Part shown: in pieces, positions 1-64,000 of the stretch
Layout of the letters: every line of letters begins with the position of its first letter
Numbering within the stretch: position 1 is the stretch's first letter
Assembly: GCA_029260115.1 (NCBI GenBank)
Contig: JAJDDW010000014.1
Location: 10,069-74,068, forward strand
DNA: 64,000 bases
Origin: Phycisphaerae bacterium
Lineage (GTDB): Bacteria > Planctomycetota > Phycisphaerae > UBA1845
Direction of reading: 5' to 3'
Position numbers and translations under genes: made by a program
Notes under the pieces: generated by a model
The model's input: only the letters and a program-made list of their open reading frames with translations
Told to the model about the DNA's origin: nothing
Database searches by the model: none

Positions 1-1098
1 TTAATCGTCTCAGCCGCAAGCACCAGCACCTGATCGCCAACACGATGACCTTGAAGATCGTTCACATCCTTAAAATCATCCAAATCGATCATAATGCAGG
101 CCAAGTTATGCTCGTAACGCTGCGCTTCTACAAAGGCCTGCCGCAGCGCTTCACCCAGATGACGACGGTTATACAAACCAGTCAGCGGATCACGGGAAGC
201 CAAATCACGCAACTGTTCGGTTCGCGTTAACACCCGCTGTTCCAACTCCGCATTCAATCGGAGCACACCTTCATGTGCCTGCTGATGCTGATCGGCCATA
301 CGATTAAAAGCCCGCGCTAGTTGGCCGATTTCATCCCGGCGCCCTTCCGGGCTTCGCACTTGAAGATCACCTTGCGAAAAATCCAGCATAGCCGTTGCCA
401 AAGCATGAAGCGGAGACGCGATCCTGCGAACCAGTAAAAAACCCAGCGGGATCGAAAAAACCAGTGCGATAATCCCTACACCAATCAGCATATCGATACT
501 ACTCGCAAGCGTTTTTCGATAAGTATTCGGCGGAATAGCCGTGCGAACGTACCCAGTCAAAACATGCGATGCTTCCTCCGCAGGGTTAGTAGCTAGGCTA
601 GTGTTGATTGGATAAACAATTTCGCGAAACGAAAGTCTCTCACTTTTCTTGCGCCATGACGTCGGCGTGCCCAGCGCACTTTTATTCAGTTTCCGCGATT
701 GAATCGCATAGCGATGTTCCGCAACCGCGCCCTGGTATGCCGAGGCCAGCACCTGGCCATTCGTATTGTAAATAACCACGTATACAAGCGGCGCTCCATC
801 CGCCGTGCGTTCAGCCAGTTGCGTGAGCGCCTGTGTATCAATCGGCGTCGCCATTAAAGGCCCGGCCGCCTCAGCCATCAGAGCAGACAATCCAACTATT
901 GCCTCATCCTGCTGCTGCCCCAGCGCCGCCACACTCGATTGAACCAGAAACGACGACGAAGCCCCTACGACAGCAATGCACAAAAACACTACCAGCGTCG
1001 TAGACCTGACCTGCAGACTTGCCAGCACATCACCCACTCGGCGAAACCAAGATGCATCGCTAGACAATCCTTCAGTTATATATCGCGGCTCGGGCATG
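1..1098 (-). CDS. Diguanylate cyclase (GGDEF) with N-terminal two-TM periplasmic sensor and HAMP-like linker; C-terminus truncated by window edge
   Basis: Reverse-complement of 1-120 translates to RYEHNLACIMIDLDDFKDVNDLQGHRVGDQVLVLAAETI, the GGDEF core. The frame stays open upstream to ATG at 1096-1098 (MPEPRYITEG...), with hydrophobic segments and a HAMP-like region (DFSQGDLQVRSPEGRRDEIGQLARAFNRMADQ). It has no stop inside the window, so it is absent from the ORF track. Confidence 0.8.
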
Positions 1099-1476
1099 AC
1101 ATCCACACAATAGAAACGTACCACACCGGTGGCTGCATCAACTAACCCTGGAAAACGCCAGAATCAACTGAACTATCGGAACCTAATCACCATCTCTGAA
1201 TGAGGTTACGCGGTTACCGACACTACTTATCAAACATTAACCCCCCCTCAATCCGCACAGAGCGCCCTAAATCGAGACACTCACATCACGTCCGATAATA
1301 ATTATGCCCAGCATGAGATATCAGCATCGTAGCGAATAGCTACTTACCGTGGGTGATATGGGTAAGCCACAGCTTTCCAGTGTCTATGAATAGATTGATC
1401 TATCTCTATATCCAGCCAGCTACAACCTTACATTTGGGGTGTAAGGGGGGATGGAGGGGAAATCCCAATTCGCTAA

Positions 1477-2475
1477 CTAAACCGGTAGATGGTCAGATTG
1501 CTGTTGAGCGCGTTCCCGCAATGTATCGAGTGCTTCACGAACTTCATTGGCCATACGGGCATTGGGAAACTCGCTCACGAGATTCAACCCGATGTTCAAC
1601 GCATCTTGCCAGCGTTTTTCGGTCACCGCGAACCGGAATTGAACGCCGAGTTGTAGCAGTTTTTCCTTGAAAACATCGCGGGCCGAGGCTTGTAACTCTT
1701 GGGCTTCACTTGAGGACAAATACGCGTCAAGCTCACGCAACACTTCTATAGCGTGGTCCGTATCACTTCGGCGAACTGCTTCGTCCCACTCCAGACGAAG
1801 CTCAGCCTTACGCTTGTCCTTCAAGGAGATCATCCGATCTCGTAACGTCTGAGTCTTGGGATTACCTGGAAGCGCCATCCCCATCCGATCAATCTCTGAA
1901 GAGGCCTGATCCCAATCGTGGTCGTACAATAGTTTTTCAATGTGCTCGACCATTCGGTCTAACTTTATGACGACCGCCGCTGACCGGGCTTCGTCTAATT
2001 CCTCGCGCAACGCCTCAGCCTCGTCGCGGTAGCCAAATCTCTGCTCCATCTTGCCCACTAAGTTGAGCGCAGATTCCCATCTTCGCGATTTAATTTCTGC
2101 TCGGATCGCACCGCGCAAGCCTTCTAATTCCTGATCTCGATGTGCAAGACCCTTAGCCGCATCTGATATAAGCGTATTTTCTGCAATGGTACTAAGAAAC
2201 GTATTCTGCTTGCTTAAGCTCTCTTCTAGCGAGTGAAGTTGGTGCAAGTTTCGTGTCAGCGTTGCTTCGATCTTCAATAGCAGCGGCATCAGCGTAGCCA
2301 AGGTCAACACAACCAAGAGCATGGCCCCACCTACTACAAATAGCCATGTCGAGGAGGTGGCCGTGAAGCCAATGACTCCCGCGCCGATCGCACAGGCCGC
2401 GCCTATCAAGGCTACGACGCACACTGCGTTGTGCAGCCATCGAAGCTGGGAAAATCTTTCTGGAGGTAATGACAT
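1477..2475 (-). CDS. Hypothetical membrane protein with 2 N-terminal TM helices and long alpha-helical/coiled-coil cytoplasmic region
   Basis: 332-aa ORF. Two hydrophobic stretches are followed by charged heptad-like sequence (EELDEARSA..., LRELDAYLSSSEAQELQ). It lies directly upstream of the GGDEF gene on the same strand. Confidence 0.55.
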   Translation of the reverse strand: MSLPPERFSQLRWLHNAVCVVALIGAACAIGAGVIGFTATSSTWLFVVGGAMLLVVLTLATLMPLLLKIEATLTRNLHQLHSLEESLSKQNTFLSTIAENTLISDAAKGLAHRDQELEGLRGAIRAEIKSRRWESALNLVGKMEQRFGYRDEAEALREELDEARSAAVVIKLDRMVEHIEKLLYDHDWDQASSEIDRMGMALPGNPKTQTLRDRMISLKDKRKAELRLEWDEAVRRSDTDHAIEVLRELDAYLSSSEAQELQASARDVFKEKLLQLGVQFRFAVTEKRWQDALNIGLNLVSEFPNARMANEVREALDTLRERAQQQSDHLPV

Positions 2476-3194
2476 CGCTATCCCTCAATTCGAGCCGTTT
2501 GATGACGGCAAACCACGTCCGCCTTGGCCAGCGTAAACGTCTCGCTACCCTCCTCATCGGCTTTGCCCGCCACACAACCGCAGCCCTCAGACCATATAAA
2601 TCCTATGCCCAGACCGCGCCGAGTCAACAATTTCGCCTATAACATCTGTTTCAGGGTAACAGCAGTACTTGATTTCCAGCAGTAAGTTGGCAAAGACGCT
2701 GTACCCACCGTCCCATGAGACCAGGCGCTCAGCTAAACACGTAGCTTCCTTCGCTCCCGCGCTAGTTTGTGCGTTAACACGATTTTGCTATCTACGAAGA
2801 ATTTTAGAAAAAACATCGCCCCAGCGACGCTAATGCCCATCCAAAACATGAATATTTCAAAACTCATCGCAATCGGCGCTCCCAATAACGCTGATTTATC
2901 GACGAATCGGGCTATGTAGTTGGGTTATTTGGCCACGCCTAATAACGTGGCTTCTCCTGCGAAATAGTGACGGGGCAACGGTAGGGACTGGCTTGAACCT
3001 GCAGTGCGATCGTCAAAGGGCTAAATATCGCAAATGTCGCGAATGTCTTCGATGGGGTAACACACGCGACGTATCTAACACTCATGTTGATGGCGCTTGT
3101 CGCGGGGAATTGGTAATTTACGTTCTGATAATCGCTTCTTCTTGGTACACATCATCGCTCAGGCCTGTAGACTATGCGATGAGCCATCATCTAC

Positions 3195-4121
3195 CTACTG
3201 CGCGTTGCGGTATTCGATAAAGTCTTTAATTAGCTGCTTGGTAATGGGGCCTGGTAGGCCATCGCCCACGGTGCGATGTTCGATTTCTACAATCGGAATG
3301 ACCTCCGCAGCCGTACCCGTTGCGAAACATTCTTCCGCAATGTACAGGTCGTGACGAATAAGCGATTTTTCAGTCATGTCTAACCCGCGTTTACGGGCTA
3401 AATCCATGACCAAGTTGCGCGTGACACCTTCAAGGATGCCTTCCGAAGTTGGTGGCGTGAACACTTTTCCTTCGTGTATGATGAAAATATTATCGCCAGT
3501 ACACTCAGACACATGCCCCTGCGCGGTCAACATGATGGCTTCGTCCGCGCCGCAATCGTTGGCCTGCAACTTAGCCATAATGTTGTTAAGGTAGTTAAGC
3601 GACTTCACGCGTGGGCTGGTGCTGTTGGGCGCGTTACGCGTAATATTGGATATAACACAGCGCAGACCTCGTTCATAAACTTCTGGCGGATATAGCGCAA
3701 TTTTGTCGGCAATAATAAACACGGTTGGACATGCGGTATGCTTAACTGAAATACCTAACGACCCAACGCCGCGCGTCACCACCAGGCGAATGTAGCCATC
3801 CTTGGTGATGTTGTTAGCCTGCATGGCTTCACGCATCGCCTTGGACAGTTCATCAGACGTCATGGGAATCTCAAGACGAATTGACTTAGCTGATTCAAAG
3901 ATGCGCTTAACATGCTCAGCTTCTTTGAAAATCTTACCGTTGTAAATTCGTATGCCCTCGAATACGCCATCGCCATACAAAATAGCATGATCGAATACGT
4001 TAATGGTCGCTTCAGCCGACGGCACCAATTGTCCGTCCAACCAAACTTTCATGTCCGCGCGTGGCGAAAATGGATTATCTTGCATCCCTTTTGTCTCTAC
4101 ATCAGAAATGGCCATGCTCAT
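3195..4121 (-). CDS. ilvE: Branched-chain amino acid aminotransferase (class IV PLP fold)
   Basis: 308 aa. It matches the IlvE family along its full length (NVFDHAILYGDGVFEGIRIY, RLVVTRG, ECFATGTAAEVIPIVEID). Confidence 0.85.
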   Translation of the reverse strand: MSMAISDVETKGMQDNPFSPRADMKVWLDGQLVPSAEATINVFDHAILYGDGVFEGIRIYNGKIFKEAEHVKRIFESAKSIRLEIPMTSDELSKAMREAMQANNITKDGYIRLVVTRGVGSLGISVKHTACPTVFIIADKIALYPPEVYERGLRCVISNITRNAPNSTSPRVKSLNYLNNIMAKLQANDCGADEAIMLTAQGHVSECTGDNIFIIHEGKVFTPPTSEGILEGVTRNLVMDLARKRGLDMTEKSLIRHDLYIAEECFATGTAAEVIPIVEIEHRTVGDGLPGPITKQLIKDFIEYRNAQ

Positions 4122-4145
4122 AGCAACACCTCAATATTATACACT

Positions 4146-4895
4146 TCAAGCCAATGCCGGCGAACCCTTCGTCGCGGCGACTTTTTCAATCTTGCCGCCA
4201 GTCAACCGGACTTGCCGATGGGCACGCACTGCCACCCGGACATCGTGCGTGACCATAATTATTGTCTGACCGGCGGTATTGAATTCTGTCAACAGTTCCA
4301 GAATTTCAGCCCCGATCTTCTCGTCTAAATTACCGGTAGGTTCGTCCGCTAGCAAGAGCGTGGGCTCATTGATTAACGCACGCGCAATGGCTACACGCTG
4401 CCTTTCACCCCCAGAAAGCTCGTTCGGGCGGTGTTTAACGCGATGTGACAGGCCGACACGGTCTAACATCGCATGAGCCGCTTTTTTCGCTTCTCGACGA
4501 TGAGAAAGCCATTTGAAGGTGGGTGTGCCGATCAATCGCGGAATAATCACGTTTTCCAGCACGGTCAATTCCGGCAACAAATGATAAAACTGAAACACAA
4601 AGCCCACCTCGCGGTTCCGATAATCTTCGCGAGACTTTTTTGTGCGCTGAAACACGCTTTTACCGTGAAACTCGACATCGCCACGATCAGGAATATCTAG
4701 CGCGCCCAGCAAATGCAGTAATGTACTTTTGCCCGACCCGCTAGAGCCTAGAATCACCAAGAATTCTCCAGCTTTCGCAGACAAAGACACACCAGACAAG
4801 ACATCTACAGACGCCCTACCCATCGCATAAGATTTATATAGATTGTGCGCACGTAACATAAATTTTACTCGTATCGCAAAGCCTTCACTGGCCAA
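4146..4895 (-). CDS. ABC transporter ATP-binding protein, LolD/MacB family
   Basis: Walker [12 protein letters not shown], signature [15 protein letters not shown] and Walker [13 protein letters not shown]. Its start overlaps the FtsX-type permease gene by 31 nt. Confidence 0.85.
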
Positions 4896-6457
4896 ATGAG
4901 ACCGGCTATCGTCGCTGGAATAATCGAACCAGCCACCGAAGCCAACACAGCTACCACACCTACACCTAAAGCATCCCAGGTATTTACAATTTCAGGAATT
5001 TTATCAAAAGAATAAACCTCAGGACTCCACACCCGCAATTGCGGATTTAGCGCGGCAAGGAAAGCTTGGATATCGTTTATATTCCACACAAACACAACGC
5101 CTAATGTCGTACCTAAAACCGCGCCACAAATACCGACGGCTAAGGCATAAGCCACGAATAGACCAGCTACGCCTCTTGCCGAAGCGCCGATGGCTTTTAG
5201 TATGCCAATGTCCCGTGTTTTCTTTTCCACGATCATGTAAAAAACACAACCGACCAAGGCCATGGCTACTAAGCTAATCAGCGAAAACAGGATCGTGACA
5301 AGAACTTTTTCTTTTTCTACCGCCTGGATAAACGGTCGTTGCAAATCTTCCCAGGTCATCACGTCAACACCCGACAGCAACTGCATGTCAGTCATACTTG
5401 GCTGGTCACCCAGCGACTCCTGAAATTTTTCCCAGGCAGCGGCGACAATAGCCTTGCCTGTCTCAAGGTCGGTACCACTGCGTAAACTGATGAGCAATTG
5501 ATTCACGCGTGCCTTAGTCATCCCGCCATCGGCCAACGTCTGCGGATCCATGGCTAATTTGTGTTGTAACATGTCCAGATCGACGTAGATACAAAGATCG
5601 TCAATCTCAAAAATACCCGTGCGCGAATCGTCCACATATCGAAGCGGCAAACGCACGGGAGGTTCTCCAGTTACATTGCCTGCTGGTGAAATGGGCATGA
5701 GCGTCAAGGCGATGTCAGCGCCACGGGCGAGATGGCGATCAAAATCACCGTCATTGCGACGATCATTGAGTAAATCACAACCAATAATGACCCCGCTATT
5801 TTCCGGGCCTACATAACCAGGGCCCTCGTCGCCGAAAGCATAAACACGGTTAGCAGGATATTGGGTCGTCACATAGGGCGGATACATAGCCATTTCGTAG
5901 GGATGGGCAGTATATTCTGATTTTTTCTCTGCATCGGTTTCCGATTCACGCCATCGGGCATTGGCCGCTTCCAAATCAGCGGGCAGCACAAGTCGCTGTT
6001 TATCATCAATCCCGCCGATCGGCATACGTTGAGGCCCTAGACGCGTTGTCCCCGGAAAATAATGTTCGTAATGCAGGCCTTGCTTGAAATCGTTTACTTG
6101 CGCATATTCATTTAGGCGCATCCCCACGACTCTTGAAGGTCTTGTATATGTGGTCGCGGGCACCCGAAAAATGCCGTAGGTATAAATCACCGGCGTGGTG
6201 ACAGAGACCACGTCTTTATGGTTGTCCTGCAGATATTGCTGAAATTCTTCGTAGTAAGGAAAGCCTTGCAGCGTACCAGTATCTAACACAATTTCACTGT
6301 GCAATCCGCGCGAACGTTCTCGAATGGTATCAAGAAAACCGCCCATCACGCTCATCACCACCAGCACCATAGCTACGCACAGCGTCACGCTAGCAATGCC
6401 AAAAAACGCGATGAGTTTGGTGTGCAGATAACGCCAAGCGAGGAACCATTTATACAT
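4865..6457 (-). CDS. ABC transporter permease, FtsX family (LolC/E- or MacB-like) with large periplasmic domain
   Basis: 530 aa. An N-terminal TM helix, a periplasmic domain of about 300 aa, and 3 C-terminal TM helices match FtsX/LolE topology. It is coupled to the ABC ATPase gene. Confidence 0.75.
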   Translation of the reverse strand: MYKWFLAWRYLHTKLIAFFGIASVTLCVAMVLVVMSVMGGFLDTIRERSRGLHSEIVLDTGTLQGFPYYEEFQQYLQDNHKDVVSVTTPVIYTYGIFRVPATTYTRPSRVVGMRLNEYAQVNDFKQGLHYEHYFPGTTRLGPQRMPIGGIDDKQRLVLPADLEAANARWRESETDAEKKSEYTAHPYEMAMYPPYVTTQYPANRVYAFGDEGPGYVGPENSGVIIGCDLLNDRRNDGDFDRHLARGADIALTLMPISPAGNVTGEPPVRLPLRYVDDSRTGIFEIDDLCIYVDLDMLQHKLAMDPQTLADGGMTKARVNQLLISLRSGTDLETGKAIVAAAWEKFQESLGDQPSMTDMQLLSGVDVMTWEDLQRPFIQAVEKEKVLVTILFSLISLVAMALVGCVFYMIVEKKTRDIGILKAIGASARGVAGLFVAYALAVGICGAVLGTTLGVVFVWNINDIQAFLAALNPQLRVWSPEVYSFDKIPEIVNTWDALGVGVVAVLASVAGSIIPATIAGLIWPVKALRYE

Positions 6458-6458
6458 A

Positions 6459-8090
6459 CTAACTGCCTCCCGAAGCTAGAGGTCTTTGCAGGGGAAACAG
6501 AATGACATCGCGAATGCTGGGGCAATCCGTGAGTAACATGACCAAGCGATCAATCCCCACGCCAAGCCCGCCCGCAGGCGGCATGCCGTATTCTAACGCC
6601 ATGACGAAATCTTCATCCATGATAGCCATGGTCTCATCGCCCTCGCCGGTAATTTTATGAGATAAGTTTTCTCGCTGAATGTCTGGATCATTTAGTTCGC
6701 TATACGCATTGCCTAATTCCATCGTGGCTGCGAACGCCTCAAAACGCAACGCTACAGCAGCGTCTTCAGGGTCGCGGCGGGTCAGCGGGCAAATCGCTGC
6801 AGGATAATCATACACAAAGGTAGGCTGAATCAAATGCCGCTCGACTGTAGCTTCAAACACGTCGTTAATGACCACGGCATCGGCCTTGTTAGCCACAACT
6901 ATACCCAGTGCCTTCGCCTTGGCATGAACCGCCGCGCGATCAGTAATCGACACACCAGCGTATTCTTGAAGTAAATCCGCATATTTCTTGCGCGACCAAG
7001 GTGGCGTAAAATCTAAAGCAACGCCATTAAATACACCTACTTGTCGACCTGCTTTAATCGCATCTCGCGCTTCAATATAAACCTCGACATGATGTTCGTC
7101 GGCAAATTCTTGCGCTTCAGGCTCGCCTTTATCTTCTTTGATTCGGCGAATTTCGTCTTCTAACCAGGCTGCCCGCAACGGGACCGCTGACTTTGTCGAC
7201 ACCGCAAACGCCGCAGACACCATGCCCTCCACCCGGTCCATCATGACGTTGTAATCCGCATAAGCTTCGTACAATTCGACCATGGTGAATTCGGGATTAT
7301 GCTTCGTGCTGATGCCTTCATTGCGAAAATTGCGGCTAATTTCAAATACGCGATCCATACCACCGACAAGCAGCCGCTTGAGGTATAACTCCGGGCTGAT
7401 GCGCAGAAACAAGTCCAAATCGAGGGTGTTGTGATGGGTAGTAAAAGGCCTGGCAGCTGCCCCGCCGTATATGGGCTGGAGGACGGGGGTTTCAACTTCA
7501 AAATAATGCTCGTTGACGAGATATTGACGCACCGCATGAACGATGGAACTGCGCAACCGAAAAACATCTCGCACCTTCGGATTGGCAAACAAATCCACGT
7601 AGCGCATACGATATCGCAAATCTACATCGCTAAGCCCATGCCATTTCTCTGGCGGAGACCGCAAAGCCTTACTAAGCACAGTGACCTGCGTGGCCCAGAC
7701 GGTCAATTCGTCTGTCTTGGTTTTCCCGATGGTACCTTCGACACCGATGATGTCACCAAGCAGCAGCGTTTTCACCAATGCCCATTGGTCGTCGCCCATA
7801 TCTGCGCGACTTAGACCTATCTGCATCTGACCTTCGCCGTCACGAACTCTGAAAAATGCGAGCTTGCCCATAACGCGGTGTAACATAATCCTGCCGGCTA
7901 TGCGAACACTCGAGCTGCTTCTTTCGCCCGGGCCTAGCCCTAGAGACTCGCCAACCGAACGCACCCCCTGCGTCGAAACGACATTCTCATATCGCCCGCC
8001 GTAAGGATCAAGCCCCATGCTCGCCACCGCATCGCGTTTAATGCGGCGCTGGTCCATGAGTAGTTGTTGTTCTGTTTTTTTCGGTTTCAT
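6459..8090 (-). CDS. lysS: Lysyl-tRNA synthetase, class II
   Basis: 543 aa. Anticodon-binding OB fold followed by a class II core (FRNEGISTKHNPEFTMVELYEAY, MELGNAYSELNDP, GGLGVGIDRLVMLLT). Confidence 0.9.
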   Translation of the reverse strand: MKPKKTEQQLLMDQRRIKRDAVASMGLDPYGGRYENVVSTQGVRSVGESLGLGPGERSSSSVRIAGRIMLHRVMGKLAFFRVRDGEGQMQIGLSRADMGDDQWALVKTLLLGDIIGVEGTIGKTKTDELTVWATQVTVLSKALRSPPEKWHGLSDVDLRYRMRYVDLFANPKVRDVFRLRSSIVHAVRQYLVNEHYFEVETPVLQPIYGGAAARPFTTHHNTLDLDLFLRISPELYLKRLLVGGMDRVFEISRNFRNEGISTKHNPEFTMVELYEAYADYNVMMDRVEGMVSAAFAVSTKSAVPLRAAWLEDEIRRIKEDKGEPEAQEFADEHHVEVYIEARDAIKAGRQVGVFNGVALDFTPPWSRKKYADLLQEYAGVSITDRAAVHAKAKALGIVVANKADAVVINDVFEATVERHLIQPTFVYDYPAAICPLTRRDPEDAAVALRFEAFAATMELGNAYSELNDPDIQRENLSHKITGEGDETMAIMDEDFVMALEYGMPPAGGLGVGIDRLVMLLTDCPSIRDVILFPLQRPLASGGS

Positions 8091-8419
8091 TCTTTTGCAC
8101 TTACTAGTCGAGCAATGCGGCGCAAAACGCAGAATCTCTGGAAGAAACTTGCTTTCGGCACGGCAGCAGAATAGCGCTGGCTTTAGTCATCGCGAGCCTA
8201 TGCGTAGCACTCGATCCTAACATGGTTGGCACGTTGCAGCAATCGTCGAAAATCCTGTTGCGCGGGAAGACGTGCATAACAGTCTAGGCGGGAGGCCCAT
8301 TCTTCGCGTCACGTCGTGCACGCTGCAAATCGTACTCACGTCCAGTGGTGCAAAGAGTGGGGCGCGCCACACTCGAAAATGTCATGCATCCGAATTGGCA
8401 AGCCACGCTGAAAAAGCCT

Positions 8420-10738
8420 TTAGCCGCCGTAGTAGCTGCGTAGAATTTCGCTTGCTTGGTTATTGGTCAGGTTCATCGCGCCGAGCGCTTCACTGGCAGC
8501 CGTGCGAATGACCAGATCGTCGCCTTGGGCAGCCATACTCACTAAGGCGTCAATCTGAGACTGTCCTAACATGTTGCCATGTCTCTTGGCGGATTCTGCA
8601 AGATCACGAAAAGCAGCTACGCGTAATGTCGTCGTGCGACCATCGTCCATCGCTACCGTGGCTATACCTTGCTGAGCAGTGTTGGATGGAGACAAGGCCA
8701 AGACAGACGCAGCTGAAATTTGTAGTGGCTCGTCGGCCGCTTCCAACGCAGCCAATAATGCGGGCTGAGCGACTGATAAATCTAAAACCGTTCTACCATT
8801 CAACGCCAAGCGATGTAGCGTCTCTACCGATTGCTTAGCTAGCGTCAGCGAAAGCGCATCGTCAATCATCGACCGACCCGTCTTCGCTTGTAGTCGTGAT
8901 AATGCATCCGCAATAGCCGCATCATCCGCATGGCTATTGACGGCCGCTACAAACGGATAACGGGCAGCTAAATCCTCAGCCATTAAATCATGCGTTGGCT
9001 TAGTTAGTAGTACAATCGGCGTCTTGGCGTACTGGAATTCGGATCGAAACTTGCCAATAACATTAGCTACGTCAGGTTCGGTTACATCGGTGGAAACTAG
9101 TAGCATGGCGATGGACTGCGTCTCTTCTCGAACGCGCGTCATAGCGGGATAAAAGCTAGCATCTGCAATCACCGTCCGGCCACCGCTGCGCATGACACTT
9201 GCGACGCGGTTGCGATTTTGCTGGTCGGTATCGAGCACCAATACCTGTTCCCGGCCACTAAGCGTCACAGCTTGCGCCAATACGGGTACGACGAACTGGG
9301 CATCAGCGAATGGCGTCGTGGGAAGCGCGGCACCTAAAGCTAAGGCCGCCCGAACGCGAACGAGTAAATCAGGAAAACGCAGCGCCTGAACCAAAGGTTG
9401 TTTGATATCTTCGCTGCCGACTAGCGAACTCTGCCCTGCCGTAATACGCAGCGCTTCGATCGCACCTAATGCCACAGCCGTATCGCTTTCTTTGACCGCC
9501 CGAGCTAATACAAGATGGGCATAGCGAGGGCCAGCCGCTTGAGAGAAATATCGGGCACGGGGATAAGCAGCAGGACGTGTGGGATCAGCATCGCCGACCT
9601 CACCAGGATCACCGCTTTCTACATTCATGCCCAATCGACCTTCACGGCGAATGTTCGAAGCTAGCCAAAGCGCGATGGCGGGTGCATGGTCATGCTCGAG
9701 AAGAAGAACCTCCTCGCAGCAACGCATAGCCATCACCTGGCCAAAAATTGAGGTAGAAACCACAGTCGCACGAAGCGATTGCTCCGCATCATCCCAATAC
9801 CAGACATTCGCCTCGTTTAGTCTTGGATCAGCACGAACAGCCGGGTCTTCGTGGTAGAACCACTCCGCGAGACCAAAGAACTGGTCCTTCGCATCACCGG
9901 AAATATTTCGACCGGAAATTGCCTTAATGCGCGAAACAGCCGCTGCAGCAGCGAATTTGCTCTCACTGGGCATATTTTCGTCTAGGACGAGCCGGTTCAA
10001 ATACGGCACCGCTTGAGGATATCCAATCTCGCCCAACGCACGGATCACATGGACCCGCACATCGTTATTGCCCATGCGTAAAGCCATGGTCAACGGACGC
10101 ACAGCGCCTTTACCCAACTTAGTCAACGACACAATAACGCGAGGCCAAAGCACTTTCTGTTGGCTATCGAGCAGCGTCGCGATAAGCGGCGGCACGGCGT
10201 ATTCACCAGATTCGATGAGACGCTGCTGGGCAAAAAATTCCTGCTGAGGATTACCGCCTAGAAGCGTGATGTTTTCACGTATGCGATCACTCTGCTTGCG
10301 TTCGTCGTGCTCGCCCTGTTGGATCAGATCAAGCACGCGTTTTGCACTATCGCCGATAGACGAGTTAGCAATGATAATCAGCAGCGTGTTAAGACTATCT
10401 TTGTCTCTACTAGCCGCTTCCATCACCTTGACCGGATCAAGTTCCGGGTGGGCCAATAACGCCTGTGCATAACCATCCGCAGTGTTAAATCGCCCCATAC
10501 GGGCATAGTGCAAGAAATCGGTAAATAGTGATTCGACTGTCGCCCCGGCCGGCACAGCTACCTTAGCAGCTTCATCCTGTTCGCCGTCTTGCGCAAAAGC
10601 TGGCGATGTGATGGCCAGCCCTGCAGATAGCAACATGCCTATTAGCAACATGCGCAAACATAGTCGATTTCGATTGTGTACTTGAAATGACGCCAAAAGC
10701 ATCGAGACCTCCCGTATTCTGGAGTATAAACTCATCAA
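8420..10738 (-). CDS. Secreted HEAT/PBS-lyase-like repeat protein
   Basis: 772 aa. An N-terminal signal peptide (…LSAGLAITSPAFAQD) is followed by repeated alpha-solenoid units (VRVHVIRALGEIGYPQAVPYLNRLV, LVRVRAALALGAAL). Confidence 0.6.
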   Translation of the reverse strand: MMSLYSRIREVSMLLASFQVHNRNRLCLRMLLIGMLLSAGLAITSPAFAQDGEQDEAAKVAVPAGATVESLFTDFLHYARMGRFNTADGYAQALLAHPELDPVKVMEAASRDKDSLNTLLIIIANSSIGDSAKRVLDLIQQGEHDERKQSDRIRENITLLGGNPQQEFFAQQRLIESGEYAVPPLIATLLDSQQKVLWPRVIVSLTKLGKGAVRPLTMALRMGNNDVRVHVIRALGEIGYPQAVPYLNRLVLDENMPSESKFAAAAAVSRIKAISGRNISGDAKDQFFGLAEWFYHEDPAVRADPRLNEANVWYWDDAEQSLRATVVSTSIFGQVMAMRCCEEVLLLEHDHAPAIALWLASNIRREGRLGMNVESGDPGEVGDADPTRPAAYPRARYFSQAAGPRYAHLVLARAVKESDTAVALGAIEALRITAGQSSLVGSEDIKQPLVQALRFPDLLVRVRAALALGAALPTTPFADAQFVVPVLAQAVTLSGREQVLVLDTDQQNRNRVASVMRSGGRTVIADASFYPAMTRVREETQSIAMLLVSTDVTEPDVANVIGKFRSEFQYAKTPIVLLTKPTHDLMAEDLAARYPFVAAVNSHADDAAIADALSRLQAKTGRSMIDDALSLTLAKQSVETLHRLALNGRTVLDLSVAQPALLAALEAADEPLQISAASVLALSPSNTAQQGIATVAMDDGRTTTLRVAAFRDLAESAKRHGNMLGQSQIDALVSMAAQGDDLVIRTAASEALGAMNLTNNQASEILRSYYGG

Positions 10739-11589
10739 TCAGTCCCCACAGGCATGAGCCCTATATAGCCGCAGGCACAGACGCCTGCTCCCCTATCTCA
10801 CAAGGGAATCAGTATAGGGTCAATGAATTCGCGGTCAACGTAATGCCAGGCAGCGGCCGAGTAGGCACAACTTTTCAGCCAATGACCACCGTTCAGGCAA
10901 TTGCTGTAGCCGTAATACGGGCTAAAAGCTCAATAGCTGGCACTACATCCCTATTTTTTTGCCCTCAACCCAGAAATGGATGGGCACATGGCAAGAAAAT
11001 CCGGGATCGTCCACAGACTAGATATTTTGCAAAATAGCTACACTACCAGCCGCCGTGATACCCAAGAGGATTGTGTTCACAACCTCAAAGAAGCCCGTTG
11101 TATCACAGCCAGCCACTTGAAATATAATCGCTCCAGTAGCTACGGCCTTGCAGAAGCGCAACATCGAAGACTTATTCACAGTTGAATCCTCCTACACCTA
11201 AACAAAGGTTTACCACTATCCATAACTCCGCTACACACGCCGACGGAGGAGGGTAAGTCTAGCCAGTCACGATGCAACGTCAATTTTGGCTCGAGAAAGC
11301 ATCTCAATTCGGAATCTGTGAGTTTCTTAGTAGGCTACCCACGATACACCGGCTCTACATGTGTGTCGATCGCACTGTCACCCCTCTTTTAGACCATTCA
11401 ACGTTCTACAAGATTGTAATTCGAAATGCTCATTTATCTGACCTTTGCAATAAGTTATTTGGAAGATCACGCCCCCATCACATTAACTTTGCACCACATC
11501 GTCATACTTCCGCTCATGAAATACGTGTCAGACATATCAGTATTGATAGTCACACCAAGTGATGAAATTTAGAAAGGATCAGACAAAAG

Positions 11590-12669
11590 ATGAATCAAAT
11601 GTACAATCGTCGAGCAAAAATTATTCTCCACGAACGCCGAGCCAACGGATTTACCTTGATCGAATTACTGGTGGTCATAGCCATCATTGCATTGCTCATC
11701 AGTATTCTTCTTCCCAGTCTTCAAAGCGCACGAGACCACGCCAAATCGGTAGTCTGCGCATCCAATTTGCATCATGTGGGCCTAGCCATGGCGAACTATT
11801 TGTACGTCTCCAACGGTGTGTACCCACTATCGTATGCCTATCCGGAGAACAAAGACGGACAGTGGTCGCCTCGAGGCCAAACCGCCAATCACGCATTCGG
11901 CTACACGCATTGGTCTTCGGAACTCTACGAAGACGGGCAAGTAGGCGATAAAGCATTCCAATGCCCAAACTACGAAAATGGTGGCGCGCCGCGTACCAAT
12001 CCGGGTCTTGACCAGTCGGAGTGGGAAGGCGGTCAAGTTGACCAAAACGGTGACGTTAAACCCAACCTCTTGCAAGACCGTCAAGCGGGTAGAATGGCGT
12101 ACACGGCTAACGCTGCCATTATACCTCGGAATAAATTGTCGACATTGCTGTCAGGTGGCAAGCGCGTCAACCAATTTGTAAGTGAAAACAGACTAACCAA
12201 TCCTGGTAAAACGATTCTGGTGACGGAGTTTCTAAATAACTGGAAGGCATTGGGCATCCAAACGGGTGCTGGCATTCTGAGTAAATCTCATCGGCCTATT
12301 AACCCGTTCTACCATGTGGGTTCTGGATACGACGAATACAAAGCATCCTTAAAAGCACCCGGCTTTATCTATGGCTTGCCTACTGACAGGGAGACTTATG
12401 GATTATTGCCTGAGCGACAAGTGCGGGAAAAGGTCAATATCCTTGACGCATCATCTGGTATTTCTCAGATCAATGCCATCGGACGTCATCATCCAACTGG
12501 GGACAGGGTCTACAAAAAAAAGTTTGGTGGCGTAGCCAATTACATGTTCGGCGACGGTCATGCGGAAACGCTGACAGTCGTCGAAACCATGCGTCGTCGC
12601 ATGTGGGGAGATCAGTATTACGGGCTAAACGGCGAGTCTACAGTACTTGACTTCGACAGAAAGCCCTAA
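11590..12669 (+). CDS. DUF1559 protein: prepilin-type N-terminal cleavage/methylation domain plus H-X9-DG motif (Planctomycete type)
   Basis: N-terminus [28 protein letters not shown] has the class III signal G/FTLIEL. The C-terminal region ends …[17 protein letters not shown] Shine-Dalgarno-like aaaggatca lies upstream. Confidence 0.85.
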
Positions 12670-12767
12670 AAACGTTTACCGTGATTAGCAAGGCAGGGGG
12701 ATAGTTTCGCGACGGTCGTGTCGCTATTTGCTAGTCATTCACGTATCGAAAAGGAAAGAAGCAAACA

Positions 12768-15700
12768 GTGTCCAAACGAGGAGAGAATGAAATGAAAATG
12801 GTAAGGGTAAAGAGGTCTGTGGGTTCATACGCATCGATAGGTGCAATGCTATCGCTTTGTCTAGCAGGGCAATCGCTTGCAGCGCAGCCTAACAATGACT
12901 GCGTAGCAGACGGAGCAGGAACTTTTGTAAACGCTAACGGTGAACAACTCACGTTCGATGGTGGACAAATCAGCATGGCAGGGGCGACGCTTTTCGTCGA
13001 TTTTTTCCGCACGCCATCATCAACTAACGACTGGGTAGACGTCGACAGTGACGGATTTTCAGGCTTCGATCCATTCACACCGCCATTCGTTGACCAACTT
13101 GGTGCGACTTACACACCAGGTCAAAACTTGACCACATGGTGGGGTTTCCAGTACCGAAGTGTTGGTTCGGTTAATGGATTTAATGAGTTTGTTGATAGTC
13201 AGACTTGTAATGTCATTCCAACTGGCGTTCCGTCTGAGGCTGGTATTTTCAACGGATTTGAATACGCAACTGGTGGCGTCGTCACCAATCCCGTAACCGC
13301 AGACAACGCCAGCGGCACGCCACTTCAACCATGTGAAATTGAAGGTTCGTTTCTTGACGTACCGGGCAAATGGGCTGTGAACCAAGCTGGTACACCTAAT
13401 TGGAATCGCCCACCAACCAGTCCAGGATATGGATTGAATCCCGTGCTTACCGGTGGCGGTACTTCTAGTCAGCTAAAATCTCTTTCGCGTACTTGCGGAT
13501 TGTGCAGTCTTAGTGGTGATGCTTGCACCTCTGACGGGCAATGCCCCATGGGTGAACTTTGTAACCCAGGTGCGACCGTTGCCTTGAACACGAATACTTC
13601 CGCACCAGATGCCGATACGCTTTTTGATTATGTCGGTGCCTGGGTTCCTGTCACGATTATTTCAAATCGTGGCTCTGGCGTTGAAAATATCAAGTATTCT
13701 GAAGCTCAGCATCTCTTCACGACTGGTCGTATGCCCAACGGTGAAAATCTTGTTGGTGCAACTCGTGATGTAGGCTCCGGAACACGAAACGCAGCGATGA
13801 ACTCGCTCGGCATTGATACAAGCTGGGGACGTGGCGATAATCTTGGTAACAAAACCAAAGATTCAGGCACGGATAATCTTGGTAGCTCCCACCAGCCGAC
13901 CAACAAGGGTGGATCAAGCCGTATGGAAGGCGCGGTTCAGAACAACCGACTAGCCGTTGGTTACACTGGCCTTGCTGGTGGAAGCCGATCGGCTGTCGAT
14001 GCGCAATCTGGTAAGTACGAAGTGCTAAACACGTGCAAAGATGTTGATGGTGACGGCGACGGACAAATTGATTGTAACTGCGGTGTCGATGGCTATGTGC
14101 GTCCTGGCGTAGACACGGTACTCGACAACTGCGATCCTTGTAACTCATTCCAGATTGCTGGTAGCGGTTCATTCGTCGTGCGTGGTAATCGTAATGCCAA
14201 TCGTGATCCACTCGATCCACAGTTCGAGAACTCTCAGCCATTGGATAACCAAGCGGTTGCTGATTATTTGAACAACATATTTGATAGTATCGCGTCGTTC
14301 GACGGCAGCGTCGAGCCTGGTGAATGTACAGTAAGCACCACCTGCAGCATTAACGGTGGCGCTTGCATGATCGATAACGATTGCGCTGGTTTTGCTACCG
14401 GTGAGACTTGCATCAACACGCCCTGCGCGTTCGATAATGAATGTCCACTATCCAGCGCCCGTGAATGCGTGGGTGGCACTATGAACGGTGCAGATTGCTT
14501 GGCTGATGCTACCATTTGCCTGCCCGGTGGTGGTACATGTGAGCCTGTCGAAGCTTGTCGTCTTAAGTTCAATATGCCCGGCGAATTCTTAGCGACAGCG
14601 TTCTTCCTACCCAACGGTTTGGACTGCCTCCACGTACTAGACTCGCCTCTGACGTTCTTGCCAGCGGCGACGAATCAGGCACTTCAGGACTTCATCCGTA
14701 CAGAAAGCGTTATCCAGGTTCCAGTATATGGCTCAGTAAATGCTGCTGGTCTAGTACCCAAGCGTAATTCTGCTTTGCGTGCTGGTGAGTATACAGACGG
14801 TTCTTTGAACGGCAGTTACACTTACTTTAACGGTAGTGCATTCACAACCAATCTTACGTCGGGCCAAAATCTCGCCGAGAGAAATAGTCTTCAGGGCGAT
14901 TTCAATGGCGACACTGTTCGTGATCTCAACGACGCAGACGAGCTAGTGTCTGCTTATCTGGCGCCGCGCACATGGCAGCAGACTGCCATTGCAAACGGTA
15001 CAGGCAATACGGGCGGCATGACCCGCGACAATGCTATTCCAGAAGTCCTCGGTGATTTCAATGGTGACGGTAACTTCAATAAAGAAGACTTGCGTTACTT
15101 CGCTGACGGGCTAGCTATGGTCAGCGGAAATCTAAATCGTCAGCAAGGTGCTATCGCTATTGATAATGCTTTGATCAATGCCGGTCAGGCTTTTCCTTGG
15201 GCAGATGGTTCACCGCAATTGCTCATTCCACCAGGCGCTACAGGTGTTGACCCAACATTTATGGCACCAGCAGATGTCAACGATGCTATTATACCATTTT
15301 TGGCTACAGGCAAGACTTATGTTGCAGGTGACTTCCGTGGTGACGTGGCCGGTGCAACGCCTGTTGCCGGCGCATTCCCATCTGGATGGGATGGCGTGGT
15401 TGATGCAACTGACATTGATTACGTCTGCCAAAACATTGGCGACTGGAACAATCTCGATCAAGCCGTATTCATGGACCTTAGTGCTGACATGAATGGCGAC
15501 CGAAATGTAACGACATCCGACGTGGTTACGCTTGTTACCGGTATTCTTGGTACCAGCTTAGGTGACGCCAACCTTGATGGCGTATTTGATGCTGTTGATG
15601 TGCAAATCGTTACAGACACGATCAACAACGCCGCGGGTTGTAATGCCACGCAAGACTGTGGCTGGGCTGATGGCGACTTTAACTGCGATGGCATCGTTAA

Positions 15701-16403
15701 CAACACAGATCTTGACGTGGTATCCCCCTGCATACCGCTTCCGCAATCGTGGACTTCAATCGGTCAGCACGGTGCGGGTTGTATTTTCAACCCAGCCTGT
15801 GGTGGTGCAGAATATGGGCAGGATATTCCTGCGGGGGGCGGTTTCTCGGAATCACGCTCGACGGGTATCAATAAAGTCGTGATTGCTTATGACGTAGACG
15901 TTGATGTTACGGGTGCGACAGTTTCGGCTGTTGGATGTGTGGCTTTAGATGCTAGCACTCAGGACTTGACGGGCGTTTCTATGTCGGTCGTCGCCGGTGC
16001 GAATCCTAACGAAGCGGTACTGTTGTTTAGCCCATCGCTTCCAGGTAACAACGCCGCAATCGGTGAGACGCCGGTTAAGTATGACATTACGATTTCGGGT
16101 GTTGATTGTGCGGCTGGCGGCATGCCAATTGCAGATGAAACGCGAACGGCGTGGGCGATTTTCGGTGATGCCAATGCTTCCCCGATTACGGTCAATAATG
16201 GCGACCTTGGTTTTGTGCGTTCGGCTCGCGATATTATTCTAGCTCGACCAGCTGGTATGCAGGTCATTGACCCAAACGGTCCTACTGGCGTGTTTGAGAT
16301 TCGTGCTGATATTAACAATGACAACACGGTAAGTAATGGCGACCTTGGTTTGGTCCGTACGGCCCGTGACTCAGTGCCCCAGCCAACTGGCTTGTGTCCG
16401 TAA
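12768..16403 (+). CDS. Large secreted cysteine-rich protein with multiple dockerin/EF-hand-like calcium-binding repeats
   Basis: 1211 aa. A signal peptide (…LCLAGQSLAAQP) is followed by Cys-rich modules (CGLCSLSGDACTSDGQCPMGELC, CINTPCAFDNECPLS…) and repeated D-x-N-x-D-G-x-x-x-x-x-D motifs (DFNGDGNFNKEDL, DMNGDRNVTTSDV, DANLDGVFDAVDV, DINNDNTVSNGDLGLVRTARD). Confidence 0.7.
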   Translation: MSKRGENEMKMVRVKRSVGSYASIGAMLSLCLAGQSLAAQPNNDCVADGAGTFVNANGEQLTFDGGQISMAGATLFVDFFRTPSSTNDWVDVDSDGFSGFDPFTPPFVDQLGATYTPGQNLTTWWGFQYRSVGSVNGFNEFVDSQTCNVIPTGVPSEAGIFNGFEYATGGVVTNPVTADNASGTPLQPCEIEGSFLDVPGKWAVNQAGTPNWNRPPTSPGYGLNPVLTGGGTSSQLKSLSRTCGLCSLSGDACTSDGQCPMGELCNPGATVALNTNTSAPDADTLFDYVGAWVPVTIISNRGSGVENIKYSEAQHLFTTGRMPNGENLVGATRDVGSGTRNAAMNSLGIDTSWGRGDNLGNKTKDSGTDNLGSSHQPTNKGGSSRMEGAVQNNRLAVGYTGLAGGSRSAVDAQSGKYEVLNTCKDVDGDGDGQIDCNCGVDGYVRPGVDTVLDNCDPCNSFQIAGSGSFVVRGNRNANRDPLDPQFENSQPLDNQAVADYLNNIFDSIASFDGSVEPGECTVSTTCSINGGACMIDNDCAGFATGETCINTPCAFDNECPLSSARECVGGTMNGADCLADATICLPGGGTCEPVEACRLKFNMPGEFLATAFFLPNGLDCLHVLDSPLTFLPAATNQALQDFIRTESVIQVPVYGSVNAAGLVPKRNSALRAGEYTDGSLNGSYTYFNGSAFTTNLTSGQNLAERNSLQGDFNGDTVRDLNDADELVSAYLAPRTWQQTAIANGTGNTGGMTRDNAIPEVLGDFNGDGNFNKEDLRYFADGLAMVSGNLNRQQGAIAIDNALINAGQAFPWADGSPQLLIPPGATGVDPTFMAPADVNDAIIPFLATGKTYVAGDFRGDVAGATPVAGAFPSGWDGVVDATDIDYVCQNIGDWNNLDQAVFMDLSADMNGDRNVTTSDVVTLVTGILGTSLGDANLDGVFDAVDVQIVTDTINNAAGCNATQDCGWADGDFNCDGIVNNTDLDVVSPCIPLPQSWTSIGQHGAGCIFNPACGGAEYGQDIPAGGGFSESRSTGINKVVIAYDVDVDVTGATVSAVGCVALDASTQDLTGVSMSVVAGANPNEAVLLFSPSLPGNNAAIGETPVKYDITISGVDCAAGGMPIADETRTAWAIFGDANASPITVNNGDLGFVRSARDIILARPAGMQVIDPNGPTGVFEIRADINNDNTVSNGDLGLVRTARDSVPQPTGLCP

Positions 16404-16439
16404 TTCGAGCGTTCGACAAAGTAAATTTGTTCACCGAAA

Positions 16440-16467
16440 GCGGCTGATTCGTCAGCTGCTTTTTTTT
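16440..16467 (+). terminator. Rho-independent terminator downstream of the large secreted protein gene
   Basis: gcggctga-ttcg-tcagctgc forms an 8-bp stem with one G-U pair and a TTCG tetraloop. A run of 8 T follows immediately, 37 nt after the stop codon. Confidence 0.8.
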
Positions 16468-16555
16468 GCCACCCGACAGCTTCTTTTCTCAGGCAATCGA
16501 AAGAGATATATGTCAAGGCCCACTACATTGGCCGTGTTTCCCAGGTTAACTTTTC

Positions 16556-18940
16556 TTGCAGCACATAATACTTCCAGCATCATGCGACTTCCCAGCCTTG
16601 CCGTCTCCCTCGCTCATGGTTACGCTGCCGTTCGTGGAAGCAACCAGTATATCGCCATTTGAATCCCAAGATCGCAAGGCCTCATTCGCTTCGCCTTCGA
16701 CTGTTTCTCTTGATCTCATCTTGCAGCTTGTTCATGGATACTGGGGCTATGATACGCTTAGGCCATTGCAAGAAGAGGCCATTCGGGCAACGCTCGATGG
16801 TCGGGATTCGGTTGTGGTGATGCCCACGGGTGGTGGCAAATCCCTTTGCTATCAAGTTCCACCTGTCATTGCTAATCAAACGCACATTGTCATTTCTCCG
16901 CTTATCTCGTTAATGAAGGACCAGGTAGACGGCCTGAAAGCTTGCGACTACCCAGCCGCTGCCCTTCATAGCGGCATGACACCCGACGAACGATCCGAAA
17001 CCATGCACGATTTACAGTCCGGCAAACTTCGGCTGTTGTTCGTTTCGCCAGAGCGACTGGTCATGTCCGGTTTTTTACATCTGTTGAGTCAGCTCGATAT
17101 TCGGTCCTTCGCCATCGACGAAGCCCACTGCATCAGTCAATGGGGTCATGATTTTCGGCCTGAATATCGCCAGCTCGCGTTACTTCAAGATAGATTTCCC
17201 AAAGCTAGCGTCCATGCATACACCGCGACCGCGACGGAGCGCGTGCGCGAGGACATCGCAGCCCAACTATGTCTCACCCATCCAACGATGCTCGTGGGCG
17301 TTTTCGACCGCCCTAACTTAGTCTATCGCATCGTGCCACGCCTGGACGCGCAGGCCCAAGTGGTTGGGGTGGTCCACCGTCATCGGGGTGAAGCAGCGAT
17401 CATTTACTGCTTATCCCGCAAAGATACGGAAACCATGGCCAGCGCACTTAAGAAGGCCGGCATCAACGCCCGCGCTTACCATGCGGGCCTGAGCGCAGAC
17501 CAACGGCATCGCACCCAAGACGCATTCGCAAACGAATCGCTAGACGTCGTCACAGCCACCGTCGCCTTTGGTATGGGTATCGATCGCAGCAACGTACGGT
17601 GCGTCATCCATGCGACCATTCCCAAGTCCATCGAACATTATCAACAAGAGACAGGCCGAGCAGGGCGCGACGGTCTAGAAGCGGAATGCGTGCTCTTTTA
17701 CTCCGCAGCAGATATTATGCGTTGGAAATCGTTGTTCGAGCGTAGCGCTGAAGATTTCGATGATGCGGATAAAATGATCGCCGCCCAGATGCTGCTCCTT
17801 GATGAAATGAGACGATATTGTACAGGGCCACAATGCCGACACCGCGTACTATCGGAACATTTTGGCCAGGCGTACCCTACGCAAAATTGTAACGCCTGCG
17901 ACATATGCCTTGGCGAAACTGATGCAGCAGAAGAAGCAACTGAAATCGCCCAAAAAATTCTTTCTAGCGTCGCCAGACTGCATCGCCTAAGCGGCCTTAG
18001 TTATGGCGTGGGGCATCATGCCGATGTGCTACTGGGTGCGAACACGCAAGCGATTCGACAACGTGGGCACGACCAAGCGACCACCTATGGCTTACTTAAA
18101 GGCACGCCCAAAAAAGTACTCACACAATGGATGTATCAACTTTTCGATCAAAACTTACTCTCACGATCATCCGGCGATCTTCCCGTAGTGGAACTTAACG
18201 CATCATCGTGGGAGGTATTGCGCGGCAACCGGAAAGTTCAATTGATGCGGACCGCGATCACGGGAGTTAAGGAAGCGCGCATTTCTACCATATCTTGGGA
18301 CGGTGTGGATCGAGGCTTATTTGAACATTTGCGCGGCATCCGTCGAGAGATAGCCGAGCAAACTTCGGTGCCAGCCTTTGTCATCTTCAGCGATCGAACG
18401 CTACGCGATCTCGCCCGCCGTCGACCCACTGATTTGCCAGCATTTCGAACTGCGCATGGGATTGGTGACGCAAAGATTAAGAAATTCGGCGAAAAGTTCT
18501 GCAAAGAGATCAACAGTTACTGCAACGAACATAGCCTATCAGTCAATATTGTGATCGACCTGCAGCACGAAAAGACCCAAACATCGGTGCCAGCGACAAC
18601 AAAATCGACAGATACGATTGCTAATTCGAGTACGAATACGACGCAGGTAAAACAGGATGCCTTCGAAATGTTTGCTGAGGGAAAATCAATTAATGACGTC
18701 ATGGCCGCACTATCCCGTGCCCACACGACCACCGCTGGCTATCTCTGCGAATTTATTGAGGCTACCAGGCCTACTTCTGTCGAAACTTGGGTATCAAAGT
18801 CCATATACCTCGACGTCGCCCAGGCTGCAGACCGAGTCGGGTTCGATAAACTCAAGCCCATATATGAACACCTCAACGAAAAAGTGCCCTATCATCACAT
18901 CAGAATAGTGCTATCTCATGCCCGAAACCATCAAGGTTGA
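16556..18940 (+). CDS. recQ: ATP-dependent DNA helicase RecQ (helicase + RQC zinc/WH + HRDC + C-terminal HTH-like extension)
   Basis: YDTLRPLQEEAI…VVMPTGGGKSLCYQVP, DEAH box FAIDEAHCISQWGHDFRPEY, zinc-binding CRHRV…CNACDIC and an HRDC segment. The true start is probably downstream of 16556 (e.g. the Met at about 16616), because the first 20 codons look like leader sequence. Confidence 0.88.
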   Translation: MQHIILPASCDFPALPSPSLMVTLPFVEATSISPFESQDRKASFASPSTVSLDLILQLVHGYWGYDTLRPLQEEAIRATLDGRDSVVVMPTGGGKSLCYQVPPVIANQTHIVISPLISLMKDQVDGLKACDYPAAALHSGMTPDERSETMHDLQSGKLRLLFVSPERLVMSGFLHLLSQLDIRSFAIDEAHCISQWGHDFRPEYRQLALLQDRFPKASVHAYTATATERVREDIAAQLCLTHPTMLVGVFDRPNLVYRIVPRLDAQAQVVGVVHRHRGEAAIIYCLSRKDTETMASALKKAGINARAYHAGLSADQRHRTQDAFANESLDVVTATVAFGMGIDRSNVRCVIHATIPKSIEHYQQETGRAGRDGLEAECVLFYSAADIMRWKSLFERSAEDFDDADKMIAAQMLLLDEMRRYCTGPQCRHRVLSEHFGQAYPTQNCNACDICLGETDAAEEATEIAQKILSSVARLHRLSGLSYGVGHHADVLLGANTQAIRQRGHDQATTYGLLKGTPKKVLTQWMYQLFDQNLLSRSSGDLPVVELNASSWEVLRGNRKVQLMRTAITGVKEARISTISWDGVDRGLFEHLRGIRREIAEQTSVPAFVIFSDRTLRDLARRRPTDLPAFRTAHGIGDAKIKKFGEKFCKEINSYCNEHSLSVNIVIDLQHEKTQTSVPATTKSTDTIANSSTNTTQVKQDAFEMFAEGKSINDVMAALSRAHTTTAGYLCEFIEATRPTSVETWVSKSIYLDVAQAADRVGFDKLKPIYEHLNEKVPYHHIRIVLSHARNHQG

Positions 18941-19058
18941 GTATTAAAACTTCGTGACATGGGATGCATAGCCCAAACCTGCACTGCGCAATGAAACAGG
19001 CACGCCCGGTCACAAGCGCGCCTGCCTCTGCGAACGCAAGGGATGCGTTGTCTGTGAA

Positions 19059-21866
19059 TTACGGCTTGAACCACGGACGTCGCTTCTGGGAGCGCGGCGC
19101 AGGCCGATCGTTCGTTTCATCATCATTTTCCTCTTCTTCCTTCAGTACACGATCGCGCTTTCGCAAATCGGCAAATTGAGTAGAAGAGATACTTCGTACG
19201 GGTTGAATCTCAGCAGACGAAGAATTTTTTTCGCATTCGTATTGATAGATAGACATGCCATCGCTATGGCGCTGATCTTCCCAGCAATTCGTCTCATTAA
19301 TCAGCACTTCCAATGGGGCATCCATAATCTCCGGGTCTAGCGACCATGGCTCAGCCGAGTCAAAATCGTACCCATTGGTAGTATCAGGGTACCCGACTGC
19401 GGGCACGGACATCTGCAGTTCATAATCTTGAATATATTGTTCATTGTCTTGTTGAAATACCGGCGTAGGCATGGACGCTTGCCGCTGATTGCCGTTGCTC
19501 GACCTTCGCGAACGCGGCATCACTACCGAAGACATTGTCGATCGACGATTTGGCTCCGTCCTGTTTGCACGCAATAGCATATTTTTGTGGGAAGAAAGTC
19601 CAGGGGCGCTAGGCACGTACGCAACATCAGAGGACGCAGACCTGCGATTTAGTCGGGTATTATTATCGTTGGGCATCTGCCAACCTGCGCCAAACATCAC
19701 AGCCCCGAAATTCTCGTCATCGCCAACCGAGGCATCAACCATCTCACGTTCAACAAGCGAACGGTCTAGACAGCGTCTTTCTTCACGTAATTCCTCAAGC
19801 ATGCGCTCATTTTCACGCAGCGTCATCCGTGCGTTGATCGTGTAATTTACGATTTCTTCATCGCGAAACATGACTGCACTAGCTATCGCAGGCTCACCAA
19901 AGCAATCCTGCCAATCGTTTATAGAAGATGACTTAGCTACATTTTTTCGCGCCGAAGGCGAATTCTTATATGATGCTTGCCGCGCGTGCCATTGCTGGTT
20001 CGCAGCATTTTTCTGGCTCATGCGTAGATTTATCTCGGATGCCGATGTTTTGGACTTTTCGGTCGACCGATTCGGAGCTTTATGCGGCTGATTTTTCTTC
20101 GTGTCGTCCTTCTTATGCGAATTCATTTTAGGTGACACTGACTCAGGTTTGCGATCAGGACGAGTAGACTCGCTAGAAGCTGGAGCAGTCTTTCGCGTGT
20201 TTTTCTTATTGATCGTATTCGTTATACGCTCAAACGGACCCTTTTGGTGAACGCGTTGAACCGCCGCAAATTTCAGCAATGTCGAATCATTCTCATCAAT
20301 CGTATCTCGACATGGCTCTTCAGCTGCGACCAGTGATTCAATCTCGTGCAGGCTGTGGTTATGACCTATCGAAAAATTCACCGGCGCGGTGCAACGCTCG
20401 GACATAATGTCTGCATCACTCCAAAACTCAGCGACAATCTGCGAGGCCATGGTCTCTGGTAAGAATGATTCGTTTGGCCAGGGAGACTCATATGGAACGT
20501 CATCTCGAATTTCAGCATCTAGCATCGCTTCAAATTCTTGATCGTCGCCGGGCGAAAAATCCCCAGTATCACACGGCGAGTCATAAGGCAGCTCAACCAA
20601 CGTACTAGACAAAGATTCAGAAATATCCTGCATCGGGCTACTAATCAGCGAAACATCTTCCATTTGTCTTTGATTATCCATCTCGGCTTGTGCTTGTCGC
20701 TGCTGCTCTATTTGGGCCTGCGCTTTCGGACGGAAAAATTTTAACATCGGGGCAAGTTTTTCAGCATCACTGGCTTTATTATCATCGATGGTAACTTGCG
20801 CATGGTTGTTCACATAGTTATGCGCATTGTTGCTCGCATTGTCATGGCGACTCACATGTGTGTCTTTTCGTGTTGTTACTTTAGATGAGGCTGTTCTATG
20901 CTGAGTCGCGGCGTGCTCCCTGGCTATCTGCTGTGGCTTATGCGGCGCCTGCGCCTGCTTGTTCTGCGTTTCGCGTTCGCGGCGCTGTTGAGCCACTTTG
21001 ACGTCGAATGGTTCAACCGGGGCCGAAGACCTCGAAGTCATACGCAAACCCTGACTATGGTCATAATCCGCATGATCAGCTGTATTATTTCGTGAAGCGG
21101 GATTATGAGGTCCGCCCATTTCGCTTGGCGTCGGTGGCGGAAGTAAATCAGCCACTTGATTCAACTGCGTCCGGGCAGCTATGAAATCTGGGTCAATATC
21201 TAGCACTTCACGAAAAGTCTGAGCCGCCTCCGCAAAACGTTTTTGACCGCGATACATCAATCCCAGATTGTACAGTGCGTCGGGTTCGGGCAGAATAGTT
21301 TTAAAAACCCGCTTAGCCTCGTCGAACCTTCCCAAGCGGGTCAAGGCAATCCCACGATTCACATAAGCACGAGCAAATTCGGGTTTAAGTTCGGTTGCTT
21401 CGCGGAATTCATGCTCCGCGCCAGCCCAATGTTCTCGAAACATCAACTCTGCTCCAAGATCATTTCGCAACACCGCAACCTTAGGCGCTAACTCGACCGC
21501 CTTGCGAAGAGACGCTGTCGCTTCGTCATGGTGCCCAGCCGCACTGAGCAAAATGCCGAGACGATGGTAGGCGGGCACGAGTTTATGATTGAGGGCGATG
21601 GCCTTTCGATACTGCACGATGGCTTCATCAATTTGCCCCTGCTTCTCCAGCAACCGGGCCGCGGCCAAGTGGGTCTGTGGCAAAATATTCGGCGGAATGT
21701 ATTCTGGAATGCGCTTATTAGACTCTTGGACAGATCGCGCCCACTTGGCCTGATTCGAGCCGCTCACTTGATGTTGCGATTGTGCGCAACCAGCTACGGT
21801 CGCTAGGCACATCGCAAGCATCATCATTTTCCCTTTACGTCGCATCGTTGTTATTACCTCACTCAT
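19059..21866 (-). CDS. TPR-repeat lipoprotein with ~600-aa low-complexity/disordered C-terminal region
   Basis: 935 aa. A lipobox-like …LATVAGC follows a basic N-terminus. At least 6 TPR units fill the first ~230 aa (AIALNHKLVPAYHRLGILL…). The remainder is polar low complexity rich in S/N/Q/R/E. Confidence 0.65.
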   Translation of the reverse strand: MSEVITTMRRKGKMMMLAMCLATVAGCAQSQHQVSGSNQAKWARSVQESNKRIPEYIPPNILPQTHLAAARLLEKQGQIDEAIVQYRKAIALNHKLVPAYHRLGILLSAAGHHDEATASLRKAVELAPKVAVLRNDLGAELMFREHWAGAEHEFREATELKPEFARAYVNRGIALTRLGRFDEAKRVFKTILPEPDALYNLGLMYRGQKRFAEAAQTFREVLDIDPDFIAARTQLNQVADLLPPPTPSEMGGPHNPASRNNTADHADYDHSQGLRMTSRSSAPVEPFDVKVAQQRRERETQNKQAQAPHKPQQIAREHAATQHRTASSKVTTRKDTHVSRHDNASNNAHNYVNNHAQVTIDDNKASDAEKLAPMLKFFRPKAQAQIEQQRQAQAEMDNQRQMEDVSLISSPMQDISESLSSTLVELPYDSPCDTGDFSPGDDQEFEAMLDAEIRDDVPYESPWPNESFLPETMASQIVAEFWSDADIMSERCTAPVNFSIGHNHSLHEIESLVAAEEPCRDTIDENDSTLLKFAAVQRVHQKGPFERITNTINKKNTRKTAPASSESTRPDRKPESVSPKMNSHKKDDTKKNQPHKAPNRSTEKSKTSASEINLRMSQKNAANQQWHARQASYKNSPSARKNVAKSSSINDWQDCFGEPAIASAVMFRDEEIVNYTINARMTLRENERMLEELREERRCLDRSLVEREMVDASVGDDENFGAVMFGAGWQMPNDNNTRLNRRSASSDVAYVPSAPGLSSHKNMLLRANRTEPNRRSTMSSVVMPRSRRSSNGNQRQASMPTPVFQQDNEQYIQDYELQMSVPAVGYPDTTNGYDFDSAEPWSLDPEIMDAPLEVLINETNCWEDQRHSDGMSIYQYECEKNSSSAEIQPVRSISSTQFADLRKRDRVLKEEEENDDETNDRPAPRSQKRRPWFKP

Positions 21867-22040
21867 GTGTTTGCTCTATCCATGACCGTTCGGTGAAGTC
21901 CGTAAGACACCGTAGCATTATGACCTTCTCGCTACAGCACACACACCCAACATGGATTATCACTTGTTTCGTATCGTAGAAATCAACCAAAACGCCGAGA
22001 CCATCCCGGTCTCATGCCGCTACGTAACATAGAAACGTCC

Positions 22041-22571
22041 CTAGTTGCTAGCAGAGGCACCCAACGGGTTCCCACCAGCAGCGGCTCCGCCTGCTGCTGA
22101 TTCTGGCTGTGTACCGCGTGTCATGGCGTCAATAGCATCACTGGCTGGCATACCACGACCGCCGGAGATCATCGTTTTAATTTCAACATGATCCATCGTG
22201 CATCCCGCGAGCGCGAGATATTCTCTGGCGTGCCCCATGCGCTTTTCTACAAGTTTCGCATTTTTCTCTTGCGTCTCGTAGCGGACCACTCCACCGTAAG
22301 TATTTAATAGAGGAACCAGTCGGTCTAAACGAGCTACGCCAGTACCACTCAACTCAGCCGTGTGCGGCACGAAATGCAAATCCGCGATGGTCATGTCGTA
22401 GAGAATCGCGTTATCCACCATGTCCGTCATATGCTCAAACCTATGCTGCTTGGCATAATCCATCTTGTTAGTCATCCGCTGTGTGGAAGTCACAACAGGT
22501 TGCTGACAACCAGACACCACCACCAGCCCACAAAGCATCACCAAATTTTTTGTCCATCTGTGCATCATCAT
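22041..22571 (-). CDS. Hypothetical lipoprotein (possible distant OmpA-C-like fold)
   Basis: 176 aa. Signal peptide plus lipobox VVVSGC. Any OmpA-like resemblance is weak. Confidence 0.5.
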   Translation of the reverse strand: MMMHRWTKNLVMLCGLVVVSGCQQPVVTSTQRMTNKMDYAKQHRFEHMTDMVDNAILYDMTIADLHFVPHTAELSGTGVARLDRLVPLLNTYGGVVRYETQEKNAKLVEKRMGHAREYLALAGCTMDHVEIKTMISGGRGMPASDAIDAMTRGTQPESAAGGAAAGGNPLGASASN

Positions 22572-22993
22572 CTCCTTGCGAGGCAGTACTCAACGCCACT
22601 TCGTACAACACTTGCTTGACCTATCGATTCCCTTGCGTCGCTATTCAACACCCTTCTATCGTGTATAAACCTCATATCGCTTCGGCCTTTATAGTTGTGA
22701 TTTTCTTTCGAAGCCCTTAATCGACACGACCTATTTCCCCCTGAAAACTCAGGCTAAAACGCACGTCTCCAAACCAGGCGCACACACCCGCATCGGCCAT
22801 CTTAGTGCTGCTATCGCCTCCCCCAAGAATTGGCAGATCACTTCACAGTGCAGCTAATGCCTTTTCACTTACGAGCCGTCATCCGCAAAATCGCTCCAGA
22901 ATTGGATTCACGCTTTAATCGCTGTCGCCGAAAACGTGGTTATCAACATTGATTTAGCCGCAGCGCTTTTTCGAAGAGTTTGAAGAACTTTTT

Positions 22994-24157
22994 TTGCGAA
23001 AAATGATTTGGATGAAAAAATTTCACCTTAATCGTCCAAACAGCTATAATTTGGTCATGATGAAAATATCAAAATCTCGATTGAACCAAGCCCGTGAGTT
23101 GCATCGCCGCGCCATTGTCATTGACACCCACGTTGATACGACTCAGCGCTTAACGGACGAAAGCTGGAAATTCACAGAACGACATGACGGCGGGCACGTA
23201 GACATACCTCGCATGAAGGATGGCCTTATTGATGCGATGTTCTTCGCGGTTTACGCCGCAGGCCCGGTGGTTAAGGGAGAAGGCATTCGGGCTGCCCGCG
23301 CACAAATCAAACGCATCCAGACCATGGCTTCGCAATATCCCGATGATGTTGTCGTTGCGTTGACTGCTGAAGAGGTGCGGCAAGCTAAGGCTGATGGCAA
23401 AGTAGCTGTGATATTGGCTATCGAAGGCGGCTATCTGATCGAGGATTCGCTCGACATACTCAACGAATATCGAGCCGCTGGCGCAGCTTATATGACACTA
23501 ACACATTCATTTCACACAACCTGGGCAGACTCGGCTGGGGTGCATGAGGATTTGGACCCGCTGCACAATGGTTTGACGACGTTTGGCCGAGAGGTTGTCA
23601 CCCAGATGAATCGCATCGGGATGATGGTCGATATTTCGCATGTCAGTGACAAGACTTTCTGGGATGTTCTGGACGTCACCACCGCACCACCCATAGCGAC
23701 GCACTCATCCTGCCGAGCGATTTCCCCGCACCGTCGAAACCTGACAGATGAGATGATGAAGGCTATCGCAGCACGAGACGGCGTCGTGCAGATTAACTTC
23801 GCGGCGGGCTTTATCGATCCGAACTACCCCTCAATCGACCCCGCAATGGTCAAAGCTTTTTTCCAGCAAGGATGCCCACCCAACGTTCATTTTACCGATT
23901 ATGTCACTCCGCTTAGCATATTAGTCGATCACTTTGACCATGCCTTGAAGCTTATTGGGGCCGATCACGTAGGTATCGGCACGGATTTCGACGGAATTCC
24001 AGCTTTGCCGGATGATATGCACGACTGCAGCTACTTGCCCAACTTAACAGCATTATTGCTAGACCGAGGCTATAGCGAGGAAGACCTTATCAAAGTACTT
24101 GGTCAAAACGCCCTGCGTGTCATGGACGCTTGTCAGGCCGCAACCATTATCCATTAA
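22994..24157 (+). CDS. Membrane dipeptidase, peptidase family M19
   Basis: VIDTHVDT, MFFAVY and DHVGIGTDFDGI are metal-binding signatures of renal-dipeptidase-like enzymes. The start may be an internal Met (MKISKS… at about 23060). Confidence 0.82.
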   Translation: MRKMIWMKKFHLNRPNSYNLVMMKISKSRLNQARELHRRAIVIDTHVDTTQRLTDESWKFTERHDGGHVDIPRMKDGLIDAMFFAVYAAGPVVKGEGIRAARAQIKRIQTMASQYPDDVVVALTAEEVRQAKADGKVAVILAIEGGYLIEDSLDILNEYRAAGAAYMTLTHSFHTTWADSAGVHEDLDPLHNGLTTFGREVVTQMNRIGMMVDISHVSDKTFWDVLDVTTAPPIATHSSCRAISPHRRNLTDEMMKAIAARDGVVQINFAAGFIDPNYPSIDPAMVKAFFQQGCPPNVHFTDYVTPLSILVDHFDHALKLIGADHVGIGTDFDGIPALPDDMHDCSYLPNLTALLLDRGYSEEDLIKVLGQNALRVMDACQAATIIH

Positions 24158-24161
24158 TAGC

Positions 24162-25820
24162 ATGACATCCAATCCGGTGAGTCAATATCGAAAGCGCTCC
24201 ATCGCGATAATCGTCGGCGTCGGTTTGGCGATGTATGTGCCGGGAATTAACTGGGGCTTACCTGGCACAGTGTCTTGGAGTCAGGATTCTATCGGGGCGA
24301 TGCGAACCATCGGAGCCGTCGCTGGCTGGCCTGATAATTGGCAGGGTCGCTATCCACCAGCGCAATACCTATTGATCAATTTCGCATATCAGCCCATCCT
24401 CAAATATTGGGAAGCCAATGGCCAATCTCAGCGACATCCCACGACACACATGCCCATATTCAAACCGCCTCATGCACAAAAAATTGGCGCGCTGCTGCTC
24501 ATTGCGCGATGCCTATCCGTCATCATGGCTATAGGTACAGGGCTAGGCTTATGGTGCGCATCTCTAGCGCTGGGTCTCGATTGGCTGAGCAGCTTGATAG
24601 CTGCACTCACTATGATGATTGGGGCGTGCTTTACTTATTTTGCGCATCTGGGCAACGTAGACGTTCCATCAATATTTTGGCTGTCGTGGAGCCTTTATTT
24701 CTACGCCCGGCTGTTACGCGCGCCTCATGGAAAAAATGCTGCGATGCTTGGTCTATGCGCAGCCCTAGCGGCGGCGACGAAAGATAGCGCGGCGGGCATG
24801 TTCGCGGGCATGGCTGTGGTGTTGGTGATATCTCGATATCAAAAACTTAGAGAACACGACGGACCAGCCACGGCCTTACGCCGTGCGCTACTGCACTGGC
24901 ATTGGTTAATCGGGTTAACGATGTGTCTTACCGTGTACGCGCTAATCACCGACCTCGCTTGGAATACCGAGGCGTACATGAATCGCATGCGGTATTGGCT
25001 AGCGCCTTCAGAAAATACGCTGCACGCCAAACAATTTCGCTACGATTCACAAATAAAATTATTTTTTGCAGCACTGCGCTACGCAGCCTCAGCCGTCGGC
25101 TGGCCTATGCTTATCGCTATGGGCATTTCAATTTGTTACGTCGTTTGCAAAAGAACAAAACTCGCCCTGACCTTGCTGACTCCAGCCATCGGCTATTATA
25201 TAATCGTAATCTTACCCATTAACTTCGTGTACGCGCGATTCCTGCTTCCACCGCTATTAATCGCTTCTATATGCCTGGGTATTCCCATCACTAAACTACT
25301 TAATAATACCAACTTAGCGTTTTCTATCCGTGCTACAGTCTTGGCTGTTATCTTTTTACCGACGTTAGGATATTCAATAGCTGTAGACGCCGAAATGATT
25401 ACCGATTCACGTTACAAGGCTGAGCAATGGTTCGAACTGCATGTAAGTACTACTTCAAGTGTCGGTGCTTTTTCAATGGACGATACATTGAAACTTCGGT
25501 CTCAATATCTTCCGCGACTTCACGAACTTGGCTATGCGACTTACCCCGTGGTCATGCTGCCAGAATCTTTTGTGCAGGCACAGCCTAGCTATCTTGTACT
25601 CACTGAATACAATTATGAAGATTTTGAGAAGCAGCAGCGTTCGTGCATGCGCAGCCTGCTTCTCGGGGATTTTGGTTACGATATTGTCGAGCAGTTTGAA
25701 CGACACTATCTTGGCGACAGATCGTCCTGGCTAAGTCTTGCTAGCCGGGGCACGCCTCTGCTTGGAAAGATCAGCCCTACACTGATCGTTCTCCAACATC
25801 GCGATCGACCTCCCCATTAG
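24162..25820 (+). CDS. Polytopic membrane protein, GT-C-like (PMT/ArnT-type glycosyltransferase fold) candidate
   Basis: About 550 aa with at least 10 hydrophobic helices. The Met at 24162 (MTSNPVSQYRKRSIAIIVGVGL) removes the overlap with the dipeptidase gene. The family assignment is tentative. Confidence 0.5.
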   Translation: MTSNPVSQYRKRSIAIIVGVGLAMYVPGINWGLPGTVSWSQDSIGAMRTIGAVAGWPDNWQGRYPPAQYLLINFAYQPILKYWEANGQSQRHPTTHMPIFKPPHAQKIGALLLIARCLSVIMAIGTGLGLWCASLALGLDWLSSLIAALTMMIGACFTYFAHLGNVDVPSIFWLSWSLYFYARLLRAPHGKNAAMLGLCAALAAATKDSAAGMFAGMAVVLVISRYQKLREHDGPATALRRALLHWHWLIGLTMCLTVYALITDLAWNTEAYMNRMRYWLAPSENTLHAKQFRYDSQIKLFFAALRYAASAVGWPMLIAMGISICYVVCKRTKLALTLLTPAIGYYIIVILPINFVYARFLLPPLLIASICLGIPITKLLNNTNLAFSIRATVLAVIFLPTLGYSIAVDAEMITDSRYKAEQWFELHVSTTSSVGAFSMDDTLKLRSQYLPRLHELGYATYPVVMLPESFVQAQPSYLVLTEYNYEDFEKQQRSCMRSLLLGDFGYDIVEQFERHYLGDRSSWLSLASRGTPLLGKISPTLIVLQHRDRPPH

Positions 25821-25839
25821 TTCTAACAGATAGGACGAC

Positions 25840-26436
25840 ATGAAAGCTGAATACACCTACACAGGGCAGCTGGTCCTCGCCTCCGCCAGCCCGCGCCGCG
25901 CAGCTTTATTACACGAGCATGGCTATGATTTCACTGTTGAAGCCGCGACTATCGACGAGCCGACTTCCATTCCCGGCATCGATAGCCCTGACCTGTTCGC
26001 TATGGAACTGAGCCGTCTGAAGGCGCACGACGTTGCGCAGCACCACGAATCCGCGATCATCCTGGCTGCGGATACACTTGCTTGCCAAGGCACGAAAATA
26101 TTTGGAAAACCTACCGACCGCGATGACGCGCGACGTATTTTGAAATCGATCATGGGTACAACGCATCATGTTATCACGGGAATGACGTTACTAAACACAG
26201 CTACCATGTCGGAAATAGTGGCGTGCGATACCACGAGCGTGACCATGCGCGAACTAAGCGACGAGGAGATGGAAACCTATCTCGACAGCGACGCATGGGA
26301 AGGTAAAGCGGGTGCATACGGCATCCAAGACCACGGCGACAAATTCGTCACTGAAATACAAGGAAGCTATTCCAACGTCGTCGGCCTGCCTTTGGAATTA
26401 TTAGCCGAGATGCTTTCCAATCACGTAGCTAGCTAG
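25840..26436 (+). CDS. maf: Maf-like nucleoside triphosphate pyrophosphatase
   Basis: LVLASASPRRAALL…, full-length Maf match (198 aa). Confidence 0.85.
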   Translation: MKAEYTYTGQLVLASASPRRAALLHEHGYDFTVEAATIDEPTSIPGIDSPDLFAMELSRLKAHDVAQHHESAIILAADTLACQGTKIFGKPTDRDDARRILKSIMGTTHHVITGMTLLNTATMSEIVACDTTSVTMRELSDEEMETYLDSDAWEGKAGAYGIQDHGDKFVTEIQGSYSNVVGLPLELLAEMLSNHVAS

Positions 26437-26522
26437 TCACGACAAATTAAGTGTCGTTACGACGACACAATTCACGAACCGGCAGGTGCGTATCGCGATG
26501 TTAAAAGCATAGCATGGCAACG

Positions 26523-28640
26523 CTACTCTTCTCGGGTAGCTTCAAATACGCCGTTAGGCTGATTGAACCACGCGGTCATCTTACCGCCTTCACCTTTGGC
26601 GAAGCGCACACTAAAGCCTGAAACTTCCTTAAGATTGAACTCGTCAGTCCCGGACGGTACCAAGGTATACAGAGGCTGGCCTGAAAGACTAGCTGTCAGC
26701 ACACTACCCTGAAGCGCGAACGTCACCTTCTGCGTGGATAACGCATAGACGCCCAGGAATTGCTTCAGATAGGCCGGGTCGGACATGCGTGGGTCGGCTT
26801 GCTTTTCAAAAATGATGGGATCAAGCGTCAACTCGAACGGAACCAGAAGCTCCGCGATGTCACCCTTCATGTTCGAGCGAAACTGAATGCGCATATCTTC
26901 AAACGCCGGATCATCTTTATTTTCTAAACCGTTAAACACGTCAAAATGCCAACGCTCGAACAGGGCCGTCATATCGTTATAGGTAAAGGATAGCTGATTG
27001 CCGTTGATCTCGACTTTGGCTTCGCCATATCCTGGATGCATATATGTTCCCGCATACGCTTCGAGTGGATGCGAAAGTGAGGTATCTGCATGACGGAACA
27101 TATCTGTGTTTTTCTCGGCATCTTTTTCGTACTTTTTCCCAGTAACCCATTTTTCGTGCGCTTCACCGTGCCAATCGATTTCCTCTAGTCCTAGGATTCG
27201 ATCGATGGCGTGTCGTCTCATCAAGGTGGGCAGCCCAGTTTGGCTGTTGGTGAATGCGACGATACCTATGCCATCGTCAGGATACAAAGCCACGGCTGAA
27301 ATGAAACCGTCGATCGCGCCGCCATGCTCGACGACGCAATGCCCTCTGTAATCGCGAACCATCCAACCCATGGCATAACTCGGCGACGAAAGCTCCGGAC
27401 GCGTAGACGGACGCCCCATGACCACTTGCGGATTGTGCAGCTCCGCCAACGACTGCTTGTTAAGAATTTTCTTACTCGAAAACGTCCCATCACCAAGATG
27501 CAGTTGCACCCACTTGAGCATATCCTCCACATTGGAGTTAATCGAACCGGCAGGACCGACGTTGTCTATATTTCGAAATGGAATCCGCGTGACCTCATCA
27601 TCCTTATCGCGGTAAGGATAGGCAAAATCATCCGACTTTTTAGAATCTTCAACCGAAAAATTACTGTATCGCATGTCGAGTGGCTGAAAAATTCGCTTCC
27701 GCACGGCCTGCTCCCATGTACCATCTGTAAGCTGCCCAGCAAGATAGCCCGCGGTCAGAAACATCATATTGTTATATTGAAACTTCTCTCGTAGTTCCTC
27801 TGTTGGTTCATAATATCGCAAACGCTTAACCAATTCCCCGCGCGACCACGTCTTGTTGTTGTACCAAGCCATGTCGTGTCGAGGCAGACCTGAGCGATGC
27901 GTTACTAAATCTCGCGGGGTAATGTGTGTTGTGGCATAGTCATCGTAAAGTTTGAAATTTGGTAAATAATCAATAAGCGGCGTATCCCAATCGAGCTTCC
28001 CCTCGTCGACGAGCGTCGCTAATGTCAACGATGTAAACGCTTTCGTTGATGATCCAATAGCAAATAGGGTCTTGGACGTAACAGGTTTTTTCGCTTCCAA
28101 ATCTCTATATCCAAAGCCTTTAGCCAAGACGATTTGATCGTCAATCACAATGCCCATCGCTAATCCCGGCGCGTGCCAAGCCTCGCGGGCCTGCTCGACA
28201 AACTCATCGAAATCCTTTAGCGCCTCGATAGCGGCGGCTACGCGATCTTCGCCTCGGCTCATCTCAAAGAGAAGCTTCGCGCCTCCTTGGGTAAAGTCTC
28301 CCGCTATTTTTTCACCGCGCTTGTCTAGCGTTCCTGAAAACGTCGGCTCGCCAGGTACGCCAGTCATTACGAATGAGACCTTATCCCCCTCAACTTTTAC
28401 ATCAGAGAGGGCTATGTCTTTGGCACCTTGCATGGGGATGCTGATGTCACCTGCCCAGCCATCGGTAATCTTTTTGAAGTCAATATCAAACTTCAGCGGC
28501 GTTGCTGGTGTAGCAATATGCCCCGTCCATTTCCCCGACACTTCGGCGTCTTCACCCGCGATGACAGGAGCCGTGATGCTTGCGCATAAGACCAACAAGC
28601 TCACGAATGAACGATACGACGAACGATGACTATGATTCAT
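26523..28640 (-). CDS. Secreted serine hydrolase of the beta-lactamase/PBP4 family with extra N- and C-terminal domains
   Basis: 705 aa. Signal peptide. S-x-x-K motif FAIGSSTKAFTS in a central domain of about 350 aa. An N-terminal beta-rich domain of about 130 aa and a C-terminal domain of about 200 aa flank it. Confidence 0.8.
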   Translation of the reverse strand: MNHSHRSSYRSFVSLLVLCASITAPVIAGEDAEVSGKWTGHIATPATPLKFDIDFKKITDGWAGDISIPMQGAKDIALSDVKVEGDKVSFVMTGVPGEPTFSGTLDKRGEKIAGDFTQGGAKLLFEMSRGEDRVAAAIEALKDFDEFVEQAREAWHAPGLAMGIVIDDQIVLAKGFGYRDLEAKKPVTSKTLFAIGSSTKAFTSLTLATLVDEGKLDWDTPLIDYLPNFKLYDDYATTHITPRDLVTHRSGLPRHDMAWYNNKTWSRGELVKRLRYYEPTEELREKFQYNNMMFLTAGYLAGQLTDGTWEQAVRKRIFQPLDMRYSNFSVEDSKKSDDFAYPYRDKDDEVTRIPFRNIDNVGPAGSINSNVEDMLKWVQLHLGDGTFSSKKILNKQSLAELHNPQVVMGRPSTRPELSSPSYAMGWMVRDYRGHCVVEHGGAIDGFISAVALYPDDGIGIVAFTNSQTGLPTLMRRHAIDRILGLEEIDWHGEAHEKWVTGKKYEKDAEKNTDMFRHADTSLSHPLEAYAGTYMHPGYGEAKVEINGNQLSFTYNDMTALFERWHFDVFNGLENKDDPAFEDMRIQFRSNMKGDIAELLVPFELTLDPIIFEKQADPRMSDPAYLKQFLGVYALSTQKVTFALQGSVLTASLSGQPLYTLVPSGTDEFNLKEVSGFSVRFAKGEGGKMTAWFNQPNGVFEATREE

Positions 28641-28776
28641 AACTATTCCTTGACCATGTGGCGCAAAGCGTGCCGACGCGCGGCACGCTGATTTAGTAAT
28701 CTAATATTATCAACTAGGCTGTCTAATGTGACATATTTTTTACGTAAGAAGATGCAAACTTTTGTGTAATTTGTTG

Positions 28777-29139
28777 TTATCGCTTCTTCCTCTTCATCAT
28801 GCGTCGACAAACTTCGTCGATGACATCTGCTTGCCCGTTAAAGGCTTTCATGGCCGCGTCGTCGCCGTGCAAGCGTTTCATGAGGCTGCTGCCCGTACCA
28901 AACCGGAAGGCTTTCGCCTCCTCGGAATCTGGCCCATGCTTGGCAGCCATGGTGAGGTATAGCGTAACCATCTCTTTAATTTCTGGCGTATGATCAGCGG
29001 CATCTGCGTCATATTCATCTTCAAAAGCAGATTGAATGCGCTGTCGTCGACCCTTTTCTACAAAGCCAGAGCCGATAAGAATTGACAAGCAAAAAACTAA
29101 AAAGCCGCCTATCGCTATCAATCCATAAAGTTTAATCAT
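28777..29139 (-). CDS. Small membrane protein downstream of SPFH gene
   Basis: 120 aa. One N-terminal TM helix, then a charged region. It lies 27 nt after the SPFH gene on the same strand. Confidence 0.5.
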   Translation of the reverse strand: MIKLYGLIAIGGFLVFCLSILIGSGFVEKGRRQRIQSAFEDEYDADAADHTPEIKEMVTLYLTMAAKHGPDSEEAKAFRFGTGSSLMKRLHGDDAAMKAFNGQADVIDEVCRRMMKRKKR

Positions 29140-29165
29140 CTTTGTACCTCCGTTTCGCCCATCGA

Positions 29166-30287
29166 CTAATTCGATGCCCCTGATATGGCACCATTCGGCT
29201 TAACGATTCGCTCAATCGCGTCCATGACCCGATCCGTGAACACGTTGATAGTCATGCTTTCGGGGATGTAGCCTTGCACGCCTTTGTTCGCTTCGGCGAT
29301 GGCCTTAGCTATTTCGATACGAACAAAATTATCGGCACCTTCTACGGCGTATGCTTGAAGCCGAACCTTTTGCGCTTCCGCCTCAGCCTGCCCAATGGCA
29401 ATGATAGCCACCGCCCGTAATTCGCCAGATTCTTTTTCCGCTTCGGCCGCTAACACTTGCTTCTTCTTAGAAGCCTCGGCTGCGAGCACTTCCTGTTCGG
29501 CTTGCTTTTGGGCCTTGAGGATACCGACTTCCTTATCTCGCTGCGCCACGACCACCGCTCGCTTAAAATCCGCCTGTGCCTCGGCCTCGGCCCGATTGGC
29601 TTCTTCCAACGCCGCTAGCGTTTCTTGCACGGCACGCTTTTCTTTTTGGACGGCTACTTGCTTAGCCTTGATCTGTGCACTGTATTCTGGATCGAGCGTT
29701 ATTTTCTCGATGACAAAATTTTCCACGATTAGCCCCTGTCGTAGCACTTCTCCATTGGGGTCGGTCAATCGCTTTTCGATATCCAACTGCAAACTGACGA
29801 GTCCTTCACCAGAATAGGCATCAATAGCTGATCGAATCGTGGCTGCGTCTTTAACCTCACGCAACAATACCGGGCGAAGAATCTTCTCTTCGAAGTTGTT
29901 GCGAATGGTCTTGTGGATAAGGATGATCTTTTCCGGGTCTAGCCGCCAACGCACATTGAGCGAGATCGTCAAATCCTGCCCCTCCTTTGACTGAACGGTA
30001 TACCTGTCGTCGACTCGGCCTTCACCGAATTCAACCGATTCAGAGTTGTCATTCATCACGTACACCTGCGAAGACATGTCATACTTATAGAAAGTATGCA
30101 TAAAGCCAGGAAATAGAAAATAGGTCTTGGGCAACTCGGCTTCGGGCAATACGCCATCGGCCCACGTTTCGTGGACGGCTAACTCGTTACCAGCTACCTG
30201 TACCACTTCAAATAGAATGAAAAACAGCGCAATCATTATGACCGCGGCTACTGCTCCGATAGCCGCAAATATTCTCATCTTGTTCAT
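29166..30287 (-). CDS. SPFH/Band-7 (prohibitin/HflKC/flotillin-like) membrane protein
   Basis: 373 aa. An N-terminal TM helix, an SPFH core and a C-terminal Ala/Glu/Gln-rich coiled coil (AEAEAQADFKRAVVVAQRDKEV…). Confidence 0.85.
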   Translation of the reverse strand: MNKMRIFAAIGAVAAVIMIALFFILFEVVQVAGNELAVHETWADGVLPEAELPKTYFLFPGFMHTFYKYDMSSQVYVMNDNSESVEFGEGRVDDRYTVQSKEGQDLTISLNVRWRLDPEKIILIHKTIRNNFEEKILRPVLLREVKDAATIRSAIDAYSGEGLVSLQLDIEKRLTDPNGEVLRQGLIVENFVIEKITLDPEYSAQIKAKQVAVQKEKRAVQETLAALEEANRAEAEAQADFKRAVVVAQRDKEVGILKAQKQAEQEVLAAEASKKKQVLAAEAEKESGELRAVAIIAIGQAEAEAQKVRLQAYAVEGADNFVRIEIAKAIAEANKGVQGYIPESMTINVFTDRVMDAIERIVKPNGAISGASN

Positions 30288-30660
30288 ATCTCTACCTTTC
30301 TCATCATCCGCACATAGACGCCGTTGCCTTCGATAAGGCTAAGATGCACGTATTTTTCGAGATGCTCTCGTCTCTATATATTGTACTTCATTGGCGACGA
30401 CGCACCATTATTAAACCTCAGGCTGTTTCTAATCGCTTTGGGAAGGTAAAAAGTGATTGTTTATTGACAGGCCGGGACGTCCGGCCGCGGGGGGAATGTG
30501 ACGAATACAAGTAATTACGAATGGCTGATTCAAAATTTTCCCAAAGATTAGAATGGGCGCAGCGATGACCAAACGGTAAAATAAATACCGTGACGTAGCC
30601 CAATCAGCCAAGTCTAACAGGCCGCTAGTCACATTGTGTAAGGAGGTAATTGTGGAACGC

Positions 30661-31296
30661 ATGTATTGGCTAATAGCACAAGACGGGTCAGTCTCGGCTT
30701 TGACTACCATGTATTGGATTTGTTTAATCGTCGGCGGCGGCTTGCTAATCATTTCCGTCGTAGCGAGTGGTGAAACTGATGGCGATCTTGGCGGGGACAT
30801 CGACGCCGATGCGGACTTTGATATTGATGCTGACGTTGATTCGGGTCATGCCAGCGCCACAGACTTAGCCTCTTGGTTTTCGATACGCTTCGTCGTCTAT
30901 TTCGCAGCTATGTTTGGAGTCATTGGTGTTTCACTAACGCATCTAACATCTGTTGGTCAATCTTGGATTGTTGCATGGTCCATATTGGGAGGCGTAGCCG
31001 TTGGTCAAAGTGTTCATCAGTTGATGAAATCGCTAAACAAAAATTCTGGCGATAGCACGCCAAGCCATGAAGACTACGTCAACAAACTCGCCCGTGTTAC
31101 GATTGCTATCAACCCGCCTAAAAAAGGTGAAATCGCTTTGCAGGTAGGTCGATCGCAGCGAAGTGTCCCGGCCATGGCGAAGCAATCTGATATGAGTTTT
31201 AAGGTGGGAGATATGGTAGCTGTTGTTGATTATCGCAACGGCATCGGTGAAGTAATTTCCCAAGAAGAATACGAATTTTTAAACAACCACAGCTAA
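30661..31296 (+). CDS. NfeD-like membrane protein (OB-fold C-terminus), partner of flotillin
   Basis: TM helices and an acidic DADADFDID linker. A C-terminal beta-barrel-like segment (KGEIALQVGRSQRSVPAMAKQSDMSFKVGDMVAVVDYRNGIGEV) is typical of short NfeD/YuaF proteins. It sits immediately upstream of the flotillin gene. Confidence 0.7.
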   Translation: MYWLIAQDGSVSALTTMYWICLIVGGGLLIISVVASGETDGDLGGDIDADADFDIDADVDSGHASATDLASWFSIRFVVYFAAMFGVIGVSLTHLTSVGQSWIVAWSILGGVAVGQSVHQLMKSLNKNSGDSTPSHEDYVNKLARVTIAINPPKKGEIALQVGRSQRSVPAMAKQSDMSFKVGDMVAVVDYRNGIGEVISQEEYEFLNNHS

Positions 31297-31325
31297 AAAA
31301 AAATTAACATCCAAGGAGGAATTTC

Positions 31326-32675
31326 ATGAACTCAGCTATTTTAAGTCAAGCGAACGGTCTCGGTGCGGCGTTTATGATCGGCATCGCCTTACTTTTCGTC
31401 ATCTTGGCTGTCGTCGTTTTAGTCGCCAAGCTGATGGTCGTCGGCAATCCGAGCGAGATGCTTATCATCAGCGGTAAACGACAGAAGGACGGACTGGGTT
31501 ATCGCACGCTTATCGGTGGCCGAACGATGGTTGTGCCGATTATCGAAAAGGTGTCACGACTGAGCCTGCGCAATATGCAGGTCGGCCTGGAAGTTAGTGC
31601 CCAAGCGGGTGGGGGCACGATGGTGCCGATCACCGTGACCGGCGTTGCCAACGTGAAAGTCTCTTCTGATCCTGCGGAAAGGCCCAATGCGATAGAGCGA
31701 TTTCTCGATCAGCCTTCTGAGGAGTTGCAGCGGGTGTCCAGAGAAACGCTAGAAGGTGGCCTGCGGGCGGTTATTGGAAAAATGACGCCCGAAGAAATCG
31801 TTGAAGACCGAGACAAATTCGTTGAAACCATTTTGAACGAAGTTTCTGACGATTTTAGAAAATTAGGATTAATCATAGACAGCGTGAACATTCAAAACGT
31901 ACACGACGATCGCGAATACCTTGAATCTATCGCCAGAAAAGCCAGCGCCGAAGTGCTGTCACAGGCTCGTCGAACCGAAGCCCAGCAGCAATCGGAAGCG
32001 GCAATCAAAGAGGCCGAAGCCTCTGCGGCATCACGTCGAGCAGCTGCGGAACGAGATGCAGAAGCTAAAACGGCCGAGGCGCTTTCCAGACAAAGCGCTG
32101 AGCAAGCAAGGCTCTCTGCGGACAAAGCCATCGCCGAGTCGGAAAACGAGTTGCGCATCCGCGTATCTGAATTAGCCCGAGAAGCAGAGCTTATAGAAGC
32201 TCAACAGCAAGAAGCGGCTGCGAAGTCGGAAGAGGCTAGGCTTCATGCTACCGATGTCCAAGCGGCCAACGCCCAGCGAGACGTTGCGTTAGCCAGGGCC
32301 CAGGGCGAGGCTGCGGATGTGCTTGAAGAAGGTAAAGCCCGGGCGGCAGCTATCGAGTGTATTGGCCAATCGATCCACAAATATCCAGACGCGCTACAAG
32401 TAATGTTAGTAGAAGCGCTGCCTCTCGTCGTGGCTGAGGTCTCTAAAAGCGTGAGTAATATTTCTCTCGGCGAAGTTACGGTCATTGACGGCGGTCGCGG
32501 CGACGCCATAGCTGGGGCGGCTATGGGTCGAGCGAAAACGTTAACCGAATCTTTGGCGGTCGTAGAGTCTATTCTAGGAATCGACTTTAAAGACCTCACT
32601 AAAAATATCGCGGATAATATGAGCAATCGAAACAATCCCAGCGAATCGCCAAAGCTAGATGATACAAGCGCTTAA
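31326..32675 (+). CDS. Flotillin-like SPFH protein (FloT/YuaG type)
   Basis: 449 aa. An N-terminal TM helix and SPFH domain are followed by the Ala/Glu-rich flotillin coiled coil (EAEASAASRRAAAERDAEAKTAEA…). Confidence 0.85.
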   Translation: MNSAILSQANGLGAAFMIGIALLFVILAVVVLVAKLMVVGNPSEMLIISGKRQKDGLGYRTLIGGRTMVVPIIEKVSRLSLRNMQVGLEVSAQAGGGTMVPITVTGVANVKVSSDPAERPNAIERFLDQPSEELQRVSRETLEGGLRAVIGKMTPEEIVEDRDKFVETILNEVSDDFRKLGLIIDSVNIQNVHDDREYLESIARKASAEVLSQARRTEAQQQSEAAIKEAEASAASRRAAAERDAEAKTAEALSRQSAEQARLSADKAIAESENELRIRVSELAREAELIEAQQQEAAAKSEEARLHATDVQAANAQRDVALARAQGEAADVLEEGKARAAAIECIGQSIHKYPDALQVMLVEALPLVVAEVSKSVSNISLGEVTVIDGGRGDAIAGAAMGRAKTLTESLAVVESILGIDFKDLTKNIADNMSNRNNPSESPKLDDTSA

Positions 32676-32849
32676 AGCCCATACAAGTAAATTGGCTATA
32701 AGTGAGACAGCCTTGCAATTACAATGATGAAGGCAGCGGGTACTTGCCACAATTTAGCACGTCCCGCTACTCGTCGTTGGCAATTAAGCCCTTATATGAT
32801 ACTATTACTTTCTAGATTCGTGTAATGGAGTGTTCCCAAGCAGGTTCTC

Positions 32850-33704
32850 ATGTCTTTCGTTCTAGCCTATATCAACCTAGAGACATCGCTCAAGGAACTT
32901 TTCAACCTGACCCCCACTATAGCAGCCACCATTGTTGGCATGTACATCTTGATGGGAATCGTCGAGTACTTCACTCCGGCAGAAAAGGGGCATAGCTGGT
33001 CCGGGCGTTTTCGTAATTTCACTTATACGTTGGTATTTTTGTACGTTGGCAACTTACTGATAGTTTGGCTCATTGGAAATAAGCCCTTATTCCAGCCGCG
33101 TTTATACAAGCACGACTTCCCAATCTTCTATGCCTTAGCTTACATCTTCGTCTCGGATTTTCTATTTTACTGGTATCACCGCGCTCAACACCGCTGGCCA
33201 ATTCTCTGGCGCGTACACGAACTGCACCATAGCGACTCAGAGATGAATATTACGACCAGCTTACGCACGCACTGGCTTGATAAGCTCATTTTACAATGCG
33301 TCGTGACTTTACCGACGCTCTTTATCCTTGGCTATGATATCCGAGCGCTCTATTGGTGGGCAATCCTTGGCTACGCTTGGGAAATGTTCACCCACGCCAA
33401 CATCAACTTCTTTATCCATCCAGTAGCCACCGTCATATGCAATCCCAGCATCCATCGCATGCACCACTCACGCCTACCGCAACACCACCATTGTAATTTC
33501 GCCCAATACTTCACATGCATTGATATGATATTTGGCACTTACATTGCACCAAAACGAGAAGCGATACCACCGACGGGAACAGATTCGATTCCGTCGGATT
33601 ATTCAGTATTCATGAGTCTGTTCCGCCCCTTTGGAAGGCACAAAGCGGTGGTACAGGCTCAGCCTAATCGTCGATCAAAAATATCTAAACGCCGTTCCAG
33701 GTAA
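32850..33704 (+). CDS. Fatty acid hydroxylase / sterol desaturase superfamily membrane enzyme
   Basis: Histidine boxes HRAQHRWPILWRVHELHHS, HANINFFIH and HRMHHS in a polytopic membrane protein. Confidence 0.8.
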   Translation: MSFVLAYINLETSLKELFNLTPTIAATIVGMYILMGIVEYFTPAEKGHSWSGRFRNFTYTLVFLYVGNLLIVWLIGNKPLFQPRLYKHDFPIFYALAYIFVSDFLFYWYHRAQHRWPILWRVHELHHSDSEMNITTSLRTHWLDKLILQCVVTLPTLFILGYDIRALYWWAILGYAWEMFTHANINFFIHPVATVICNPSIHRMHHSRLPQHHHCNFAQYFTCIDMIFGTYIAPKREAIPPTGTDSIPSDYSVFMSLFRPFGRHKAVVQAQPNRRSKISKRRSR

Positions 33705-33840
33705 AATTTGGTTTCTGAGCCAGCTATTAGACGAATCGCACTATTTCGCTATATTAGCCGCAGTTCACATTAGTTAGGGCCCATACACTTTCGTCCATGA
33801 ATACGGTCAACCGATTCATCATTACGAAGGAATCATAGCC

Positions 33841-35838
33841 ATGTCCAAAGATCAAAGCCACGAATCCAAGTATCCCCTCAGGACGCCACAGAATGAAGCG
33901 GATATAGAAACTGAGACCTATGAACCCAAAATTACCATCACTGATACCAGAACGGTGATTGGGAAATATCATGTCAAACGAATCATAGCAAGTGGCGGTA
34001 TGGGTACGATCTATGAAGCCACACAGGAACAGCCTCGGCGGACTGTCGCCGTTAAGGTAATGAAGCATGGCATCACCTCTCGCTCAGCGCTTCGTCGTTT
34101 TGAGCATGAATCCCAAGTCCTCGCCCGCCTCAAACACATTGGCATCGCGCAAATTTACGAAGCCGGTACGCATGTGGATAGTCATGGAACCATGCCCTAC
34201 TTCGCAATGGAGTACATCCCCAATGCCAAACCGATTACTAAATATGTCAAAGACAACAACCTCGGAACCCGCGAACGCATGATGCTCTTCACCCAGGTTT
34301 GCGAAGCGGTGCAGCATGGGCACAATAAAGGCATCATCCATCGCGACCTGAAACCATCGAACATTCTTGTAGACTCATCCAGGCAAATAAAAATTATCGA
34401 CTTTGGGATTGCACGTTCGACCGACTCAGACATGGCTATTACAACTCTACAAACTGATGTAGGACAACTGATCGGAACACTACAATATATGTCACCCGAA
34501 CAATGCGAAGCTGATCCTCACGACATTGACACACGAAGCGACGTATACGCCTTGGGAGTCGTCTACTATGAAATTATGACGGACCAGTTACCTTACGATC
34601 TCAGTCGAAAAGCCATTCACGAAGCCACGCGTGTCATTCGCGAAGACCCGCCCACGCCAATTAGCTCTATCAATCGAACACTACGCGGCGATGTAGAAAC
34701 TATCGCGCTAAAAGCACTGACCAAAGATCGTATGCACCGCTATCAATCAGCTTCTGATTTTGGCGAAGACATTTTATGCTATTTGGATCATAGACCTATC
34801 AAAGCTCGCCCGCTAAATCCCATGTATCAACTGGGCAAATTCGTAAGGCGGCGGCGCGTCCCTGTCACGTTATCGTTGATTATACTATTGGCTTTGAGTT
34901 TCGTAGTTTATCAGCAATACCAAGCCAGTTGGACAGATGCGATGATGCGAACGCGCAAGAATGCATACGATGTTTTTTACGCAGCACAGCCTGACGGAAT
35001 ACTTCGGAATCCTAAGAAAATCATTGACGATTGCACGCGCGCTATCACGATGGACCCGACATTAGCCGTAGCCTACGCCCTTCGCGCCAAGGCCTACACG
35101 CTAGATGGCAATAACGACGCCGCGTGGCTGGATTGCCAGAAAGCCGTGGAACTGGACCCTGAAAATGCACTCGTTCAACGGACGCTGGGTTACTTACACC
35201 TCGAACGCAACGAGATTGAATTATCAAAAAAAGCTTACGATCGCGGTTTTCAACAGTTTATTTTGTACACTGACATACCCAGAGACCTACACAACGTGGC
35301 TCGAGTAAACGCAATCCTTGGCGACTATGAACAGGCGTTGATATTTCATGACGGCGCTATCGCTTTTGCTCCCAATAGTTTACGGGCATTAATCAGCCGA
35401 GCACTGACGCATCGATTCGCAGGCCATGTTGATGAAGCCATCAAAGAACTCAATCATTTAATTCAAGTCGATCAAAAAAAGGAGTGGGCGTCGCAAGCGA
35501 AACTATGGATTTGGGAAATGCGGATGATGCGCCAATCGCCAGAAGATCAGGCGTTAGCGAGCCAGGAATTGATAACGGCCGAGAAATTCGCTGGCGATCC
35601 GTTCACCCGAGCCGTAATTGATATGGTTAAAGGCTCGCAGCAAAACGTAAAAGCATTTATGGCTACGTCCCAACCCAATATGCGTTGTTGCGCGTACTAC
35701 TACCTCGGAGCGAAGGCGCAAGCGGACGGACACACAAAGAAAGCCGATGCCTTTTTCCAAGAATGCCAAAAGACAAACATGCAAGGGCTTCCAGAATACG
35801 AACTAGCCAGGTGGCATCTATCGACCGCGGAAAAATAG
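33841..35838 (+). CDS. Serine/threonine protein kinase with TM segment and C-terminal TPR domain
   Basis: VAVKVMK, HRDLKPSNILV, DFGIA and SPEQ define a Hanks-type kinase. A TM helix (PVTLSLIILLALSFVVY) and TPR-like repeats follow. Confidence 0.88.
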   Translation: MSKDQSHESKYPLRTPQNEADIETETYEPKITITDTRTVIGKYHVKRIIASGGMGTIYEATQEQPRRTVAVKVMKHGITSRSALRRFEHESQVLARLKHIGIAQIYEAGTHVDSHGTMPYFAMEYIPNAKPITKYVKDNNLGTRERMMLFTQVCEAVQHGHNKGIIHRDLKPSNILVDSSRQIKIIDFGIARSTDSDMAITTLQTDVGQLIGTLQYMSPEQCEADPHDIDTRSDVYALGVVYYEIMTDQLPYDLSRKAIHEATRVIREDPPTPISSINRTLRGDVETIALKALTKDRMHRYQSASDFGEDILCYLDHRPIKARPLNPMYQLGKFVRRRRVPVTLSLIILLALSFVVYQQYQASWTDAMMRTRKNAYDVFYAAQPDGILRNPKKIIDDCTRAITMDPTLAVAYALRAKAYTLDGNNDAAWLDCQKAVELDPENALVQRTLGYLHLERNEIELSKKAYDRGFQQFILYTDIPRDLHNVARVNAILGDYEQALIFHDGAIAFAPNSLRALISRALTHRFAGHVDEAIKELNHLIQVDQKKEWASQAKLWIWEMRMMRQSPEDQALASQELITAEKFAGDPFTRAVIDMVKGSQQNVKAFMATSQPNMRCCAYYYLGAKAQADGHTKKADAFFQECQKTNMQGLPEYELARWHLSTAEK

Positions 35839-35857
35839 CGCAAGACAGAAATTTCCG

Positions 35858-36268
35858 TTATGGATAGCTACTGGTAACGAATAAATTTTTGAAAATCTGC
35901 ACCGTCTGTCCCGGTACTAAATGTACATATTTGTTACGGTTAATATAGAACGTATGAATATAAGTGAAATCACAATCAGCATTGGGTGATGTGAATTTGA
36001 TTATGTTTTTGTTACATACCAACTTGAAGGGCCATCTATTACCCCACTCTCTTGTCAATTCAGCAGCGACTATCTCGTCCACCACGCCAAGATCAAATCT
36101 AAAAGAAAACGGTTCTGTTTGATATCTACGTTCCTCTCTTTCTGGAATACAAAAACATCTATATGCTATGCTATGCTTAACTCCTTTTTTCTTCCCTCTC
36201 AATGTGAATGGCACATCACCTTTCCAAGTGATTGTATCGCCCATTCCCTTATTATTTTTCTTGGCCAT
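35858..36268 (-). CDS. Orphan hypothetical protein in AT-rich islet
   Basis: 136-aa ORF with no recognisable motif. It lies in a roughly 650-bp segment of clearly lower GC than its flanks. Confidence 0.35.
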   Translation of the reverse strand: MAKKNNKGMGDTITWKGDVPFTLRGKKKGVKHSIAYRCFCIPEREERRYQTEPFSFRFDLGVVDEIVAAELTREWGNRWPFKLVCNKNIIKFTSPNADCDFTYIHTFYINRNKYVHLVPGQTVQIFKNLFVTSSYP

Positions 36269-36494
36269 CGCTACAACTCATTCTTAATCCCGGACCTTTT
36301 GATGTAATGCTAGTCAGCTCAACAAGCCTTATCAACGTGCGCTTTGTAATTTGTTGCGATGAGTAAGTTCGAGTATAATTACTTGATGAAATAGGAAGAC
36401 ATTCGGCTACGCTGTCGGTCAACCTAATATAACTAAAGGTAAAAAATACTCGTTTTGGCATCATAGAAGATACCAGAAAAATTTTCAGAGGAAA

Positions 36495-36878
36495 ATGCAA
36501 ATCATGAAAAAAGGTAAAAACGTATTAGGCACTGATCTTGTGTGCTGTTGCACAAATCCCATGACAGGCTTCTACCGCACCGGATATTGCGAAACAGGCG
36601 GCGAAGATGAGGGGCTGCACATTGTTTGCACACTGGTCAGCGAAGAATTTTTGGCTTTTAGCCAAGCGGTGGGCAACGACCTCTCCACGCCTATGCCCGG
36701 CGGCGGATTCCCCGGCCTAAAACCTGGTGACAGGTGGTGCCTCTGCGTCGAAAGATGGCAGCAAGCCTTAGCCGCAGGTGCTGCGCCGCAGGTTATTCTG
36801 GAGGCAACACACATGTCGACACTGGAATTCGTATCGCTCGAACAGTTACAAGCACACGCCGTCCCAGCGGAGCAGTAG
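36495..36878 (+). CDS. DUF2237 family protein
   Basis: GTDLVCCCTNPMTGFYRTGYCETGGEDEGLHIVC…GNDLSTPMPGGGFPGLKPGDRWCLCVERWQ matches the conserved DUF2237 core. Confidence 0.75.
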   Translation: MQIMKKGKNVLGTDLVCCCTNPMTGFYRTGYCETGGEDEGLHIVCTLVSEEFLAFSQAVGNDLSTPMPGGGFPGLKPGDRWCLCVERWQQALAAGAAPQVILEATHMSTLEFVSLEQLQAHAVPAEQ

Positions 36879-37103
36879 GCTTACGGGCATCGCATTTTCC
36901 AAAACTGCCTAGAGCAAGCTCTATTATTATGTAGCGGTACAATCGTGGTTTTCCGAAAGATGGCCGCAACAATGCGATACACAATAACGAAGGATACTAG
37001 ACTCCCTAAAAAAAAGCCGCCGCCAAGCTCGATGAGTTGACGACGGCTCGCTAGGATTTTTGATTGGCCGCATCGCTACAGCGTCACAGTTCTCGGGCTG
37101 CTA

Positions 37104-38579
37104 CTACTTTTCGTAACGCGCTTTGAACTGCTTCGCGGCGTCTTTTCGCTTGGCGGCTTCAGCCGGGTCCATTTTATTTATGTACCAGCGGTGGTTGTCG
37201 CTATTGAGCACTTCGTCGAGCTTACTAGCGAGTTTCTCAGCCGCAGCGATTTTAGACTCATCGCCGCTGTGTTTGCCGCGTTCGACAAGTTCTTCGAGTT
37301 CGGGAATCATTTCGGTATAGAAGTTTTTCGCTACTTCATACATGCCATGCCAATGCGTATAGTCTGGTCCCATCATGGAAGCCCCATGTCGCGCACGACG
37401 GCCTTCGTGATGCCAAATTTCAAACCACACAAAGTCAAGCTTATTACCAAAAGGTACAGGTCGCATGATAGGCTTGGCTAATTCCATTAAGGCAAGACCA
37501 GGCTTGGCAAACTTTTCGTGATAGAGCTCGATTAGCCCATCATATTGCACGTAGAAATTGTCTACCCATTGTGTATCGTGACAGTTAAGGCAAACATTTT
37601 GCATGTTCTCGCGTCGTTTTTGCCAAGGGACGTCTGCACCGGGTAGGCCTAGTTTAGCATCTGAGGTTTCTGGCCTGATCGATACGGGCGGGCGATTGTT
37701 CCAACTGATACGCATGCCAACGTCGTGGGTGACTGGCATATCTTTCGTCGCACTCATATGGCAAGTCGCACAGGTCGGTGCTAGAAAATAGTCTTCGCCA
37801 ACAACCCACTTCGGGCTACCCATATTTAGCTTGTCTTTGTGAGCCACATAAGCGATGCCATGTTTGGATTCGTAATAAATCTCTTTCTGCGGATGGTCTG
37901 GACCCATATGACACTTACCACAGTTGTCTGGCTCGCGTGCCTGCTGTACGGAAAACGTATGCCGACTATGACAGGCGGAGCATGATCCTTCCGAACCATC
38001 GGGGTTGATTCGGCCAATGCCCGTGTTGGGCCAGGTGGCGGGGTCAAGCCTGCCGTCTTCCAATACTTTCACCAGAGAACCATGACACTGCCAACAGCCA
38101 GTAACCGCTGCGGCGGAGTTACCTTCTGGAAAACCTTCGGTCACAAATCCGTTATTACCCTCGACGACCTCAGCTAGGCGATTATCTAAGGAGCCGAGGA
38201 TACGGGCAGCTTTGGAGTGGTGAGAGGCGGAAAACTGAGCCGTCTCGGATGGATGACACTGCGCACAATCTTTCGGGGAAACGATAATGGCGATATGCGT
38301 ATCAAAATGCTCGAAAGCATCCACGTCGTTTTCGTTAGCTTTATGACATTCGTAACAGCCCACGTTTGCTCGATAATGCAAACTTGAGCCCCATTGGCTA
38401 TGAATGCCAGGGTCGCTTTCTTTATGACATTTTATACACGCCTTGCTCTGCTCAGAAAGCTCCGGTAGCGTGGTCGGCCCAGCCAATGCGACCGCCGCAA
38501 ACATACCGATATGCAAACCAATTCCTACAAGTATCCCACGTACCATCGTGAATTCTCCCTTAGTTACAAAGCGGCGCAT
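37104..38579 (-). CDS. Octaheme c-type cytochrome, hydroxylamine oxidoreductase (HAO)-like family
   Basis: Signal peptide plus eight CxxCH motifs (CIKCH, CYECH, CAQCH, CWQCH, CSACH, CGKCH, CATCH, CLNCH) with HAO-like spacing, and a C-terminal helical domain. The start is more likely the Met at 38546 (MVRGILVG…). Confidence 0.8.
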   Translation of the reverse strand: MRRFVTKGEFTMVRGILVGIGLHIGMFAAVALAGPTTLPELSEQSKACIKCHKESDPGIHSQWGSSLHYRANVGCYECHKANENDVDAFEHFDTHIAIIVSPKDCAQCHPSETAQFSASHHSKAARILGSLDNRLAEVVEGNNGFVTEGFPEGNSAAAVTGCWQCHGSLVKVLEDGRLDPATWPNTGIGRINPDGSEGSCSACHSRHTFSVQQAREPDNCGKCHMGPDHPQKEIYYESKHGIAYVAHKDKLNMGSPKWVVGEDYFLAPTCATCHMSATKDMPVTHDVGMRISWNNRPPVSIRPETSDAKLGLPGADVPWQKRRENMQNVCLNCHDTQWVDNFYVQYDGLIELYHEKFAKPGLALMELAKPIMRPVPFGNKLDFVWFEIWHHEGRRARHGASMMGPDYTHWHGMYEVAKNFYTEMIPELEELVERGKHSGDESKIAAAEKLASKLDEVLNSDNHRWYINKMDPAEAAKRKDAAKQFKARYEK

Positions 38580-38756
38580 CTAATGATGCTCCCAATCAGT
38601 AGCTACAACAGTTCCCCAGCCGACTCCTAATCCGTCAGCGCAGACAGCATACCACGGTTTAATTTATGGGACACCTTCGCCGAAAGATTTTCTTATTTGT
38701 GGTAATTCAGTAGATTTTTAGTCAAATGGCATGAGATTGCGCTGGCATGCCTTGAG

Positions 38757-39545
38757 CTAGCGTGGATTCTTTTCGGCGGTATTGCCTGTGCGTTCATACC
38801 AATAGGATAAACCGTCCGGTCGCGTCATTCCTTTTTGGCCAAGCCAGAAAAGGCGTAAAAAAACCCGTGTCGTCGCCCAGCAGCCATGCGAGATAGTTTT
38901 TCGGCCTGAAGTAATCACCGGCGTCTTAAGAATGACAAAACGTCCGACAGATTTCAAAGCCTGGCTAAGAACTAGCTCCTCTCCGACATAATACGATTCA
39001 TCAAACCCACCGACGGATTCAAATGCTTCTCGTTTAACAAAAATAAAGCATCCTGCTGCCCACCCGAATCTAGGTGATAAAAAATTCCATAGCCAACCGA
39101 TGGCGCTGGCCCACCAAGGCACCTTACAGTCAAAACTAACAGCAGCCCCGCCGCCAATCGTGTCAATCGTTAAGCTATTCATAGCCGTGCTTAGTGTTTG
39201 CTCGGGCAACATCGTGTCAGCATCCACAAATACCAACGTACCTCCCTTGGCGGCTTTTGCTCCCGCGTTTCGAACACCGCCAATGCGTCGCAGACAAACA
39301 GACACGACACGAGCACCGCATCGCTCAGCCATGGACGCAGTATCGTCGGACGAGTCGTCATTAACAACAATGATTTCATACGGCCTCTCCAGCGCTTTCG
39401 CGGCCGCGTGGATATGTGTGAGTGTCTGCTCGATGAACTCGGATTCGTTATGAGCAGGAACCACAAAGCTAATCATGTCGATATCAACATCAGGCTCACG
39501 AGTTGCGTCAGTTTCAATATTATGAGAACTCGTTTTATTCATCAT
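38757..39545 (-). CDS. Family 2 glycosyltransferase
   Basis: VVPAHNESEFI…IIVVNDDSSDDT…VFVDADT, GT-A fold with DxD. Confidence 0.8.
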   Translation of the reverse strand: MMNKTSSHNIETDATREPDVDIDMISFVVPAHNESEFIEQTLTHIHAAAKALERPYEIIVVNDDSSDDTASMAERCGARVVSVCLRRIGGVRNAGAKAAKGGTLVFVDADTMLPEQTLSTAMNSLTIDTIGGGAAVSFDCKVPWWASAIGWLWNFLSPRFGWAAGCFIFVKREAFESVGGFDESYYVGEELVLSQALKSVGRFVILKTPVITSGRKTISHGCWATTRVFLRLFWLGQKGMTRPDGLSYWYERTGNTAEKNPR

Positions 39546-39966
39546 GGCTCATACGTTGTGATCGTTGGTTTTTTATTTCGCCACGCTTCTTCTTGTCGGT
39601 TAATCTACGCTTCTTAGCCCCTGCGGATGGTTTAGTCGCAATGCGTTTCTTTTGTCTCGCCGTTACCTGCTGAAGCAATTCGACGAGTCTATCCATAGCG
39701 ATTACCCGGTTTCTAGCCTGGCTACGATGCACCTGACAGGATACCCGTAATCGGCCATCATGCGATAGGCGGGTATGTAATAAGGTACGAATACGACGGT
39801 TTTCCCAGGCAGTTACGAAATCGCACGCGTTGAAATCAAACAAAATGGTCACACGCGTTTCAACCTTGTTCACATGCTGACCGCCAGGCCCTGACGATCG
39901 TGCGTATTTCGCCTCTACCCAAGGGTCTAATGATAATGGTGTCCATTTTGACATAGTATGTCTCAC
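39535..39966 (-). CDS. arfB: Alternative ribosome-rescue factor ArfB (peptidyl-tRNA hydrolase, RF-1 domain with GGQ)
   Basis: 143 aa. SSGPGGQHVNKVETRVTILFD is followed by a basic C-terminal tail (KKRRLTDKKKRGEIKNQR). Confidence 0.85.
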   Translation of the reverse strand: MRHTMSKWTPLSLDPWVEAKYARSSGPGGQHVNKVETRVTILFDFNACDFVTAWENRRIRTLLHTRLSHDGRLRVSCQVHRSQARNRVIAMDRLVELLQQVTARQKKRIATKPSAGAKKRRLTDKKKRGEIKNQRSQRMSHDE

Positions 39967-39987
39967 GAATCTTCAAACAAATCTCCG

Positions 39988-40644
39988 TTACGGCTTATCC
40001 ATTACGGCGGTTGGCCAGGTTGAGGGGTCAATGTGCCAGTTGAGGTCGTCGCCAATAGTGACATGCTGCTGTCCCAATTCTCGATCCTCCAACATATAGT
40101 ATAGGCCAATGCGATTATGCTGCGATGGATCAAAACTCGATAAGCACGCAGCTGGAATGATCGCTTCTATCGAATAACCCGTTTTGCAAATTGACGAGGC
40201 TATTTCAATTCTATCATTGGAAATCGAAGGCGCTTGATCTTTAGCGCGCTTGATCATTGCGGTGCCAGCGACGGGTTTATTTTTTGCACCCCCACCTGCC
40301 GGCAGAAAGTAGAACTGTTGGCAATACTTCGTGGCTCGTCTATTCGCCCGCCCATCGCGCATATCGGTACATACGCGCAGATTGTCGCCCGCCCAATATC
40401 GCTTAGGGTCACAGACCGGCGCACGTTTTTTCCCTTCGACACAACACGCCACGGCTAATCCTTCTTCATGCCAACAGGCCCAGACTTTTCCAAAATCAGT
40501 TTGACCATCTAGCTGGCTCAGCGTTGGCAGAAGATACGCGTCGGTCCAATCTTGCAGTTTCCCGGTGAGCCGCGGTAGCTTACTGCGATACACAAGTGGA
40601 AACTCAAAATCGAACAGAAAGCGGTTCGGGATCAAAGTTGTCAT
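39988..40644 (-). CDS. Hypothetical cytoplasmic protein translationally coupled to the uvrA fusion gene
   Basis: An ATG at 40644 overlaps the TGA stop of the upstream ORF (ATGA), which favours the Met-17 start over the longer 40692 start. No recognisable domain. Confidence 0.55.
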   Translation of the reverse strand: MTTLIPNRFLFDFEFPLVYRSKLPRLTGKLQDWTDAYLLPTLSQLDGQTDFGKVWACWHEEGLAVACCVEGKKRAPVCDPKRYWAGDNLRVCTDMRDGRANRRATKYCQQFYFLPAGGGAKNKPVAGTAMIKRAKDQAPSISNDRIEIASSICKTGYSIEAIIPAACLSSFDPSQHNRIGLYYMLEDRELGQQHVTIGDDLNWHIDPSTWPTAVMDKP

Positions 40645-43600
40645 GCTGATTGCAACCTTTCCGATAAGTCCGTCTCGCGACATGCACGCCATACCTGACG
40701 CAACTGCTTAGTGTCGATTTGAGTGAGCGACCGTACCCAAAAGACCAGTCGGTCATAAGCAGGGTGTCGTTTAATATCTACGTCTAGGCCCAGGCGATCA
40801 ACTTGAGTCGGTGTAAACTGTCCACTCGCAGCTCGCAACTCTACGCGCAATCCTTTGCCCATATTGGTTACTATCTTACCGGCTGGCATCGGCTCACCGG
40901 GCACGGTAAACTGTCCCGCGGTTTTAGACGCCCAGGTAAACTCTACGTCAGACTGCAACGATCTAATTCGCCCCACAAGTGCCATGAGCATGTCAGGTTT
41001 CCAGCTAGCTACTTGCCGAGCCGACATCGACTTCTGTGACAAATGCCAGTTCATACCGAGCGACATCCACGGCTTATCGCTCGTAGGATTGGTCTGTACG
41101 GCTGACAACTTACCCTCGTAAGAAGCGATTGCCTTCTGGAGAAAGGCACGAAACGCAGTCTTTGAGACATCTTTGAAATCTCGAAGGTAAAGCTTAACTT
41201 CCTGCCAGCCGTTGTTGGGCGTGCGAAGGCGCGCGCGATCCCATTGGCCATAAATGGGCAGGTCGCGACGTTCGTCCAAGGATTTAATTTTAAGTTTAGC
41301 TAATTGGGCTGGTGTAAATGTTGCACTAGCTACGCGCAGTGAAACCTCGATTAAATCCTTACTACCAGTGAGAATATGAGCGAACCATGGCGTTGCATCT
41401 GGCGATTTTATTTCGATTCTCGTCCGATGATTCCAATCCGTCGGCGCAAAGTGACCAAGAGACTCGATCGTATTGACCAACCACACGAGCAAGGCTGACT
41501 CCCATTCGCTTGGCAGTCCATTATGGTCCAAATGATCGACCGTATGCCACGCTAGACCATCACGCTGCCAGGGCATTTTCACTTCTTGCCCCAAATCGAT
41601 TTTTTCGGTTTTGGACAGCTCTAGGTTAGCTTGGTCTTTTGCATTATGCGTGGTGCGTTCTTCAAACGGCCCAGCTAGAAGCACGGGCCGTAGCGCCTTG
41701 GCGGTGTGCGATTGTTTATTTTCAACGATCACTTGCGGCGGTCCCTCAACGACAAGCGACCCGCCCTTTTCACCGGCTTCCAGGCCAAGGTCGATAACCC
41801 AGTCCGCAGTCTTTATGACGTCCAAATTATGCTCAATACAGATACACGTATTGCCTAGGTCCACTAGGCGATGCAACACTTGCAACAGTTTTTTCAAATC
41901 GTCGAAGTGCAGCCCGGTCGTGGGTTCATCGAGAATGTACAGCGTCTTACCGGTCGACGGTCGACCTAGTTCCGCCGCTAGCTTAACGCGCTGCGCTTCG
42001 CCCCCAGATAGCGTCGGCGCAGGCTGGCCAATGTGAACATAACCTAAGCCCACGTCATCTAATGTTTGCAACATACGTCGAATTTTCGGTACGGTCACAA
42101 ACAATTCCAAAGCCTGCGACACGCGCATTTCTAACACATCAGCTATGCTCTTGCCACGATACTTCACTTCGAGCGTCTCAGGCACGTATCGCGCACCCTG
42201 ACAATCTTCGCACTCCACCCAGACATCCGGCAAGAAGTGCATTTCGATACACCGCTGCCCCATGCCCTCGCACGCTTCGCACCTTCCGCCAGGCCGATTA
42301 AAGCTAAATCGGCTAGGACGATATCCGCGAATTTTACTCATCGGAAGCTTGGCGAACAGCTCACGCATGGTATCGAAAAGACCAGTGTATGTGCCAGGAT
42401 TACTCGTGGGGCTGTTGCCAATGGGAGATTGATCCACGTTGATAACTTTGTCGATGTGCTCGATGCCCGTGATGCGATCATGGCCTCCTGCAACCAAACG
42501 CGCCCGATGCAATCGCGTAGCTAACGTGTTATACAATACATGAGAGACCAAGCTGCTCTTACCACTACCTGACACGCCTGTGACACATGTCAACCGCCCC
42601 AACGGAAACGATACATCAATCTCCTTGAGATTATGCTCCCGAGCGCCATATACGGTGAGCCAGGCCTGCGCCTCTTTGGATCGCACAACATCAACGATTT
42701 CACCTTCGTCGTCCATGCCAGCGAGGTCTGTGCGCGGCGGTGAAGAAACCGGCCGACGATTGGTCGGCACAGGAATGGAAGCTTTGCCCGAGAGGTACTG
42801 TCCAGTTAGCGATGCTCGGTTCTTGCGAATCGCAGCCACCGTACCGGATGCTGTGACCTCACCACCAAAGATGCCTGCCCCAGGACCAAAGTCGAGCACA
42901 TGGTCGGCCGCTTCGATCATCTCTCGATCGTGTTCGACGATGACCAGCGTATTACCAAGATCGCGCAAACGGCGCAGTGCGGTAGTTAGCCGATGATTGT
43001 CGCGGGGATGCAAGCCTATCGTCGGTTCGTCCAACACATAAAGCACGCCGGTAAGTCCTGTACCGATTTGCGAAGCCAGTTGAATGCGCTGGGATTCACC
43101 GCCGGATAATGTCGAAGCCGTTCGATGTAAATGTACATAGTCCAGCCCGACATCGACCAGAAATCGCAGTCGAGAGGTGATCTCGTGTAACAATTCTCCA
43201 GCTATTTTACGCTTGACCGCTGGCAATTTGAGCTTATCAAACCAAACAAGCGTCTGCGACAAAGGCCAAAGGCAAGCCTCGTGGATAGTGACACTATTGA
43301 CCTGCGTCGCGGCTGGGGCGGCATGAAGTCGCCCTCCCGCACAAGCATCGCAAGGCACGTCGGTGACTAAGTCCTCAAGCCGTTTTCGATATTGCCAACT
43401 CGATCGTGTCGCACGACCAATAGCCGGGAAAAATCCGCGCCAACGAAACCTCAGGCCTACATATTGTGCCTGCGCCGCACGCGACTTTTTCTTTCGGGCT
43501 GGCCCAGTGACAGTCACCCATGTTTCGTCTCCGCCATGCAAGAACGCTAGCTTGTGCTTCTCCGAAAGCTTGTTCCACGGGCAGTGCAAATCAAACTCAA

Positions 43601-45752
43601 CCTGCTCAGCCAGCGCTGACATCATCTCATACAATTGCCCGTCACGAGCAAGTTCGCCCCAACCAGCTATCGCGCCATCTGCAATGGACTGGGTCGGATG
43701 AACGACAATCGCGGCAGGACTAGCCCCTTGCTGCGTGCCAAGTCCCTCGCACGCCTCGCACCAACCCATGCGGCTGTTGAACGAAAAATGATGCGGCGAC
43801 AGTTCATCGTAACTCGTCCCACATTGATCGCAGGCGTGATGCTGGGAATAGCGAAACTCTGTCTCGTTGTTAGCGCGAGTCTTTGCAGTAGGCTTTTTAT
43901 CATCGACCAATTGAATCTGCATGACGCCGCTGCCCAAGGCTAACGCCTGCTCGATGCTATCGGTAATGCGAGAGGCCTGTGCCGCCCGAATAATGACGCG
44001 GTCCACGACGACTTCTACTCGATGGTCGCGCTTTTTATCAATGGCAATGGTTTCGCTAAGTTCATGTAGCGCGCCATCTACCCGCACCCGGCCGTAACCT
44101 TGACTGCGGAGTCGCTGAAAAAAGGATTCGTATGTTTCGCTACCCAGCGGTGCTATCGGCGACAATAACAAAGCCCGACGCCCGTTACCTAACTGCAAAA
44201 CTTTCTCAGCTATCTCATCACTAGATTGTGTACCGATGGGCACTTTACATTGTGGGCAAAACGCCTGGCCAATGCGGGTCCACAAAATGCGCATGTAATC
44301 GTAGACTTCTGTTATCGTGCCTACGGTAGATCGCGGTGATTTGCTGGTCGTTTTTCGCTCAATGCAGATAGACGGAGATAGGCCTTCCACATGATCTACG
44401 CGCGGCGGCTGAAGACGGCTCAAAAACTGTCTGGCGTACGAACTTAATGACTCGACATAGCGCCGCTGCCCCTCGGCATAAAGCGTATCAATCGAAAAAC
44501 TCGTTTTACCGCTACCACTAGGACCACTGCAAACCGTCGTTTTGTTTCGAGGAATCGTCACGTCTATATTTTTGAGATTGTGCTCACGCGCGCCAACTAC
44601 GCTAATGACCGTTTCTTTACGATGACGAGCCGCGGGCTTCAGCCCGCGCGGAGTTACGGTTTTTTTGCATGCTGCACTAACCTCAAGATTATCAAACATG
44701 TCTCGCAGCACCGCCCCCGTAGGCGACCGCTTCGACTTAGACACCCGCTTCGGCGTACCCTCAGCCACAATGCGCCCACCACCCGCCCCGCCTTCTGGAC
44801 CTAGGTCAATCAACCAATCCGCCGTCTTAATAACATCAAGGTTATGCTCGATCACCACAACGCTATTTCCTGATTCCACAAACCCGTGCAGCACCGCTAA
44901 GAGTTTCTTAATATCGTGAAAATGCAGGCCGGTAGTCGGCTCGTCAAGAATATACAAAGTCCGTCCTGTAGCCCGCTTCACTAACTCGCGAGCAAGTTTA
45001 ATACGCTGTGCCTCACCGCCGGAAAGCGTCGGCGAAGGCTGACCGAGCTTGAGATAATCCAACCCCACATCGTGCAGCGTCTGCAACATACGAGCAATTT
45101 TTGGCACATTGGCAAAGTGGGCCAAGGCCTCCTGCACATCCATCTCAAGCACGTCCGCAATGCTCTTACCTTTGAACTGGATTTGCAGCGTCTCGCGATT
45201 AAATCGATGCCCGCGACATATCTGGCATGTCACCCATATGTCAGCGAGAAAATCCATCTCCATGCGATGGCTGCCATTACCCTCACACGCTTCGCATCGA
45301 CCGCCACCAGCTTTCCCCGTGTGCACATTAAAGCTAAACCGTCCAGGCTTATAGCCTCGAACTTTGGCGTCAGTGAGCTTGGTATACAACGTCCGTATTT
45401 CATCGAATGCTTTGATATAAGTAGCCGGGTTAGAACGCGGCGTGCGACCGATGGGGCTTTGGTCTATAGCGATAACCTTATCCAAATGCGCTACGCCATC
45501 AATGTGGCTATGCAAACCAGGGCGAACTTTTATGGCTCCATTTAGATCACGGGCTAATGACTCCCACAAAATATCATTCACCAGCGAACTCTTACCCGAA
45601 CCCGACACGCCAGTCACACAAACAAACCGCTCAAGCGGAATGTCCACATCTATGTCGCGCAGGTTGTTATGTCGCGCCCCCACGACCGTTAGCCAAGGAC
45701 AATCCTCGCCGGGTGAACGAGGCTGAAGCTGAGTATTGCGCTTCGCCGTCAT
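40641..45752 (-). CDS. uvrA: UvrA C-terminal ABC module fused to a second complete UvrA unit and a ~335-aa duplicated C-terminal domain (1703 aa)
   Basis: aa 1-350 align to E. coli UvrA 606-940 (LTVVGARHNNL…VTGVSGSGKSSLVND…LSGGEAQRIKLAREL…ILDEPTTGLHFHDI). A second unit follows: N-module (VVGAREHNLKNIDVTIP…SGSGKTSFSIDTLYAEGQRRYVESLSSYARQF…LSGGESQRIQLASQIG…VLDEPTIGLH) then C-module (LTVYGAREHNLKEIDVSF…LSGGEAQRVKLAAEL…ILDEPTTGLHFDDL). A C-terminal domain with no recognisable family ends the protein. Confidence 0.85.
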   Translation of the reverse strand: MTAKRNTQLQPRSPGEDCPWLTVVGARHNNLRDIDVDIPLERFVCVTGVSGSGKSSLVNDILWESLARDLNGAIKVRPGLHSHIDGVAHLDKVIAIDQSPIGRTPRSNPATYIKAFDEIRTLYTKLTDAKVRGYKPGRFSFNVHTGKAGGGRCEACEGNGSHRMEMDFLADIWVTCQICRGHRFNRETLQIQFKGKSIADVLEMDVQEALAHFANVPKIARMLQTLHDVGLDYLKLGQPSPTLSGGEAQRIKLARELVKRATGRTLYILDEPTTGLHFHDIKKLLAVLHGFVESGNSVVVIEHNLDVIKTADWLIDLGPEGGAGGGRIVAEGTPKRVSKSKRSPTGAVLRDMFDNLEVSAACKKTVTPRGLKPAARHRKETVISVVGAREHNLKNIDVTIPRNKTTVCSGPSGSGKTSFSIDTLYAEGQRRYVESLSSYARQFLSRLQPPRVDHVEGLSPSICIERKTTSKSPRSTVGTITEVYDYMRILWTRIGQAFCPQCKVPIGTQSSDEIAEKVLQLGNGRRALLLSPIAPLGSETYESFFQRLRSQGYGRVRVDGALHELSETIAIDKKRDHRVEVVVDRVIIRAAQASRITDSIEQALALGSGVMQIQLVDDKKPTAKTRANNETEFRYSQHHACDQCGTSYDELSPHHFSFNSRMGWCEACEGLGTQQGASPAAIVVHPTQSIADGAIAGWGELARDGQLYEMMSALAEQVEFDLHCPWNKLSEKHKLAFLHGGDETWVTVTGPARKKKSRAAQAQYVGLRFRWRGFFPAIGRATRSSWQYRKRLEDLVTDVPCDACAGGRLHAAPAATQVNSVTIHEACLWPLSQTLVWFDKLKLPAVKRKIAGELLHEITSRLRFLVDVGLDYVHLHRTASTLSGGESQRIQLASQIGTGLTGVLYVLDEPTIGLHPRDNHRLTTALRRLRDLGNTLVIVEHDREMIEAADHVLDFGPGAGIFGGEVTASGTVAAIRKNRASLTGQYLSGKASIPVPTNRRPVSSPPRTDLAGMDDEGEIVDVVRSKEAQAWLTVYGAREHNLKEIDVSFPLGRLTCVTGVSGSGKSSLVSHVLYNTLATRLHRARLVAGGHDRITGIEHIDKVINVDQSPIGNSPTSNPGTYTGLFDTMRELFAKLPMSKIRGYRPSRFSFNRPGGRCEACEGMGQRCIEMHFLPDVWVECEDCQGARYVPETLEVKYRGKSIADVLEMRVSQALELFVTVPKIRRMLQTLDDVGLGYVHIGQPAPTLSGGEAQRVKLAAELGRPSTGKTLYILDEPTTGLHFDDLKKLLQVLHRLVDLGNTCICIEHNLDVIKTADWVIDLGLEAGEKGGSLVVEGPPQVIVENKQSHTAKALRPVLLAGPFEERTTHNAKDQANLELSKTEKIDLGQEVKMPWQRDGLAWHTVDHLDHNGLPSEWESALLVWLVNTIESLGHFAPTDWNHRTRIEIKSPDATPWFAHILTGSKDLIEVSLRVASATFTPAQLAKLKIKSLDERRDLPIYGQWDRARLRTPNNGWQEVKLYLRDFKDVSKTAFRAFLQKAIASYEGKLSAVQTNPTSDKPWMSLGMNWHLSQKSMSARQVASWKPDMLMALVGRIRSLQSDVEFTWASKTAGQFTVPGEPMPAGKIVTNMGKGLRVELRAASGQFTPTQVDRLGLDVDIKRHPAYDRLVFWVRSLTQIDTKQLRQVWRACRETDLSERLQSA

Positions 45753-47770
45753 CGCTTCGCCGCCTTCGCTTTAGCTTTAGTTTTAGTTTTCTTGATAGCC
45801 GGCTTTTTTCGCTTGACCACAGGGCGACGCGTAACAGGAATCTCGATACGTTCCTCACCGCGCAGATATTTACCCGTAAGAGATGTTTTCGACCGCATAA
45901 TCGTTTGCAGGTTTCCGTGAGCCATAACCTTCCCACCGCGCACGCCTGGACCAGGGCCAAAATCCACGATTTCGTCGGCGAGCCTCATCGTCTGCTCGTC
46001 GTGCTCTACCACGATAACCGTATTACCCATGTCACGGAGCTGGCACAGCGATTTCAACAGTCGATCATTATCTCGTGCATGTAGGCCAATACTTGGCTCA
46101 TCTAAAATATAAAGCACACCCACCAAACCCGCGCCAATCTGTGAAGCTAGGCGGATACGCTGCGACTCACCACCGGAAAGCGTCGGAGCCGTGCGTTCCA
46201 GCGTGAGATATTCTAACCCCACGTCACAAAGAAAACCCAACCGGCCTACAACTTCCTTCAACGCTTCCACGGCTATGAACTGCTGCGTTTGACTAAGCTT
46301 GAGTTTACTGAAAAATTCCCGGACATCGTTGATTGCTAAGCCCGACACTTCGTTGATATTAAGCCCGCCAAGTCGCACGGCTAAAGCCTGCGTATTCAGT
46401 CGCCCGCCTTGGCAATCAGGACACTGCCGACGCTGCATGTATTTTTCGTAATACGCGCGAACCATACTAGATTTAGCTTTGCGATGTTTATCTCGCAGGT
46501 CCGCGATGATACCATCAAACGTCGCGCCATGACGCCAGACCCCGCCTGACCAACGCCATTCAAAAGCAATATGTGTTTCACCTAGCCCATGAAGCAACGC
46601 ATCTTTCGCTTTTTGAGGAAGCTTAACCCACGGCGTCTTGAGATCGAAGCCGACATGCGCGGCTACACCTCGATATATATGGCGACGCCATCGACCGATT
46701 CTGGTTCGCATGGGTTGTATCGCGAGTTTCAAGAAAGATTTCTTCGGGTCGGGCACAAGCAATTCGGGATCAAAGTCAAACGTCTCCCCCATACCATCGC
46801 ACGTCGGACACATGCCCGACGGCGCGTTAAAACTCAGCAACTGCGGCGTCGGCGGCTCAAAACTCAGATTACACTTCGTACATGCATAATGAGATGACAA
46901 CAATATGTCGCTATCGGCATCTTTTGCAGATACGCGCTTAGATCGCTTGACTGTTTTAGTTTTCCCTTGGACAGCCTTGTCGATCAAGCTCGAAGCCACA
47001 GACTTGGACGAGTCCACGATTTGAACGATCAACGTACCATCACCCATCTTCAACGCCGCTTCAACAGCCTCCGCCAGTCGCGGACGCAGCGTAGCCGTCA
47101 TAACAAGTCGATCAATCACAACCTCAATATAGTGTCTGATATGACGGGCTAGCTTGGGCGCATCTGTGAGCGACACAACTTCGCCATCAACCCGCGCTCG
47201 CGCGTATCCCTGCCGAATCATATCTTCAAAAAGGTCTTTATATTCACCCTTCTGCCCTCTAATAACCGGCGCCAGGATCAGAAATTTGGTTTGCTTGGGG
47301 ATCGCCAAAATACGCGCGATTATTTGCTCACGACTCTGAGCAGAAATAACTTGCCCGCAGCCAGGGCAATGCTGCGTCCCCACCCGAGCGAAAAGCACGC
47401 GCAGATAATCATTAATCTGCGTGATCGTACCGACCGTACTACGCGGGTTCCAGCCGGAGGACTTTTGCTGAATCGAAATCGCAGGACTAAGCCCCGTGAT
47501 CTGATCGACGTCCGGCTTGGGCAATTGCCCCAGAAACTGCCGCGCGTAAGAACTCAGCGATTCGAGATAGCGGCGTTGACCTTCGGCGAAGAGTGTATCG
47601 AATGCGAAACTGCTTTTGCCGCTACCCGATACACCGGTCAGGCAGATCAGCTGGCCGCGTGGTAGCTTGAGCGAAACATTGCGAAGATTGTGCTCCCGAG
47701 CACCCTTAACTGTAATCGTTTTCGGTTCCATGCGATTAGCATTGGCTAGCCCAAAAATGCCACGCGACAA
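45749..47770 (-). CDS. uvrA: UvrA N-terminal ABC module (signature domain I with UvrB-binding and insertion domains), separate ORF
   Basis: 673 aa aligning to E. coli UvrA 1-605 (ITVKGAREHNLRNVSL…TGVSGSGKSSFAFDTLFAEGQRRYLESLSSYARQF…LSGGESQRIRLASQIGAGLVGVLYILDEPSIGLHARDN). It ends in a Lys-rich tail. Its stop overlaps the next ORF's ATG (ATGA at 45749-45752). Confidence 0.88.
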   Translation of the reverse strand: MSRGIFGLANANRMEPKTITVKGAREHNLRNVSLKLPRGQLICLTGVSGSGKSSFAFDTLFAEGQRRYLESLSSYARQFLGQLPKPDVDQITGLSPAISIQQKSSGWNPRSTVGTITQINDYLRVLFARVGTQHCPGCGQVISAQSREQIIARILAIPKQTKFLILAPVIRGQKGEYKDLFEDMIRQGYARARVDGEVVSLTDAPKLARHIRHYIEVVIDRLVMTATLRPRLAEAVEAALKMGDGTLIVQIVDSSKSVASSLIDKAVQGKTKTVKRSKRVSAKDADSDILLSSHYACTKCNLSFEPPTPQLLSFNAPSGMCPTCDGMGETFDFDPELLVPDPKKSFLKLAIQPMRTRIGRWRRHIYRGVAAHVGFDLKTPWVKLPQKAKDALLHGLGETHIAFEWRWSGGVWRHGATFDGIIADLRDKHRKAKSSMVRAYYEKYMQRRQCPDCQGGRLNTQALAVRLGGLNINEVSGLAINDVREFFSKLKLSQTQQFIAVEALKEVVGRLGFLCDVGLEYLTLERTAPTLSGGESQRIRLASQIGAGLVGVLYILDEPSIGLHARDNDRLLKSLCQLRDMGNTVIVVEHDEQTMRLADEIVDFGPGPGVRGGKVMAHGNLQTIMRSKTSLTGKYLRGEERIEIPVTRRPVVKRKKPAIKKTKTKAKAKAAKR

Positions 47771-47796
47771 CGGTCAAGCTGACATGGCGCGCAAAA

Positions 47797-48438
47797 TCAT
47801 TTCGTCGTTGTCTTAGACGCAGTTAATTTATCCAGTGATCGCACCGTCGGCGCAAATTCCAATCGATCTACACGCCAATGCTTGTTTTCTTGTACCATTG
47901 ATAACACCAGCACAACGGCCGCATTCGGATCGCCATTCGGGTCATCCAAATTAATCAAAATCTTACATTCCATCACGCCATCATCCGCCCCGGCCATCTG
48001 ACGTAAACCGCGCTGAATCAATCGAGTTTCCATTGGCTCAAGCGACGAGCCGATATCACCGACATATTGACCAATTGTCGGCGACCAAAGATGAACCACC
48101 CGATATAGCAACTCATCACGCGTCAAAATACCAGGCAGCCTAGAAACAATTGCATCAGGCGCGCAGACATCAAACTCAATATGTAGCGCTGCCGCACGAT
48201 CCTTCGGCGTAGCCGCGAGAAAATCTTCCTTAAGCGCCCGCAACAGTACAAACGCAACCTGCTTAGGGGTTGCGCTTTCGTCTAGCACCTGACCAAAATG
48301 CGTTACCGTCTTAACTTGCACATTTTCTGGAATATCGTGACCAGCCAAACGAACGTCTCGGCTGCATGAACTCCCAACAAAAAGCAAGAATAGACCCAAT
48401 GACCCAGTGATTAATCGTTCTTTATACATAGTTTCCAA
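47797..48438 (-). CDS. Hypothetical lipoprotein, first gene of the uvrA operon
   Basis: 213 aa. Signal peptide LGLFLLFVGSSCS with a lipobox-like Cys, 26 nt upstream of the uvrA N-half gene. Confidence 0.5.
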   Translation of the reverse strand: METMYKERLITGSLGLFLLFVGSSCSRDVRLAGHDIPENVQVKTVTHFGQVLDESATPKQVAFVLLRALKEDFLAATPKDRAAALHIEFDVCAPDAIVSRLPGILTRDELLYRVVHLWSPTIGQYVGDIGSSLEPMETRLIQRGLRQMAGADDGVMECKILINLDDPNGDPNAAVVLVLSMVQENKHWRVDRLEFAPTVRSLDKLTASKTTTK

Positions 48439-48541
48439 AGCTTACCCGCCTATCCCTACGTTGCCAACTACCGCCATCCTTGTCGGCCAACCAAGAGATA
48501 GTTACAATACGCTCCGGAACCTTCATAAGGACGCCTCAAGC

Positions 48542-49063
48542 ATGCCGGAATTCAACACAAACCTCTGGGCACCCTGGCGCATGGAGTACATCCGCTCGCT
48601 CGACCAAGAAAGCCAAGACGACGGATGCTTCCTGTGCAACTATTGGGCACATCCCGAGCAAGACTGTGAAAACCATGTCATCTGGCGCGACGAAAACGCC
48701 TATGTGGTCATGAACCGCTTCCCATACACCAATGGCCACCTGCTAATCGCCCATGCGGGGCATAAAGGGGATATCACCGAGCTATCTTCAGACGAGTTTG
48801 CTGAAATGGGCCAACTCATTCGCGCCTGCGTAGCATTACTACGGGCCAGTGTGAACGCGCAAGGCTTTAACATCGGTTACAATCTCGGACAATGTGCCGG
48901 CGCGGGACTACCAGGCCATCTTCACGCCCACGTCGTACCCCGCTGGTCTGGCGATACCAACTTCATGGCTGTCCTAGGTGAATCCCGTGTCATCCCCGAT
49001 GCCCTCGACGCCATGCACAAACAACTGATTGACGCGATCGTCGAAACCAATCCTTTTTCTTAA
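48542..49063 (+). CDS. HIT-family nucleotide hydrolase/transferase
   Basis: LWAPWRMEYI, and the histidine triad HLHAHVVPR. The ATG at 48542 avoids overlap with the divergent lipoprotein gene. The longer 48407 ORF start is unlikely. Confidence 0.8.
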   Translation: MPEFNTNLWAPWRMEYIRSLDQESQDDGCFLCNYWAHPEQDCENHVIWRDENAYVVMNRFPYTNGHLLIAHAGHKGDITELSSDEFAEMGQLIRACVALLRASVNAQGFNIGYNLGQCAGAGLPGHLHAHVVPRWSGDTNFMAVLGESRVIPDALDAMHKQLIDAIVETNPFS

Positions 49064-49086
49064 AAACCCAGCCACATGCCAATCCC

Positions 49087-50196
49087 GTGACAAATAACAC
49101 GCCCGCATCATCATTGGCTGCTTACGCGACGTTACCACCGACTGGCACGTCGCGCGCTCATCGAGAAACTGGTAAACCTTGGCTCGATCCCTTCGAGTTA
49201 GACCGACATCGCATCATCGCATCAACATCATTTCGCCGTCTCGAAGGCAAGTCGCAGGTATTCGCACCTGACTTCCACGACCATTTTCGCACCCGCCTAA
49301 CCCACACCATCGAAGCGGCCCACATTGCACGCATGTTAGCCAGGGCATTAGGCGCAAACGAATCATTGGCTGAAGTCATCACACTCGCCCACGACCTCGG
49401 CCATCCGCCATTTGGCCACGCCGGCGAAGCTGCCTTACAAGACATGATGCGCGACCACGACGGCTTCAATCACAACGCCCACTCAGTGCGCGTAGTCGAT
49501 TACCTGGAGCATCCATTCCCCCAGTTCCGCGGATTAAATCTCACCCAAGCGACGCTAGCTGGCCTAGCAGCACACGCAACACCTTACGATAAGCCAGACG
49601 CGCAAGCGCCCCCACCATCGATAGAATCACAAATAGTCTCCTTGGCTGATCGGATTGCTTACAATACGCACGATGCAGAAGACGCGCTCGGCGCGGGCAT
49701 GATCGACACGCAGCAGCTCGACGGCCTTGCCCTCTGGCAAGCAGCCTGCCATCGCACCGATGTAGGACCAATCAACCAGGCCAATGTTTTCACCCTGCGA
49801 CGAACGGTGTTTGATGCCATCCTGCAGGACACCATTGAAGACGTCGTAACTACAACGCTCGATCAGTTACAAAAAGAAGAGCCAGACAAGCACACATCCT
49901 TTGCCCCGTGCGTAATGATGTCAGCAGAAATGCTGCAGCGATTTGAGAATTTAGAGCAGTTCCTTCAAATCAACATCTATAACCACGTAGATGTAGCCCG
50001 CGTGGACGGGGAGGGCCAGGCAATAGTACGCAACCTCTTCACCACACTATGCAGCGACCCAAAAAAATTACCGCCAAGATTTCTAGCCCGCGTCGAAGAC
50101 CAAGGCCATCATCGCGTAGTTTGCGACTACCTAGCCGGTATGAGCAACCGCTTCTGCAAGAAGCAACACGAGCGCCTGACCGCCACAAGCACCTAA
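49087..50196 (+). CDS. dGTPase-like HD-domain triphosphohydrolase
   Basis: RLTHTIEAAHIARMLA…LAHDLGHPPFGHAGE…LADRIAYNTHDAEDA, the Dgt family HD motif. Confidence 0.85.
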   Translation: MTNNTPASSLAAYATLPPTGTSRAHRETGKPWLDPFELDRHRIIASTSFRRLEGKSQVFAPDFHDHFRTRLTHTIEAAHIARMLARALGANESLAEVITLAHDLGHPPFGHAGEAALQDMMRDHDGFNHNAHSVRVVDYLEHPFPQFRGLNLTQATLAGLAAHATPYDKPDAQAPPPSIESQIVSLADRIAYNTHDAEDALGAGMIDTQQLDGLALWQAACHRTDVGPINQANVFTLRRTVFDAILQDTIEDVVTTTLDQLQKEEPDKHTSFAPCVMMSAEMLQRFENLEQFLQINIYNHVDVARVDGEGQAIVRNLFTTLCSDPKKLPPRFLARVEDQGHHRVVCDYLAGMSNRFCKKQHERLTATST

Positions 50197-50353
50197 CCCC
50201 AGACCATCTTTATACGTATCGCGATAAAACCACTTCCGACAGAACCGCGCCTGAAAGGAAACGGCCTCCAGCTTAACCAGCATCACGAACGATTGGACGC
50301 TATCAGAGCCGCAAGGCGCAAGCCTGCGGACATGCCTTACAAGGTTCGTGAGC

Positions 50354-50920
50354 CTAACGGCGCACAACCACCACCGCCACCGCTTTACGCAATCGAACCT
50401 GCATAAGAACTGAAGCCGCGACCATTATCGACAAGGTAAATACCACTAGCCCCCAAGTAGAAACCGTCGGAACGGGAGGCGGCGTCTCTAACTGCCCTGT
50501 CGGTAGCGGAGTGCCAGCGCCAAGGCACGGATCCGTCCCTGTAGGCCCAACCCGACCCGGACTATAACCCACCTCACCGGGCAGATCACTACGGACAGCC
50601 GTGATCTCCATACCATTAGGCGCGCCGTCGCCATCTGAATCTACGCCATCTAGCGAATCAAGCGCCTGCTCTATCGTCATCGTGGCCAGCGCAGCGATGA
50701 TATCTTCCCGGTAGCAGTTACCTAGATCAGATTTAGTAGGCGAATGGTGACATACCCCACAATTCTCGCCAATCGGACTCGCAGTCATCCGCGCTGGCAG
50801 CGTCGACGATGGATACTTTGCTTCAAACGCCGTGAGATACTGCGGAAACGCATTAGCCTGACTACAAAAATATCCTGTCACCACGGCGCAAACTAACACC
50901 TGTGCAGTTAATCTCATCAT
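50354..50920 (-). CDS. Small secreted protein with single CxxCH heme-binding motif, Ca-binding-like DSDGDG, and IPTL-CTERM-type C-terminal sorting signal
   Basis: Signal peptide (MMRLTAQVLVCAVVTGYFCSQANA), ENCGVCHH and DGVDSDGDGAPNG. The C-terminus is PTVSTWGLVVFTLSIMVAASVLMQVRLRK, i.e. P-T-x-S-x-W-G-L, a hydrophobic stretch, then basic residues. Confidence 0.65.
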   Translation of the reverse strand: MMRLTAQVLVCAVVTGYFCSQANAFPQYLTAFEAKYPSSTLPARMTASPIGENCGVCHHSPTKSDLGNCYREDIIAALATMTIEQALDSLDGVDSDGDGAPNGMEITAVRSDLPGEVGYSPGRVGPTGTDPCLGAGTPLPTGQLETPPPVPTVSTWGLVVFTLSIMVAASVLMQVRLRKAVAVVVVRR

Positions 50921-51853
50921 ACTTCTCCCATCCTCTAAAAAAACGCTTCCACTCCTCCAAGAACCATGCCTGCTATCCGACATGAAGTCGATCGTGATGA
51001 AATCCCCCCTCGACGACTACCGGACAAACGCCGGGCTAGCATTTTCGCAAATTTCAGGCCATTTGCCAAGGAAAATCTAAGATACTGCACCCCAAATTCG
51101 ACTAACTGAAGCACAAGTTAAAGCAAGACACTATTATCGGCCAAACTTTTCTTACGCGACGCGAGTTAACCAATTGAGTTAGTGTGCAGAATGCGCGCAC
51201 AAATACATATTTTTCTCGAGTTGGACCTGTTAGTGGCTTGAATTTTCAACAAAAAAAACGCCCGAGAGGCACTGGCCGATCTCCCCCTACGATGTAAATC
51301 CGTAGCAACCAGTCACCTCTCGAAACGTTTCGTTGATGATGGATCAGCCGTCAGTAACCGCCGCCATTCATCCGCAAAACTAACCCCGGCCGAGCAAGGA
51401 GGGGTCGTTCTACCGAACAAATAGCTAGCCATCCACCAACAGACCTCAGCCATCAACGGATACATTCCGCACACCTGAAAATGTCATGCACTTGATAAAT
51501 TATTTTGGATCAAAGCTGAAAAAACGAGCAGTACGGGCAAACTATTGTTCCCGCAGGAAGGAATTGGGCTGGTGGCCCAAGTCCTTCTTTTTGGACCTGG
51601 GAGAGTCGATGACTCGTCAACTATAATTGCCAGGCCAATTTGGGCATATCGGCTGGGTGGCATGCCCAAGCTGAAAGCGCGGGCATGGAATGTGCGTCCT
51701 CAAGCGGACTGATCGCTCCGTTCCCACCCTGACAGAGATCACCGGCGACGTTCTTTATATAGAGACCAGCATCGGGTGGTGGCCAGGAGGGTTGGATTCG
51801 GTGATAATTCCAGTAAGATTTGACGAGGGAAATGGGGTCTCAGCGAGCAGAGA

Positions 51854-52441
51854 ATGAGGAGCAACATGAATCGACGAAGAAATATAGAAAAGCTGGCATG
51901 CATGGTTGCCGTGTTGGCCATCACCACTAGCGCTTCAGCGCAAGTGCCTTGGTTGGAATTCGCGGGTACTAATTGCGATTTAATCAATGCCGCAAATGCC
52001 GAACTTGTCGTGCTAGAGAGTACGCAGAACATGGTCATTGTGAGCGGCCCGGACGTGACCCTCTCCGACCTTGTTGTCACCGGAGCGAGCGACATCTTTC
52101 TTAACAACGGCGTCGAACTGGTTCCCGTCGGGTTCATTAGTTTGGAAGTAGACGGTAGCGGTAACGAAACGCTGTGGTGGGTCTCGCTCACTGGTAACGT
52201 CGTCAACGTCGACGGATTCACCGGCGAGCCGACCGAAACGAATAAGATTCCTACAGACTTTATCGCTGCGCCGTGTGACGCTTGCGATTTTTGGGATGAT
52301 CCCACCGTGTGCGAAATTCCATCCGAGGTCGACCCACCGGCTGTCACTATCCAAGTTTGCGGGTCAAGCGTGACAGTCGGTATGATCGCGTCGATGATTG
52401 GTATGAATATCATGGGATTAGTTAGCCGTCGCCGCTGGTAG
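51854..52441 (+). CDS. Secreted protein with C-terminal hydrophobic anchor ending RRRW
   Basis: Signal peptide (…MVAVLAITTSASAQV), an acidic beta-rich body, and C-terminus TVGMIASMIGMNIMGLVSRRRW. The opposite-strand ORF 51739-52413 is S/T-rich antisense noise. Confidence 0.55.
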   Translation: MRSNMNRRRNIEKLACMVAVLAITTSASAQVPWLEFAGTNCDLINAANAELVVLESTQNMVIVSGPDVTLSDLVVTGASDIFLNNGVELVPVGFISLEVDGSGNETLWWVSLTGNVVNVDGFTGEPTETNKIPTDFIAAPCDACDFWDDPTVCEIPSEVDPPAVTIQVCGSSVTVGMIASMIGMNIMGLVSRRRW

Positions 52442-52539
52442 CCTATGCATAATCAATCTACAATTTTTTCTATCTTCGTAGGTCAGGCTATTGCCTGACA
52501 TTGGCTGGGTAAGGCTATCGAAATTTAATTCAAGGGAGC

Positions 52540-53667
52540 ATGGCCAACGTGAGCAACCGAATTCAAGCACTGTACGACATCGGGCAGTCCATCTGGTGCG
52601 ACAACATCAGCCGAAACATGATCGACGGCGGTGAACTCAAACGCCTGCTAGACATCGGCGTCGTCGGCGTGACATCAAACCCCTCGATTTTCATGAAGGC
52701 CATTACCGGTAGCGCAGATTACGACATGCTCCTGGACAAACTCATTGGCCAAGGCCTGGATACCATGGACCTTTATGAAGGATTGGTCATCCCCGACATT
52801 GGCGATGCGGCTGACATTCTCAAACCAATTTACGAATCAACCGGCGGCGTGGACGGATTCGTCAGCCTCGAAGTCAGCCCTAAGTTAGCCTACGATACCA
52901 AGGGTACTATCGCAGAAGGAAAGCGACTGTTCGCCACTCTCAATCGCCCCAATGTCATGATCAAAGTGCCCGCAACAGCGCAAGGTATGCCAGCGATCGA
53001 AGCGCTCATCGGCGCGGGGATCAATGTAAACGTGACGCTAATTTTTGGCCTAGCGGCATACGAACAGGTCATGCAGGCATACCTCAACGGCCTAAGAAAG
53101 CTCGACGCAGATGGCGGCGACCTCACCGCGGTCACATCGGTGGCCTCATTTTTCGTGAGCCGGTTAGATGTGATGATCGATAAAGCGTTGGACGAGAAAA
53201 AAGCTGGCGGCGCAGTTGTTGACCATCTTTTCGGTCGAGCAGCCATCGCCAACGCCAAGCTTGCTTACGCACGCTTTCAGGAAGTTTTTAGCGCAGACGG
53301 CGCGTTCGGGGCATTAGCCGCGAAAGGCGCTCGCGTGCAACGGCCTTTGTGGGCGAGCACGAGCACGAAAAATCCGGCGTATTGCGATACCATGTATCTT
53401 GACGGATTGGTTGGTCCGCAGAGTGTCAACACGCTGCCACCCGTTACGATTGATGCCACATTAGATCATGGCCAAACTGAGATAGCGATCACGAAAGACC
53501 TGGACAAAGCGCGATCGCAAATGAAGGAATTAGCTGGACTTCAAATCGACGTAACAAAGGCCACCGAAAAACTTCGTGATGACGGCGTGGCCTTGTTCGC
53601 TAAATCATTCGACGAACTGCTCGAAAATTTGCAGCACAAAAAAGCCCAGCTTCGGACAGCGGGATAG
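52540..53667 (+). CDS. tal: Transaldolase (long actinobacterial/mycobacterial type)
   Basis: IWCDNISR…GVTSNPSIF…IKVPAT, the family signature including the Schiff-base Lys. Confidence 0.88.
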   Translation: MANVSNRIQALYDIGQSIWCDNISRNMIDGGELKRLLDIGVVGVTSNPSIFMKAITGSADYDMLLDKLIGQGLDTMDLYEGLVIPDIGDAADILKPIYESTGGVDGFVSLEVSPKLAYDTKGTIAEGKRLFATLNRPNVMIKVPATAQGMPAIEALIGAGINVNVTLIFGLAAYEQVMQAYLNGLRKLDADGGDLTAVTSVASFFVSRLDVMIDKALDEKKAGGAVVDHLFGRAAIANAKLAYARFQEVFSADGAFGALAAKGARVQRPLWASTSTKNPAYCDTMYLDGLVGPQSVNTLPPVTIDATLDHGQTEIAITKDLDKARSQMKELAGLQIDVTKATEKLRDDGVALFAKSFDELLENLQHKKAQLRTAG

Positions 53668-53679
53668 CACGCACGCTAG

Positions 53680-56600
53680 CTAACTTCTAGCGTTAACGGA
53701 TGCGCGTTTGGCTTCTTCGAGCAGTTGTTTAATTTTCGCCTTACGAGCCGCCTGATCAGCACCTATCATGGTGACAGTTTCTACTGGCGCTTGTTTTTCG
53801 GCGAGTAAGTCGTAGCCCTGGTCAGGTGTCAGCTTGGCTTCAGGACCATTGAACGCCGGAATCTGTCGCGCCGCGTGTGTCACACCATGAATAGGATGCG
53901 TTTGGCTGATCGGCGGCACGCTTTGCAAGGTATGCTCAAGACGCTGCTGAGCGCGATTGGTTTCCTGTACCCATTCGCTTAGCGTCTGCGACGATCGAGA
54001 CGATTCATGGCGCACTTGTTCGATGGCCTGCTTGGCAGTGCTTTGAAGACTTCCCAGACCAGACTTCGTGATTGATTGGATTCTCTCAGACACCTGTATG
54101 GTCGTGTTTTTTAGCTTTGCCATGTCAGTCTGAGCTTCAGTTCTGGACTCGTTGAATTGTTTGATTTGTTCCTGAGCGTCCAGGCTAGATTTCGATAACG
54201 CGGAGAACACTTTGCGGACGGCTGTACATACTTGTTCCAGTTGGGCAGCGTGTTCTTTTGCGCCAGCTACGATTTCGCCAGGCTGGGCTAACGCCTCTGC
54301 GACGTTGGCTTGTAACTGGGCAGACTTCCTCGTGGCTACGCGTAGCTGCTTTTCGATGTCGATCGTTTGCTTGGTAAACTCGTTTATCATTTGCATACCA
54401 GCATCTGTCGTGTCAGCCATGGCTGATAGGTGCTGTTGAAGTTCCTGGGTTGAGGTTGTCGTTTCGAGCTGCAACTGTTCGTGTGTTTCGATTATACAAC
54501 CAGCCGACTTGATGAGCGTGTCCAAGCTTGTGATCTGCTGGTTGGCTGTCCCTGATATCGTAGTGAGGTTTTCGTAAGTTTCTTTAGCGTCAACCAATTC
54601 CTCTCGCGTAGATTTGGCGACGGCCTGCGCTTTGCTAAGCACCTTGGCAATGGTGTTTACCTGATCCGTTAATTTTTCGTAGGCTTCGCTGCGCAGTGCG
54701 ACATCATCTACATGCTGACCGATTTGGTCATCGAAGTCTTTTATATTCTCAGCGGTTGTCGTCTGTTGAACATCTTTGGGTTGGGGCGTTACTATTTGAG
54801 CCTGAGCGTAAGTATCCGACACCATCTTGGACGTTGCTTCGGCCTTTGCGGAGAGGTCCCAAACGTCCTGAATCATGCGATCAATTTTCGCGGTCGTCTC
54901 TTCGGCTAGCTGCTGAGCATTGGCGGAGGCTTTTTCAACCTGCTGCATGACGGACTGCCCGTCTACATTGACTTGTGTCAATTTCTTGAGCAGGCTCGAA
55001 GCTGCGGCGTGATGCGATTGCAATCTACCCGCTTTTTCATCGGCCGCGGCTATGGCAGGTTGTAATAGTTCAACGGCTTTGTCAGCCTTGTTTACTAATC
55101 GCTGAAGGCTATCGGTTTGCCCATCGCGTTCACTGAGCATGTGCCCAAGCTTGGTAGACATTTTTTCAACGTGTAATATTTTTTCGTCAGCCGTGGCTAT
55201 GGCAGGCTGTAGCAATCCAACTGTTTTATCCGCTTTGTTGATGAGACTCTGAATGCTTTCACGATGTCCATTTTGACCGCAAAGCATATGCTCAATATTG
55301 GTAGATACTTTTTCTGCGTGCGAGGCTTTTTCGCTTAATGAATTCAATCGTTCGCATGCGCCACCAACTTCCAATAAAGAATTAGAGATGCTTCTTTGCA
55401 AAGATTCAACGCGTCCACAGGCGTTATTAACATCGGTTGTCATGGCTCGCCCACTGTCCACTGCCGAGGATAATCTGGCGAGGGTTTCTTGTGGTTGGCG
55501 CTGTAATTCGACAACTGTAGACTGCAAATCTTGGACCATAGCCTTGGTCGCGTTTGCTCGTGAACAGAGATCTTCAATTTGTGCGTCCAACTCAACCTGT
55601 TGTCCAACCAGCGAATTATGCTTCTTTTCTTGGTCAACATGCTGTAGTGTTAGCTGCGCCAATTGTTTTTTTGTCGTATGCATCACAATCGTCGCATTGT
55701 CCTGCAACTTACTTACTTCTTGTCTTGTTTGTGCCGCCTTGACTTCAATCGTCTCAACAAACTCTTTCGAGACGGTGTCTACGTTATGCCGGAAGGCTTC
55801 TTCTTTGATTACCGTGATTTTTTCTACGTCTCGGGTAGCGTCAGCGCGCGTCTTGGCCCATGCGCCTTGCATGGCTGCTACAAACTCGCTGGTCATTTGC
55901 TTCGTCGCTTCTCGCTGCTCGTCGAGCGCATCTTTGGTAAGTTTCGAGAGGCTAGATTTGAATCCTACGATCGATTCGTTCACTACTTCGCTAAGCGTCT
56001 TGGCTAGCTGGTTTTTTTCTTTTTCGATCACCATGGCGTATTGACGCTGCGCATCTTCGCTCACGTGGCTAATCTGCTGGGAGGCGAGTTCTGCGGCATC
56101 ATGGCTGGCGCGATGGCTCTCTTTCAATTCCTTACGCGCTTGTTCTAAACGGCCTTGGATGGCTTGCGAAGCTTGACGCTGTGCATCTTCGCTCACATGG
56201 CTAATCTGCTTACGCACGAGTTCTGCGGCGTCATGGCTAGCACGCTGGCTTTCTTTTAACTCCTTGCGCACTTGATCCAAACCTTCTTGAATGGCTTGCG
56301 ATGTTTGCTGAGATTGTTCGATTATATCTGTGGCTTGTTGAGCGGTGTTGTGGATGTTTTCGCGGCAAGCATCGGCGTCGGTCATGGCTGTCATGAGTAG
56401 GGAGATGCGTTGTTGCACAGAATCGGCTCGTTCGACGAGGGTTTCGGCGAAAGCGGACAGTTGGGCCTCGACTTTTACGGCTCGATCGCAGGTATTTTCG
56501 ATGCGATGCAGCTGGGGCTGAACTTCGTTCGCAGCGCCACCGATGCGCATGGATTCATTTTCGAGTTCGCCCAGTTGATCTTGAACCTCAACCACGATCG

Positions 56601-57696
56601 ATTTTGCACGGTGTTCTAGCTTCGTCGTCGTTTGTTCGGCATGGCGCAGTGTTTGTTCCAGCTTGGTGATAAGCGTTCGCGCCCGCTCTGACATATTTGT
56701 AGCGTCGTCGCCTTGGTCGTTTGATGCTGCGACATTGATGTCGTCACCCTTCATAGCTTGGATAGTTGAATCGACGCGTGAGACTAGTTTCGACATCAGC
56801 GCATCCTCCTGAACGGCACAAACAATGGACTTACTCGGTTGAGATTTCTGGCTTTGATTGGCTGACATTTCGCGTACGAGTTCTGCGGTGACAGACGACT
56901 GACCTGCGCTATAGGCAGCGACCATGCTGGCATCCGCGAGCCGGTTAATAAGTCGAGGTATGCCGTGGGTTATTATATGAACTACAGCAATCGCAGCGGG
57001 ATCGAAAATTTCTTTGTCACCCGCCCCGGCTATGCGCAGACGATGTGCGATGTATTCCTGAGTCTGCGCGGAGGTAAATTTGTGTAATCTAAGCTCGGAA
57101 GCAAGCTGCTGACGCAGTCGATCGAATCGCGGTTGACCTAGCATATCAATCGTTCGTGGCTGACCGACGAGCAGCATGGTTAATAGGCGATTGTCATCTC
57201 GACCTAAATCGATGAGTGATTCTAATGTAGACATTGCCTCGATGGAGAGATTTTCGGCTTGGTCTACAATGAGAACGGGGAGCCTATCTTGACGGCGCGC
57301 GTCTTCGAGTCGACGGCGCAGCCTAGCTAGTCCTCGCTTGGCGTTATATTGCGTTGGCAACGTGACACCAAAACCCTTGCAGGTTTCACGTATGATATCC
57401 ATTTGTCCATCTACCGGGCATTTCACGACGATGGCCGGGTCTTGTGGGTCTAGCTTGGTGAGTAGCGATCTTATCAGGAGCGTTTTACCGGTCCCCGATT
57501 CTCCCACGACAAAACCCAGGCCTTGACGGTAGCGAAGCTCACATTCCATAGACGCGAGCACTTCTTCTATGTCAGGATTGGTGAAAAGGAACTCTAGCTG
57601 AATCCGATCTTCAAACGGCATACAGCGTAGCCCAAAGAATTTTTCATACATGTTTATCGTCTCCGCGCTTACGGACTGATCCCTGTCATGATGCAC
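53680..57696 (-). CDS. Giant cytoplasmic protein: N-terminal ExeA/GspA-like AAA ATPase (AAA_22) + ~1000-aa coiled coil with internal repeats
   Basis: N-terminal ~290 aa: FGLRCMPFE…GFVVGESGTGKTLLIRSL (Walker A), LPVLIVDQAENL (Walker B), QEYIAHRL. The remainder is heptad-rich Q/A/E/K sequence carrying two in-frame tandem duplications. Confidence 0.8.
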   Translation of the reverse strand: MHHDRDQSVSAETINMYEKFFGLRCMPFEDRIQLEFLFTNPDIEEVLASMECELRYRQGLGFVVGESGTGKTLLIRSLLTKLDPQDPAIVVKCPVDGQMDIIRETCKGFGVTLPTQYNAKRGLARLRRRLEDARRQDRLPVLIVDQAENLSIEAMSTLESLIDLGRDDNRLLTMLLVGQPRTIDMLGQPRFDRLRQQLASELRLHKFTSAQTQEYIAHRLRIAGAGDKEIFDPAAIAVVHIITHGIPRLINRLADASMVAAYSAGQSSVTAELVREMSANQSQKSQPSKSIVCAVQEDALMSKLVSRVDSTIQAMKGDDINVAASNDQGDDATNMSERARTLITKLEQTLRHAEQTTTKLEHRAKSIVVEVQDQLGELENESMRIGGAANEVQPQLHRIENTCDRAVKVEAQLSAFAETLVERADSVQQRISLLMTAMTDADACRENIHNTAQQATDIIEQSQQTSQAIQEGLDQVRKELKESQRASHDAAELVRKQISHVSEDAQRQASQAIQGRLEQARKELKESHRASHDAAELASQQISHVSEDAQRQYAMVIEKEKNQLAKTLSEVVNESIVGFKSSLSKLTKDALDEQREATKQMTSEFVAAMQGAWAKTRADATRDVEKITVIKEEAFRHNVDTVSKEFVETIEVKAAQTRQEVSKLQDNATIVMHTTKKQLAQLTLQHVDQEKKHNSLVGQQVELDAQIEDLCSRANATKAMVQDLQSTVVELQRQPQETLARLSSAVDSGRAMTTDVNNACGRVESLQRSISNSLLEVGGACERLNSLSEKASHAEKVSTNIEHMLCGQNGHRESIQSLINKADKTVGLLQPAIATADEKILHVEKMSTKLGHMLSERDGQTDSLQRLVNKADKAVELLQPAIAAADEKAGRLQSHHAAASSLLKKLTQVNVDGQSVMQQVEKASANAQQLAEETTAKIDRMIQDVWDLSAKAEATSKMVSDTYAQAQIVTPQPKDVQQTTTAENIKDFDDQIGQHVDDVALRSEAYEKLTDQVNTIAKVLSKAQAVAKSTREELVDAKETYENLTTISGTANQQITSLDTLIKSAGCIIETHEQLQLETTTSTQELQQHLSAMADTTDAGMQMINEFTKQTIDIEKQLRVATRKSAQLQANVAEALAQPGEIVAGAKEHAAQLEQVCTAVRKVFSALSKSSLDAQEQIKQFNESRTEAQTDMAKLKNTTIQVSERIQSITKSGLGSLQSTAKQAIEQVRHESSRSSQTLSEWVQETNRAQQRLEHTLQSVPPISQTHPIHGVTHAARQIPAFNGPEAKLTPDQGYDLLAEKQAPVETVTMIGADQAARKAKIKQLLEEAKRASVNARS
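55035..55330 (-). repeat. In-frame tandem duplication (~147 bp x2) inside the giant coiled-coil gene
   Basis: DNA repeat catcggccgcggctatggcaggttgtaatag… versus cgtcagccgtggctatggcaggctgtagcaatcc…. Protein repeat …NKADKTVGLLQPAIATADEK… versus …NKADKAVELLQPAIAAADEK…. Confidence 0.75.
56040..56305 (-). repeat. In-frame tandem duplication (132 bp x2) inside the giant coiled-coil gene
   Basis: ttgacgctgcgcatcttcgctcacgtggctaatctgctg… recurs 132 bp later as ttgacgctgtgcatcttcgctcacatggctaatctgct…. Protein repeat SQAIQEGLDQVRKELKESQRASHDAAELVRKQISHVSEDAQRQ versus SQAIQGRLEQARKELKESHRASHDAAELASQQISHVSEDAQRQ. Confidence 0.85.
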
Positions 57697-57889
57697 CTAT
57701 CACAGCTTGCAAGCTGAACTTGGTGCGCGCAACGTAGACGTTTTCCATCTACGTCCTAAATAAACATCGGATGACGAAAGGTAGGCCTGAAGTTATCGGA
57801 TCATTTGAATGAGGCAGTCATTGCAAGGGCCGTGAGAAGCAGTCTGATCATACTGAAAACGTGGGTTTGATCGGTGATCCTGGCGCGTA

Positions 57890-59830
57890 TTACGCTTTTT
57901 CGTCTAGGTGTGGTTCATGCCCGTTATTATCTGGGTCTTGGTTTGCATCATCTTCTACCGCCGTGTCCTTGGGCATGACCACGACAGTTCGTGCGAGAAG
58001 GTCGCCGAGCCTTTGCCGGCTGGGCGTCACCATAACGAGGAGGGCAACAGGCGGGAAATAAAACTCGATGGGCCTAACTAAGTTTCGGATGAGGATGACT
58101 AAGAAACTGCCAGGCTCGCCCATATCGGAGACTACGGATAGGCCTACGATTCGCTTGCCAGGTGTCGCGGCATTGATAGATTCAAAAATGAAGCAATATA
58201 GGCCAAAGATCGCCCCGATGATCGCCCTAAGCCAAAACAGTAATTCGTTGGGTGATATGGACTCTCCGGTTGCGAGCCGTTCAAAAACTGATCGCCCGGC
58301 TCTTGCTGCGAATAGTTGTTGATACATTAGCGTCCCCCAAATCGGAAACAGTATCGACATATCAATCAAAAAAGCGGCTAAGCGATGGGAAAACGGGGCT
58401 AGCTGCTGGTTTTTCTTAATGGATGCCACGAGCGTGACGCTTTCGCGGCGGCGCAAAAACACGACGGTGAGGATGCCACCCAATATCCCGTACTGGATTA
58501 AGATGCGTACGCGAGATTCGGGGCCGGTTAGTCTGGAAGATTGAAGTGATTGAACCGTTTTCATTGGCCCTACAGGTCGGCCTGAATCTAATGACCAGCG
58601 ACCTACGCTAACGACATGTTCGGCGTCTTGCGTGGCTACGGCAATGTCTGATGCAAAAAAAGATACCGCGACGGGACGCGCGAAATGTCGCACCCGTCCT
58701 TCACTATCTGCTAACACCTTAGATAAGGACCATGCGCCATCTTGAAGGCGATGTATCGAAATATCTACAGCGTTATTTTTTTCCAGACTCGCTACTACAA
58801 CGGGAGACGTATGAGCCAACGACAAAATCGCGCACTCCAAGGGAGCGTCAAAGGAAATAGTCGTTGGCTCAGACCAGGCTGCGGATTTTTTTTTAGATTC
58901 TTTATGACGAAACGTGTTGGGTGCGGACGGGTCTTCGTAGACTAGATGTACCGCCCCACCATACCCGGCTATGGCTGATACAATCGTCCCGAGCGAAAGG
59001 TCTTGGGGCGCGTTACGATCCACATACCACTGCCCGTCTTCGTAACGAATGATGGCACAATCCGTAGTAATTTCTGGCGGCGAAGTGGTTTTTTCTCGCG
59101 GATTTTTTTCTCCGAAATTATAGTCAATGGCTTCGATTTCATCTATGGCTTTGGCTTCAAGCGCTACCTTTAGAATGTCCAAAGCTTGCCGGGCTGTCAC
59201 GACGGCGTAGATAACAGATCGCTCGTGGTCCGAGCCAATGGCAAGGGGCACTACGTTTCCGGGGATGTTACGCTCGGCTGCGCGTAATGGTTTAGCCGTG
59301 GGCAATCTCGAAAAAACCTGGGCATTATACCGCCAATGTGTGCCGTCCCGATAGGTTGCGTACAGGGCAGTCCCGCGTAACGCGGCCTTGGCGATTGCGC
59401 CTCTTAGGCCTTGGATGTGTGGTCGGAAATAACCACCACTTTCTATATCTCTCAGTAGCCAAAACGAAAAATGTAGATGTAAAGCGCCAGCCTGGTCAGG
59501 CCTACGCTGGAATACCCAAAGGACTTCATCGTTGCCGAAGAGTCCTAGCGGATGGACTTCGGCGGCTTTGGCTGACGGCGCGGGAATTGCGATTAGTAAA
59601 AGTAAAAGCGTGATGGTTACAATGCGCGAGATTGAAAAACCGTTTCGCTTTTCAAGTCGTGATTGAGGGTCGTAACATCCAGTATTCTGAATGCGGTTTT
59701 CATCGGCTGAGCTCCTCAACGAATCTGCGGACCTCAGTGGTTGATGCGAATATAGCTTTCCAAGACCGCGCGGGTTGAAACCCGCATCTCGTAATGCGGG
59801 ATTGGCTTTTACTGTTATGTTGCCTGCCAT
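57890..59830 (-). CDS. Membrane protein with ~420-aa periplasmic domain and C-terminal RDD-family domain
   Basis: Signal/TM segment (IVTITLLLLLIAIPAPSAKA), a large extracytoplasmic domain, a second TM helix, then an RDD-like C-terminus (FSHRLAAFLIDMSILF…RQRLGDLLARTVVV). The Met at 59830 is chosen to avoid a 112-nt overlap with the upstream gene. Confidence 0.65.
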   Translation of the reverse strand: MAGNITVKANPALRDAGFNPRGLGKLYSHQPLRSADSLRSSADENRIQNTGCYDPQSRLEKRNGFSISRIVTITLLLLLIAIPAPSAKAAEVHPLGLFGNDEVLWVFQRRPDQAGALHLHFSFWLLRDIESGGYFRPHIQGLRGAIAKAALRGTALYATYRDGTHWRYNAQVFSRLPTAKPLRAAERNIPGNVVPLAIGSDHERSVIYAVVTARQALDILKVALEAKAIDEIEAIDYNFGEKNPREKTTSPPEITTDCAIIRYEDGQWYVDRNAPQDLSLGTIVSAIAGYGGAVHLVYEDPSAPNTFRHKESKKKSAAWSEPTTISFDAPLECAILSLAHTSPVVVASLEKNNAVDISIHRLQDGAWSLSKVLADSEGRVRHFARPVAVSFFASDIAVATQDAEHVVSVGRWSLDSGRPVGPMKTVQSLQSSRLTGPESRVRILIQYGILGGILTVVFLRRRESVTLVASIKKNQQLAPFSHRLAAFLIDMSILFPIWGTLMYQQLFAARAGRSVFERLATGESISPNELLFWLRAIIGAIFGLYCFIFESINAATPGKRIVGLSVVSDMGEPGSFLVILIRNLVRPIEFYFPPVALLVMVTPSRQRLGDLLARTVVVMPKDTAVEDDANQDPDNNGHEPHLDEKA

Positions 59831-59868
59831 AGTGCTGAGGCGACCTTTCTGGCTACTCGGTTCGCGAT

Positions 59869-60720
59869 TTAGGAATCGCATGCTGCGGGCGTTACGAACT
59901 GAGGACTCGTTGGCGTTACTTCGTTGAACTGCTTCCACTGATTTATATGAAATTGTAGACGAGCCTGTGCTCTTGGCCACACCGCCTCCAAGGCGTAAGG
60001 GAGCCAGCAGCCTTTGCCTTCTAGGCGCTGATATTTTGATAAAGTTGATTCCATTTCAACTCGGCCATCTTTATCACGAAAGATTACTTTGCGAACCAAA
60101 TAGGGCGCACGCCGATCGATCCAATATTCTTTTTTGATGATGGGTACACTGTTAGTGCCGCCGCTAATAAATAGAATTTGCTGGTAGTCATCCACGATGC
60201 GCTGCATGCATGGGCTATTCGGTGACAACCCTGCGCCGGGTGGTAATACGGTCAGCCCTAGTGCCTCGATGAGCTGCGACGGGGAGATTGGCGCTTCAAG
60301 CGGAAGATCGCCCTCCTGGCCATGCTGTCCGCAGGAGAATGCTCCCTCTTCTTGGCTGTCGATCCAAAAATGCGTATCGTTTGAGCCTACCAACATCATG
60401 CGGCTACCGAGCTTTTTCATATCGAAACGCAGGAACGAAGGCGCGAGATAGAAAAGTGTTCCGTCTACATGGTAGTTTCGCAACTTACCTTCTTGTGTGG
60501 TAAAATACCCATCGACCACTCCGCGCGCACGCATGGTATTGTCGATGACGGCGGCATTGGCGTTGATGATCGTGGCGACCTCAAAAAGAGGCCGAGGCGG
60601 GGCTGGCGCGAGTGAGACTATTGGTTGAGAAGGGCAGCCGACGATCAATAAAGCCAGGCCGCTTAGTAGGATGCGGTTAATAGGAATTTTGATGCCCATT
60701 GGATTAAAAAGTCTGCTCAC
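59869..60720 (-). CDS. Hypothetical lipoprotein (LolA/DUF4292-like beta-barrel candidate)
   Basis: 283 aa. Signal peptide plus lipobox LLIVGC. Confidence 0.55.
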   Translation of the reverse strand: MSRLFNPMGIKIPINRILLSGLALLIVGCPSQPIVSLAPAPPRPLFEVATIINANAAVIDNTMRARGVVDGYFTTQEGKLRNYHVDGTLFYLAPSFLRFDMKKLGSRMMLVGSNDTHFWIDSQEEGAFSCGQHGQEGDLPLEAPISPSQLIEALGLTVLPPGAGLSPNSPCMQRIVDDYQQILFISGGTNSVPIIKKEYWIDRRAPYLVRKVIFRDKDGRVEMESTLSKYQRLEGKGCWLPYALEAVWPRAQARLQFHINQWKQFNEVTPTSPQFVTPAACDS

Positions 60721-61420
60721 CCGTTGTGTCCGTTTCCGAATCGATCGCGTCTGTTGCGTCAGCTTGCGCTTCGTTGGTCGCCTCCGAAGTCGTTTCGTCT
60801 GAAATCACTTGATCCAAACTCGATGTGTCCGAGCTGGCTTCGTCCATGTTGGCTTGGTCTAGAGCGGCTACGTATTCTCCCATATCCCCGTGAAGGATAG
60901 CGGTTAGCTGCTGACTCACGCCTTCAATTTGGTCATCTGTCAGGTGTGGATTGAGCACTTGGTGGACGGTTTGGTCTTTGATTAGTGTCATGGTCCATAA
61001 TTCTCGATCGTCAACGTCGGCTGAGCTGTCGTAGCGTAGCTTTCTTTTACGCATAAGAATCAGCGCGAGGACAAAACGAAACTGCAGGCGGACTTCAATT
61101 TGTTCGTCCGCTAATCTAGTGAAAAAATCTGAAAGTAGGTCGTCGTTTACGAGAAGCTTTTGTTTCTTAGCTTTGACTGCGACCTGTGCTTTGTAATGGC
61201 AATAGGCCCCCTCAGGAGGCCCTTTCCAGGCCTGAACGCTATAGTCTGCTCGGCGGAAGGACTCTCCGTCCTCGATGAGAACGGTGTGGAACACTTCGCC
61301 TTCGTCGAGCTTGCGCCCGGTTTCCACACATACACCGCTGGAATGTTCAACCTGATATTGTTGCTGAGCCATAGACATTTCGTTTTCCGCGCGGCTAGAG
61401 TTACATGACAGAACCGACAA
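60704..61420 (-). CDS. Hypothetical protein with acidic S/T/D/E-rich C-terminal tail; first gene of the minus-strand operon
   Basis: 238-aa ORF with a 17-nt overlap with the downstream lipoprotein gene. The C-terminus DEASSDTSSLDQVISDETTSEATNEAQADATDAIDSETDTTGEQTF is disordered and acidic. The start may be the internal Met at about 61378. Confidence 0.45.
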   Translation of the reverse strand: MSVLSCNSSRAENEMSMAQQQYQVEHSSGVCVETGRKLDEGEVFHTVLIEDGESFRRADYSVQAWKGPPEGAYCHYKAQVAVKAKKQKLLVNDDLLSDFFTRLADEQIEVRLQFRFVLALILMRKRKLRYDSSADVDDRELWTMTLIKDQTVHQVLNPHLTDDQIEGVSQQLTAILHGDMGEYVAALDQANMDEASSDTSSLDQVISDETTSEATNEAQADATDAIDSETDTTGEQTF

Positions 61421-61658
61421 AGTCAGTTCACTGTTTACATTGGAGAGACAGGGCTGCGATTCGTCAACCCATGCCGAGGCTGGCGGGGATTGTTACAGGA
61501 AAACACGATTGAATTGGGCTGTGAATTCGGCCGCAGGCGTTGCATCTAGATGGTGACGTGTTATGCTGTAAGTTGTTTATATCAGTTGTAGCTCGCTACG
61601 CGCTTATGCAGTTAGGTCAACGAGGATTGGACCTCGGATTCCCGCACGGAGGCGAAGA

Positions 61659-62657
61659 ATGGCCAGACGTCGCAGACGAAAATCTCGATCGGGACTGACG
61701 TTGGTCGTCCTATTAGCGACCGCAGTTGGTGCTTGGTATTGGCTGTATCGTGTTGATGGCCAAGAAAACGTAATCGACAGCCCGCTTGTTCTCGCCCCTC
61801 AGCCCACACTTTCCACGAATCGTCCATCCAGAATGGAAATCAGTAGGCCCCAGCCTGAGGTGACGGAAAAAGGTGGGGTAACCCCGGCCGCAACGCCGGC
61901 AATGACCACGCCTCAGCGGACGCAGGCGCTCATCAATGCCGGCAAGCAGGCGCTGGCTAGCAAAGACTTGATCGCAGCCCGGACGCATTTTAGCGAAGCC
62001 CTGTCGCTTGGCGTTGGTGATGAAGACGAGAAGTTTTTGCGGGGCGAGCTGTCGCGATTGGGCAACGATACTATATTCTCGCCGCGCATTATTGATGGCG
62101 ATCCGCACGTTGGCCGGTATATCATTAAGACGGGTGATACGCTGGGTAAAATCGCGGGGCAATTCCAAGTTTCAGACGATCTGCTGGCCACGATTAACGG
62201 CATTAGAAATAAAAATCTCATTCGCGTGGGTCAAGCACTAAAAGTTGTGCATGGCCCATTTCATGCGGTGGTCAATAAGAAAACCTTCACGTTGGACCTT
62301 TTTGTAGGCTCAACTTTTACTAGGCAATATCGCATCGGTCTTGGCGAAGACGGCAGCACGCCTACTGGCGAGTGGCAGGTCGGCACGAAGCTAAAAAACC
62401 CGCAGTATTATCCGCCGCGCGGGGGGGACATTATCGCAGCGGATGACCCTGCGAATCCGCTTGGCGAACGGTGGATTGGGTTGATCGGCATTAGCGGAGA
62501 CGCGATGGGCCAACGTCGCTACGGCGTTCATGGCACCATTGAGCAAGACTCCATCGGCCGCAATGCATCGCTGGGATGTATTCGCATGTACAATAAGGAT
62601 GTCGAGCAACTATACGACTGCTTGGTATCGAAGCATTCTACTGTGACAGTGGAATGA
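61659..62657 (+). CDS. L,D-transpeptidase (YkuD domain) with LysM peptidoglycan-binding domain
   Basis: N-terminal TM helix, LysM (YIIKTGDTLGKIAGQFQVSDDLLATINGI…VGQALKV), and a YkuD catalytic motif HGT…SIGRNASLGCIRM. Confidence 0.85.
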   Translation: MARRRRRKSRSGLTLVVLLATAVGAWYWLYRVDGQENVIDSPLVLAPQPTLSTNRPSRMEISRPQPEVTEKGGVTPAATPAMTTPQRTQALINAGKQALASKDLIAARTHFSEALSLGVGDEDEKFLRGELSRLGNDTIFSPRIIDGDPHVGRYIIKTGDTLGKIAGQFQVSDDLLATINGIRNKNLIRVGQALKVVHGPFHAVVNKKTFTLDLFVGSTFTRQYRIGLGEDGSTPTGEWQVGTKLKNPQYYPPRGGDIIAADDPANPLGERWIGLIGISGDAMGQRRYGVHGTIEQDSIGRNASLGCIRMYNKDVEQLYDCLVSKHSTVTVE

Positions 62658-62698
62658 CACTCCAGTTGTCGCAAGCTTGCAATAACGAGTAACCAGCC

Positions 62699-63241
62699 AT
62701 GGCTTTTATCAAAATCATTGACGAATCGCATGCGGAGGGACGGCTTGATCGCATTTATAAAGCTTCGATCGAACGGGCCGGGCGCATTGCGAACATTCTC
62801 AAAGTGCAGAGCACGAACCCGGCTGCGTTGCAAGGATGCATGAATCTGTACGTGGCTTCGACGGTGCAGGATAACGAGCATCTTAGCCGAGCACAGCGGG
62901 AGATGCTTGCGACCGTGGTGTCTAAGACCAACGATTGTTATTACTGAACGCAGGCCCACGCACGTGACCTCCGGGTTGAGGTCCAAGACGATGAACTGGT
63001 TGAGCAGATCAAAACGGACTACCGCCAAGCGGCGCTATCTGAGGTCGATCGAGCTTTGTGCGATCACGCGGTCAAGCTCACAAGGACGCCATCCAAAATT
63101 TCCCAAGCTGACATCGACCATTTGCGCTCGTTGGGACTATCCGATGAAGCCATCGGCGACGCTACGCAGGTGATCTCGTTTTTCAATTATATCAACCGCA
63201 TCGCCGAGGGGCTGGGGGTTGATTTGGAAGAGGGGATGTAA
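62699..63241 (+). CDS. Peroxidase-related enzyme / AhpD-like (carboxymuconolactone decarboxylase family), candidate selenoprotein with in-frame TGA (Sec) at 62945-62947
   Basis: ORFs 62699-62947 and 63056-63241 share a frame and are separated only by one TGA. Reading through it gives a 180-aa protein matching the peroxidase-related-enzyme family end to end (IDESHAEGRL…ANILKVQS…REML…VVS…NDCYY[TGA]TQAH…AVKLTRTPS…VISFFNYINRIAEGLGVDLE). The TGA occupies the position of the second Cys of the family's C-x-x-C motif, giving C-x-x-U. Confidence 0.6.
62966..62983 (+). other. Candidate bacterial SECIS-like hairpin downstream of the in-frame TGA
   Basis: gacctc-cgggtt-gaggtc is a 6-bp GC-rich stem with a G/U-containing apical loop. 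The stem starts 18 nt after the TGA and the loop sits 25-30 nt downstream, within the usual bSECIS window. Confidence 0.3.
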
Positions 63242-63493
63242 GGAATGGCGGCTTCTGACCATTATGAATTCCTCGCTACCGCTCGACACGTACGATTATA
63301 TATAAATAGTTGATTTTCCCCCGCCGTCCTTCTATTCTGCATCTCGTTAGGGTGTTACGTTCAGGTATACGCACGGGCTTATTGCTGGCTACGCGTAGTA
63401 TTATAGATCGTAACTCCGCGCGGGCTGAAGCCCGCGGCTCGATTAGGAAAGTTGACTGCGGCATTAATGTCGCATTCCAAAAAGGTTTGAATC

Positions 63494-64000
63494 ATGACCG
63501 TAGCTACATCATCACAGTTTGAGGCTATTGCGGCTGTTGACCCGGAAATTTTTCCTGTGATGCAGGCTGAACAGCAGCGGCAGGAAAATACCATTGAACT
63601 GATCGCATCGGAGAATCATGTCTCCAAAGCGGTGCTTGAAGCGCTGGGTTCGGTGTTTACCAATAAGTATGCCGAAGGGTACCCGGGTAAGCGCTACTAC
63701 GGTGGCTGCGAAAATATGGACATCGTGGAAGACCTCGCGCGAAATCGCGTGAAGCAGCTCTTTGGTTGTGACCATGCCAATGTACAACCTCATTCCGGTA
63801 GTCAGGCGAACGCGGCTGTCTACTTAGCTGCCTTGGTTCCGGGTGACACGATCTTGTCGCTCGATCTGGCACACGGTGGCCATCTTTCGCACGGACTCAA
63901 AGTAAACATGAGCGGGCTGCTTTATAACATTGTTTCGTATGGCGTGGACCGCGAAACGGAGCAGTTTGATTTTTCAAAAATTCGCAAGCTGGCGCTGGAA
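63494..64000 (+). CDS. glyA: Serine hydroxymethyltransferase, N-terminal part (truncated by window end)
   Basis: [20 protein letters not shown]…[39 protein letters not shown]…HSGSQAN is canonical SHMT sequence. The gene is absent from the ORF track because it has no stop inside the window. Confidence 0.9.

Follow-up and report, generated by a model that had tools for sequence, protein, structure and literature searches.

How is UvrA organized when its ABC modules are distributed unevenly over two overlapping reading frames, and would the two products form a single working assembly? The question is raised by a locus on the reverse strand of a 64,000-nucleotide stretch of DNA from a Phycisphaerae bacterium (GenBank assembly GCA_029260115.1, contig JAJDDW010000014.1), hereafter called the window. 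The original prediction described two open reading frames, 45749..47770 (673 amino acids; ORF1) and 40641..45752 (1703 amino acids; ORF2), which are present exactly as stated. It assigned to ORF1 the N-terminal module of a UvrA protein (N1), ending in a lysine-rich stretch and an ATGA overlap with the next gene, and to ORF2 the matching C-terminal module (C1), a second complete unit (N2 and C2) and an additional C-terminal domain, here called X. The overlap and the basic end are both seen, X is present (~340 amino acids), and the module order N1 followed by C1-N2-C2-X is upheld by Pfam, NCBIfam and comparison with PDB sequences. The features of the locus, in window positions, are as follows.

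45749..47770, minus strand: ORF1 as called mechanically, 673 amino acids, start TTG at 47770
45749..47731, minus strand: uvrA-N gene encoding N1, 660 amino acids from the ATG at 47731; whole UvrA N-terminal ABC module
45752..45829, minus strand: Lys/Arg-rich C-terminal tail of N1, RRPVVKRKKPAIKKTKTKAKAKAAKR, past the last residue alignable to a solved UvrA
45749..45752, minus strand: 4-nucleotide ATGA stop/start overlap of uvrA-N and ORF2; the junction reads ...AAG CGA TGA
40641..45752, minus strand: ORF2, C1-N2-C2-X as a single polypeptide, 1703 amino acids
44688..45752, minus strand: C1, C-terminal ABC module of UvrA, including Zn module 3; ORF2 residues 1 to ~355
42750..44612, minus strand: N2, N-terminal ABC module of the second unit, holding a UvrB-binding domain and an insertion domain that has diverged further; ORF2 residues ~381-1001
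41676..42665, minus strand: C2, C-terminal ABC module of the second unit, including Zn module 3; ORF2 residues ~1030-1359
40644..41675, minus strand: X, a linker and a tandem pair of ~155-residue alpha+beta domains; ORF2 residues ~1360-1703
39988..40644, minus strand: CBM9-like beta-sandwich gene downstream of ORF2, 218 amino acids; its ATG overlaps the ORF2 stop (ATGA)

For ORF1, the predicted frame stands and the start is revised. The true start is most likely the ATG at 47731, because homologues open with MEPK at this position and an identical 660-residue protein is present at NCBI (P0153). The last 30 residues of N1 include 14 lysines or arginines and no acidic residue. Similar basic tails are carried by two related loci (L002 and L007), and the tail of N1 is a leftover of the inter-module linker. 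The ATGA overlap suggests that uvrA-N and ORF2 are translationally coupled. An unbroken frame of 1703 codons with three full sets of ATPase motifs cannot be a product of chance, and the ORF1/ORF2 layout is found again in 40 or more species.

Pfam and NCBIfam models place in ORF1 a UvrB-binding domain (UvrA_inter), an insertion domain (UvrA_DNA-bind) and one ABC module, and in ORF2 a C-module, an N-module with both inserted domains and another C-module. The UvrB-binding domain (PF17760) is detected at 6.8e-37 in N1 and 2.4e-31 in N2, and the insertion domain (PF17755) at 1.3e-27 in N1 and, as a partial match, at 1.7e-14 in N2. N1 holds Walker A, signature, Walker B and H-loop motifs along with Zn modules 1 and 2. 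Jointly, the two frames contain four copies each of Walker A, LSGGE, Walker B and the H-loop, and 12 CxxC motifs distributed as four in N1, two in C1, four in N2 and two in C2, giving three zinc modules per protomer equivalent. All 27 of the 27 split ORF2 homologues retain three motif sets and eight CxxC motifs. The two units are clearly distinct from each other, with N1 and N2 41% identical and C1 and C2 60% identical.

The position of the split coincides with the inter-module linker, as had been predicted. N1 aligns with the structure of Geobacillus stearothermophilus UvrA (PDB 2r6f) through residue 623, and residues 16-354 of ORF2, corresponding to C1, match residues 625-957. Since the break lies between positions 623 and 625 of that structure, the fission is, by this alignment, seamless and located at the inter-module hinge, with no residues lost. 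Limited proteolysis of E. coli UvrA, in work attributed to Myles and Sancar in 1991, reportedly cuts at the hinge to yield N-terminal and C-terminal fragments of ~70 kDa and ~35 kDa, respectively. The natural break described here appears to use the linker that matches this proteolysis hinge.

Several comparisons place these proteins among known UvrAs. ORF2 scores 1750 bits against TIGR00630 and 1809 bits against NF001503, thereby passing both UvrA equivalog cut-offs (729.8 and 1147 bits). ORF1 alone passes the first at 785 bits and falls under the second at 807 bits, as expected for half a protein. The best structure scores are those of class I UvrAs (9gxk, 3zqj, 2r6f and 3pih), and these lie well above the scores of 2vf7 and 7sh1. 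Judged by these scores, N1 and ORF2 together are a class-I-type UvrA. All domains of a canonical class I protomer, as represented by the proteins of E. coli, G. stearothermophilus (2r6f), Thermotoga maritima (3pih) and Mycobacterium tuberculosis (3zqj), occur twice at this locus: two ABC modules, three Zn modules, the UvrB-binding domain and the insertion domain. However, the canonical protein is a homodimerising chain of ~940 residues, whereas here there are two chains of 660 and 1703 residues whose halves have diverged and of which one carries an additional domain. Class II UvrAs and related resistance proteins (Deinococcus radiodurans UvrA2, 2vf7, and Ecm16, 7sh1) share the ABC-ABC core and zinc modules but lack the UvrB-binding domain, which is present in both N1 and N2. 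A chlamydial double UvrA of 1809 positions is also modelled by NCBIfam NF001885 (PRK00635). Against its cut-off of 3054 bits, ORF1 reaches 379.6 bits and ORF2 978.4 bits, and the window proteins are therefore not members of this family.

The closest known relatives are found in the Planctomycetes, where a covalent fusion of two uvrA genes has been reported for Planctomycetia of the Tuwongella/Gemmata type (PMC8567305, Fig. 13). As in the window, the unit order is N-C-N-C, reflecting an old tandem duplication with all motifs kept in both units. In contrast, these proteins hold the four modules in one polypeptide, whereas N1 in the window is a separate gene and the 340-residue X has been added. 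The literature on UvrA classes, duplication, fission and Phycisphaerae yielded a single sentence on the fusion, and the hinge split, the other fission states and X were not found there. The original suggestion that the arrangement had not been described is thus untenable for the doubled UvrA, which is already known (PMC8567305; NCBIfam NF001885), and appears to hold for the hinge fission and X. These two features, as well as the further fission states described below, appear to be new to the literature.

Unsplit proteins with the order N1-C1-N2-C2-X occur among the relatives (L035, P0283 and P0286; 2266-2343 residues). N1 and C1 of the window have their orthologues in the first unit of the unsplit Planctomycetia proteins and of 2334-residue proteins. 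Identity to the Planctomycetia first unit is 55-60% for N1 and 68-75% for C1, compared with 41-44% and 59-64%, respectively, to the second-unit modules. Because of this first-unit orthology and the existence of unsplit proteins, the fission is, on the available alignments, derived from a fused ancestor. Additional gene states are encountered in other genomes, including a stand-alone gene for a C-module with X (L004, P0296 and P0321) and a possible split between C1 and N2-C2-X at an in-frame TGA (L001). The collection of states therefore comprises the unsplit gene, N1 separate from C1-N2-C2-X, possibly three genes for N1, C1 and N2-C2-X, and the stand-alone C-module with X. Two further loci were discarded. 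An apparent C1-less arrangement in a 5.67-Mb 'complete' genome (L051) coincides exactly with a run of N, and another locus (L030) contains two frame changes and was set aside as a poor assembly or pseudogene.

We consider it probable that the two overlapping genes are the two-chain form of the tandem-doubled, pseudo-dimeric, class-I-type UvrA of Planctomycetes, acting in nucleotide excision repair. The covalently linked pseudo-dimer that had been proposed for this locus is a reasonable inference. The accompanying description of UvrA as a head-to-tail dimer was mistaken, since the head-to-tail arrangement is established as that of the two ABC modules inside one protomer, and the UvrA dimer is two-fold symmetric. 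We infer that N1 and the ORF2 product assemble physically, that the complex serves in repair, and that X has a role in it. Chain 1 (N1, 660 residues) would contribute the first ABC module along with UvrB-binding and insertion domains, and chain 2 (1703 residues) would supply the matching second ABC module C1, followed by the covalently attached whole unit N2-C2 and then X. N1 would bind C1 without a covalent link, by the head-to-tail contact customary between ABC modules. The complex so formed would be the equivalent of a canonical UvrA2 dimer, having four sites for ATP, six zinc modules and a pair of UvrB-binding domains, except that its halves have diverged and X is present on just one of them. 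Presumably, such a complex would scan DNA for lesions and load UvrB.

The added domain X is rich in tryptophan (14 residues), has a net charge of +7, and is seen solely at the C-terminus of these UvrAs. Its invariant tryptophan, histidine and arginine positions are, in alignment numbering, W41, W48, H49, R89, W102 and H105, to which the stretch D139-Y147 is added. It matches no Pfam family even at E <= 10 and no PDB sequence. In fold, X resembles two YjbR/MotA "double-wing"-like domains in tandem, the comparable structures being YdhG (DUF1801), YjbR (DUF419, MmcQ) and the C-terminal 'double wing' of T4 MotA. This likeness is one of fold and has no counterpart in a sequence-profile match. X differs from these folds in comprising two tandem copies and in being confined to the UvrA C-terminus. 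It would probably give one side of the complex an extra contact with DNA or with a partner.

A more far-reaching reading, which we offer tentatively, is that the UvrA of Phycisphaerae is obligately asymmetric and modular, being encoded by one, two, three or more genes. X, specific to the clade, might then provide one side of the pseudo-dimer with a new contact to DNA, a lesion or a partner, and N1, as the bearer of one of the two UvrB-binding domains, might be a detachable and exchangeable subunit that controls the loading of UvrB.

It is unlikely that the pieces fail to reassemble as N1·C1 plus N2·C2, with N1 instead acting alone (for instance as a regulator or a factor that binds UvrB) or with permuted pairing of C1 with N2 and of C2-X with N1 or nothing, so that no simple pseudo-dimer would form. 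N1 is often unlinked from ORF2: in eight loci no N1 was found within ~10 kb of the ORF2 homologue, and in one 5.25-Mb genome there is no ORF2 within 9 kb of N1. The covalent neighbour of C1 is N2 rather than N1, and from the varied fission states of the relatives noted above it would follow that the modules recombine freely. However, orthology with the unsplit proteins identifies N1·C1 and N2·C2 as the ancestral pairs, and the chain is broken seamlessly at the canonical hinge. A lone N-terminal ABC module would also have no signature motif from a partner to complete its ATP site. Furthermore, N1 is conserved at least as well as N2, and the mean identities to the window (67.7% for N1 versus 61.4% for N2) argue that the detached N1 is under selection.

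Another alternative, which we regard as improbable, is that these proteins are not the damage sensor of nucleotide excision repair but a UvrA paralogue with some other role, such as drug or toxin resistance like that of class II UvrA, DrrC and Ecm16, or other DNA scanning, with X as a specificity module. Members of the YjbR/MmcQ family occur in an antibiotic gene cluster, and the resemblance of X to folds of this type would fit such a role. Against this stand the retention of the UvrB-binding domain in both N-modules, the structure scores favouring class I and the equivalog scores of ORF2. In addition, the neighbours are housekeeping genes without a biosynthetic cluster. The doubled protein has moreover been treated as the UvrA of Planctomycetes, where it was detected along with UvrB, UvrC and UvrD (PMC8567305).

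Programmed −1 frameshifting at the ATGA to give one full-length chain in vivo is very improbable. ORF2 does overlap ORF1 and lies in its −1 frame, but the sequence ahead of the stop (GCG GCG AAG CGA TGA) lacks a slippery heptamer. In relatives, the second gene is variously read in a different frame relative to the first, shares its frame beyond a stop codon, or lies kilobases away. This candidate mechanism was rejected on the absence of a slippery site and the variation of the junctions among species.

The search for the same layout in relatives showed the split to be a conserved feature of the clade. Two independent assemblies of close relatives, at 87-91% identity, share the identical 4-nucleotide ATGA overlap. 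In one of them (L049) it is followed by a continuous ORF2 of 1703 residues, and in the other (L050) ORF2 stops at 1681 residues, where the contig ends. Of the 18 related loci in which both parts are visible, 17 encode N1 as a gene of its own, with junctions that include ATGA, TAATG, an in-frame stop, and spacers that place N1 0.2-2.5 kb upstream of ORF2 with unrelated genes in the interval. Moreover, stand-alone N-modules of 620-700 residues form more than 100 protein clusters, one of them on a 5.25-Mb contig. Because of the shared overlap, the 17 split loci and these clusters, the two-gene layout is, by comparative analysis, genuine and kept across the lineage. A sequencing or assembly artefact, either a one-base indel at 45749-45752 that splits a gene of ~2370 residues or a second unit that is a collapsed tandem duplicate, is effectively refuted: unsplit relatives do exist and frameshifts do occur in some MAG loci (L030), but the ATGA junction recurs in both independent assemblies, no common error yields such varied junctions, and the divergence of N1 from N2 and of C1 from C2 excludes a recent or collapsed duplicate.

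Downstream of ORF2, the CBM9-like gene accompanies the UvrA gene in most relatives and is possibly its operon partner. We considered it as a functional partner and rejected this candidate. It is absent downstream in the divergent locus L038, and the little sequence left at L041 contains none. Because of these absences, and because the broader surroundings (HD, HIT and up213) are syntenic too, plain synteny explains the co-location equally well.

UvrA acts as a symmetric homodimer on a single asymmetric lesion, and the identity of its protomers makes it hard to tell which ATP sites and which UvrB-binding domain do what. This lineage would offer a natural pseudo-dimer with halves that are separately encoded or distinguishable, 40-60% diverged, one of them cut at the hinge and one bearing an extra domain. 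Because the halves are distinct, mutations could be placed in any one of the four ATP sites, or in either UvrB-binding domain, one at a time. The inter-module linker emerges as a site at which gene fission has been tolerated repeatedly in nature, and X as an uncharacterised domain restricted to these UvrA proteins. For annotation, the 'UvrA' genes of 620-700 residues in Phycisphaerae are real subunits, and flagging them as truncated or frameshifted is unwarranted.

The interval 40641-47770 is taken up by two minus-strand ORFs. ORF1, the uvrA-N gene, has 673 amino acids when counted from a TTG at 47770, and the start in homologues and in an identical NCBI protein (P0153) is the ATG at 47731 (MEPKTITVKGAREHNL), which yields 660 amino acids. 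ORF2 encodes 1703 amino acids with the module order C1, N2, C2 and X. The modules are as follows.

N1, ORF1, minus strand: one ABC module with a UvrB-binding domain (PF17760, 6.8e-37) and an insertion domain (PF17755, 1.3e-27) by Pfam
C1, ORF2 residues 1 to ~355: C-terminal-type ABC module
N2, ORF2 residues ~381-1001: second N-module with both inserted domains (PF17760, 2.4e-31; PF17755, 1.7e-14, partial)
C2, ORF2 residues ~1030-1359: second C-module
X, last ~340 residues of ORF2, after C2: C-terminal tail

The last 30 residues of ORF1 include 14 Lys or Arg, and its TGA overlaps the ORF2 ATG within the sequence ATGA at 45749-45752. The two-ORF module layout described in the original prediction is accurate, because the content of both ORFs, their domains and the overlap were all recovered.

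The most economical reading of this layout is a two-chain pseudo-dimer. N1 and C1 would pair like an ordinary UvrA protomer, N2-C2 would provide the second protomer, and together they would form the equivalent of a UvrA2 assembly with two UvrB-binding domains, diverged halves and a single X; the sequences show what the modules are, that they are intact and that they are conserved, and we infer this assembly, a function in NER and a role for X. Independent or permuted pairing of the modules is unlikely. When aligned with the G. stearothermophilus UvrA (2r6f), N1 ends at chain residue 623 and C1 begins at 625, with structural residues neither lost nor duplicated and only a 23-aa basic tail on N1 and a 15-aa leader on C1 added at the break. 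A protease-sensitive hinge, reportedly described by Myles and Sancar in 1991, parts E. coli UvrA into fragments of ~70 kDa and ~35 kDa, and the split position presumably matches this hinge. That the proteins represent a UvrA paralogue acting outside NER is more doubtful still. Regular-expression counts across both ORFs give four copies each of the Walker A, LSGGE, Walker B and H-loop motifs, and the twelve CxxC pairs correspond to three zinc modules per unit. Among solved structures, class I UvrAs (9gxk, 3zqj, 2r6f and 3pih) score highest, with the class II UvrA2 (2vf7) and Ecm16 (7sh1) well below. Identity between the paralogous modules is 41% for N1/N2 and 60% for C1/C2, and therefore the duplication is old.

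An artefact that splits one gene, raised in the original prediction as a frameshift or mis-assembly at the junction, is essentially excluded, since two independent assemblies share the 4-nt overlap. In L049 (GCA_024280855.1, 91% identity), N1 overlaps a 1703-aa ORF2, which in turn overlaps the following 219-aa gene by 4 nt. In L050 (a JGI metagenome, 87% identity), ORF2 reaches the contig end at 1681 aa.

A scan with the X alignment, using one genome per species, yielded 47 loci, all labelled as Phycisphaerae or Planctomycetota MAGs. C1-N2-C2-X is one open frame of 1683-1906 codons (stop to stop) in 27 loci, all of which have kept their three sets of motifs and eight or more CxxC pairs. One further locus (L035) is unsplit, with 2266 codons that include N1. 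Of the 18 loci in which N1 is visible, 17 encode it in a gene of its own. The junctions comprise ATGA or TAATG overlaps, an in-frame stop with an ATG after it (L032), and spacers of 0.2-2.5 kb; programmed frameshifting to yield one chain is likewise essentially excluded. The spacers of two loci carry unrelated genes.

L002 3932-5742 and L007 2859-5049: ~300-aa ORF with trypsin-like motifs, in both loci
L007 2859-5049: IS200/IS605-type transposase-like ORF, motif PEHAHILI
L002 3932-5742: 190-aa nucleotidyltransferase-like ORF

In these loci, the separation of uvrA-N from ORF2 may be due to mobile DNA. In eight loci, N1 was not found within the ~10 kb fetched, and one 5.25-Mb genome has 9 kb of unrelated genes after N1. 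The ATGA overlap in the window suggests translational coupling, which cannot be required because uvrA-N and ORF2 are unlinked in other species.

Searching proteins with N1 gave over 100 clusters at 90% identity, made up of N-module proteins of 620-700 aa that their sources name 'excinuclease ABC subunit UvrA'. Averaged over 18 loci, identity to the window is 67.7% for N1, 75.6% for C1, 61.4% for N2, 75.7% for C2 and 46.1% for X. By this measure N1 is at least as conserved as N2, and the detached N1 is therefore under purifying selection. In L030 (1-5595), C1-N2-C2-X lies over three frames with two frame changes, so that the locus is either a pseudogene or a poorly assembled MAG sequence. L051 (CP070744.1, a 5.67-Mb record) is uninterpretable: a run of N at ~11930-12030 separates uvrA-N from the second UvrA unit, and C1 and the N-terminal ~67 residues of N2 are missing there.

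X matches no Pfam family at a cut-off as loose as E <= 10, nor any PDB sequence. Among 1.84 billion representative proteins, a profile search recovered 452 relatives; X is C-terminal in every match long enough to judge, and most shorter matches are fragment-like. The domain is an internal tandem duplication (halves 29% identical over 94 aa, E 2e-10), each half opening with a PW..G..WH motif. There are ~50 invariant positions, among which Trp, His, Arg and Asp are frequent; X contains 14 Trp, and its net charge is +7. An AF2 model from 14 sequences (mean pLDDT 85) resembles PSPTO_3016 (2kfp, 7.6), DR2400 (DUF419; 2a1v, 7.5), the dsDNA-bound T4 MotA C-terminal domain (5jlt, 7.3) and YjbR (2fki, 6.9). 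Foldseek gave nothing significant, and the assignment is therefore one of fold resemblance only. By analogy, X may bind DNA or a partner.

The flanks encode housekeeping functions unrelated to repair, including an ArfB-like RF-1 domain protein, a GT2 glycosyltransferase, a multihaem cytochrome, and HIT and HD-domain proteins. No second UvrA-like gene was found among the large window ORFs scanned.

47797-48438, minus strand: 213-aa hypothetical protein directly upstream of N1, no Pfam match
48407-49063 and 49087-50196, plus strand: HIT-family and HD/dGTPase-like genes, divergently transcribed from the 213-aa gene
16556-18940, plus strand: full RecQ helicase gene with DEAD, Helicase_C, RecQ_Zn_bind, RQC, HRDC and C-terminal HTH_40 domains

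The first three genes are syntenic in 12 related loci, and the 213-aa gene may have a promoter region in common with uvrA-N. The wider neighbourhood is also syntenic, and therefore a functional link is not established. The RecQ gene lies 22 kb from the UvrA genes with no link evident. Two other very large ORFs are uncharacterised: one of 1211 aa (12768-16403, plus strand) with zero Pfam matches, and one of 1338 aa (53680-57696, minus strand) whose sole Pfam domain is an N-terminal AAA_22/AAA_16 ATPase.

The modules were also compared with longer proteins, namely partial Isosphaeraceae, Gemmataceae and Thermoguttaceae proteins and unsplit metagenome proteins. Identity to their first N-module is 55-61% for N1 and 41-44% for N2; to their first C-module it is 67-75% for C1 and 58-64% for C2. 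These identities indicate that the tandem duplication predates the divergence of Phycisphaerae and Planctomycetia and that the fission is the derived state. L035, P0283 and P0286 are unsplit N1-C1-N2-C2-X chains of 2266-2343 aa, and thus X does not depend on the split.

The modules are also divided in other ways. In L004 (8565-10928) there is a stand-alone 787-aa gene comprising a basic low-complexity leader, C2 and X, with unrelated upstream genes on the opposite strand, and two complete proteins (P0296 and P0321) consist of a ~250-aa Lys-rich leader, a C-module and X. Such genes would reflect an additional split, at the second hinge. In L001, the nearest species representative (75-89% identity), an in-frame TGA then GTG in the C1-N2 linker (7090-7105) would create three genes, N1, C1 and N2-C2-X, in this one MAG. 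The stop is absent from the closer relatives L049 and L050, and could mark either a genuine additional split or a base error. Every break lies in a linker between modules, and the termini so created carry basic low-complexity tails. Leaders before C1 in L041 (5609-6000), L044 and L039 are long and Ala/Lys/Pro-rich with histone-H1-like repeats (e.g. AAKPSAAKAGEAPVAPKPAGRVAAKPAGGKPAPGKP). These leaders and the Lys-rich N1 tail suggest basic, possibly DNA-contacting tails at the break termini.

The window proteins score far below the cut-off of NF001885, a 1809-position NCBIfam double-UvrA model, which we take to be chlamydial. The doubled UvrA itself is already known in Planctomycetes (PMC8567305). 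The open-access texts searched gave no account of the hinge fission, of the several fission states or of X. The split UvrA is real, lineage-wide and well conserved.

What the first reader, a model, noticed from the sequence alone, without database searches (positions are those of the whole stretch)
53680..61420. Minus-strand operon: acidic protein - lipoprotein - periplasmic-domain RDD protein - giant ExeA-like AAA ATPase with ~1000-aa coiled coil
Four co-directional genes have overlaps or short gaps (61420-60704, 60720-59869, 59830-57890, 57696-53680). The last encodes a 1338-aa protein whose first ~290 aa are an ExeA/GspA-type AAA_22 ATPase, the family that partners with peptidoglycan-interacting secretin-assembly factors in type II secretion. 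Here the ATPase has no TM or periplasmic part. It is fused instead to an enormous Q/A/E-rich coiled coil. Together with a lipoprotein and an RDD membrane protein, this suggests an envelope-spanning scaffold or motor of unknown function. That is potentially relevant to Planctomycete cell biology, for example FtsZ-independent division or envelope organisation.
Basis: partly seen in the sequence, partly recalled or inferred. Interest (0 to 1): 0.65.

Follow-up and report, generated by a model that had tools for sequence, protein, structure and literature searches.

The report
Giant coiled-coil ATPase beside LolB locus
In Phycisphaerae (Planctomycetota), a conserved gene pair (an uncharacterised acidic protein and a LolB-like outer-membrane lipoprotein) often sits next to a separately promoted 1,323-residue ExeA-like ATP-binding protein with a ~1,000-residue coiled coil; this is probably a cytoplasmic scaffold, and its cellular role is unknown.

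Summary
The four minus-strand genes are real and the domain calls hold. The last protein has an ExeA-type AAA_22 head, no transmembrane segment and a ~1,050-aa heptad-periodic tail.

The "four-gene operon / envelope-spanning motor" reading is only partly supported.
- The invariant core across 342 species genomes, nearly all labelled Phycisphaerae or Planctomycetota, is the acidic protein plus the lipoprotein.
- Of 63 informative loci, the RDD protein follows in 46%, the giant ATPase in 35%, and both in 14%.
- 17 of 26 ATPase genes lie next to the core; 9 are unlinked.
- Every ATPase gene, linked or not, carries its own conserved bipartite DNA element (TGCCCGATAAsTTCAG-N17-CGATG) 77-341 nt upstream. 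The element was found nowhere else in 1.48 Mb. The acidic gene has a different promoter (TTGACG-N17-TCCAAT). These look like two transcription units.
- The ATPase clade has Walker B DQAE in place of DEAQ, so the catalytic Glu is replaced by Gln. This favours an ATP-binding switch or scaffold over a motor.
- The acidic protein has no detectable fold relatives.

This is an undescribed, clade-wide family, moderately interesting; its function is inferred, not shown.

The parts
61439..61467 (-). P1: promoter-like element TTGACG-N17-TCCAAT upstream of the acidic-protein gene
   Evidence: Sequence read. The pattern TTGAC-N16-19-[TC]CCAAT gives 35 hits in 1.48 Mb of loci plus window, and 29 of them lie less than 300 nt upstream of an acidic-protein gene.
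60704..61372 (-). Acidic cytoplasmic protein: conserved ~165-aa two-domain core plus a disordered acidic tail. No family or fold relatives detected.
59869..60699 (-). LolB-like lipoprotein: lipobox LIVG-C, LolA/LolB half-barrel, hydrophobic tip on the β3-β4 hairpin
57890..59830 (-). Membrane protein: signal/anchor segment, ~350-aa periplasmic domain of unknown fold, then a C-terminal RDD domain (start codon uncertain, up to 59980)
   Evidence: Pfam RDD 6.2e-16. Hydrophobic segments. The full length is conserved in 35 loci.
57725..57802 (-). P2: conserved cis-element specific to the ATPase gene. Box 1 (T)CCGATAACTTCAG at 57787-57799, box 2 TCCGATG at 57765-57771, box 3 TTGCGCGC at 57725-57732.
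   Evidence: Found upstream of all 29 non-redundant ATPase genes. The bipartite regex gave 30 hits, all upstream of ATPase genes and none elsewhere in 1.48 Mb. There is 1 hit in the 64-kb window. 24 metagenome contigs have the ATPase gene 77-161 nt downstream. No conserved RNA structure.
53680..57651 (-). Giant cytoplasmic ExeA-like P-loop protein with a segmented coiled-coil tail (1323 aa)
56860..57651 (-). ExeA-like AAA_22 head. Walker A GESGTGKT at 57481-57504; Walker B VLIVDQAEN at 57250-57276.
   Evidence: Pfam and NCBIfam. Walker B reads hhhhDQAE in P0001-P0053 and P0059, against DEAQ in the outgroup ExeA-like proteins. Counts across 182 proteins are.
53683..56826 (-). ~1,050-aa heptad-periodic coiled-coil tail with breaks
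   Evidence: Heptad periodicity and shuffle controls. Conserved islands along the tail.
56038..56301 (-). Lineage-specific tandem duplication of a 44-aa coil segment (132-bp period, 82% matches)
   Evidence: Tandem Repeats Finder; amino-acid coordinates.
53893..53985 (-). Conserved C-terminal motif 1: LxEWVEEAxRAQxRLExTLxxxPSIxxTHP
   Evidence: C-terminal alignment of 45 family members; conservation profile.
53701..53745 (-). Conserved C-terminal motif 2: RAEEIxxLIEEAKRA (terminal helix)
53644..53657 (-). Terminator-like hairpin plus T-run just after the ATPase stop codon
   Evidence: Consensus scan only. The total number of such sites in the region is not far above the number in shuffles.
61659..62657 (+). 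Divergent LysM-YkuD L,D-transpeptidase, a partly conserved neighbour
   Evidence: Pfam. A divergent homologue lies within 2.5 kb upstream of the acidic gene in 16 of 75 loci.

Best explanation
The region holds two adjacent but separately promoted units of an envelope-related neighbourhood seen here almost only in Phycisphaerae.

Unit 1 runs from P1 (TTGACG-N17-TCCAAT). It encodes an acidic cytoplasmic protein with no known relatives, then, 4 nt downstream, a LolB-like lipoprotein. That lipoprotein most likely receives and inserts outer-membrane lipoproteins. In this lineage a membrane protein with a large periplasmic domain and an RDD domain follows.

Unit 2 runs from its own conserved element (CCGATAAsTTCAG-N17-CGATG). 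It encodes a soluble 1,323-aa protein. Its ExeA-type P-loop head has an intact Walker A, but the Walker B catalytic Glu is replaced by Gln.

Proposed mechanism for unit 2 (inferred):
- The head binds ATP and hydrolyses it slowly or not at all.
- The head therefore acts as a nucleotide-dependent association switch, not a motor.
- The ~1,050-aa heptad-periodic tail pairs into a long, jointed rod of roughly 100-150 nm if fully extended.
- Conserved islands in the tail and two conserved C-terminal motifs dock partners.
- The protein thus works as a cytoplasmic scaffold or tether. Because it so often sits beside the LolB-like/RDD locus, it probably serves cell-envelope organisation.

Shown here: gene structure, domains, folds, motif substitutions, synteny statistics and the cis-elements. 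Inferred: ATP-switch behaviour, rod formation, partner docking and the envelope role.
For: - Domains: AAA_22 and TIGR03015-like head; no TM segment; heptad periodicity far above shuffles.
- Walker motifs: Walker A is intact. Walker B is DQAE in P0001-P0053 and P0059 and DEAQ in the outgroup. About 118 of 182 relatives have Gln at this position, and those have a median length near 1,280 aa.
- Family: 64 homologues of 735-1670 aa, those that carry a name labelled Phycisphaerae/Planctomycetota. 950 representatives at E <= 1e-30, and most of the top 150 exceed 1000 aa.
- Tail: conserved islands and C-terminal motifs imply specific contacts rather than a plain spacer.
- Synteny: the acidic-lipoprotein pair is present in 78 of 81 loci, and the other 3 are cut by the contig end. 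The ATPase lies downstream in 22 of 63 informative loci and RDD in 29 of 63. 17 of 26 ATPase genes with enough flanking DNA follow the core.
- Separate promoters: the P2 element is upstream of every ATPase gene and nowhere else. P1 is specific to the acidic gene. Spacers are 97 nt or more, usually 180-420 nt, before the ATPase, against a median of 8 nt between the acidic and lipoprotein genes.
Against: - There is no experimental or structural evidence for oligomerisation, rod geometry or localisation.
- A conserved Glu two residues after the Gln (DQAE) could act as a displaced catalytic base, so hydrolysis may be retained.
- 9 of 26 ATPase genes are unlinked to the core (L086, L089, L090, L130, L092, L110, L117, L125, L128). 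About two-thirds of core loci have no adjacent ATPase.
- The separate conserved promoter means co-regulation is not shown. The functional link therefore rests on recurrent adjacency alone.
- The LolB assignment rests on a predicted fold. No Pfam or NCBIfam LolB/LolA/DUF4292 model matches, and other LolA-fold lipoproteins have different roles.
- The tail could fold back into helical bundles rather than form an extended rod.
Confidence: 0.42

Rival explanations
1. The genes are neighbours by descent only. The acidic-protein/LolB-like(/RDD) operon and the giant ATPase are functionally independent, and the ATPase works in an unrelated cytoplasmic process.
For: - The ATPase has its own conserved cis-element, which is also present at unlinked copies.
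- The core has a different promoter.
- Only 22 of 63 core loci have an adjacent ATPase.
- One MAG has the core and the ATPase on different contigs (L057 versus L086).
- Where the ATPase and RDD are absent, the downstream genes are unrelated housekeeping genes.
Against: 17 of 26 ATPase genes still follow the core on the same strand. This holds even though head identity is down to about 40% and tail identity to about 25%. Such persistence is unusual for unrelated genes.
Confidence: 0.3
2. The protein is an active AAA-type mechanoenzyme, the first reader's 'motor'. The Glu of DQAE takes over as catalytic base, and ATP turnover drives remodelling or assembly of an envelope complex, as proposed for ExeA in secretin assembly.
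For: - The Glu at position +3 of Walker B is conserved together with the Gln (QAEN 76, QAEH 18 of 182).
- Walker A is intact.
- The ExeA family is described as ATPases (my own knowledge of the ExeA literature).
Against: - Gln at the canonical catalytic position is the classical hydrolysis-blocking substitution.
- There is no TM segment, peptidoglycan-binding domain or secretin/T2SS genes nearby.
- Known AAA+ motors do not carry a single head on a 1,000-aa coil.
Confidence: 0.13
3. It is a chromosome-organising, SMC-like system, with the acidic protein acting as a kleisin-like partner.
For: - The coil matches SMC and MukB-like JetC models weakly (TIGR02168 E = 2.9e-13; JetC E = 1e-4).
Against: - All SMC scores are far below cut-offs and cover only the coil (48.5 against 567 bits).
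- The head is AAA_22, not an ABC type, and there is no hinge or C-terminal head half.
Confidence: 0.05
4. The ATPase is a motility or polarity factor expressed from a sigma-28 (FliA)-type promoter, for example a polar landmark for the flagellum.
For: Box 1 contains CCGATAA, which resembles the sigma-28 -10 element GCCGATAA (my own knowledge). The box is invariant upstream of every ATPase gene.
Against: - There is no conserved TAAA-type -35 at the expected distance.
- The box 1 to box 2 spacing is fixed at 29 nt, which does not fit sigma-28 geometry.
- No flagellar genes are in the window.
- Box 2 is often part of an inverted repeat CCGAT-N6-ATCGG, which is more like an operator.
Confidence: 0.08

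Closest known systems
ExeA/GspA, MshM and the TIGR03015 PEP-CTERM-associated ATPase (AAA_22, COG3267)
   Same: The ~270-aa N-terminal P-loop domain aligns end to end (TIGR03015 positions 1-264 of 269, E = 1.5e-48). It has the typical N-terminal 'FFGL...PF' lead-in, Walker A, and the VGQP motif.
   Different: - There is no TM segment and no periplasmic peptidoglycan-binding domain.
- There is no T2SS, MSHA or exosortase context.
- Walker B is DQAE instead of DEAQ.
- A ~1,050-aa coiled coil with conserved C-terminal motifs follows the head.
- The score is below the family cut-off (165.6 against 324.5 bits).
Bacterial coiled-coil-rich scaffold proteins (Streptomyces Scy/FilP, crescentin, Myxococcus AglZ, cyanobacterial HmpF, SpiroCoCo)
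   Same: It is a very long, heptad-periodic, low-proline tail with breaks. The tail gives weak coil-level matches to SpiroCoCo, DUF1664 and DUF948, and a homologue matches HmpF. Its size is similar to Scy (about 1,300 aa; my own knowledge).
   Different: It carries a nucleotide-binding ExeA-like head. It shares no sequence family with those proteins. Filament formation has not been tested.
SMC/MukB/JetC
   Same: A P-loop domain is combined with a very long coiled coil, and there are weak coil matches.
   Different: The head is AAA+/AAA_22, not a split ABC head. There is no hinge and no C-terminal head half. Scores are about a tenth of the cut-offs.
LolB (E. coli 1iwm; P. gingivalis LolB-PG 9tpm; F. 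johnsoniae LolB1/2). This comparison is for the lipoprotein.
   Different: No sequence-family match was found. It is larger (254-aa mature protein), as are the Bacteroidota LolB proteins. Its gene is tightly coupled to that of a cytoplasmic acidic protein. LolA binding has not been tested. lolB was reported as exclusive to Proteobacteria by sequence searches (PMC8871954).
RDD family membrane proteins (PF06271)
   Same: The C-terminal RDD domain scores above the Pfam cut-off (59.4 against 24.1 bits).
   Different: It is preceded by a ~350-aa periplasmic domain with no family match. The function of the RDD family is itself unknown.

Membership tests
ExeA/GspA-type secretion ATPase | N-terminal AAA_22/COG3267 P-loop domain | tested here: met
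   PF13401 E = 4.9e-22 (79 bits against a 27-bit cut-off). TIGR03015 aligns over 264 of 269 positions.
ExeA/GspA-type secretion ATPase | Canonical Walker B hhhhDEAQ with the catalytic Glu | tested here: not met
   The window has VLIVDQAEN. P0001-P0053 and P0059 have D-Q, while the outgroup ExeA-like proteins have D-E-A-Q.
ExeA/GspA-type secretion ATPase | TM segment and periplasmic peptidoglycan-binding domain | tested here: not met
   The maximum Kyte-Doolittle 19-aa window is 1.13. No PG_binding or SPOR domain was found.
ExeA/GspA-type secretion ATPase | Genomic partnership with ExeB/GspB, a secretin or T2SS/MSHA genes | tested here: not met
   None were found among the window ORFs scanned or in the gene lists of related loci.
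TIGR03015 XrtA/PEP-CTERM system-associated ATPase | Score at or above the curated cut-off (324.5 bits) | tested here: not met
   165.6 bits. No exosortase was seen among the window ORFs scanned.
SMC (TIGR02168/02169) | Split ABC head, hinge, and a score above the cut-off | tested here: not met
   48.5 and 27.9 bits against cut-offs of 567 and 729. The matches cover the coil only, and no SMC_N or hinge domain was found.
Coiled-coil protein (structural class) | Sustained heptad a/d hydrophobic periodicity with low Pro/Gly | tested here: met
   Power at period 3.5 is 1.3-2.6 in 11 of 20 windows. 30% of windows pass the contrast threshold against 1.3% of shuffles. Pro is 1.3%. This used my own heuristic, not COILS or Marcoil.
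LolB (outer-membrane lipoprotein insertase) | N-terminal lipobox with an invariant Cys | tested here: met
   The window has LIVG-C. G21 and C22 are conserved in at least 90% of 37 homologues.
LolB (outer-membrane lipoprotein insertase) | LolA/LolB unclosed β-barrel fold | tested here: met
LolB (outer-membrane lipoprotein insertase) | Hydrophobic residue at the tip of the β3-β4 loop (E. coli Leu68) | tested here: met
   The hairpin between model strands E89-96 and E99-106 has the turn K-[K/S]-[L/F]-G. Position 97 is L in 25 and F in 12 of 37 sequences.
LolB (outer-membrane lipoprotein insertase) | Sequence-family membership (Pfam LolB/LolA/DUF4292, NCBIfam LolB) | tested here: not met
   No Pfam or NCBIfam hit at E <= 0.1.
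LolB (outer-membrane lipoprotein insertase) | Accepts lipoproteins from LolA and inserts them into the outer membrane | not testable with these tools
   This needs binding or complementation assays.
RDD family (PF06271) | Pfam score above the gathering threshold | tested here: met
   59.4 bits against 24.1, aa 528-663.
Sigma-28 (FliA) promoter, considered for the P2 element | -10 GCCGATAA with a -35 TAAA 15 nt upstream | tested here: inconclusive
   CCGATAA is invariant, but no conserved -35 is seen. The second box sits at a fixed 29 nt, which does not fit sigma-28 geometry.

The most novel reading that the evidence does not exclude
The acidic protein, the LolB-like lipoprotein, the RDD/periplasmic protein and the giant ExeA-like coiled-coil protein form one Phycisphaerae-specific trans-envelope system. 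An ATP-locked head nucleates a cytoskeletal rod or filament more than 100 nm long at the inner membrane. That rod positions outer-membrane lipoprotein insertion and peptidoglycan cross-linking. In these FtsZ-less bacteria it would act as a spatial organiser of envelope growth, polarity or division, switched on by a dedicated regulator that binds the CCGAT boxes.
Probability: 0.1. Interest if true: 0.85.

Novelty: new variant of a known kind. Interest (0 to 1): 0.5.

Why it matters
- **Candidate cytoskeletal element.** Planctomycetota lack FtsZ, and how they organise envelope growth and division is unresolved (PMC5147048, PMC6952346). A clade-wide, very large, nucleotide-binding coiled-coil protein with its own conserved control element can be tested in Phycisphaerae as a cytoskeletal or scaffolding candidate.
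- **A LolB-like lipoprotein outside its known phyla.** LolB was first thought restricted to Proteobacteria and was only recently found in Bacteroidota. A LolB-like lipoprotein conserved across Phycisphaerae extends it to a third phylum.
- **A partner protein with no known relatives.** The gene tightly coupled to the LolB-like gene encodes a well-predicted protein with no fold or family relatives.
- **A natural test of the ExeA head.** The DEAQ-to-DQAE change is a natural experiment on how the ExeA-type P-loop is used.

Tried and rejected
- **PDB sequence searches.** The full ATPase, its head alone and the acidic-protein profile gave nothing useful.
- **Defence system.** PADLOC gave only coil-level JetC noise.
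- **Structured RNA in the spacer.** Rfam found nothing and RNAalifold predicted zero pairs on 25 aligned elements. I therefore read the element as DNA-level.
- **Generic promoter and terminator scans.** Counts were no better than shuffles.
- **A divergent RDD or periplasmic gene in loci scored as 'no RDD / no ATPase'.** The downstream genes are unrelated: peptidases, AMMECR1, a response regulator, a glycosyltransferase and others.
- **The uncalled 2-kb gap in L004.** It contains no convincing ORF.
- **Naming or placing distant family members.** Cluster look-up returned no names.
- **Literature.** Searches for ExeA, coiled-coil and Planctomycetes/Phycisphaerae found no description of this family.
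- **SMC, MCP or kleisin readings.** Rejected on scores.
- **Self-BLAST for internal repeats.** It returned nothing. Tandem Repeats Finder found the 132-bp duplication.


Full report
**1. Observation**

The window has four co-directional minus-strand ORFs at the stated coordinates: 60704-61420, 59869-60720, 57890-59980 and 53680-57696. Homologues and database gene calls refine the starts.
- The acidic protein begins at MAQQQ (61372).
- The lipoprotein begins at MGIK (60699), 4 nt after the acidic protein's TAA stop.
- The ATPase begins at MYEKFFG (57651), which is preceded by GGAG.
- The RDD protein's start is uncertain (59830, or up to 59980).

The first three genes are tightly packed. The fourth is separated by 238 nt.

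**2. The giant protein**

- *Head.* Pfam gives AAA_22 (E = 4.9e-22, aa 56-185). NCBIfam's only specific match is TIGR03015, the ExeA-like PEP-CTERM-associated ATPase. It aligns over 264 of 269 positions (E = 1.5e-48) but scores 165.6 bits against a cut-off of 324.5.
- *No membrane part.* No 19-aa window is hydrophobic enough for a TM helix (maximum 1.13).
- *Tail.* Residues ~291-1338 are A/Q/E/L/S/T-rich with 1.3% Pro. Spectral power at period 3.5 dominates in most 98-aa windows. 30% of 28-aa windows show strong a/d contrast, against 1.3% in shuffles. These windows cover 707 of 1038 residues in ten segments. The tail is therefore a jointed coiled coil, not one uninterrupted 1,000-aa coil.
- *Not SMC.* Matches to SMC, JetC, SpiroCoCo, DUF1664 and DUF948 are weak and confined to the coil.
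- *Duplication.* A 132-bp tandem duplication (56038-56301) has added one 44-aa coil unit in this lineage.

**3. The family**

- The word-indexed search found 64 relatives. Nearly all are 1,000-1,670 aa, and those that carry a name are labelled Phycisphaerae, Phycisphaerales or Planctomycetota MAGs.
- An exhaustive search with the head alone found 950 representatives at E <= 1e-30. Most of the best 150 are longer than 1,000 aa.
- The tail is homologous along its length: 25-28% identity over 94-99% coverage in many members.
- The tail contains conserved islands, for example QLErVCxAVRKVFxxLSxAxLeA. There are also two conserved C-terminal motifs, LxEWVEEAxRAQxRLExTLxxxPSIxxTHP and a terminal RAEEIxxLIEEAKRA helix.
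- Walker A is intact, but Walker B reads hhhhDQAE in P0001-P0053 and P0059. The outgroup ExeA-like proteins read DEAQ. Across 182 proteins, about 118 carry Gln at the catalytic position, and those have a median length near 1,280 aa.
- Gln at this position is the classical substitution that allows nucleotide binding but blocks hydrolysis (established knowledge of Walker B mutants). The Glu two residues further on is co-conserved and could in principle compensate.

**4. The neighbours**

*RDD protein.* It has a signal or anchor segment, a ~350-aa periplasmic domain of unknown type and a C-terminal RDD domain.

**5. Synteny**

Using the acidic protein as a probe, 342 species-representative genomes encode it. 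Almost all are labelled Phycisphaerae or Planctomycetota, and they include a Phycisphaera mikurensis MAG and a Sedimentisphaerales genome.

Among the 81 non-redundant loci available at that stage, the lipoprotein gene follows immediately wherever DNA is available (median 8 nt to the first aligned residue). Among the 63 loci with at least 3 kb downstream:

| Downstream of the core pair | Loci |
|---|---|
| RDD only | 20 |
| ATPase only | 13 |
| RDD and ATPase | 9 |
| Neither | 21 |

Where neither is present, the next genes are unrelated housekeeping genes.

Starting from the ATPase, 7 of 11 looked-up loci follow the core. L086, L089, L090 and L130 do not. Of 15 metagenome contigs with enough upstream DNA, 10 follow the core. 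That is 17 of 26 overall. One MAG carries the core and the ATPase on different contigs (L057 and L086). A divergent LysM-YkuD L,D-transpeptidase accompanies the core in 16 of 75 loci, including the window.

**6. Two promoters (the finding that changes the operon reading)**

The ATPase gene is always preceded by a spacer of 97 nt or more, usually 180-420 nt and occasionally several kb. In that spacer, all 29 non-redundant ATPase genes carry a fixed-geometry element:
- box 1, yTGCCCGATAAsTTCAG;
- box 2, yCCGATG, exactly 29 nt from the CGAT of box 1 to the CGAT of box 2;
- box 3, usually TGCGCGC, about 25 nt further on.

Evidence that the element is specific to this gene:
- The pattern CCGATAANTTNAG occurs once in the 64-kb window, at 57787-57799.
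- It occurs once in each ATPase-bearing locus in which it was found, with a second copy in L020, and never in the 63 loci without a match.
- The bipartite regex gives 30 hits, all upstream of ATPase genes, and none elsewhere in 1.48 Mb on both strands.
- The element is also present at the unlinked genes (L086, L089, L090, L130).
- An exact scan of metagenome contigs returned 38 hits. In 24 the ATPase gene starts 77-161 nt downstream. Seven are too close to a contig end to judge. Seven have no ATPase gene downstream; six of these lie inside or antisense to unrelated ORFs in unrelated-looking DNA, consistent with chance.

The spacer between the boxes varies in sequence, and RNAalifold finds no conserved pairing. 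I therefore read the element as a promoter or operator, not an RNA. Box 1 resembles the sigma-28 -10 element, but the geometry does not fit. Box 2 is often half of an inverted repeat CCGAT-N6-ATCGG.

The acidic gene has a different conserved element, TTGACG-N17-TCCAAT (window 61439-61467). Of 35 occurrences in the data set, 29 lie upstream of acidic genes.

The simplest reading is two transcription units: P1 drives the acidic protein, the LolB-like protein and (here) RDD, and P2 drives the ATPase.

**7. Mechanism (inferred)**

Unit 1 looks like an envelope-biogenesis operon. It centres on an outer-membrane lipoprotein receptor or insertase, plus a cytoplasmic partner of unknown role and, in some lineages, a periplasm-facing RDD membrane protein.

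The ATPase is best read as a nucleotide-gated scaffold. ATP binding to an ExeA-type head with a disabled catalytic Glu would control head-to-head association. The jointed coiled coil would provide a long rod. The conserved islands and C-terminal motifs would provide docking sites.

Its recurrent position beside the LolB-like/RDD/L,D-transpeptidase neighbourhood suggests an envelope-related task. No direct link has been shown. The 'motor' and 'division' ideas have no support in the data.

**8. Comparison and novelty**

- The head is ExeA-like. However, the protein fails three defining features of ExeA/GspA: the TM and peptidoglycan-binding part, the T2SS context and the canonical Walker B. It also falls below the TIGR03015 cut-off. 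I describe it as ExeA-related, not as a member.
- It resembles coiled-coil-rich scaffold proteins in its tail, but differs from them in having a nucleotide-binding head.
- I found no description of this family in the searchable literature.
- I rate the ATPase a new variant of a known kind.
- The LolB-like lipoprotein is a new member of a known kind in a new phylum.
- The acidic protein and the P2 element are uncharacterised.

**9. Limits**

- The coiled-coil call rests on my own periodicity heuristic with shuffle controls.
- Whole genomes could not be scanned, so I cannot say whether genomes without an adjacent ATPase lack it altogether.
- The loci are the best 80 of 342 by similarity to the window, which biases the synteny fractions toward relatives of the window's lineage.

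Noticed in passing
window 57725-57802 (-), and upstream of every ATPase gene in L001-L091, L130 and L092-L129: A conserved bipartite or tripartite DNA element (TGCCCGATAAsTTCAG-N17-CGATG...TGCGCGC) is specific to the giant-ATPase gene. Box 1 resembles a sigma-28 -10 element. Box 2 is often part of an inverted repeat CCGAT-N6-ATCGG. The regulator is unknown.
   Followed up: yes
window 61439-61467 (-): A conserved TTGACG-N17-TCCAAT promoter-like element lies upstream of the acidic-protein gene. 29 of its 35 occurrences in 1.48 Mb are upstream of acidic-protein genes, so it is not simply the generic promoter of these genomes.
   Followed up: partly
window 60704-61372 (-): The acidic protein has four invariant potential metal ligands (C17, C60, H139, H163) spread over its two predicted domains. 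They could form an inter-domain zinc site.
   Followed up: no
window 50354-50983 (-) and 51854-52441 (+): Two small proteins have C-terminal sorting-signal-like tails. The first ends ...VPTVSTWGLVVFTLSIMVAASVLMQVRLRK, which resembles an IPTL-CTERM/PEP-CTERM signal, and also has a CGVCHH haem-like motif. The second ends with a hydrophobic stretch followed by RRRW. This is of note because the ATPase head's best curated match is the PEP-CTERM-associated ATPase. The adjacency is shared only with the close relative L003.
   Followed up: no
window 40641-45752 (-) and 45749-47770 (-): A 1,703-aa protein with UvrA-type domains is directly preceded, with overlap, by a 673-aa UvrA-like protein. This is an unusual tandem of UvrA paralogues.
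   Followed up: no
window 61659-62657 (+): A LysM-YkuD L,D-transpeptidase is divergently transcribed from the acidic gene. The same arrangement occurs in 16 of 75 related loci, including a distant one (L088). This suggests a link between the LolB-like operon and peptidoglycan cross-linking or tethering.
   Followed up: partly
window 56038-56301 (-): A recent 132-bp (44-aa) tandem duplication lies inside the least conserved part of the coiled coil. A second, older ~47-aa duplication is at 55033-55320.
   Followed up: partly
L020 11333-11345 and 14978-14990: This locus has two copies of box 1. One lies right after the lipoprotein gene and one upstream of the ATPase gene 3.8 kb away, as if an insertion had split the usual arrangement.
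   Followed up: no
L003 19250-23725: The closest sequenced relative carries a type II CRISPR-Cas locus (Cas9, Cas1, Cas2) about 5 kb beyond the transaldolase gene. It was not seen in the corresponding part of the window.
   Followed up: no
window 4865-6457 (-): A 530-aa FtsX-like permease (LolC/E- or MacB-like class) lies next to lysyl-tRNA synthetase. It could belong to the Lol ABC transporter of this organism. This was not examined.
   Followed up: no

What the first reader, a model, noticed from the sequence alone, without database searches (positions are those of the whole stretch)
62699..63241. AhpD/peroxidase-related enzyme gene interrupted by a single TGA exactly at the redox Cys position (C-x-x-U): likely selenocysteine recoding, not a pseudogene
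Two same-frame ORFs (62699-62947, 63056-63241) together form a complete ~180-aa peroxidase-related/AhpD-like protein. The only interruption is the TGA at 62945-62947. It falls where the family normally has the second cysteine of its C-x-x-C(H) active-site motif, so the read-through product has NDCYY-U-TQAH, a C-x-x-U redox motif typical of bacterial selenoproteins. A GC-rich stem-loop (62966-62983) with a GGUU-containing apical loop sits at the right distance for a bacterial SECIS element. Gene callers would annotate this as two fragments or a pseudogene. No selA/selB/selD/selC is in this window, so the machinery must be elsewhere if it exists.
Basis: partly seen in the sequence, partly recalled or inferred. 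Interest (0 to 1): 0.8.

Follow-up and report, generated by a model that had tools for sequence, protein, structure and literature searches.

The report
Selenocysteine-encoding AhpD-like peroxidase-related gene
The apparent broken gene is an intact gene for a small antioxidant-type enzyme whose internal TGA almost certainly encodes selenocysteine at the active site, but it belongs to a selenoprotein family described since 2005, so it is a correct annotation catch rather than a discovery.

Summary
Window 62699-63241 (+) is one reading frame of 180 codons with a single in-frame TGA at 62945-62947. Read through, the protein scores 154 bits against NCBIfam TIGR01926 (peroxidase-related enzyme; cutoff 81.8). 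The TGA falls on the second Cys of the AhpD C-x-x-C-x3-H motif.

Evidence that the TGA is decoded:
- 34 of 36 related genome loci, from at least six phyla, carry TGA at this codon with an open, conserved frame beyond it.
- Divergence from the closest relative is synonymous-biased to the same degree on both sides of the TGA.
- Cys-form homologs exist.
- The hairpin at 62966-62983 meets all four published bacterial SECIS criteria. It is conserved with compensatory changes in the TGA forms and absent from distant Cys forms.
- TGA is an ordinary stop elsewhere in the window.

Pseudogene, code reassignment and sequencing error are therefore rejected. The Sec machinery of the source genome could not be checked, because the genome is not identifiable with these tools.

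The family (AhpD-like, COG2128/TIGR01926, CxxU) has been a published selenoprotein family since 2005 and was among the most abundant in ocean metagenomes. Novelty is therefore low.

The parts
62699..63241 (+). Complete coding sequence of the AhpD-like (TIGR01926) selenoprotein, 180 aa, ATG start, TAA stop, one internal UGA
   Evidence: TIGR01926 scores 154.2 bits (cutoff 81.8) over residues 3-174. PDB 6k40 AhpD matches at E = 1.8e-28 over residues 2-173.
62945..62947 (+). UGA codon 83, inferred selenocysteine, at the position of the second Cys of C-x-x-C
   Evidence: TGA sits at the same column in L001-L034 and L037. The column is Cys in 36 protein homologs. It aligns to the second Cys of the CxxC in 6k40, 2oyo and 2pfx.
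62900..62959 (+). Active-site helix-turn-helix segment holding the proton-relay residues E68 (62900-62902), C80 (62936-62938), Y82, U83 and H87 (62957-62959)
   Evidence: The spacing Glu-12-Cys-3-Cys-4-His is identical to Glu36/Cys48/Tyr50/Cys51/His55 of PA0269 and Glu118/Cys130/His132/Cys133/His137 of M. tuberculosis AhpD (PMC3141380). This is read directly from the translation.
62966..62983 (+). Inferred bacterial SECIS hairpin within the coding sequence (codons D90-V95): 6-bp stem, 6-nt apical loop CGGGUU at 62972-62977, 24 nt after the UGA
   Evidence: all four bSECIS criteria of PMC13188914 are met (-7.8 kcal/mol); 90.2% of cells paired in 36 TGA-form sequences against 22-45% for slid controls, with 3 of 7 pairs showing compensatory changes; the hairpin is absent from distant Cys forms.

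Best explanation
Window 62699-63241 is an intact gene for a 180-residue AhpD-like / peroxidase-related enzyme (NCBIfam TIGR01926, COG2128, carboxymuconolactone-decarboxylase fold). Codon 83, UGA, is most likely recoded to selenocysteine. During translation the hairpin at 62966-62983, 24 nt downstream of the UGA and inside the coding sequence, would act as a bacterial SECIS element. It would recruit SelB-GTP-Sec-tRNA(Sec) to the ribosome so that Sec is inserted instead of termination (inferred, not shown). The product carries a C80-Y-Y-U83-x3-H87 redox centre with E68 as the relay residue. Sec occupies the position of the exposed, attacking cysteine of AhpD (Cys133 in M. tuberculosis). That residue forms the mixed disulfide with the peroxiredoxin partner, and C80 would then resolve a selenenylsulfide. 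The enzyme is therefore expected to be a thiol/selenol oxidoreductase in peroxide defence. Its physiological partner is unknown and is not encoded next to it.
For: Shown by tools:
- A single in-frame TGA.
- Family membership above the curated cutoff, a Pfam CMD match, and full-length matches to solved AhpD-like structures with the CxxC aligned.
- TGA at the same codon in 34 of 36 species-representative genome loci from Planctomycetota, Phycisphaerae, Myxococcota, Bdellovibrionales, Acidobacteriota, Chloroflexota, Actinomycetota and Cellvibrionaceae. These share 43-89% protein identity and have no other stops.
- 36 protein homologs have Cys at the column. 37 have 'W', which is TGA in the DNA of the one case checked. 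44 database entries are fragments that start or end at the column.
- Against L001, synonymous vs non-synonymous codon changes are 34/9 downstream and 29/9 upstream of the TGA. Differences by codon position are 10/3/34 and 6/5/33.
- Synteny (LysM-YkuD, this gene, SHMT) is shared with L001.
- The hairpin meets the published bSECIS constraints (criteria from the PMC13188914 Fig. 2 legend).
- Covariation: 18 cells carry double changes, and 0 of 500 shuffles reach the observed score.
- Distant Cys forms lack the hairpin.
- TGA terminates 8 of 41 long ORFs in the window, including an ATGA stop/start overlap at 45749-45752.

From the literature:
- AhpD-like CxxU selenoproteins are an established family (PMC1088965, PMC2398784, PMC13188914).
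- Some Planctomycetes carry complete Sec machinery (PMC4807772).
- Cys133 of MtAhpD is the residue that reacts with AhpC (PMC6626918).
Against: - No selA, selB, selD or tRNA-Sec is present in the window or in the 10-kb flanks of the related loci. The source genome could not be identified, so the machinery is unverified.
- No Rfam family matches the hairpin.
- The local fold is no more stable than shuffled sequence, and the bare hairpin only just passes the -7.5 kcal/mol criterion.
- The hairpin also encodes a conserved peptide, D-L/F-R-x-E-V. Part of its conservation could be protein-level, and the compensatory changes represent few independent events.
- Two close Cys forms also keep the hairpin.
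- No selenium incorporation or enzyme activity has been measured.
Confidence: 0.9

Rival explanations
1. Pseudogene: a nonsense mutation inactivated an ancestral Cys-form gene and the 3' part is decaying.
For: Standard gene callers split the gene. One related locus, L036, is visibly frameshifted.
Against: The same TGA is present in 34 diverged genomes with an intact frame. Purifying selection downstream equals that upstream. Synteny is conserved.
Confidence: 0.02
2. UGA is decoded as a standard amino acid (Trp, Gly or Cys), through a reassigned genetic code or near-cognate read-through without Sec machinery.
For: Metagenome gene callers translated 37 homologs with W at this position. The Sec machinery was not verified for this genome.
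Against: TGA is a normal stop for 8 of 41 long ORFs in the window, including an ATGA overlap. The TGA is confined to one catalytic column where homologs have Cys, never Trp from TGG. It occurs in many phyla that use the standard code. A SECIS-type hairpin accompanies it.
Confidence: 0.04
3. A genuinely split gene giving two polypeptides (residues 1-82 and a C-terminal piece restarting at TTG 63056), or a sequencing or assembly error at the TGA.
For: A TTG start exists in frame at 63056.
Against: The 36 codons between the TGA and the TTG (62948-63055) are conserved as protein in all relatives and contain H87 of the active site. Other loci have no common restart codon. The identical TGA in 35 independent assemblies excludes an error.
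Confidence: 0.02

Closest known systems
AhpD-like selenoprotein family ('AhpD-like 1', COG2128 / NCBIfam TIGR01926, CxxU motif) of Zhang, Fomenko & Gladyshev 2005 and the GOS selenoproteome 2008
   Same: Same NCBIfam model, scored above its cutoff. Same CxxU motif with Sec at the second Cys position. The SECIS-type hairpin lies immediately downstream inside the ORF. Cys homologs are widespread. The family had 27 sequences in the Sargasso Sea data and 299 in GOS (PMC1088965, PMC2398784), and is listed as TIGR01926/CxxU in PMC13188914.
   Different: Nothing substantive. This copy comes from a Planctomycetota-like genome, with closest loci L001 and L002 at 87-89% identity. Earlier genome surveys reported the family in very few sequenced genomes, one of them the Firmicute Alkaliphilus metalliredigenes (PMC1794560).
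Cys-form AhpD-like / peroxidase-related proteins with solved structures (6k40, named 'Alkyl hydroperoxide reductase AhpD' in the PDB; 2oyo, 2pfx, 3c1l, 2prr)
   Same: Full-length sequence similarity (E = 1e-28 to 1e-18) and the same CxxCxxxH motif position. The proton-relay residues have identical spacing (PMC3141380).
   Different: These have Cys rather than Sec at the second position, and no UGA or SECIS.
Mycobacterium tuberculosis AhpD (TIGR00777), the biochemically characterised AhpC reductant
   Same: The same Glu/Cys/Cys/His proton-relay active site. The residue replaced by Sec corresponds to Cys133, which attacks AhpC Cys61 (PMC6626918).
   Different: The window protein scores only 17 bits against TIGR00777 (cutoff 192). 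According to PMC3141380 the position of the catalytic helices in the chain differs between MtAhpD and AhpD-like proteins. No ahpC is adjacent here.
NF041238 AhpD_rel_CFYUT (seleno)protein and NF053654 YciW-related (seleno)protein
   Same: These are also AhpD-related families in which NCBI curates Sec at a C-x-x-U site.
   Different: Both score below their curated cutoffs: 76 vs 175 bits and 23 vs 310 bits. NF041238 is a 357-position profile of which only the C-terminal half aligns.

Membership tests
AhpD-like selenoprotein (TIGR01926 / COG2128, CxxU) | The sequence matches the family model above its curated cutoff | tested here: met
   154.2 bits against a cutoff of 81.8, residues 3-174 on profile positions 2-173 of 178.
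AhpD-like selenoprotein (TIGR01926 / COG2128, CxxU) | The in-frame UGA aligns with the second Cys of the CxxC(xxxH) motif, and Cys-containing homologs exist | tested here: met
   the column is Cys in 36 homologs and in the PDB chains 6k40, 2oyo and 2pfx. It is TGA in 35 related DNA sequences.
AhpD-like selenoprotein (TIGR01926 / COG2128, CxxU) | The ORF continues beyond the UGA and is under coding constraint | tested here: met
   34 synonymous and 9 non-synonymous codon changes downstream against L001, with third-position bias 10/3/34, equal to the upstream pattern.
AhpD-like selenoprotein (TIGR01926 / COG2128, CxxU) | A bacterial SECIS downstream of the UGA: loop of 3-9 nt, stem of 4-16 bp, G in the first two loop positions, 16-37 nt spacing, MFE <= -7.5 kcal/mol | tested here: met
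   6-bp stem, loop CGGGUU, 24-nt spacing, -7.8 kcal/mol. One search shows covariation and one search gives the Cys-form control. No Rfam model applies.
AhpD-like selenoprotein (TIGR01926 / COG2128, CxxU) | The host genome encodes selA, selB, selD and tRNA-Sec | not testable with these tools
   None is present in the window or the locus flanks. The only support is at phylum level (PMC4807772).
AhpD-like selenoprotein (TIGR01926 / COG2128, CxxU) | Selenium is actually incorporated at residue 83 | not testable with these tools
   This needs 75Se labelling or mass spectrometry.
AhpD-family thiol peroxidase/reductase active site | Proton-relay residues Glu, Cys, Cys and His with conserved spacing | tested here: met
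   E68, C80, U83 and H87 have spacing 12/3/4, identical to PA0269 and MtAhpD (translation; PMC3141380).
Canonical AhpD (TIGR00777) | Match above the curated cutoff | tested here: not met
   17.3 bits against a cutoff of 191.95.
NF041238 AhpD_rel_CFYUT (seleno)protein | Match above the curated cutoff and the full 357-position architecture | tested here: not met
   76 bits against a cutoff of 175. Only profile positions 151-338 align.

The most novel reading that the evidence does not exclude
The source organism might lack the canonical SelA/SelB/tRNA-Sec system yet still maintain this UGA under selection. That would imply a non-canonical way of decoding UGA at a SECIS-like hairpin, such as Cys or another residue inserted by hairpin-stimulated read-through. 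A milder version is that the nearly all-Sec 'ISFFNYINR' subclade, spread across six or more phyla, marks extensive horizontal transfer of a SECIS-bearing gene, with the hairpin persisting in recent Cys revertants.
Probability: 0.03. Interest if true: 0.7.

Novelty: already known. Interest (0 to 1): 0.2.

Why it matters
The main value is for annotation. Standard gene callers split this gene, and they did the same to dozens of homologs in public databases. There the homologs appear as roughly 100-aa fragments, or as full-length proteins with a false Trp from code-4 translation. Recognising the gene as one Sec-containing ORF implies that the organism uses selenium and has a Sec-decoding system elsewhere in its genome. 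It does not open a new biological question, because the family, its motif and its SECIS type are already published.

Tried and rejected
- **Rfam.** A scan of the whole window at gathering threshold and a permissive scan of 62900-63060 gave no hits. This is uninformative, since no Rfam family matched.
- **Single-sequence folding.** The 60-nt fold gave z = 0.33, so thermodynamics alone cannot support the SECIS. Comparative analysis was used instead.
- **tRNA-Sec.** ARAGORN on the window and 37 loci found only ordinary tRNAs and one tmRNA.
- **Sec machinery.** tblastn with E. coli SelA, SelB and SelD against the window and all loci gave one weak hit (25% identity over 136 aa, E = 1.6e-5) to the N-terminal region of SelB, in L006.
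- **Source genome.** An exact-protein lookup of the upstream LysM-YkuD protein was not on record. The best protein-database match to the gene is only 82% identical, so the genome is not in the collection.
- **Other selenoprotein genes in the window.** Of the TGA sites with at least 60 open codons on each side, no other was a credible candidate.
- **Conserved redox partner.** Clustering of neighbouring ORFs in 36 loci found only within-clade synteny and no peroxiredoxin or other recurrent partner.
- **Promoter and terminator scan around the gene.** Counts were at shuffle level.
- **Rejected readings.** Pseudogene, code 4/25 reassignment, split gene and sequencing error were all considered and rejected (see the rival explanations).

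Full report
**Observation**

Window 62699-63241 (+) translates as 180 codons with one internal stop, the TGA at 62945-62947, in the context ...VVSKTNDCYY*TQAHARDLRVEV..., and ends at TAA 63239-63241. A mechanical ORF list splits it into 62699-62947 (82 aa) and 63056-63241 (61 aa, TTG start) in the same frame. The stem-loop GACCUC-CGGGUU-GAGGUC sits at 62966-62983.

The raw pattern alone is not significant. Nineteen TGAs in the window have at least 60 open codons on both sides. The 60 nt after the TGA fold no better than shuffled sequence (z = 0.33). The case rests on homology and comparison.

**What the protein is**

With the TGA read as Cys, the product matches NCBIfam TIGR01926 'peroxidase-related enzyme' at 154.2 bits (cutoff 81.8) over almost its whole length. 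It also matches Pfam CMD, PF02627. It falls below the cutoffs for canonical AhpD (TIGR00777) and for two other AhpD-related '(seleno)protein' models, NF041238 and NF053654.

Against the PDB it aligns end to end with AhpD-like structures: 6k40 at E = 1.8e-28, then 2oyo, 2pfx, 3c1l and 2prr. Its C-Y-Y-[TGA] lies on their C-x-x-C.

The residues E68, C80, Y82, U83 and H87 have exactly the spacing of the proton-relay set described for PA0269 (Glu36, Cys48, Tyr50, Cys51, His55) and for M. tuberculosis AhpD (Glu118, Cys130, His132, Cys133, His137) (PMC3141380). The TGA therefore occupies the position of Cys133. That is the exposed cysteine which forms the cross-link with AhpC Cys61 (PMC6626918, citing Bryk 2002 and Koshkin 2004).

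**Comparative evidence that the UGA is decoded**

A scan of one genome per species returned 36 loci. In 34 of them (L001-L034) the aligned codon is TGA, within C-x-[Y/F]-TGA, and the frame is otherwise open and conserved to the normal C-terminus, including the near-invariant ISFFNYINR motif. These loci span Planctomycetota, Phycisphaerae, Myxococcota, Bdellovibrionales, Acidobacteriota, Chloroflexota, Actinomycetota and a Cellvibrionaceae MAG, at 43-89% protein identity.

The search patterns favour this subclade, so 34 of 36 is not a family-wide frequency.

Among 118 protein-database homologs, the column splits as follows:
- 36 have Cys.
- 37 have 'W'.
- 44 are fragments that begin just after or end just before the column.

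For P0001, the one 'W' form checked, the DNA has TGA. The 'W' in these entries therefore most likely reflects translation with genetic code 4 by metagenome gene callers.

Against the closest relative, L001 (89% identity, same LysM-YkuD / gene / SHMT synteny), the counts on each side of the TGA are:

| Region | Synonymous codon changes | Non-synonymous codon changes | Differences by codon position |
|---|---|---|---|
| Upstream of TGA | 29 | 9 | 6/5/33 |
| Downstream of TGA | 34 | 9 | 10/3/34 |

The 3' part is therefore translated in this frame. That excludes a pseudogene, a split gene that restarts at 63056, and a sequencing error.

**Not a reassigned code**

TGA ends 8 of the 41 long ORFs in the window. 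These include the upstream YkuD gene and an ATGA stop/start overlap at 45749-45752. The internal TGA is confined to a catalytic Cys column, in many phyla that use the standard code.

**The SECIS candidate**

The published bacterial SECIS model requires a 3-9 nt apical loop on a 4-16 bp stem, a G in the first two loop positions (usually followed by G or U), 16-37 nt between the UGA and the loop, and MFE <= -7.5 kcal/mol (PMC13188914, Fig. 2 legend). The window hairpin has a 6-bp stem, the loop CGGGUU, 24-nt spacing and -7.8 kcal/mol. All four criteria are met, the last only narrowly.

The same design, a 6-7 bp stem with loop CG[G/U]G.. at 24 nt, recurs in most of the 36 TGA-form sequences. Across their ungapped alignment (A1):
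- 90.2% of stem cells form standard pairs, against 22-45% when the 3' partners are slid by 1-3 columns.
- Three of the seven pairs show compensatory double changes (C-G to U-A), in 18 cells.
- No shuffle out of 500 reaches the observed covariation score.

Some of these changes link a synonymous change on one arm to an amino-acid change on the other. Examples are Leu CUC to Phe UUC with Glu GAG to GAA, and Asp GAC to GAU with Val GUC to Ile AUC. That pattern is expected if the RNA structure constrains the peptide D-L/F-R-x-E-V.

As a control, five more distant non-Sec sequences lack a comparable hairpin at this place (best -3.6 kcal/mol, or none): four Cys forms (L040, L045, L046, L047) and L035, which has Val at the column. 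The two Cys forms closest to the Sec clade (L039 and L044) keep one, at -8.2 and -7.8 kcal/mol. This is compatible with recent Sec-to-Cys conversion.

Caveats:
- The hairpin overlaps a conserved peptide.
- The independent compensatory events are few.
- The shuffle control is not a probability.
- No Rfam family matched the hairpin.

**What could not be shown**

No tRNA-Sec, selA, selB or selD lies in the window or in the flanks of the related loci. The source genome could not be identified. The neighbouring protein is not on record, and the best database match to the gene itself is 82% identical.

The only support is that complete Sec-insertion gene sets are documented in several Planctomycetes (PMC4807772).

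No redox partner is encoded nearby, and none recurs next to the gene across phyla.

**Mechanism**

Shown: an intact, selected ORF with UGA at the attacking-Cys position, and a conserved downstream hairpin of SECIS type.

Inferred: SelB-GTP-Sec-tRNA(Sec) binds the hairpin as the ribosome reaches the UGA and inserts Sec. The resulting C80-x-x-U83 centre, activated through H87, a water molecule and E68, attacks an oxidised peroxiredoxin (or a peroxide directly). C80 then resolves the selenenylsulfide. The oxidised protein is re-reduced by an unidentified thiol system.

**Comparison with what is known, and novelty**

'AhpD-like protein' (COG2128, CxxU) was reported as a new selenoprotein family with 27 members in the Sargasso Sea data, including a predicted SECIS (PMC1088965). 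It was the fourth most abundant prokaryotic selenoprotein family in GOS, with 299 Sec forms and 902 Cys homologs (PMC2398784). It was found in two sequenced bacterial genomes in 2006 (PMC1794560). A 2026 review lists it as 'AhpD-like protein, TIGR01926, CxxU' (PMC13188914).

The window gene meets every testable defining feature of that family. It is an ordinary member in a Planctomycetota-like genome. Its value is in correcting annotation and in implying selenium use by the organism.

**Verdict**

Confidence that it is a Sec-encoding AhpD-like gene is about 0.9. Novelty is 'already known'. Interest is 0.2.

Noticed in passing
L039:3244-3291 and L044 (Cys-form homologs P0023 and P0020): The two Cys-form genes closest to the Sec clade (TGC at the column, CYYCT..H..DF) still carry a SECIS-like hairpin at the same 24-nt offset (-8.2 and -7.8 kcal/mol). 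More distant Cys forms do not. This may be a 'fossil' SECIS left after a recent Sec-to-Cys conversion.
   Followed up: partly
Protein database entries P0001-P0019, P0021, P0022, P0024, P0025, P0027-P0030 and others; DNA checked in L037:3162-3164 and L038:1851-1853: 37 public homologs are recorded as full-length proteins with Trp at the Sec position. For P0001, the one checked, the DNA has TGA, so the 'W' in these entries is most likely an artefact of code-4 translation by metagenome gene callers. Another 44 entries are fragments that start or end at the TGA.
   Followed up: partly
L036:10001-10531 and L034 (3' end of the gene): The L036 copy (Acidobacteriota chromosome OY760074.1) has multiple frame disruptions. 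The L034 copy loses the conserved C-terminus through a frameshift. These are either true pseudogenes or indel errors of long-read assemblies.
   Followed up: no
window 63419-63436: An all-G/C 7-bp hairpin with a UGAA tetraloop (CGCGGGC-TGAA-GCCCGCG) lies in the 252-bp spacer between the AhpD-like gene and glyA. It has no following T-run and no Rfam hit. It could be a terminator or a regulatory element.
   Followed up: no
window 62528-63028 (-): A 166-aa antisense ORF overlaps the gene. Similar antisense ORFs recur in 12 other loci. They look like shadow ORFs of the conserved sense frame rather than genes.
   Followed up: partly
window 61659-62657 and 63494-64000; L001:8960-9958 and 10673-12082: The gene is flanked by a LysM + YkuD L,D-transpeptidase and by serine hydroxymethyltransferase (glyA). 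This order is conserved in the closest Planctomycetota MAG, L001. The upstream LysM-YkuD neighbour also recurs in L002-L004 and L006-L008. No redox gene is adjacent.
   Followed up: yes
L033 (Candidatus Actinomarina sp. AG-447-I21 single-cell genome), TGA at 10244: A TGA-form homolog is present in a streamlined marine actinobacterium. Its hairpin is much weaker (-2.7 kcal/mol, loop GGUC), which suggests a divergent SECIS.
   Followed up: no
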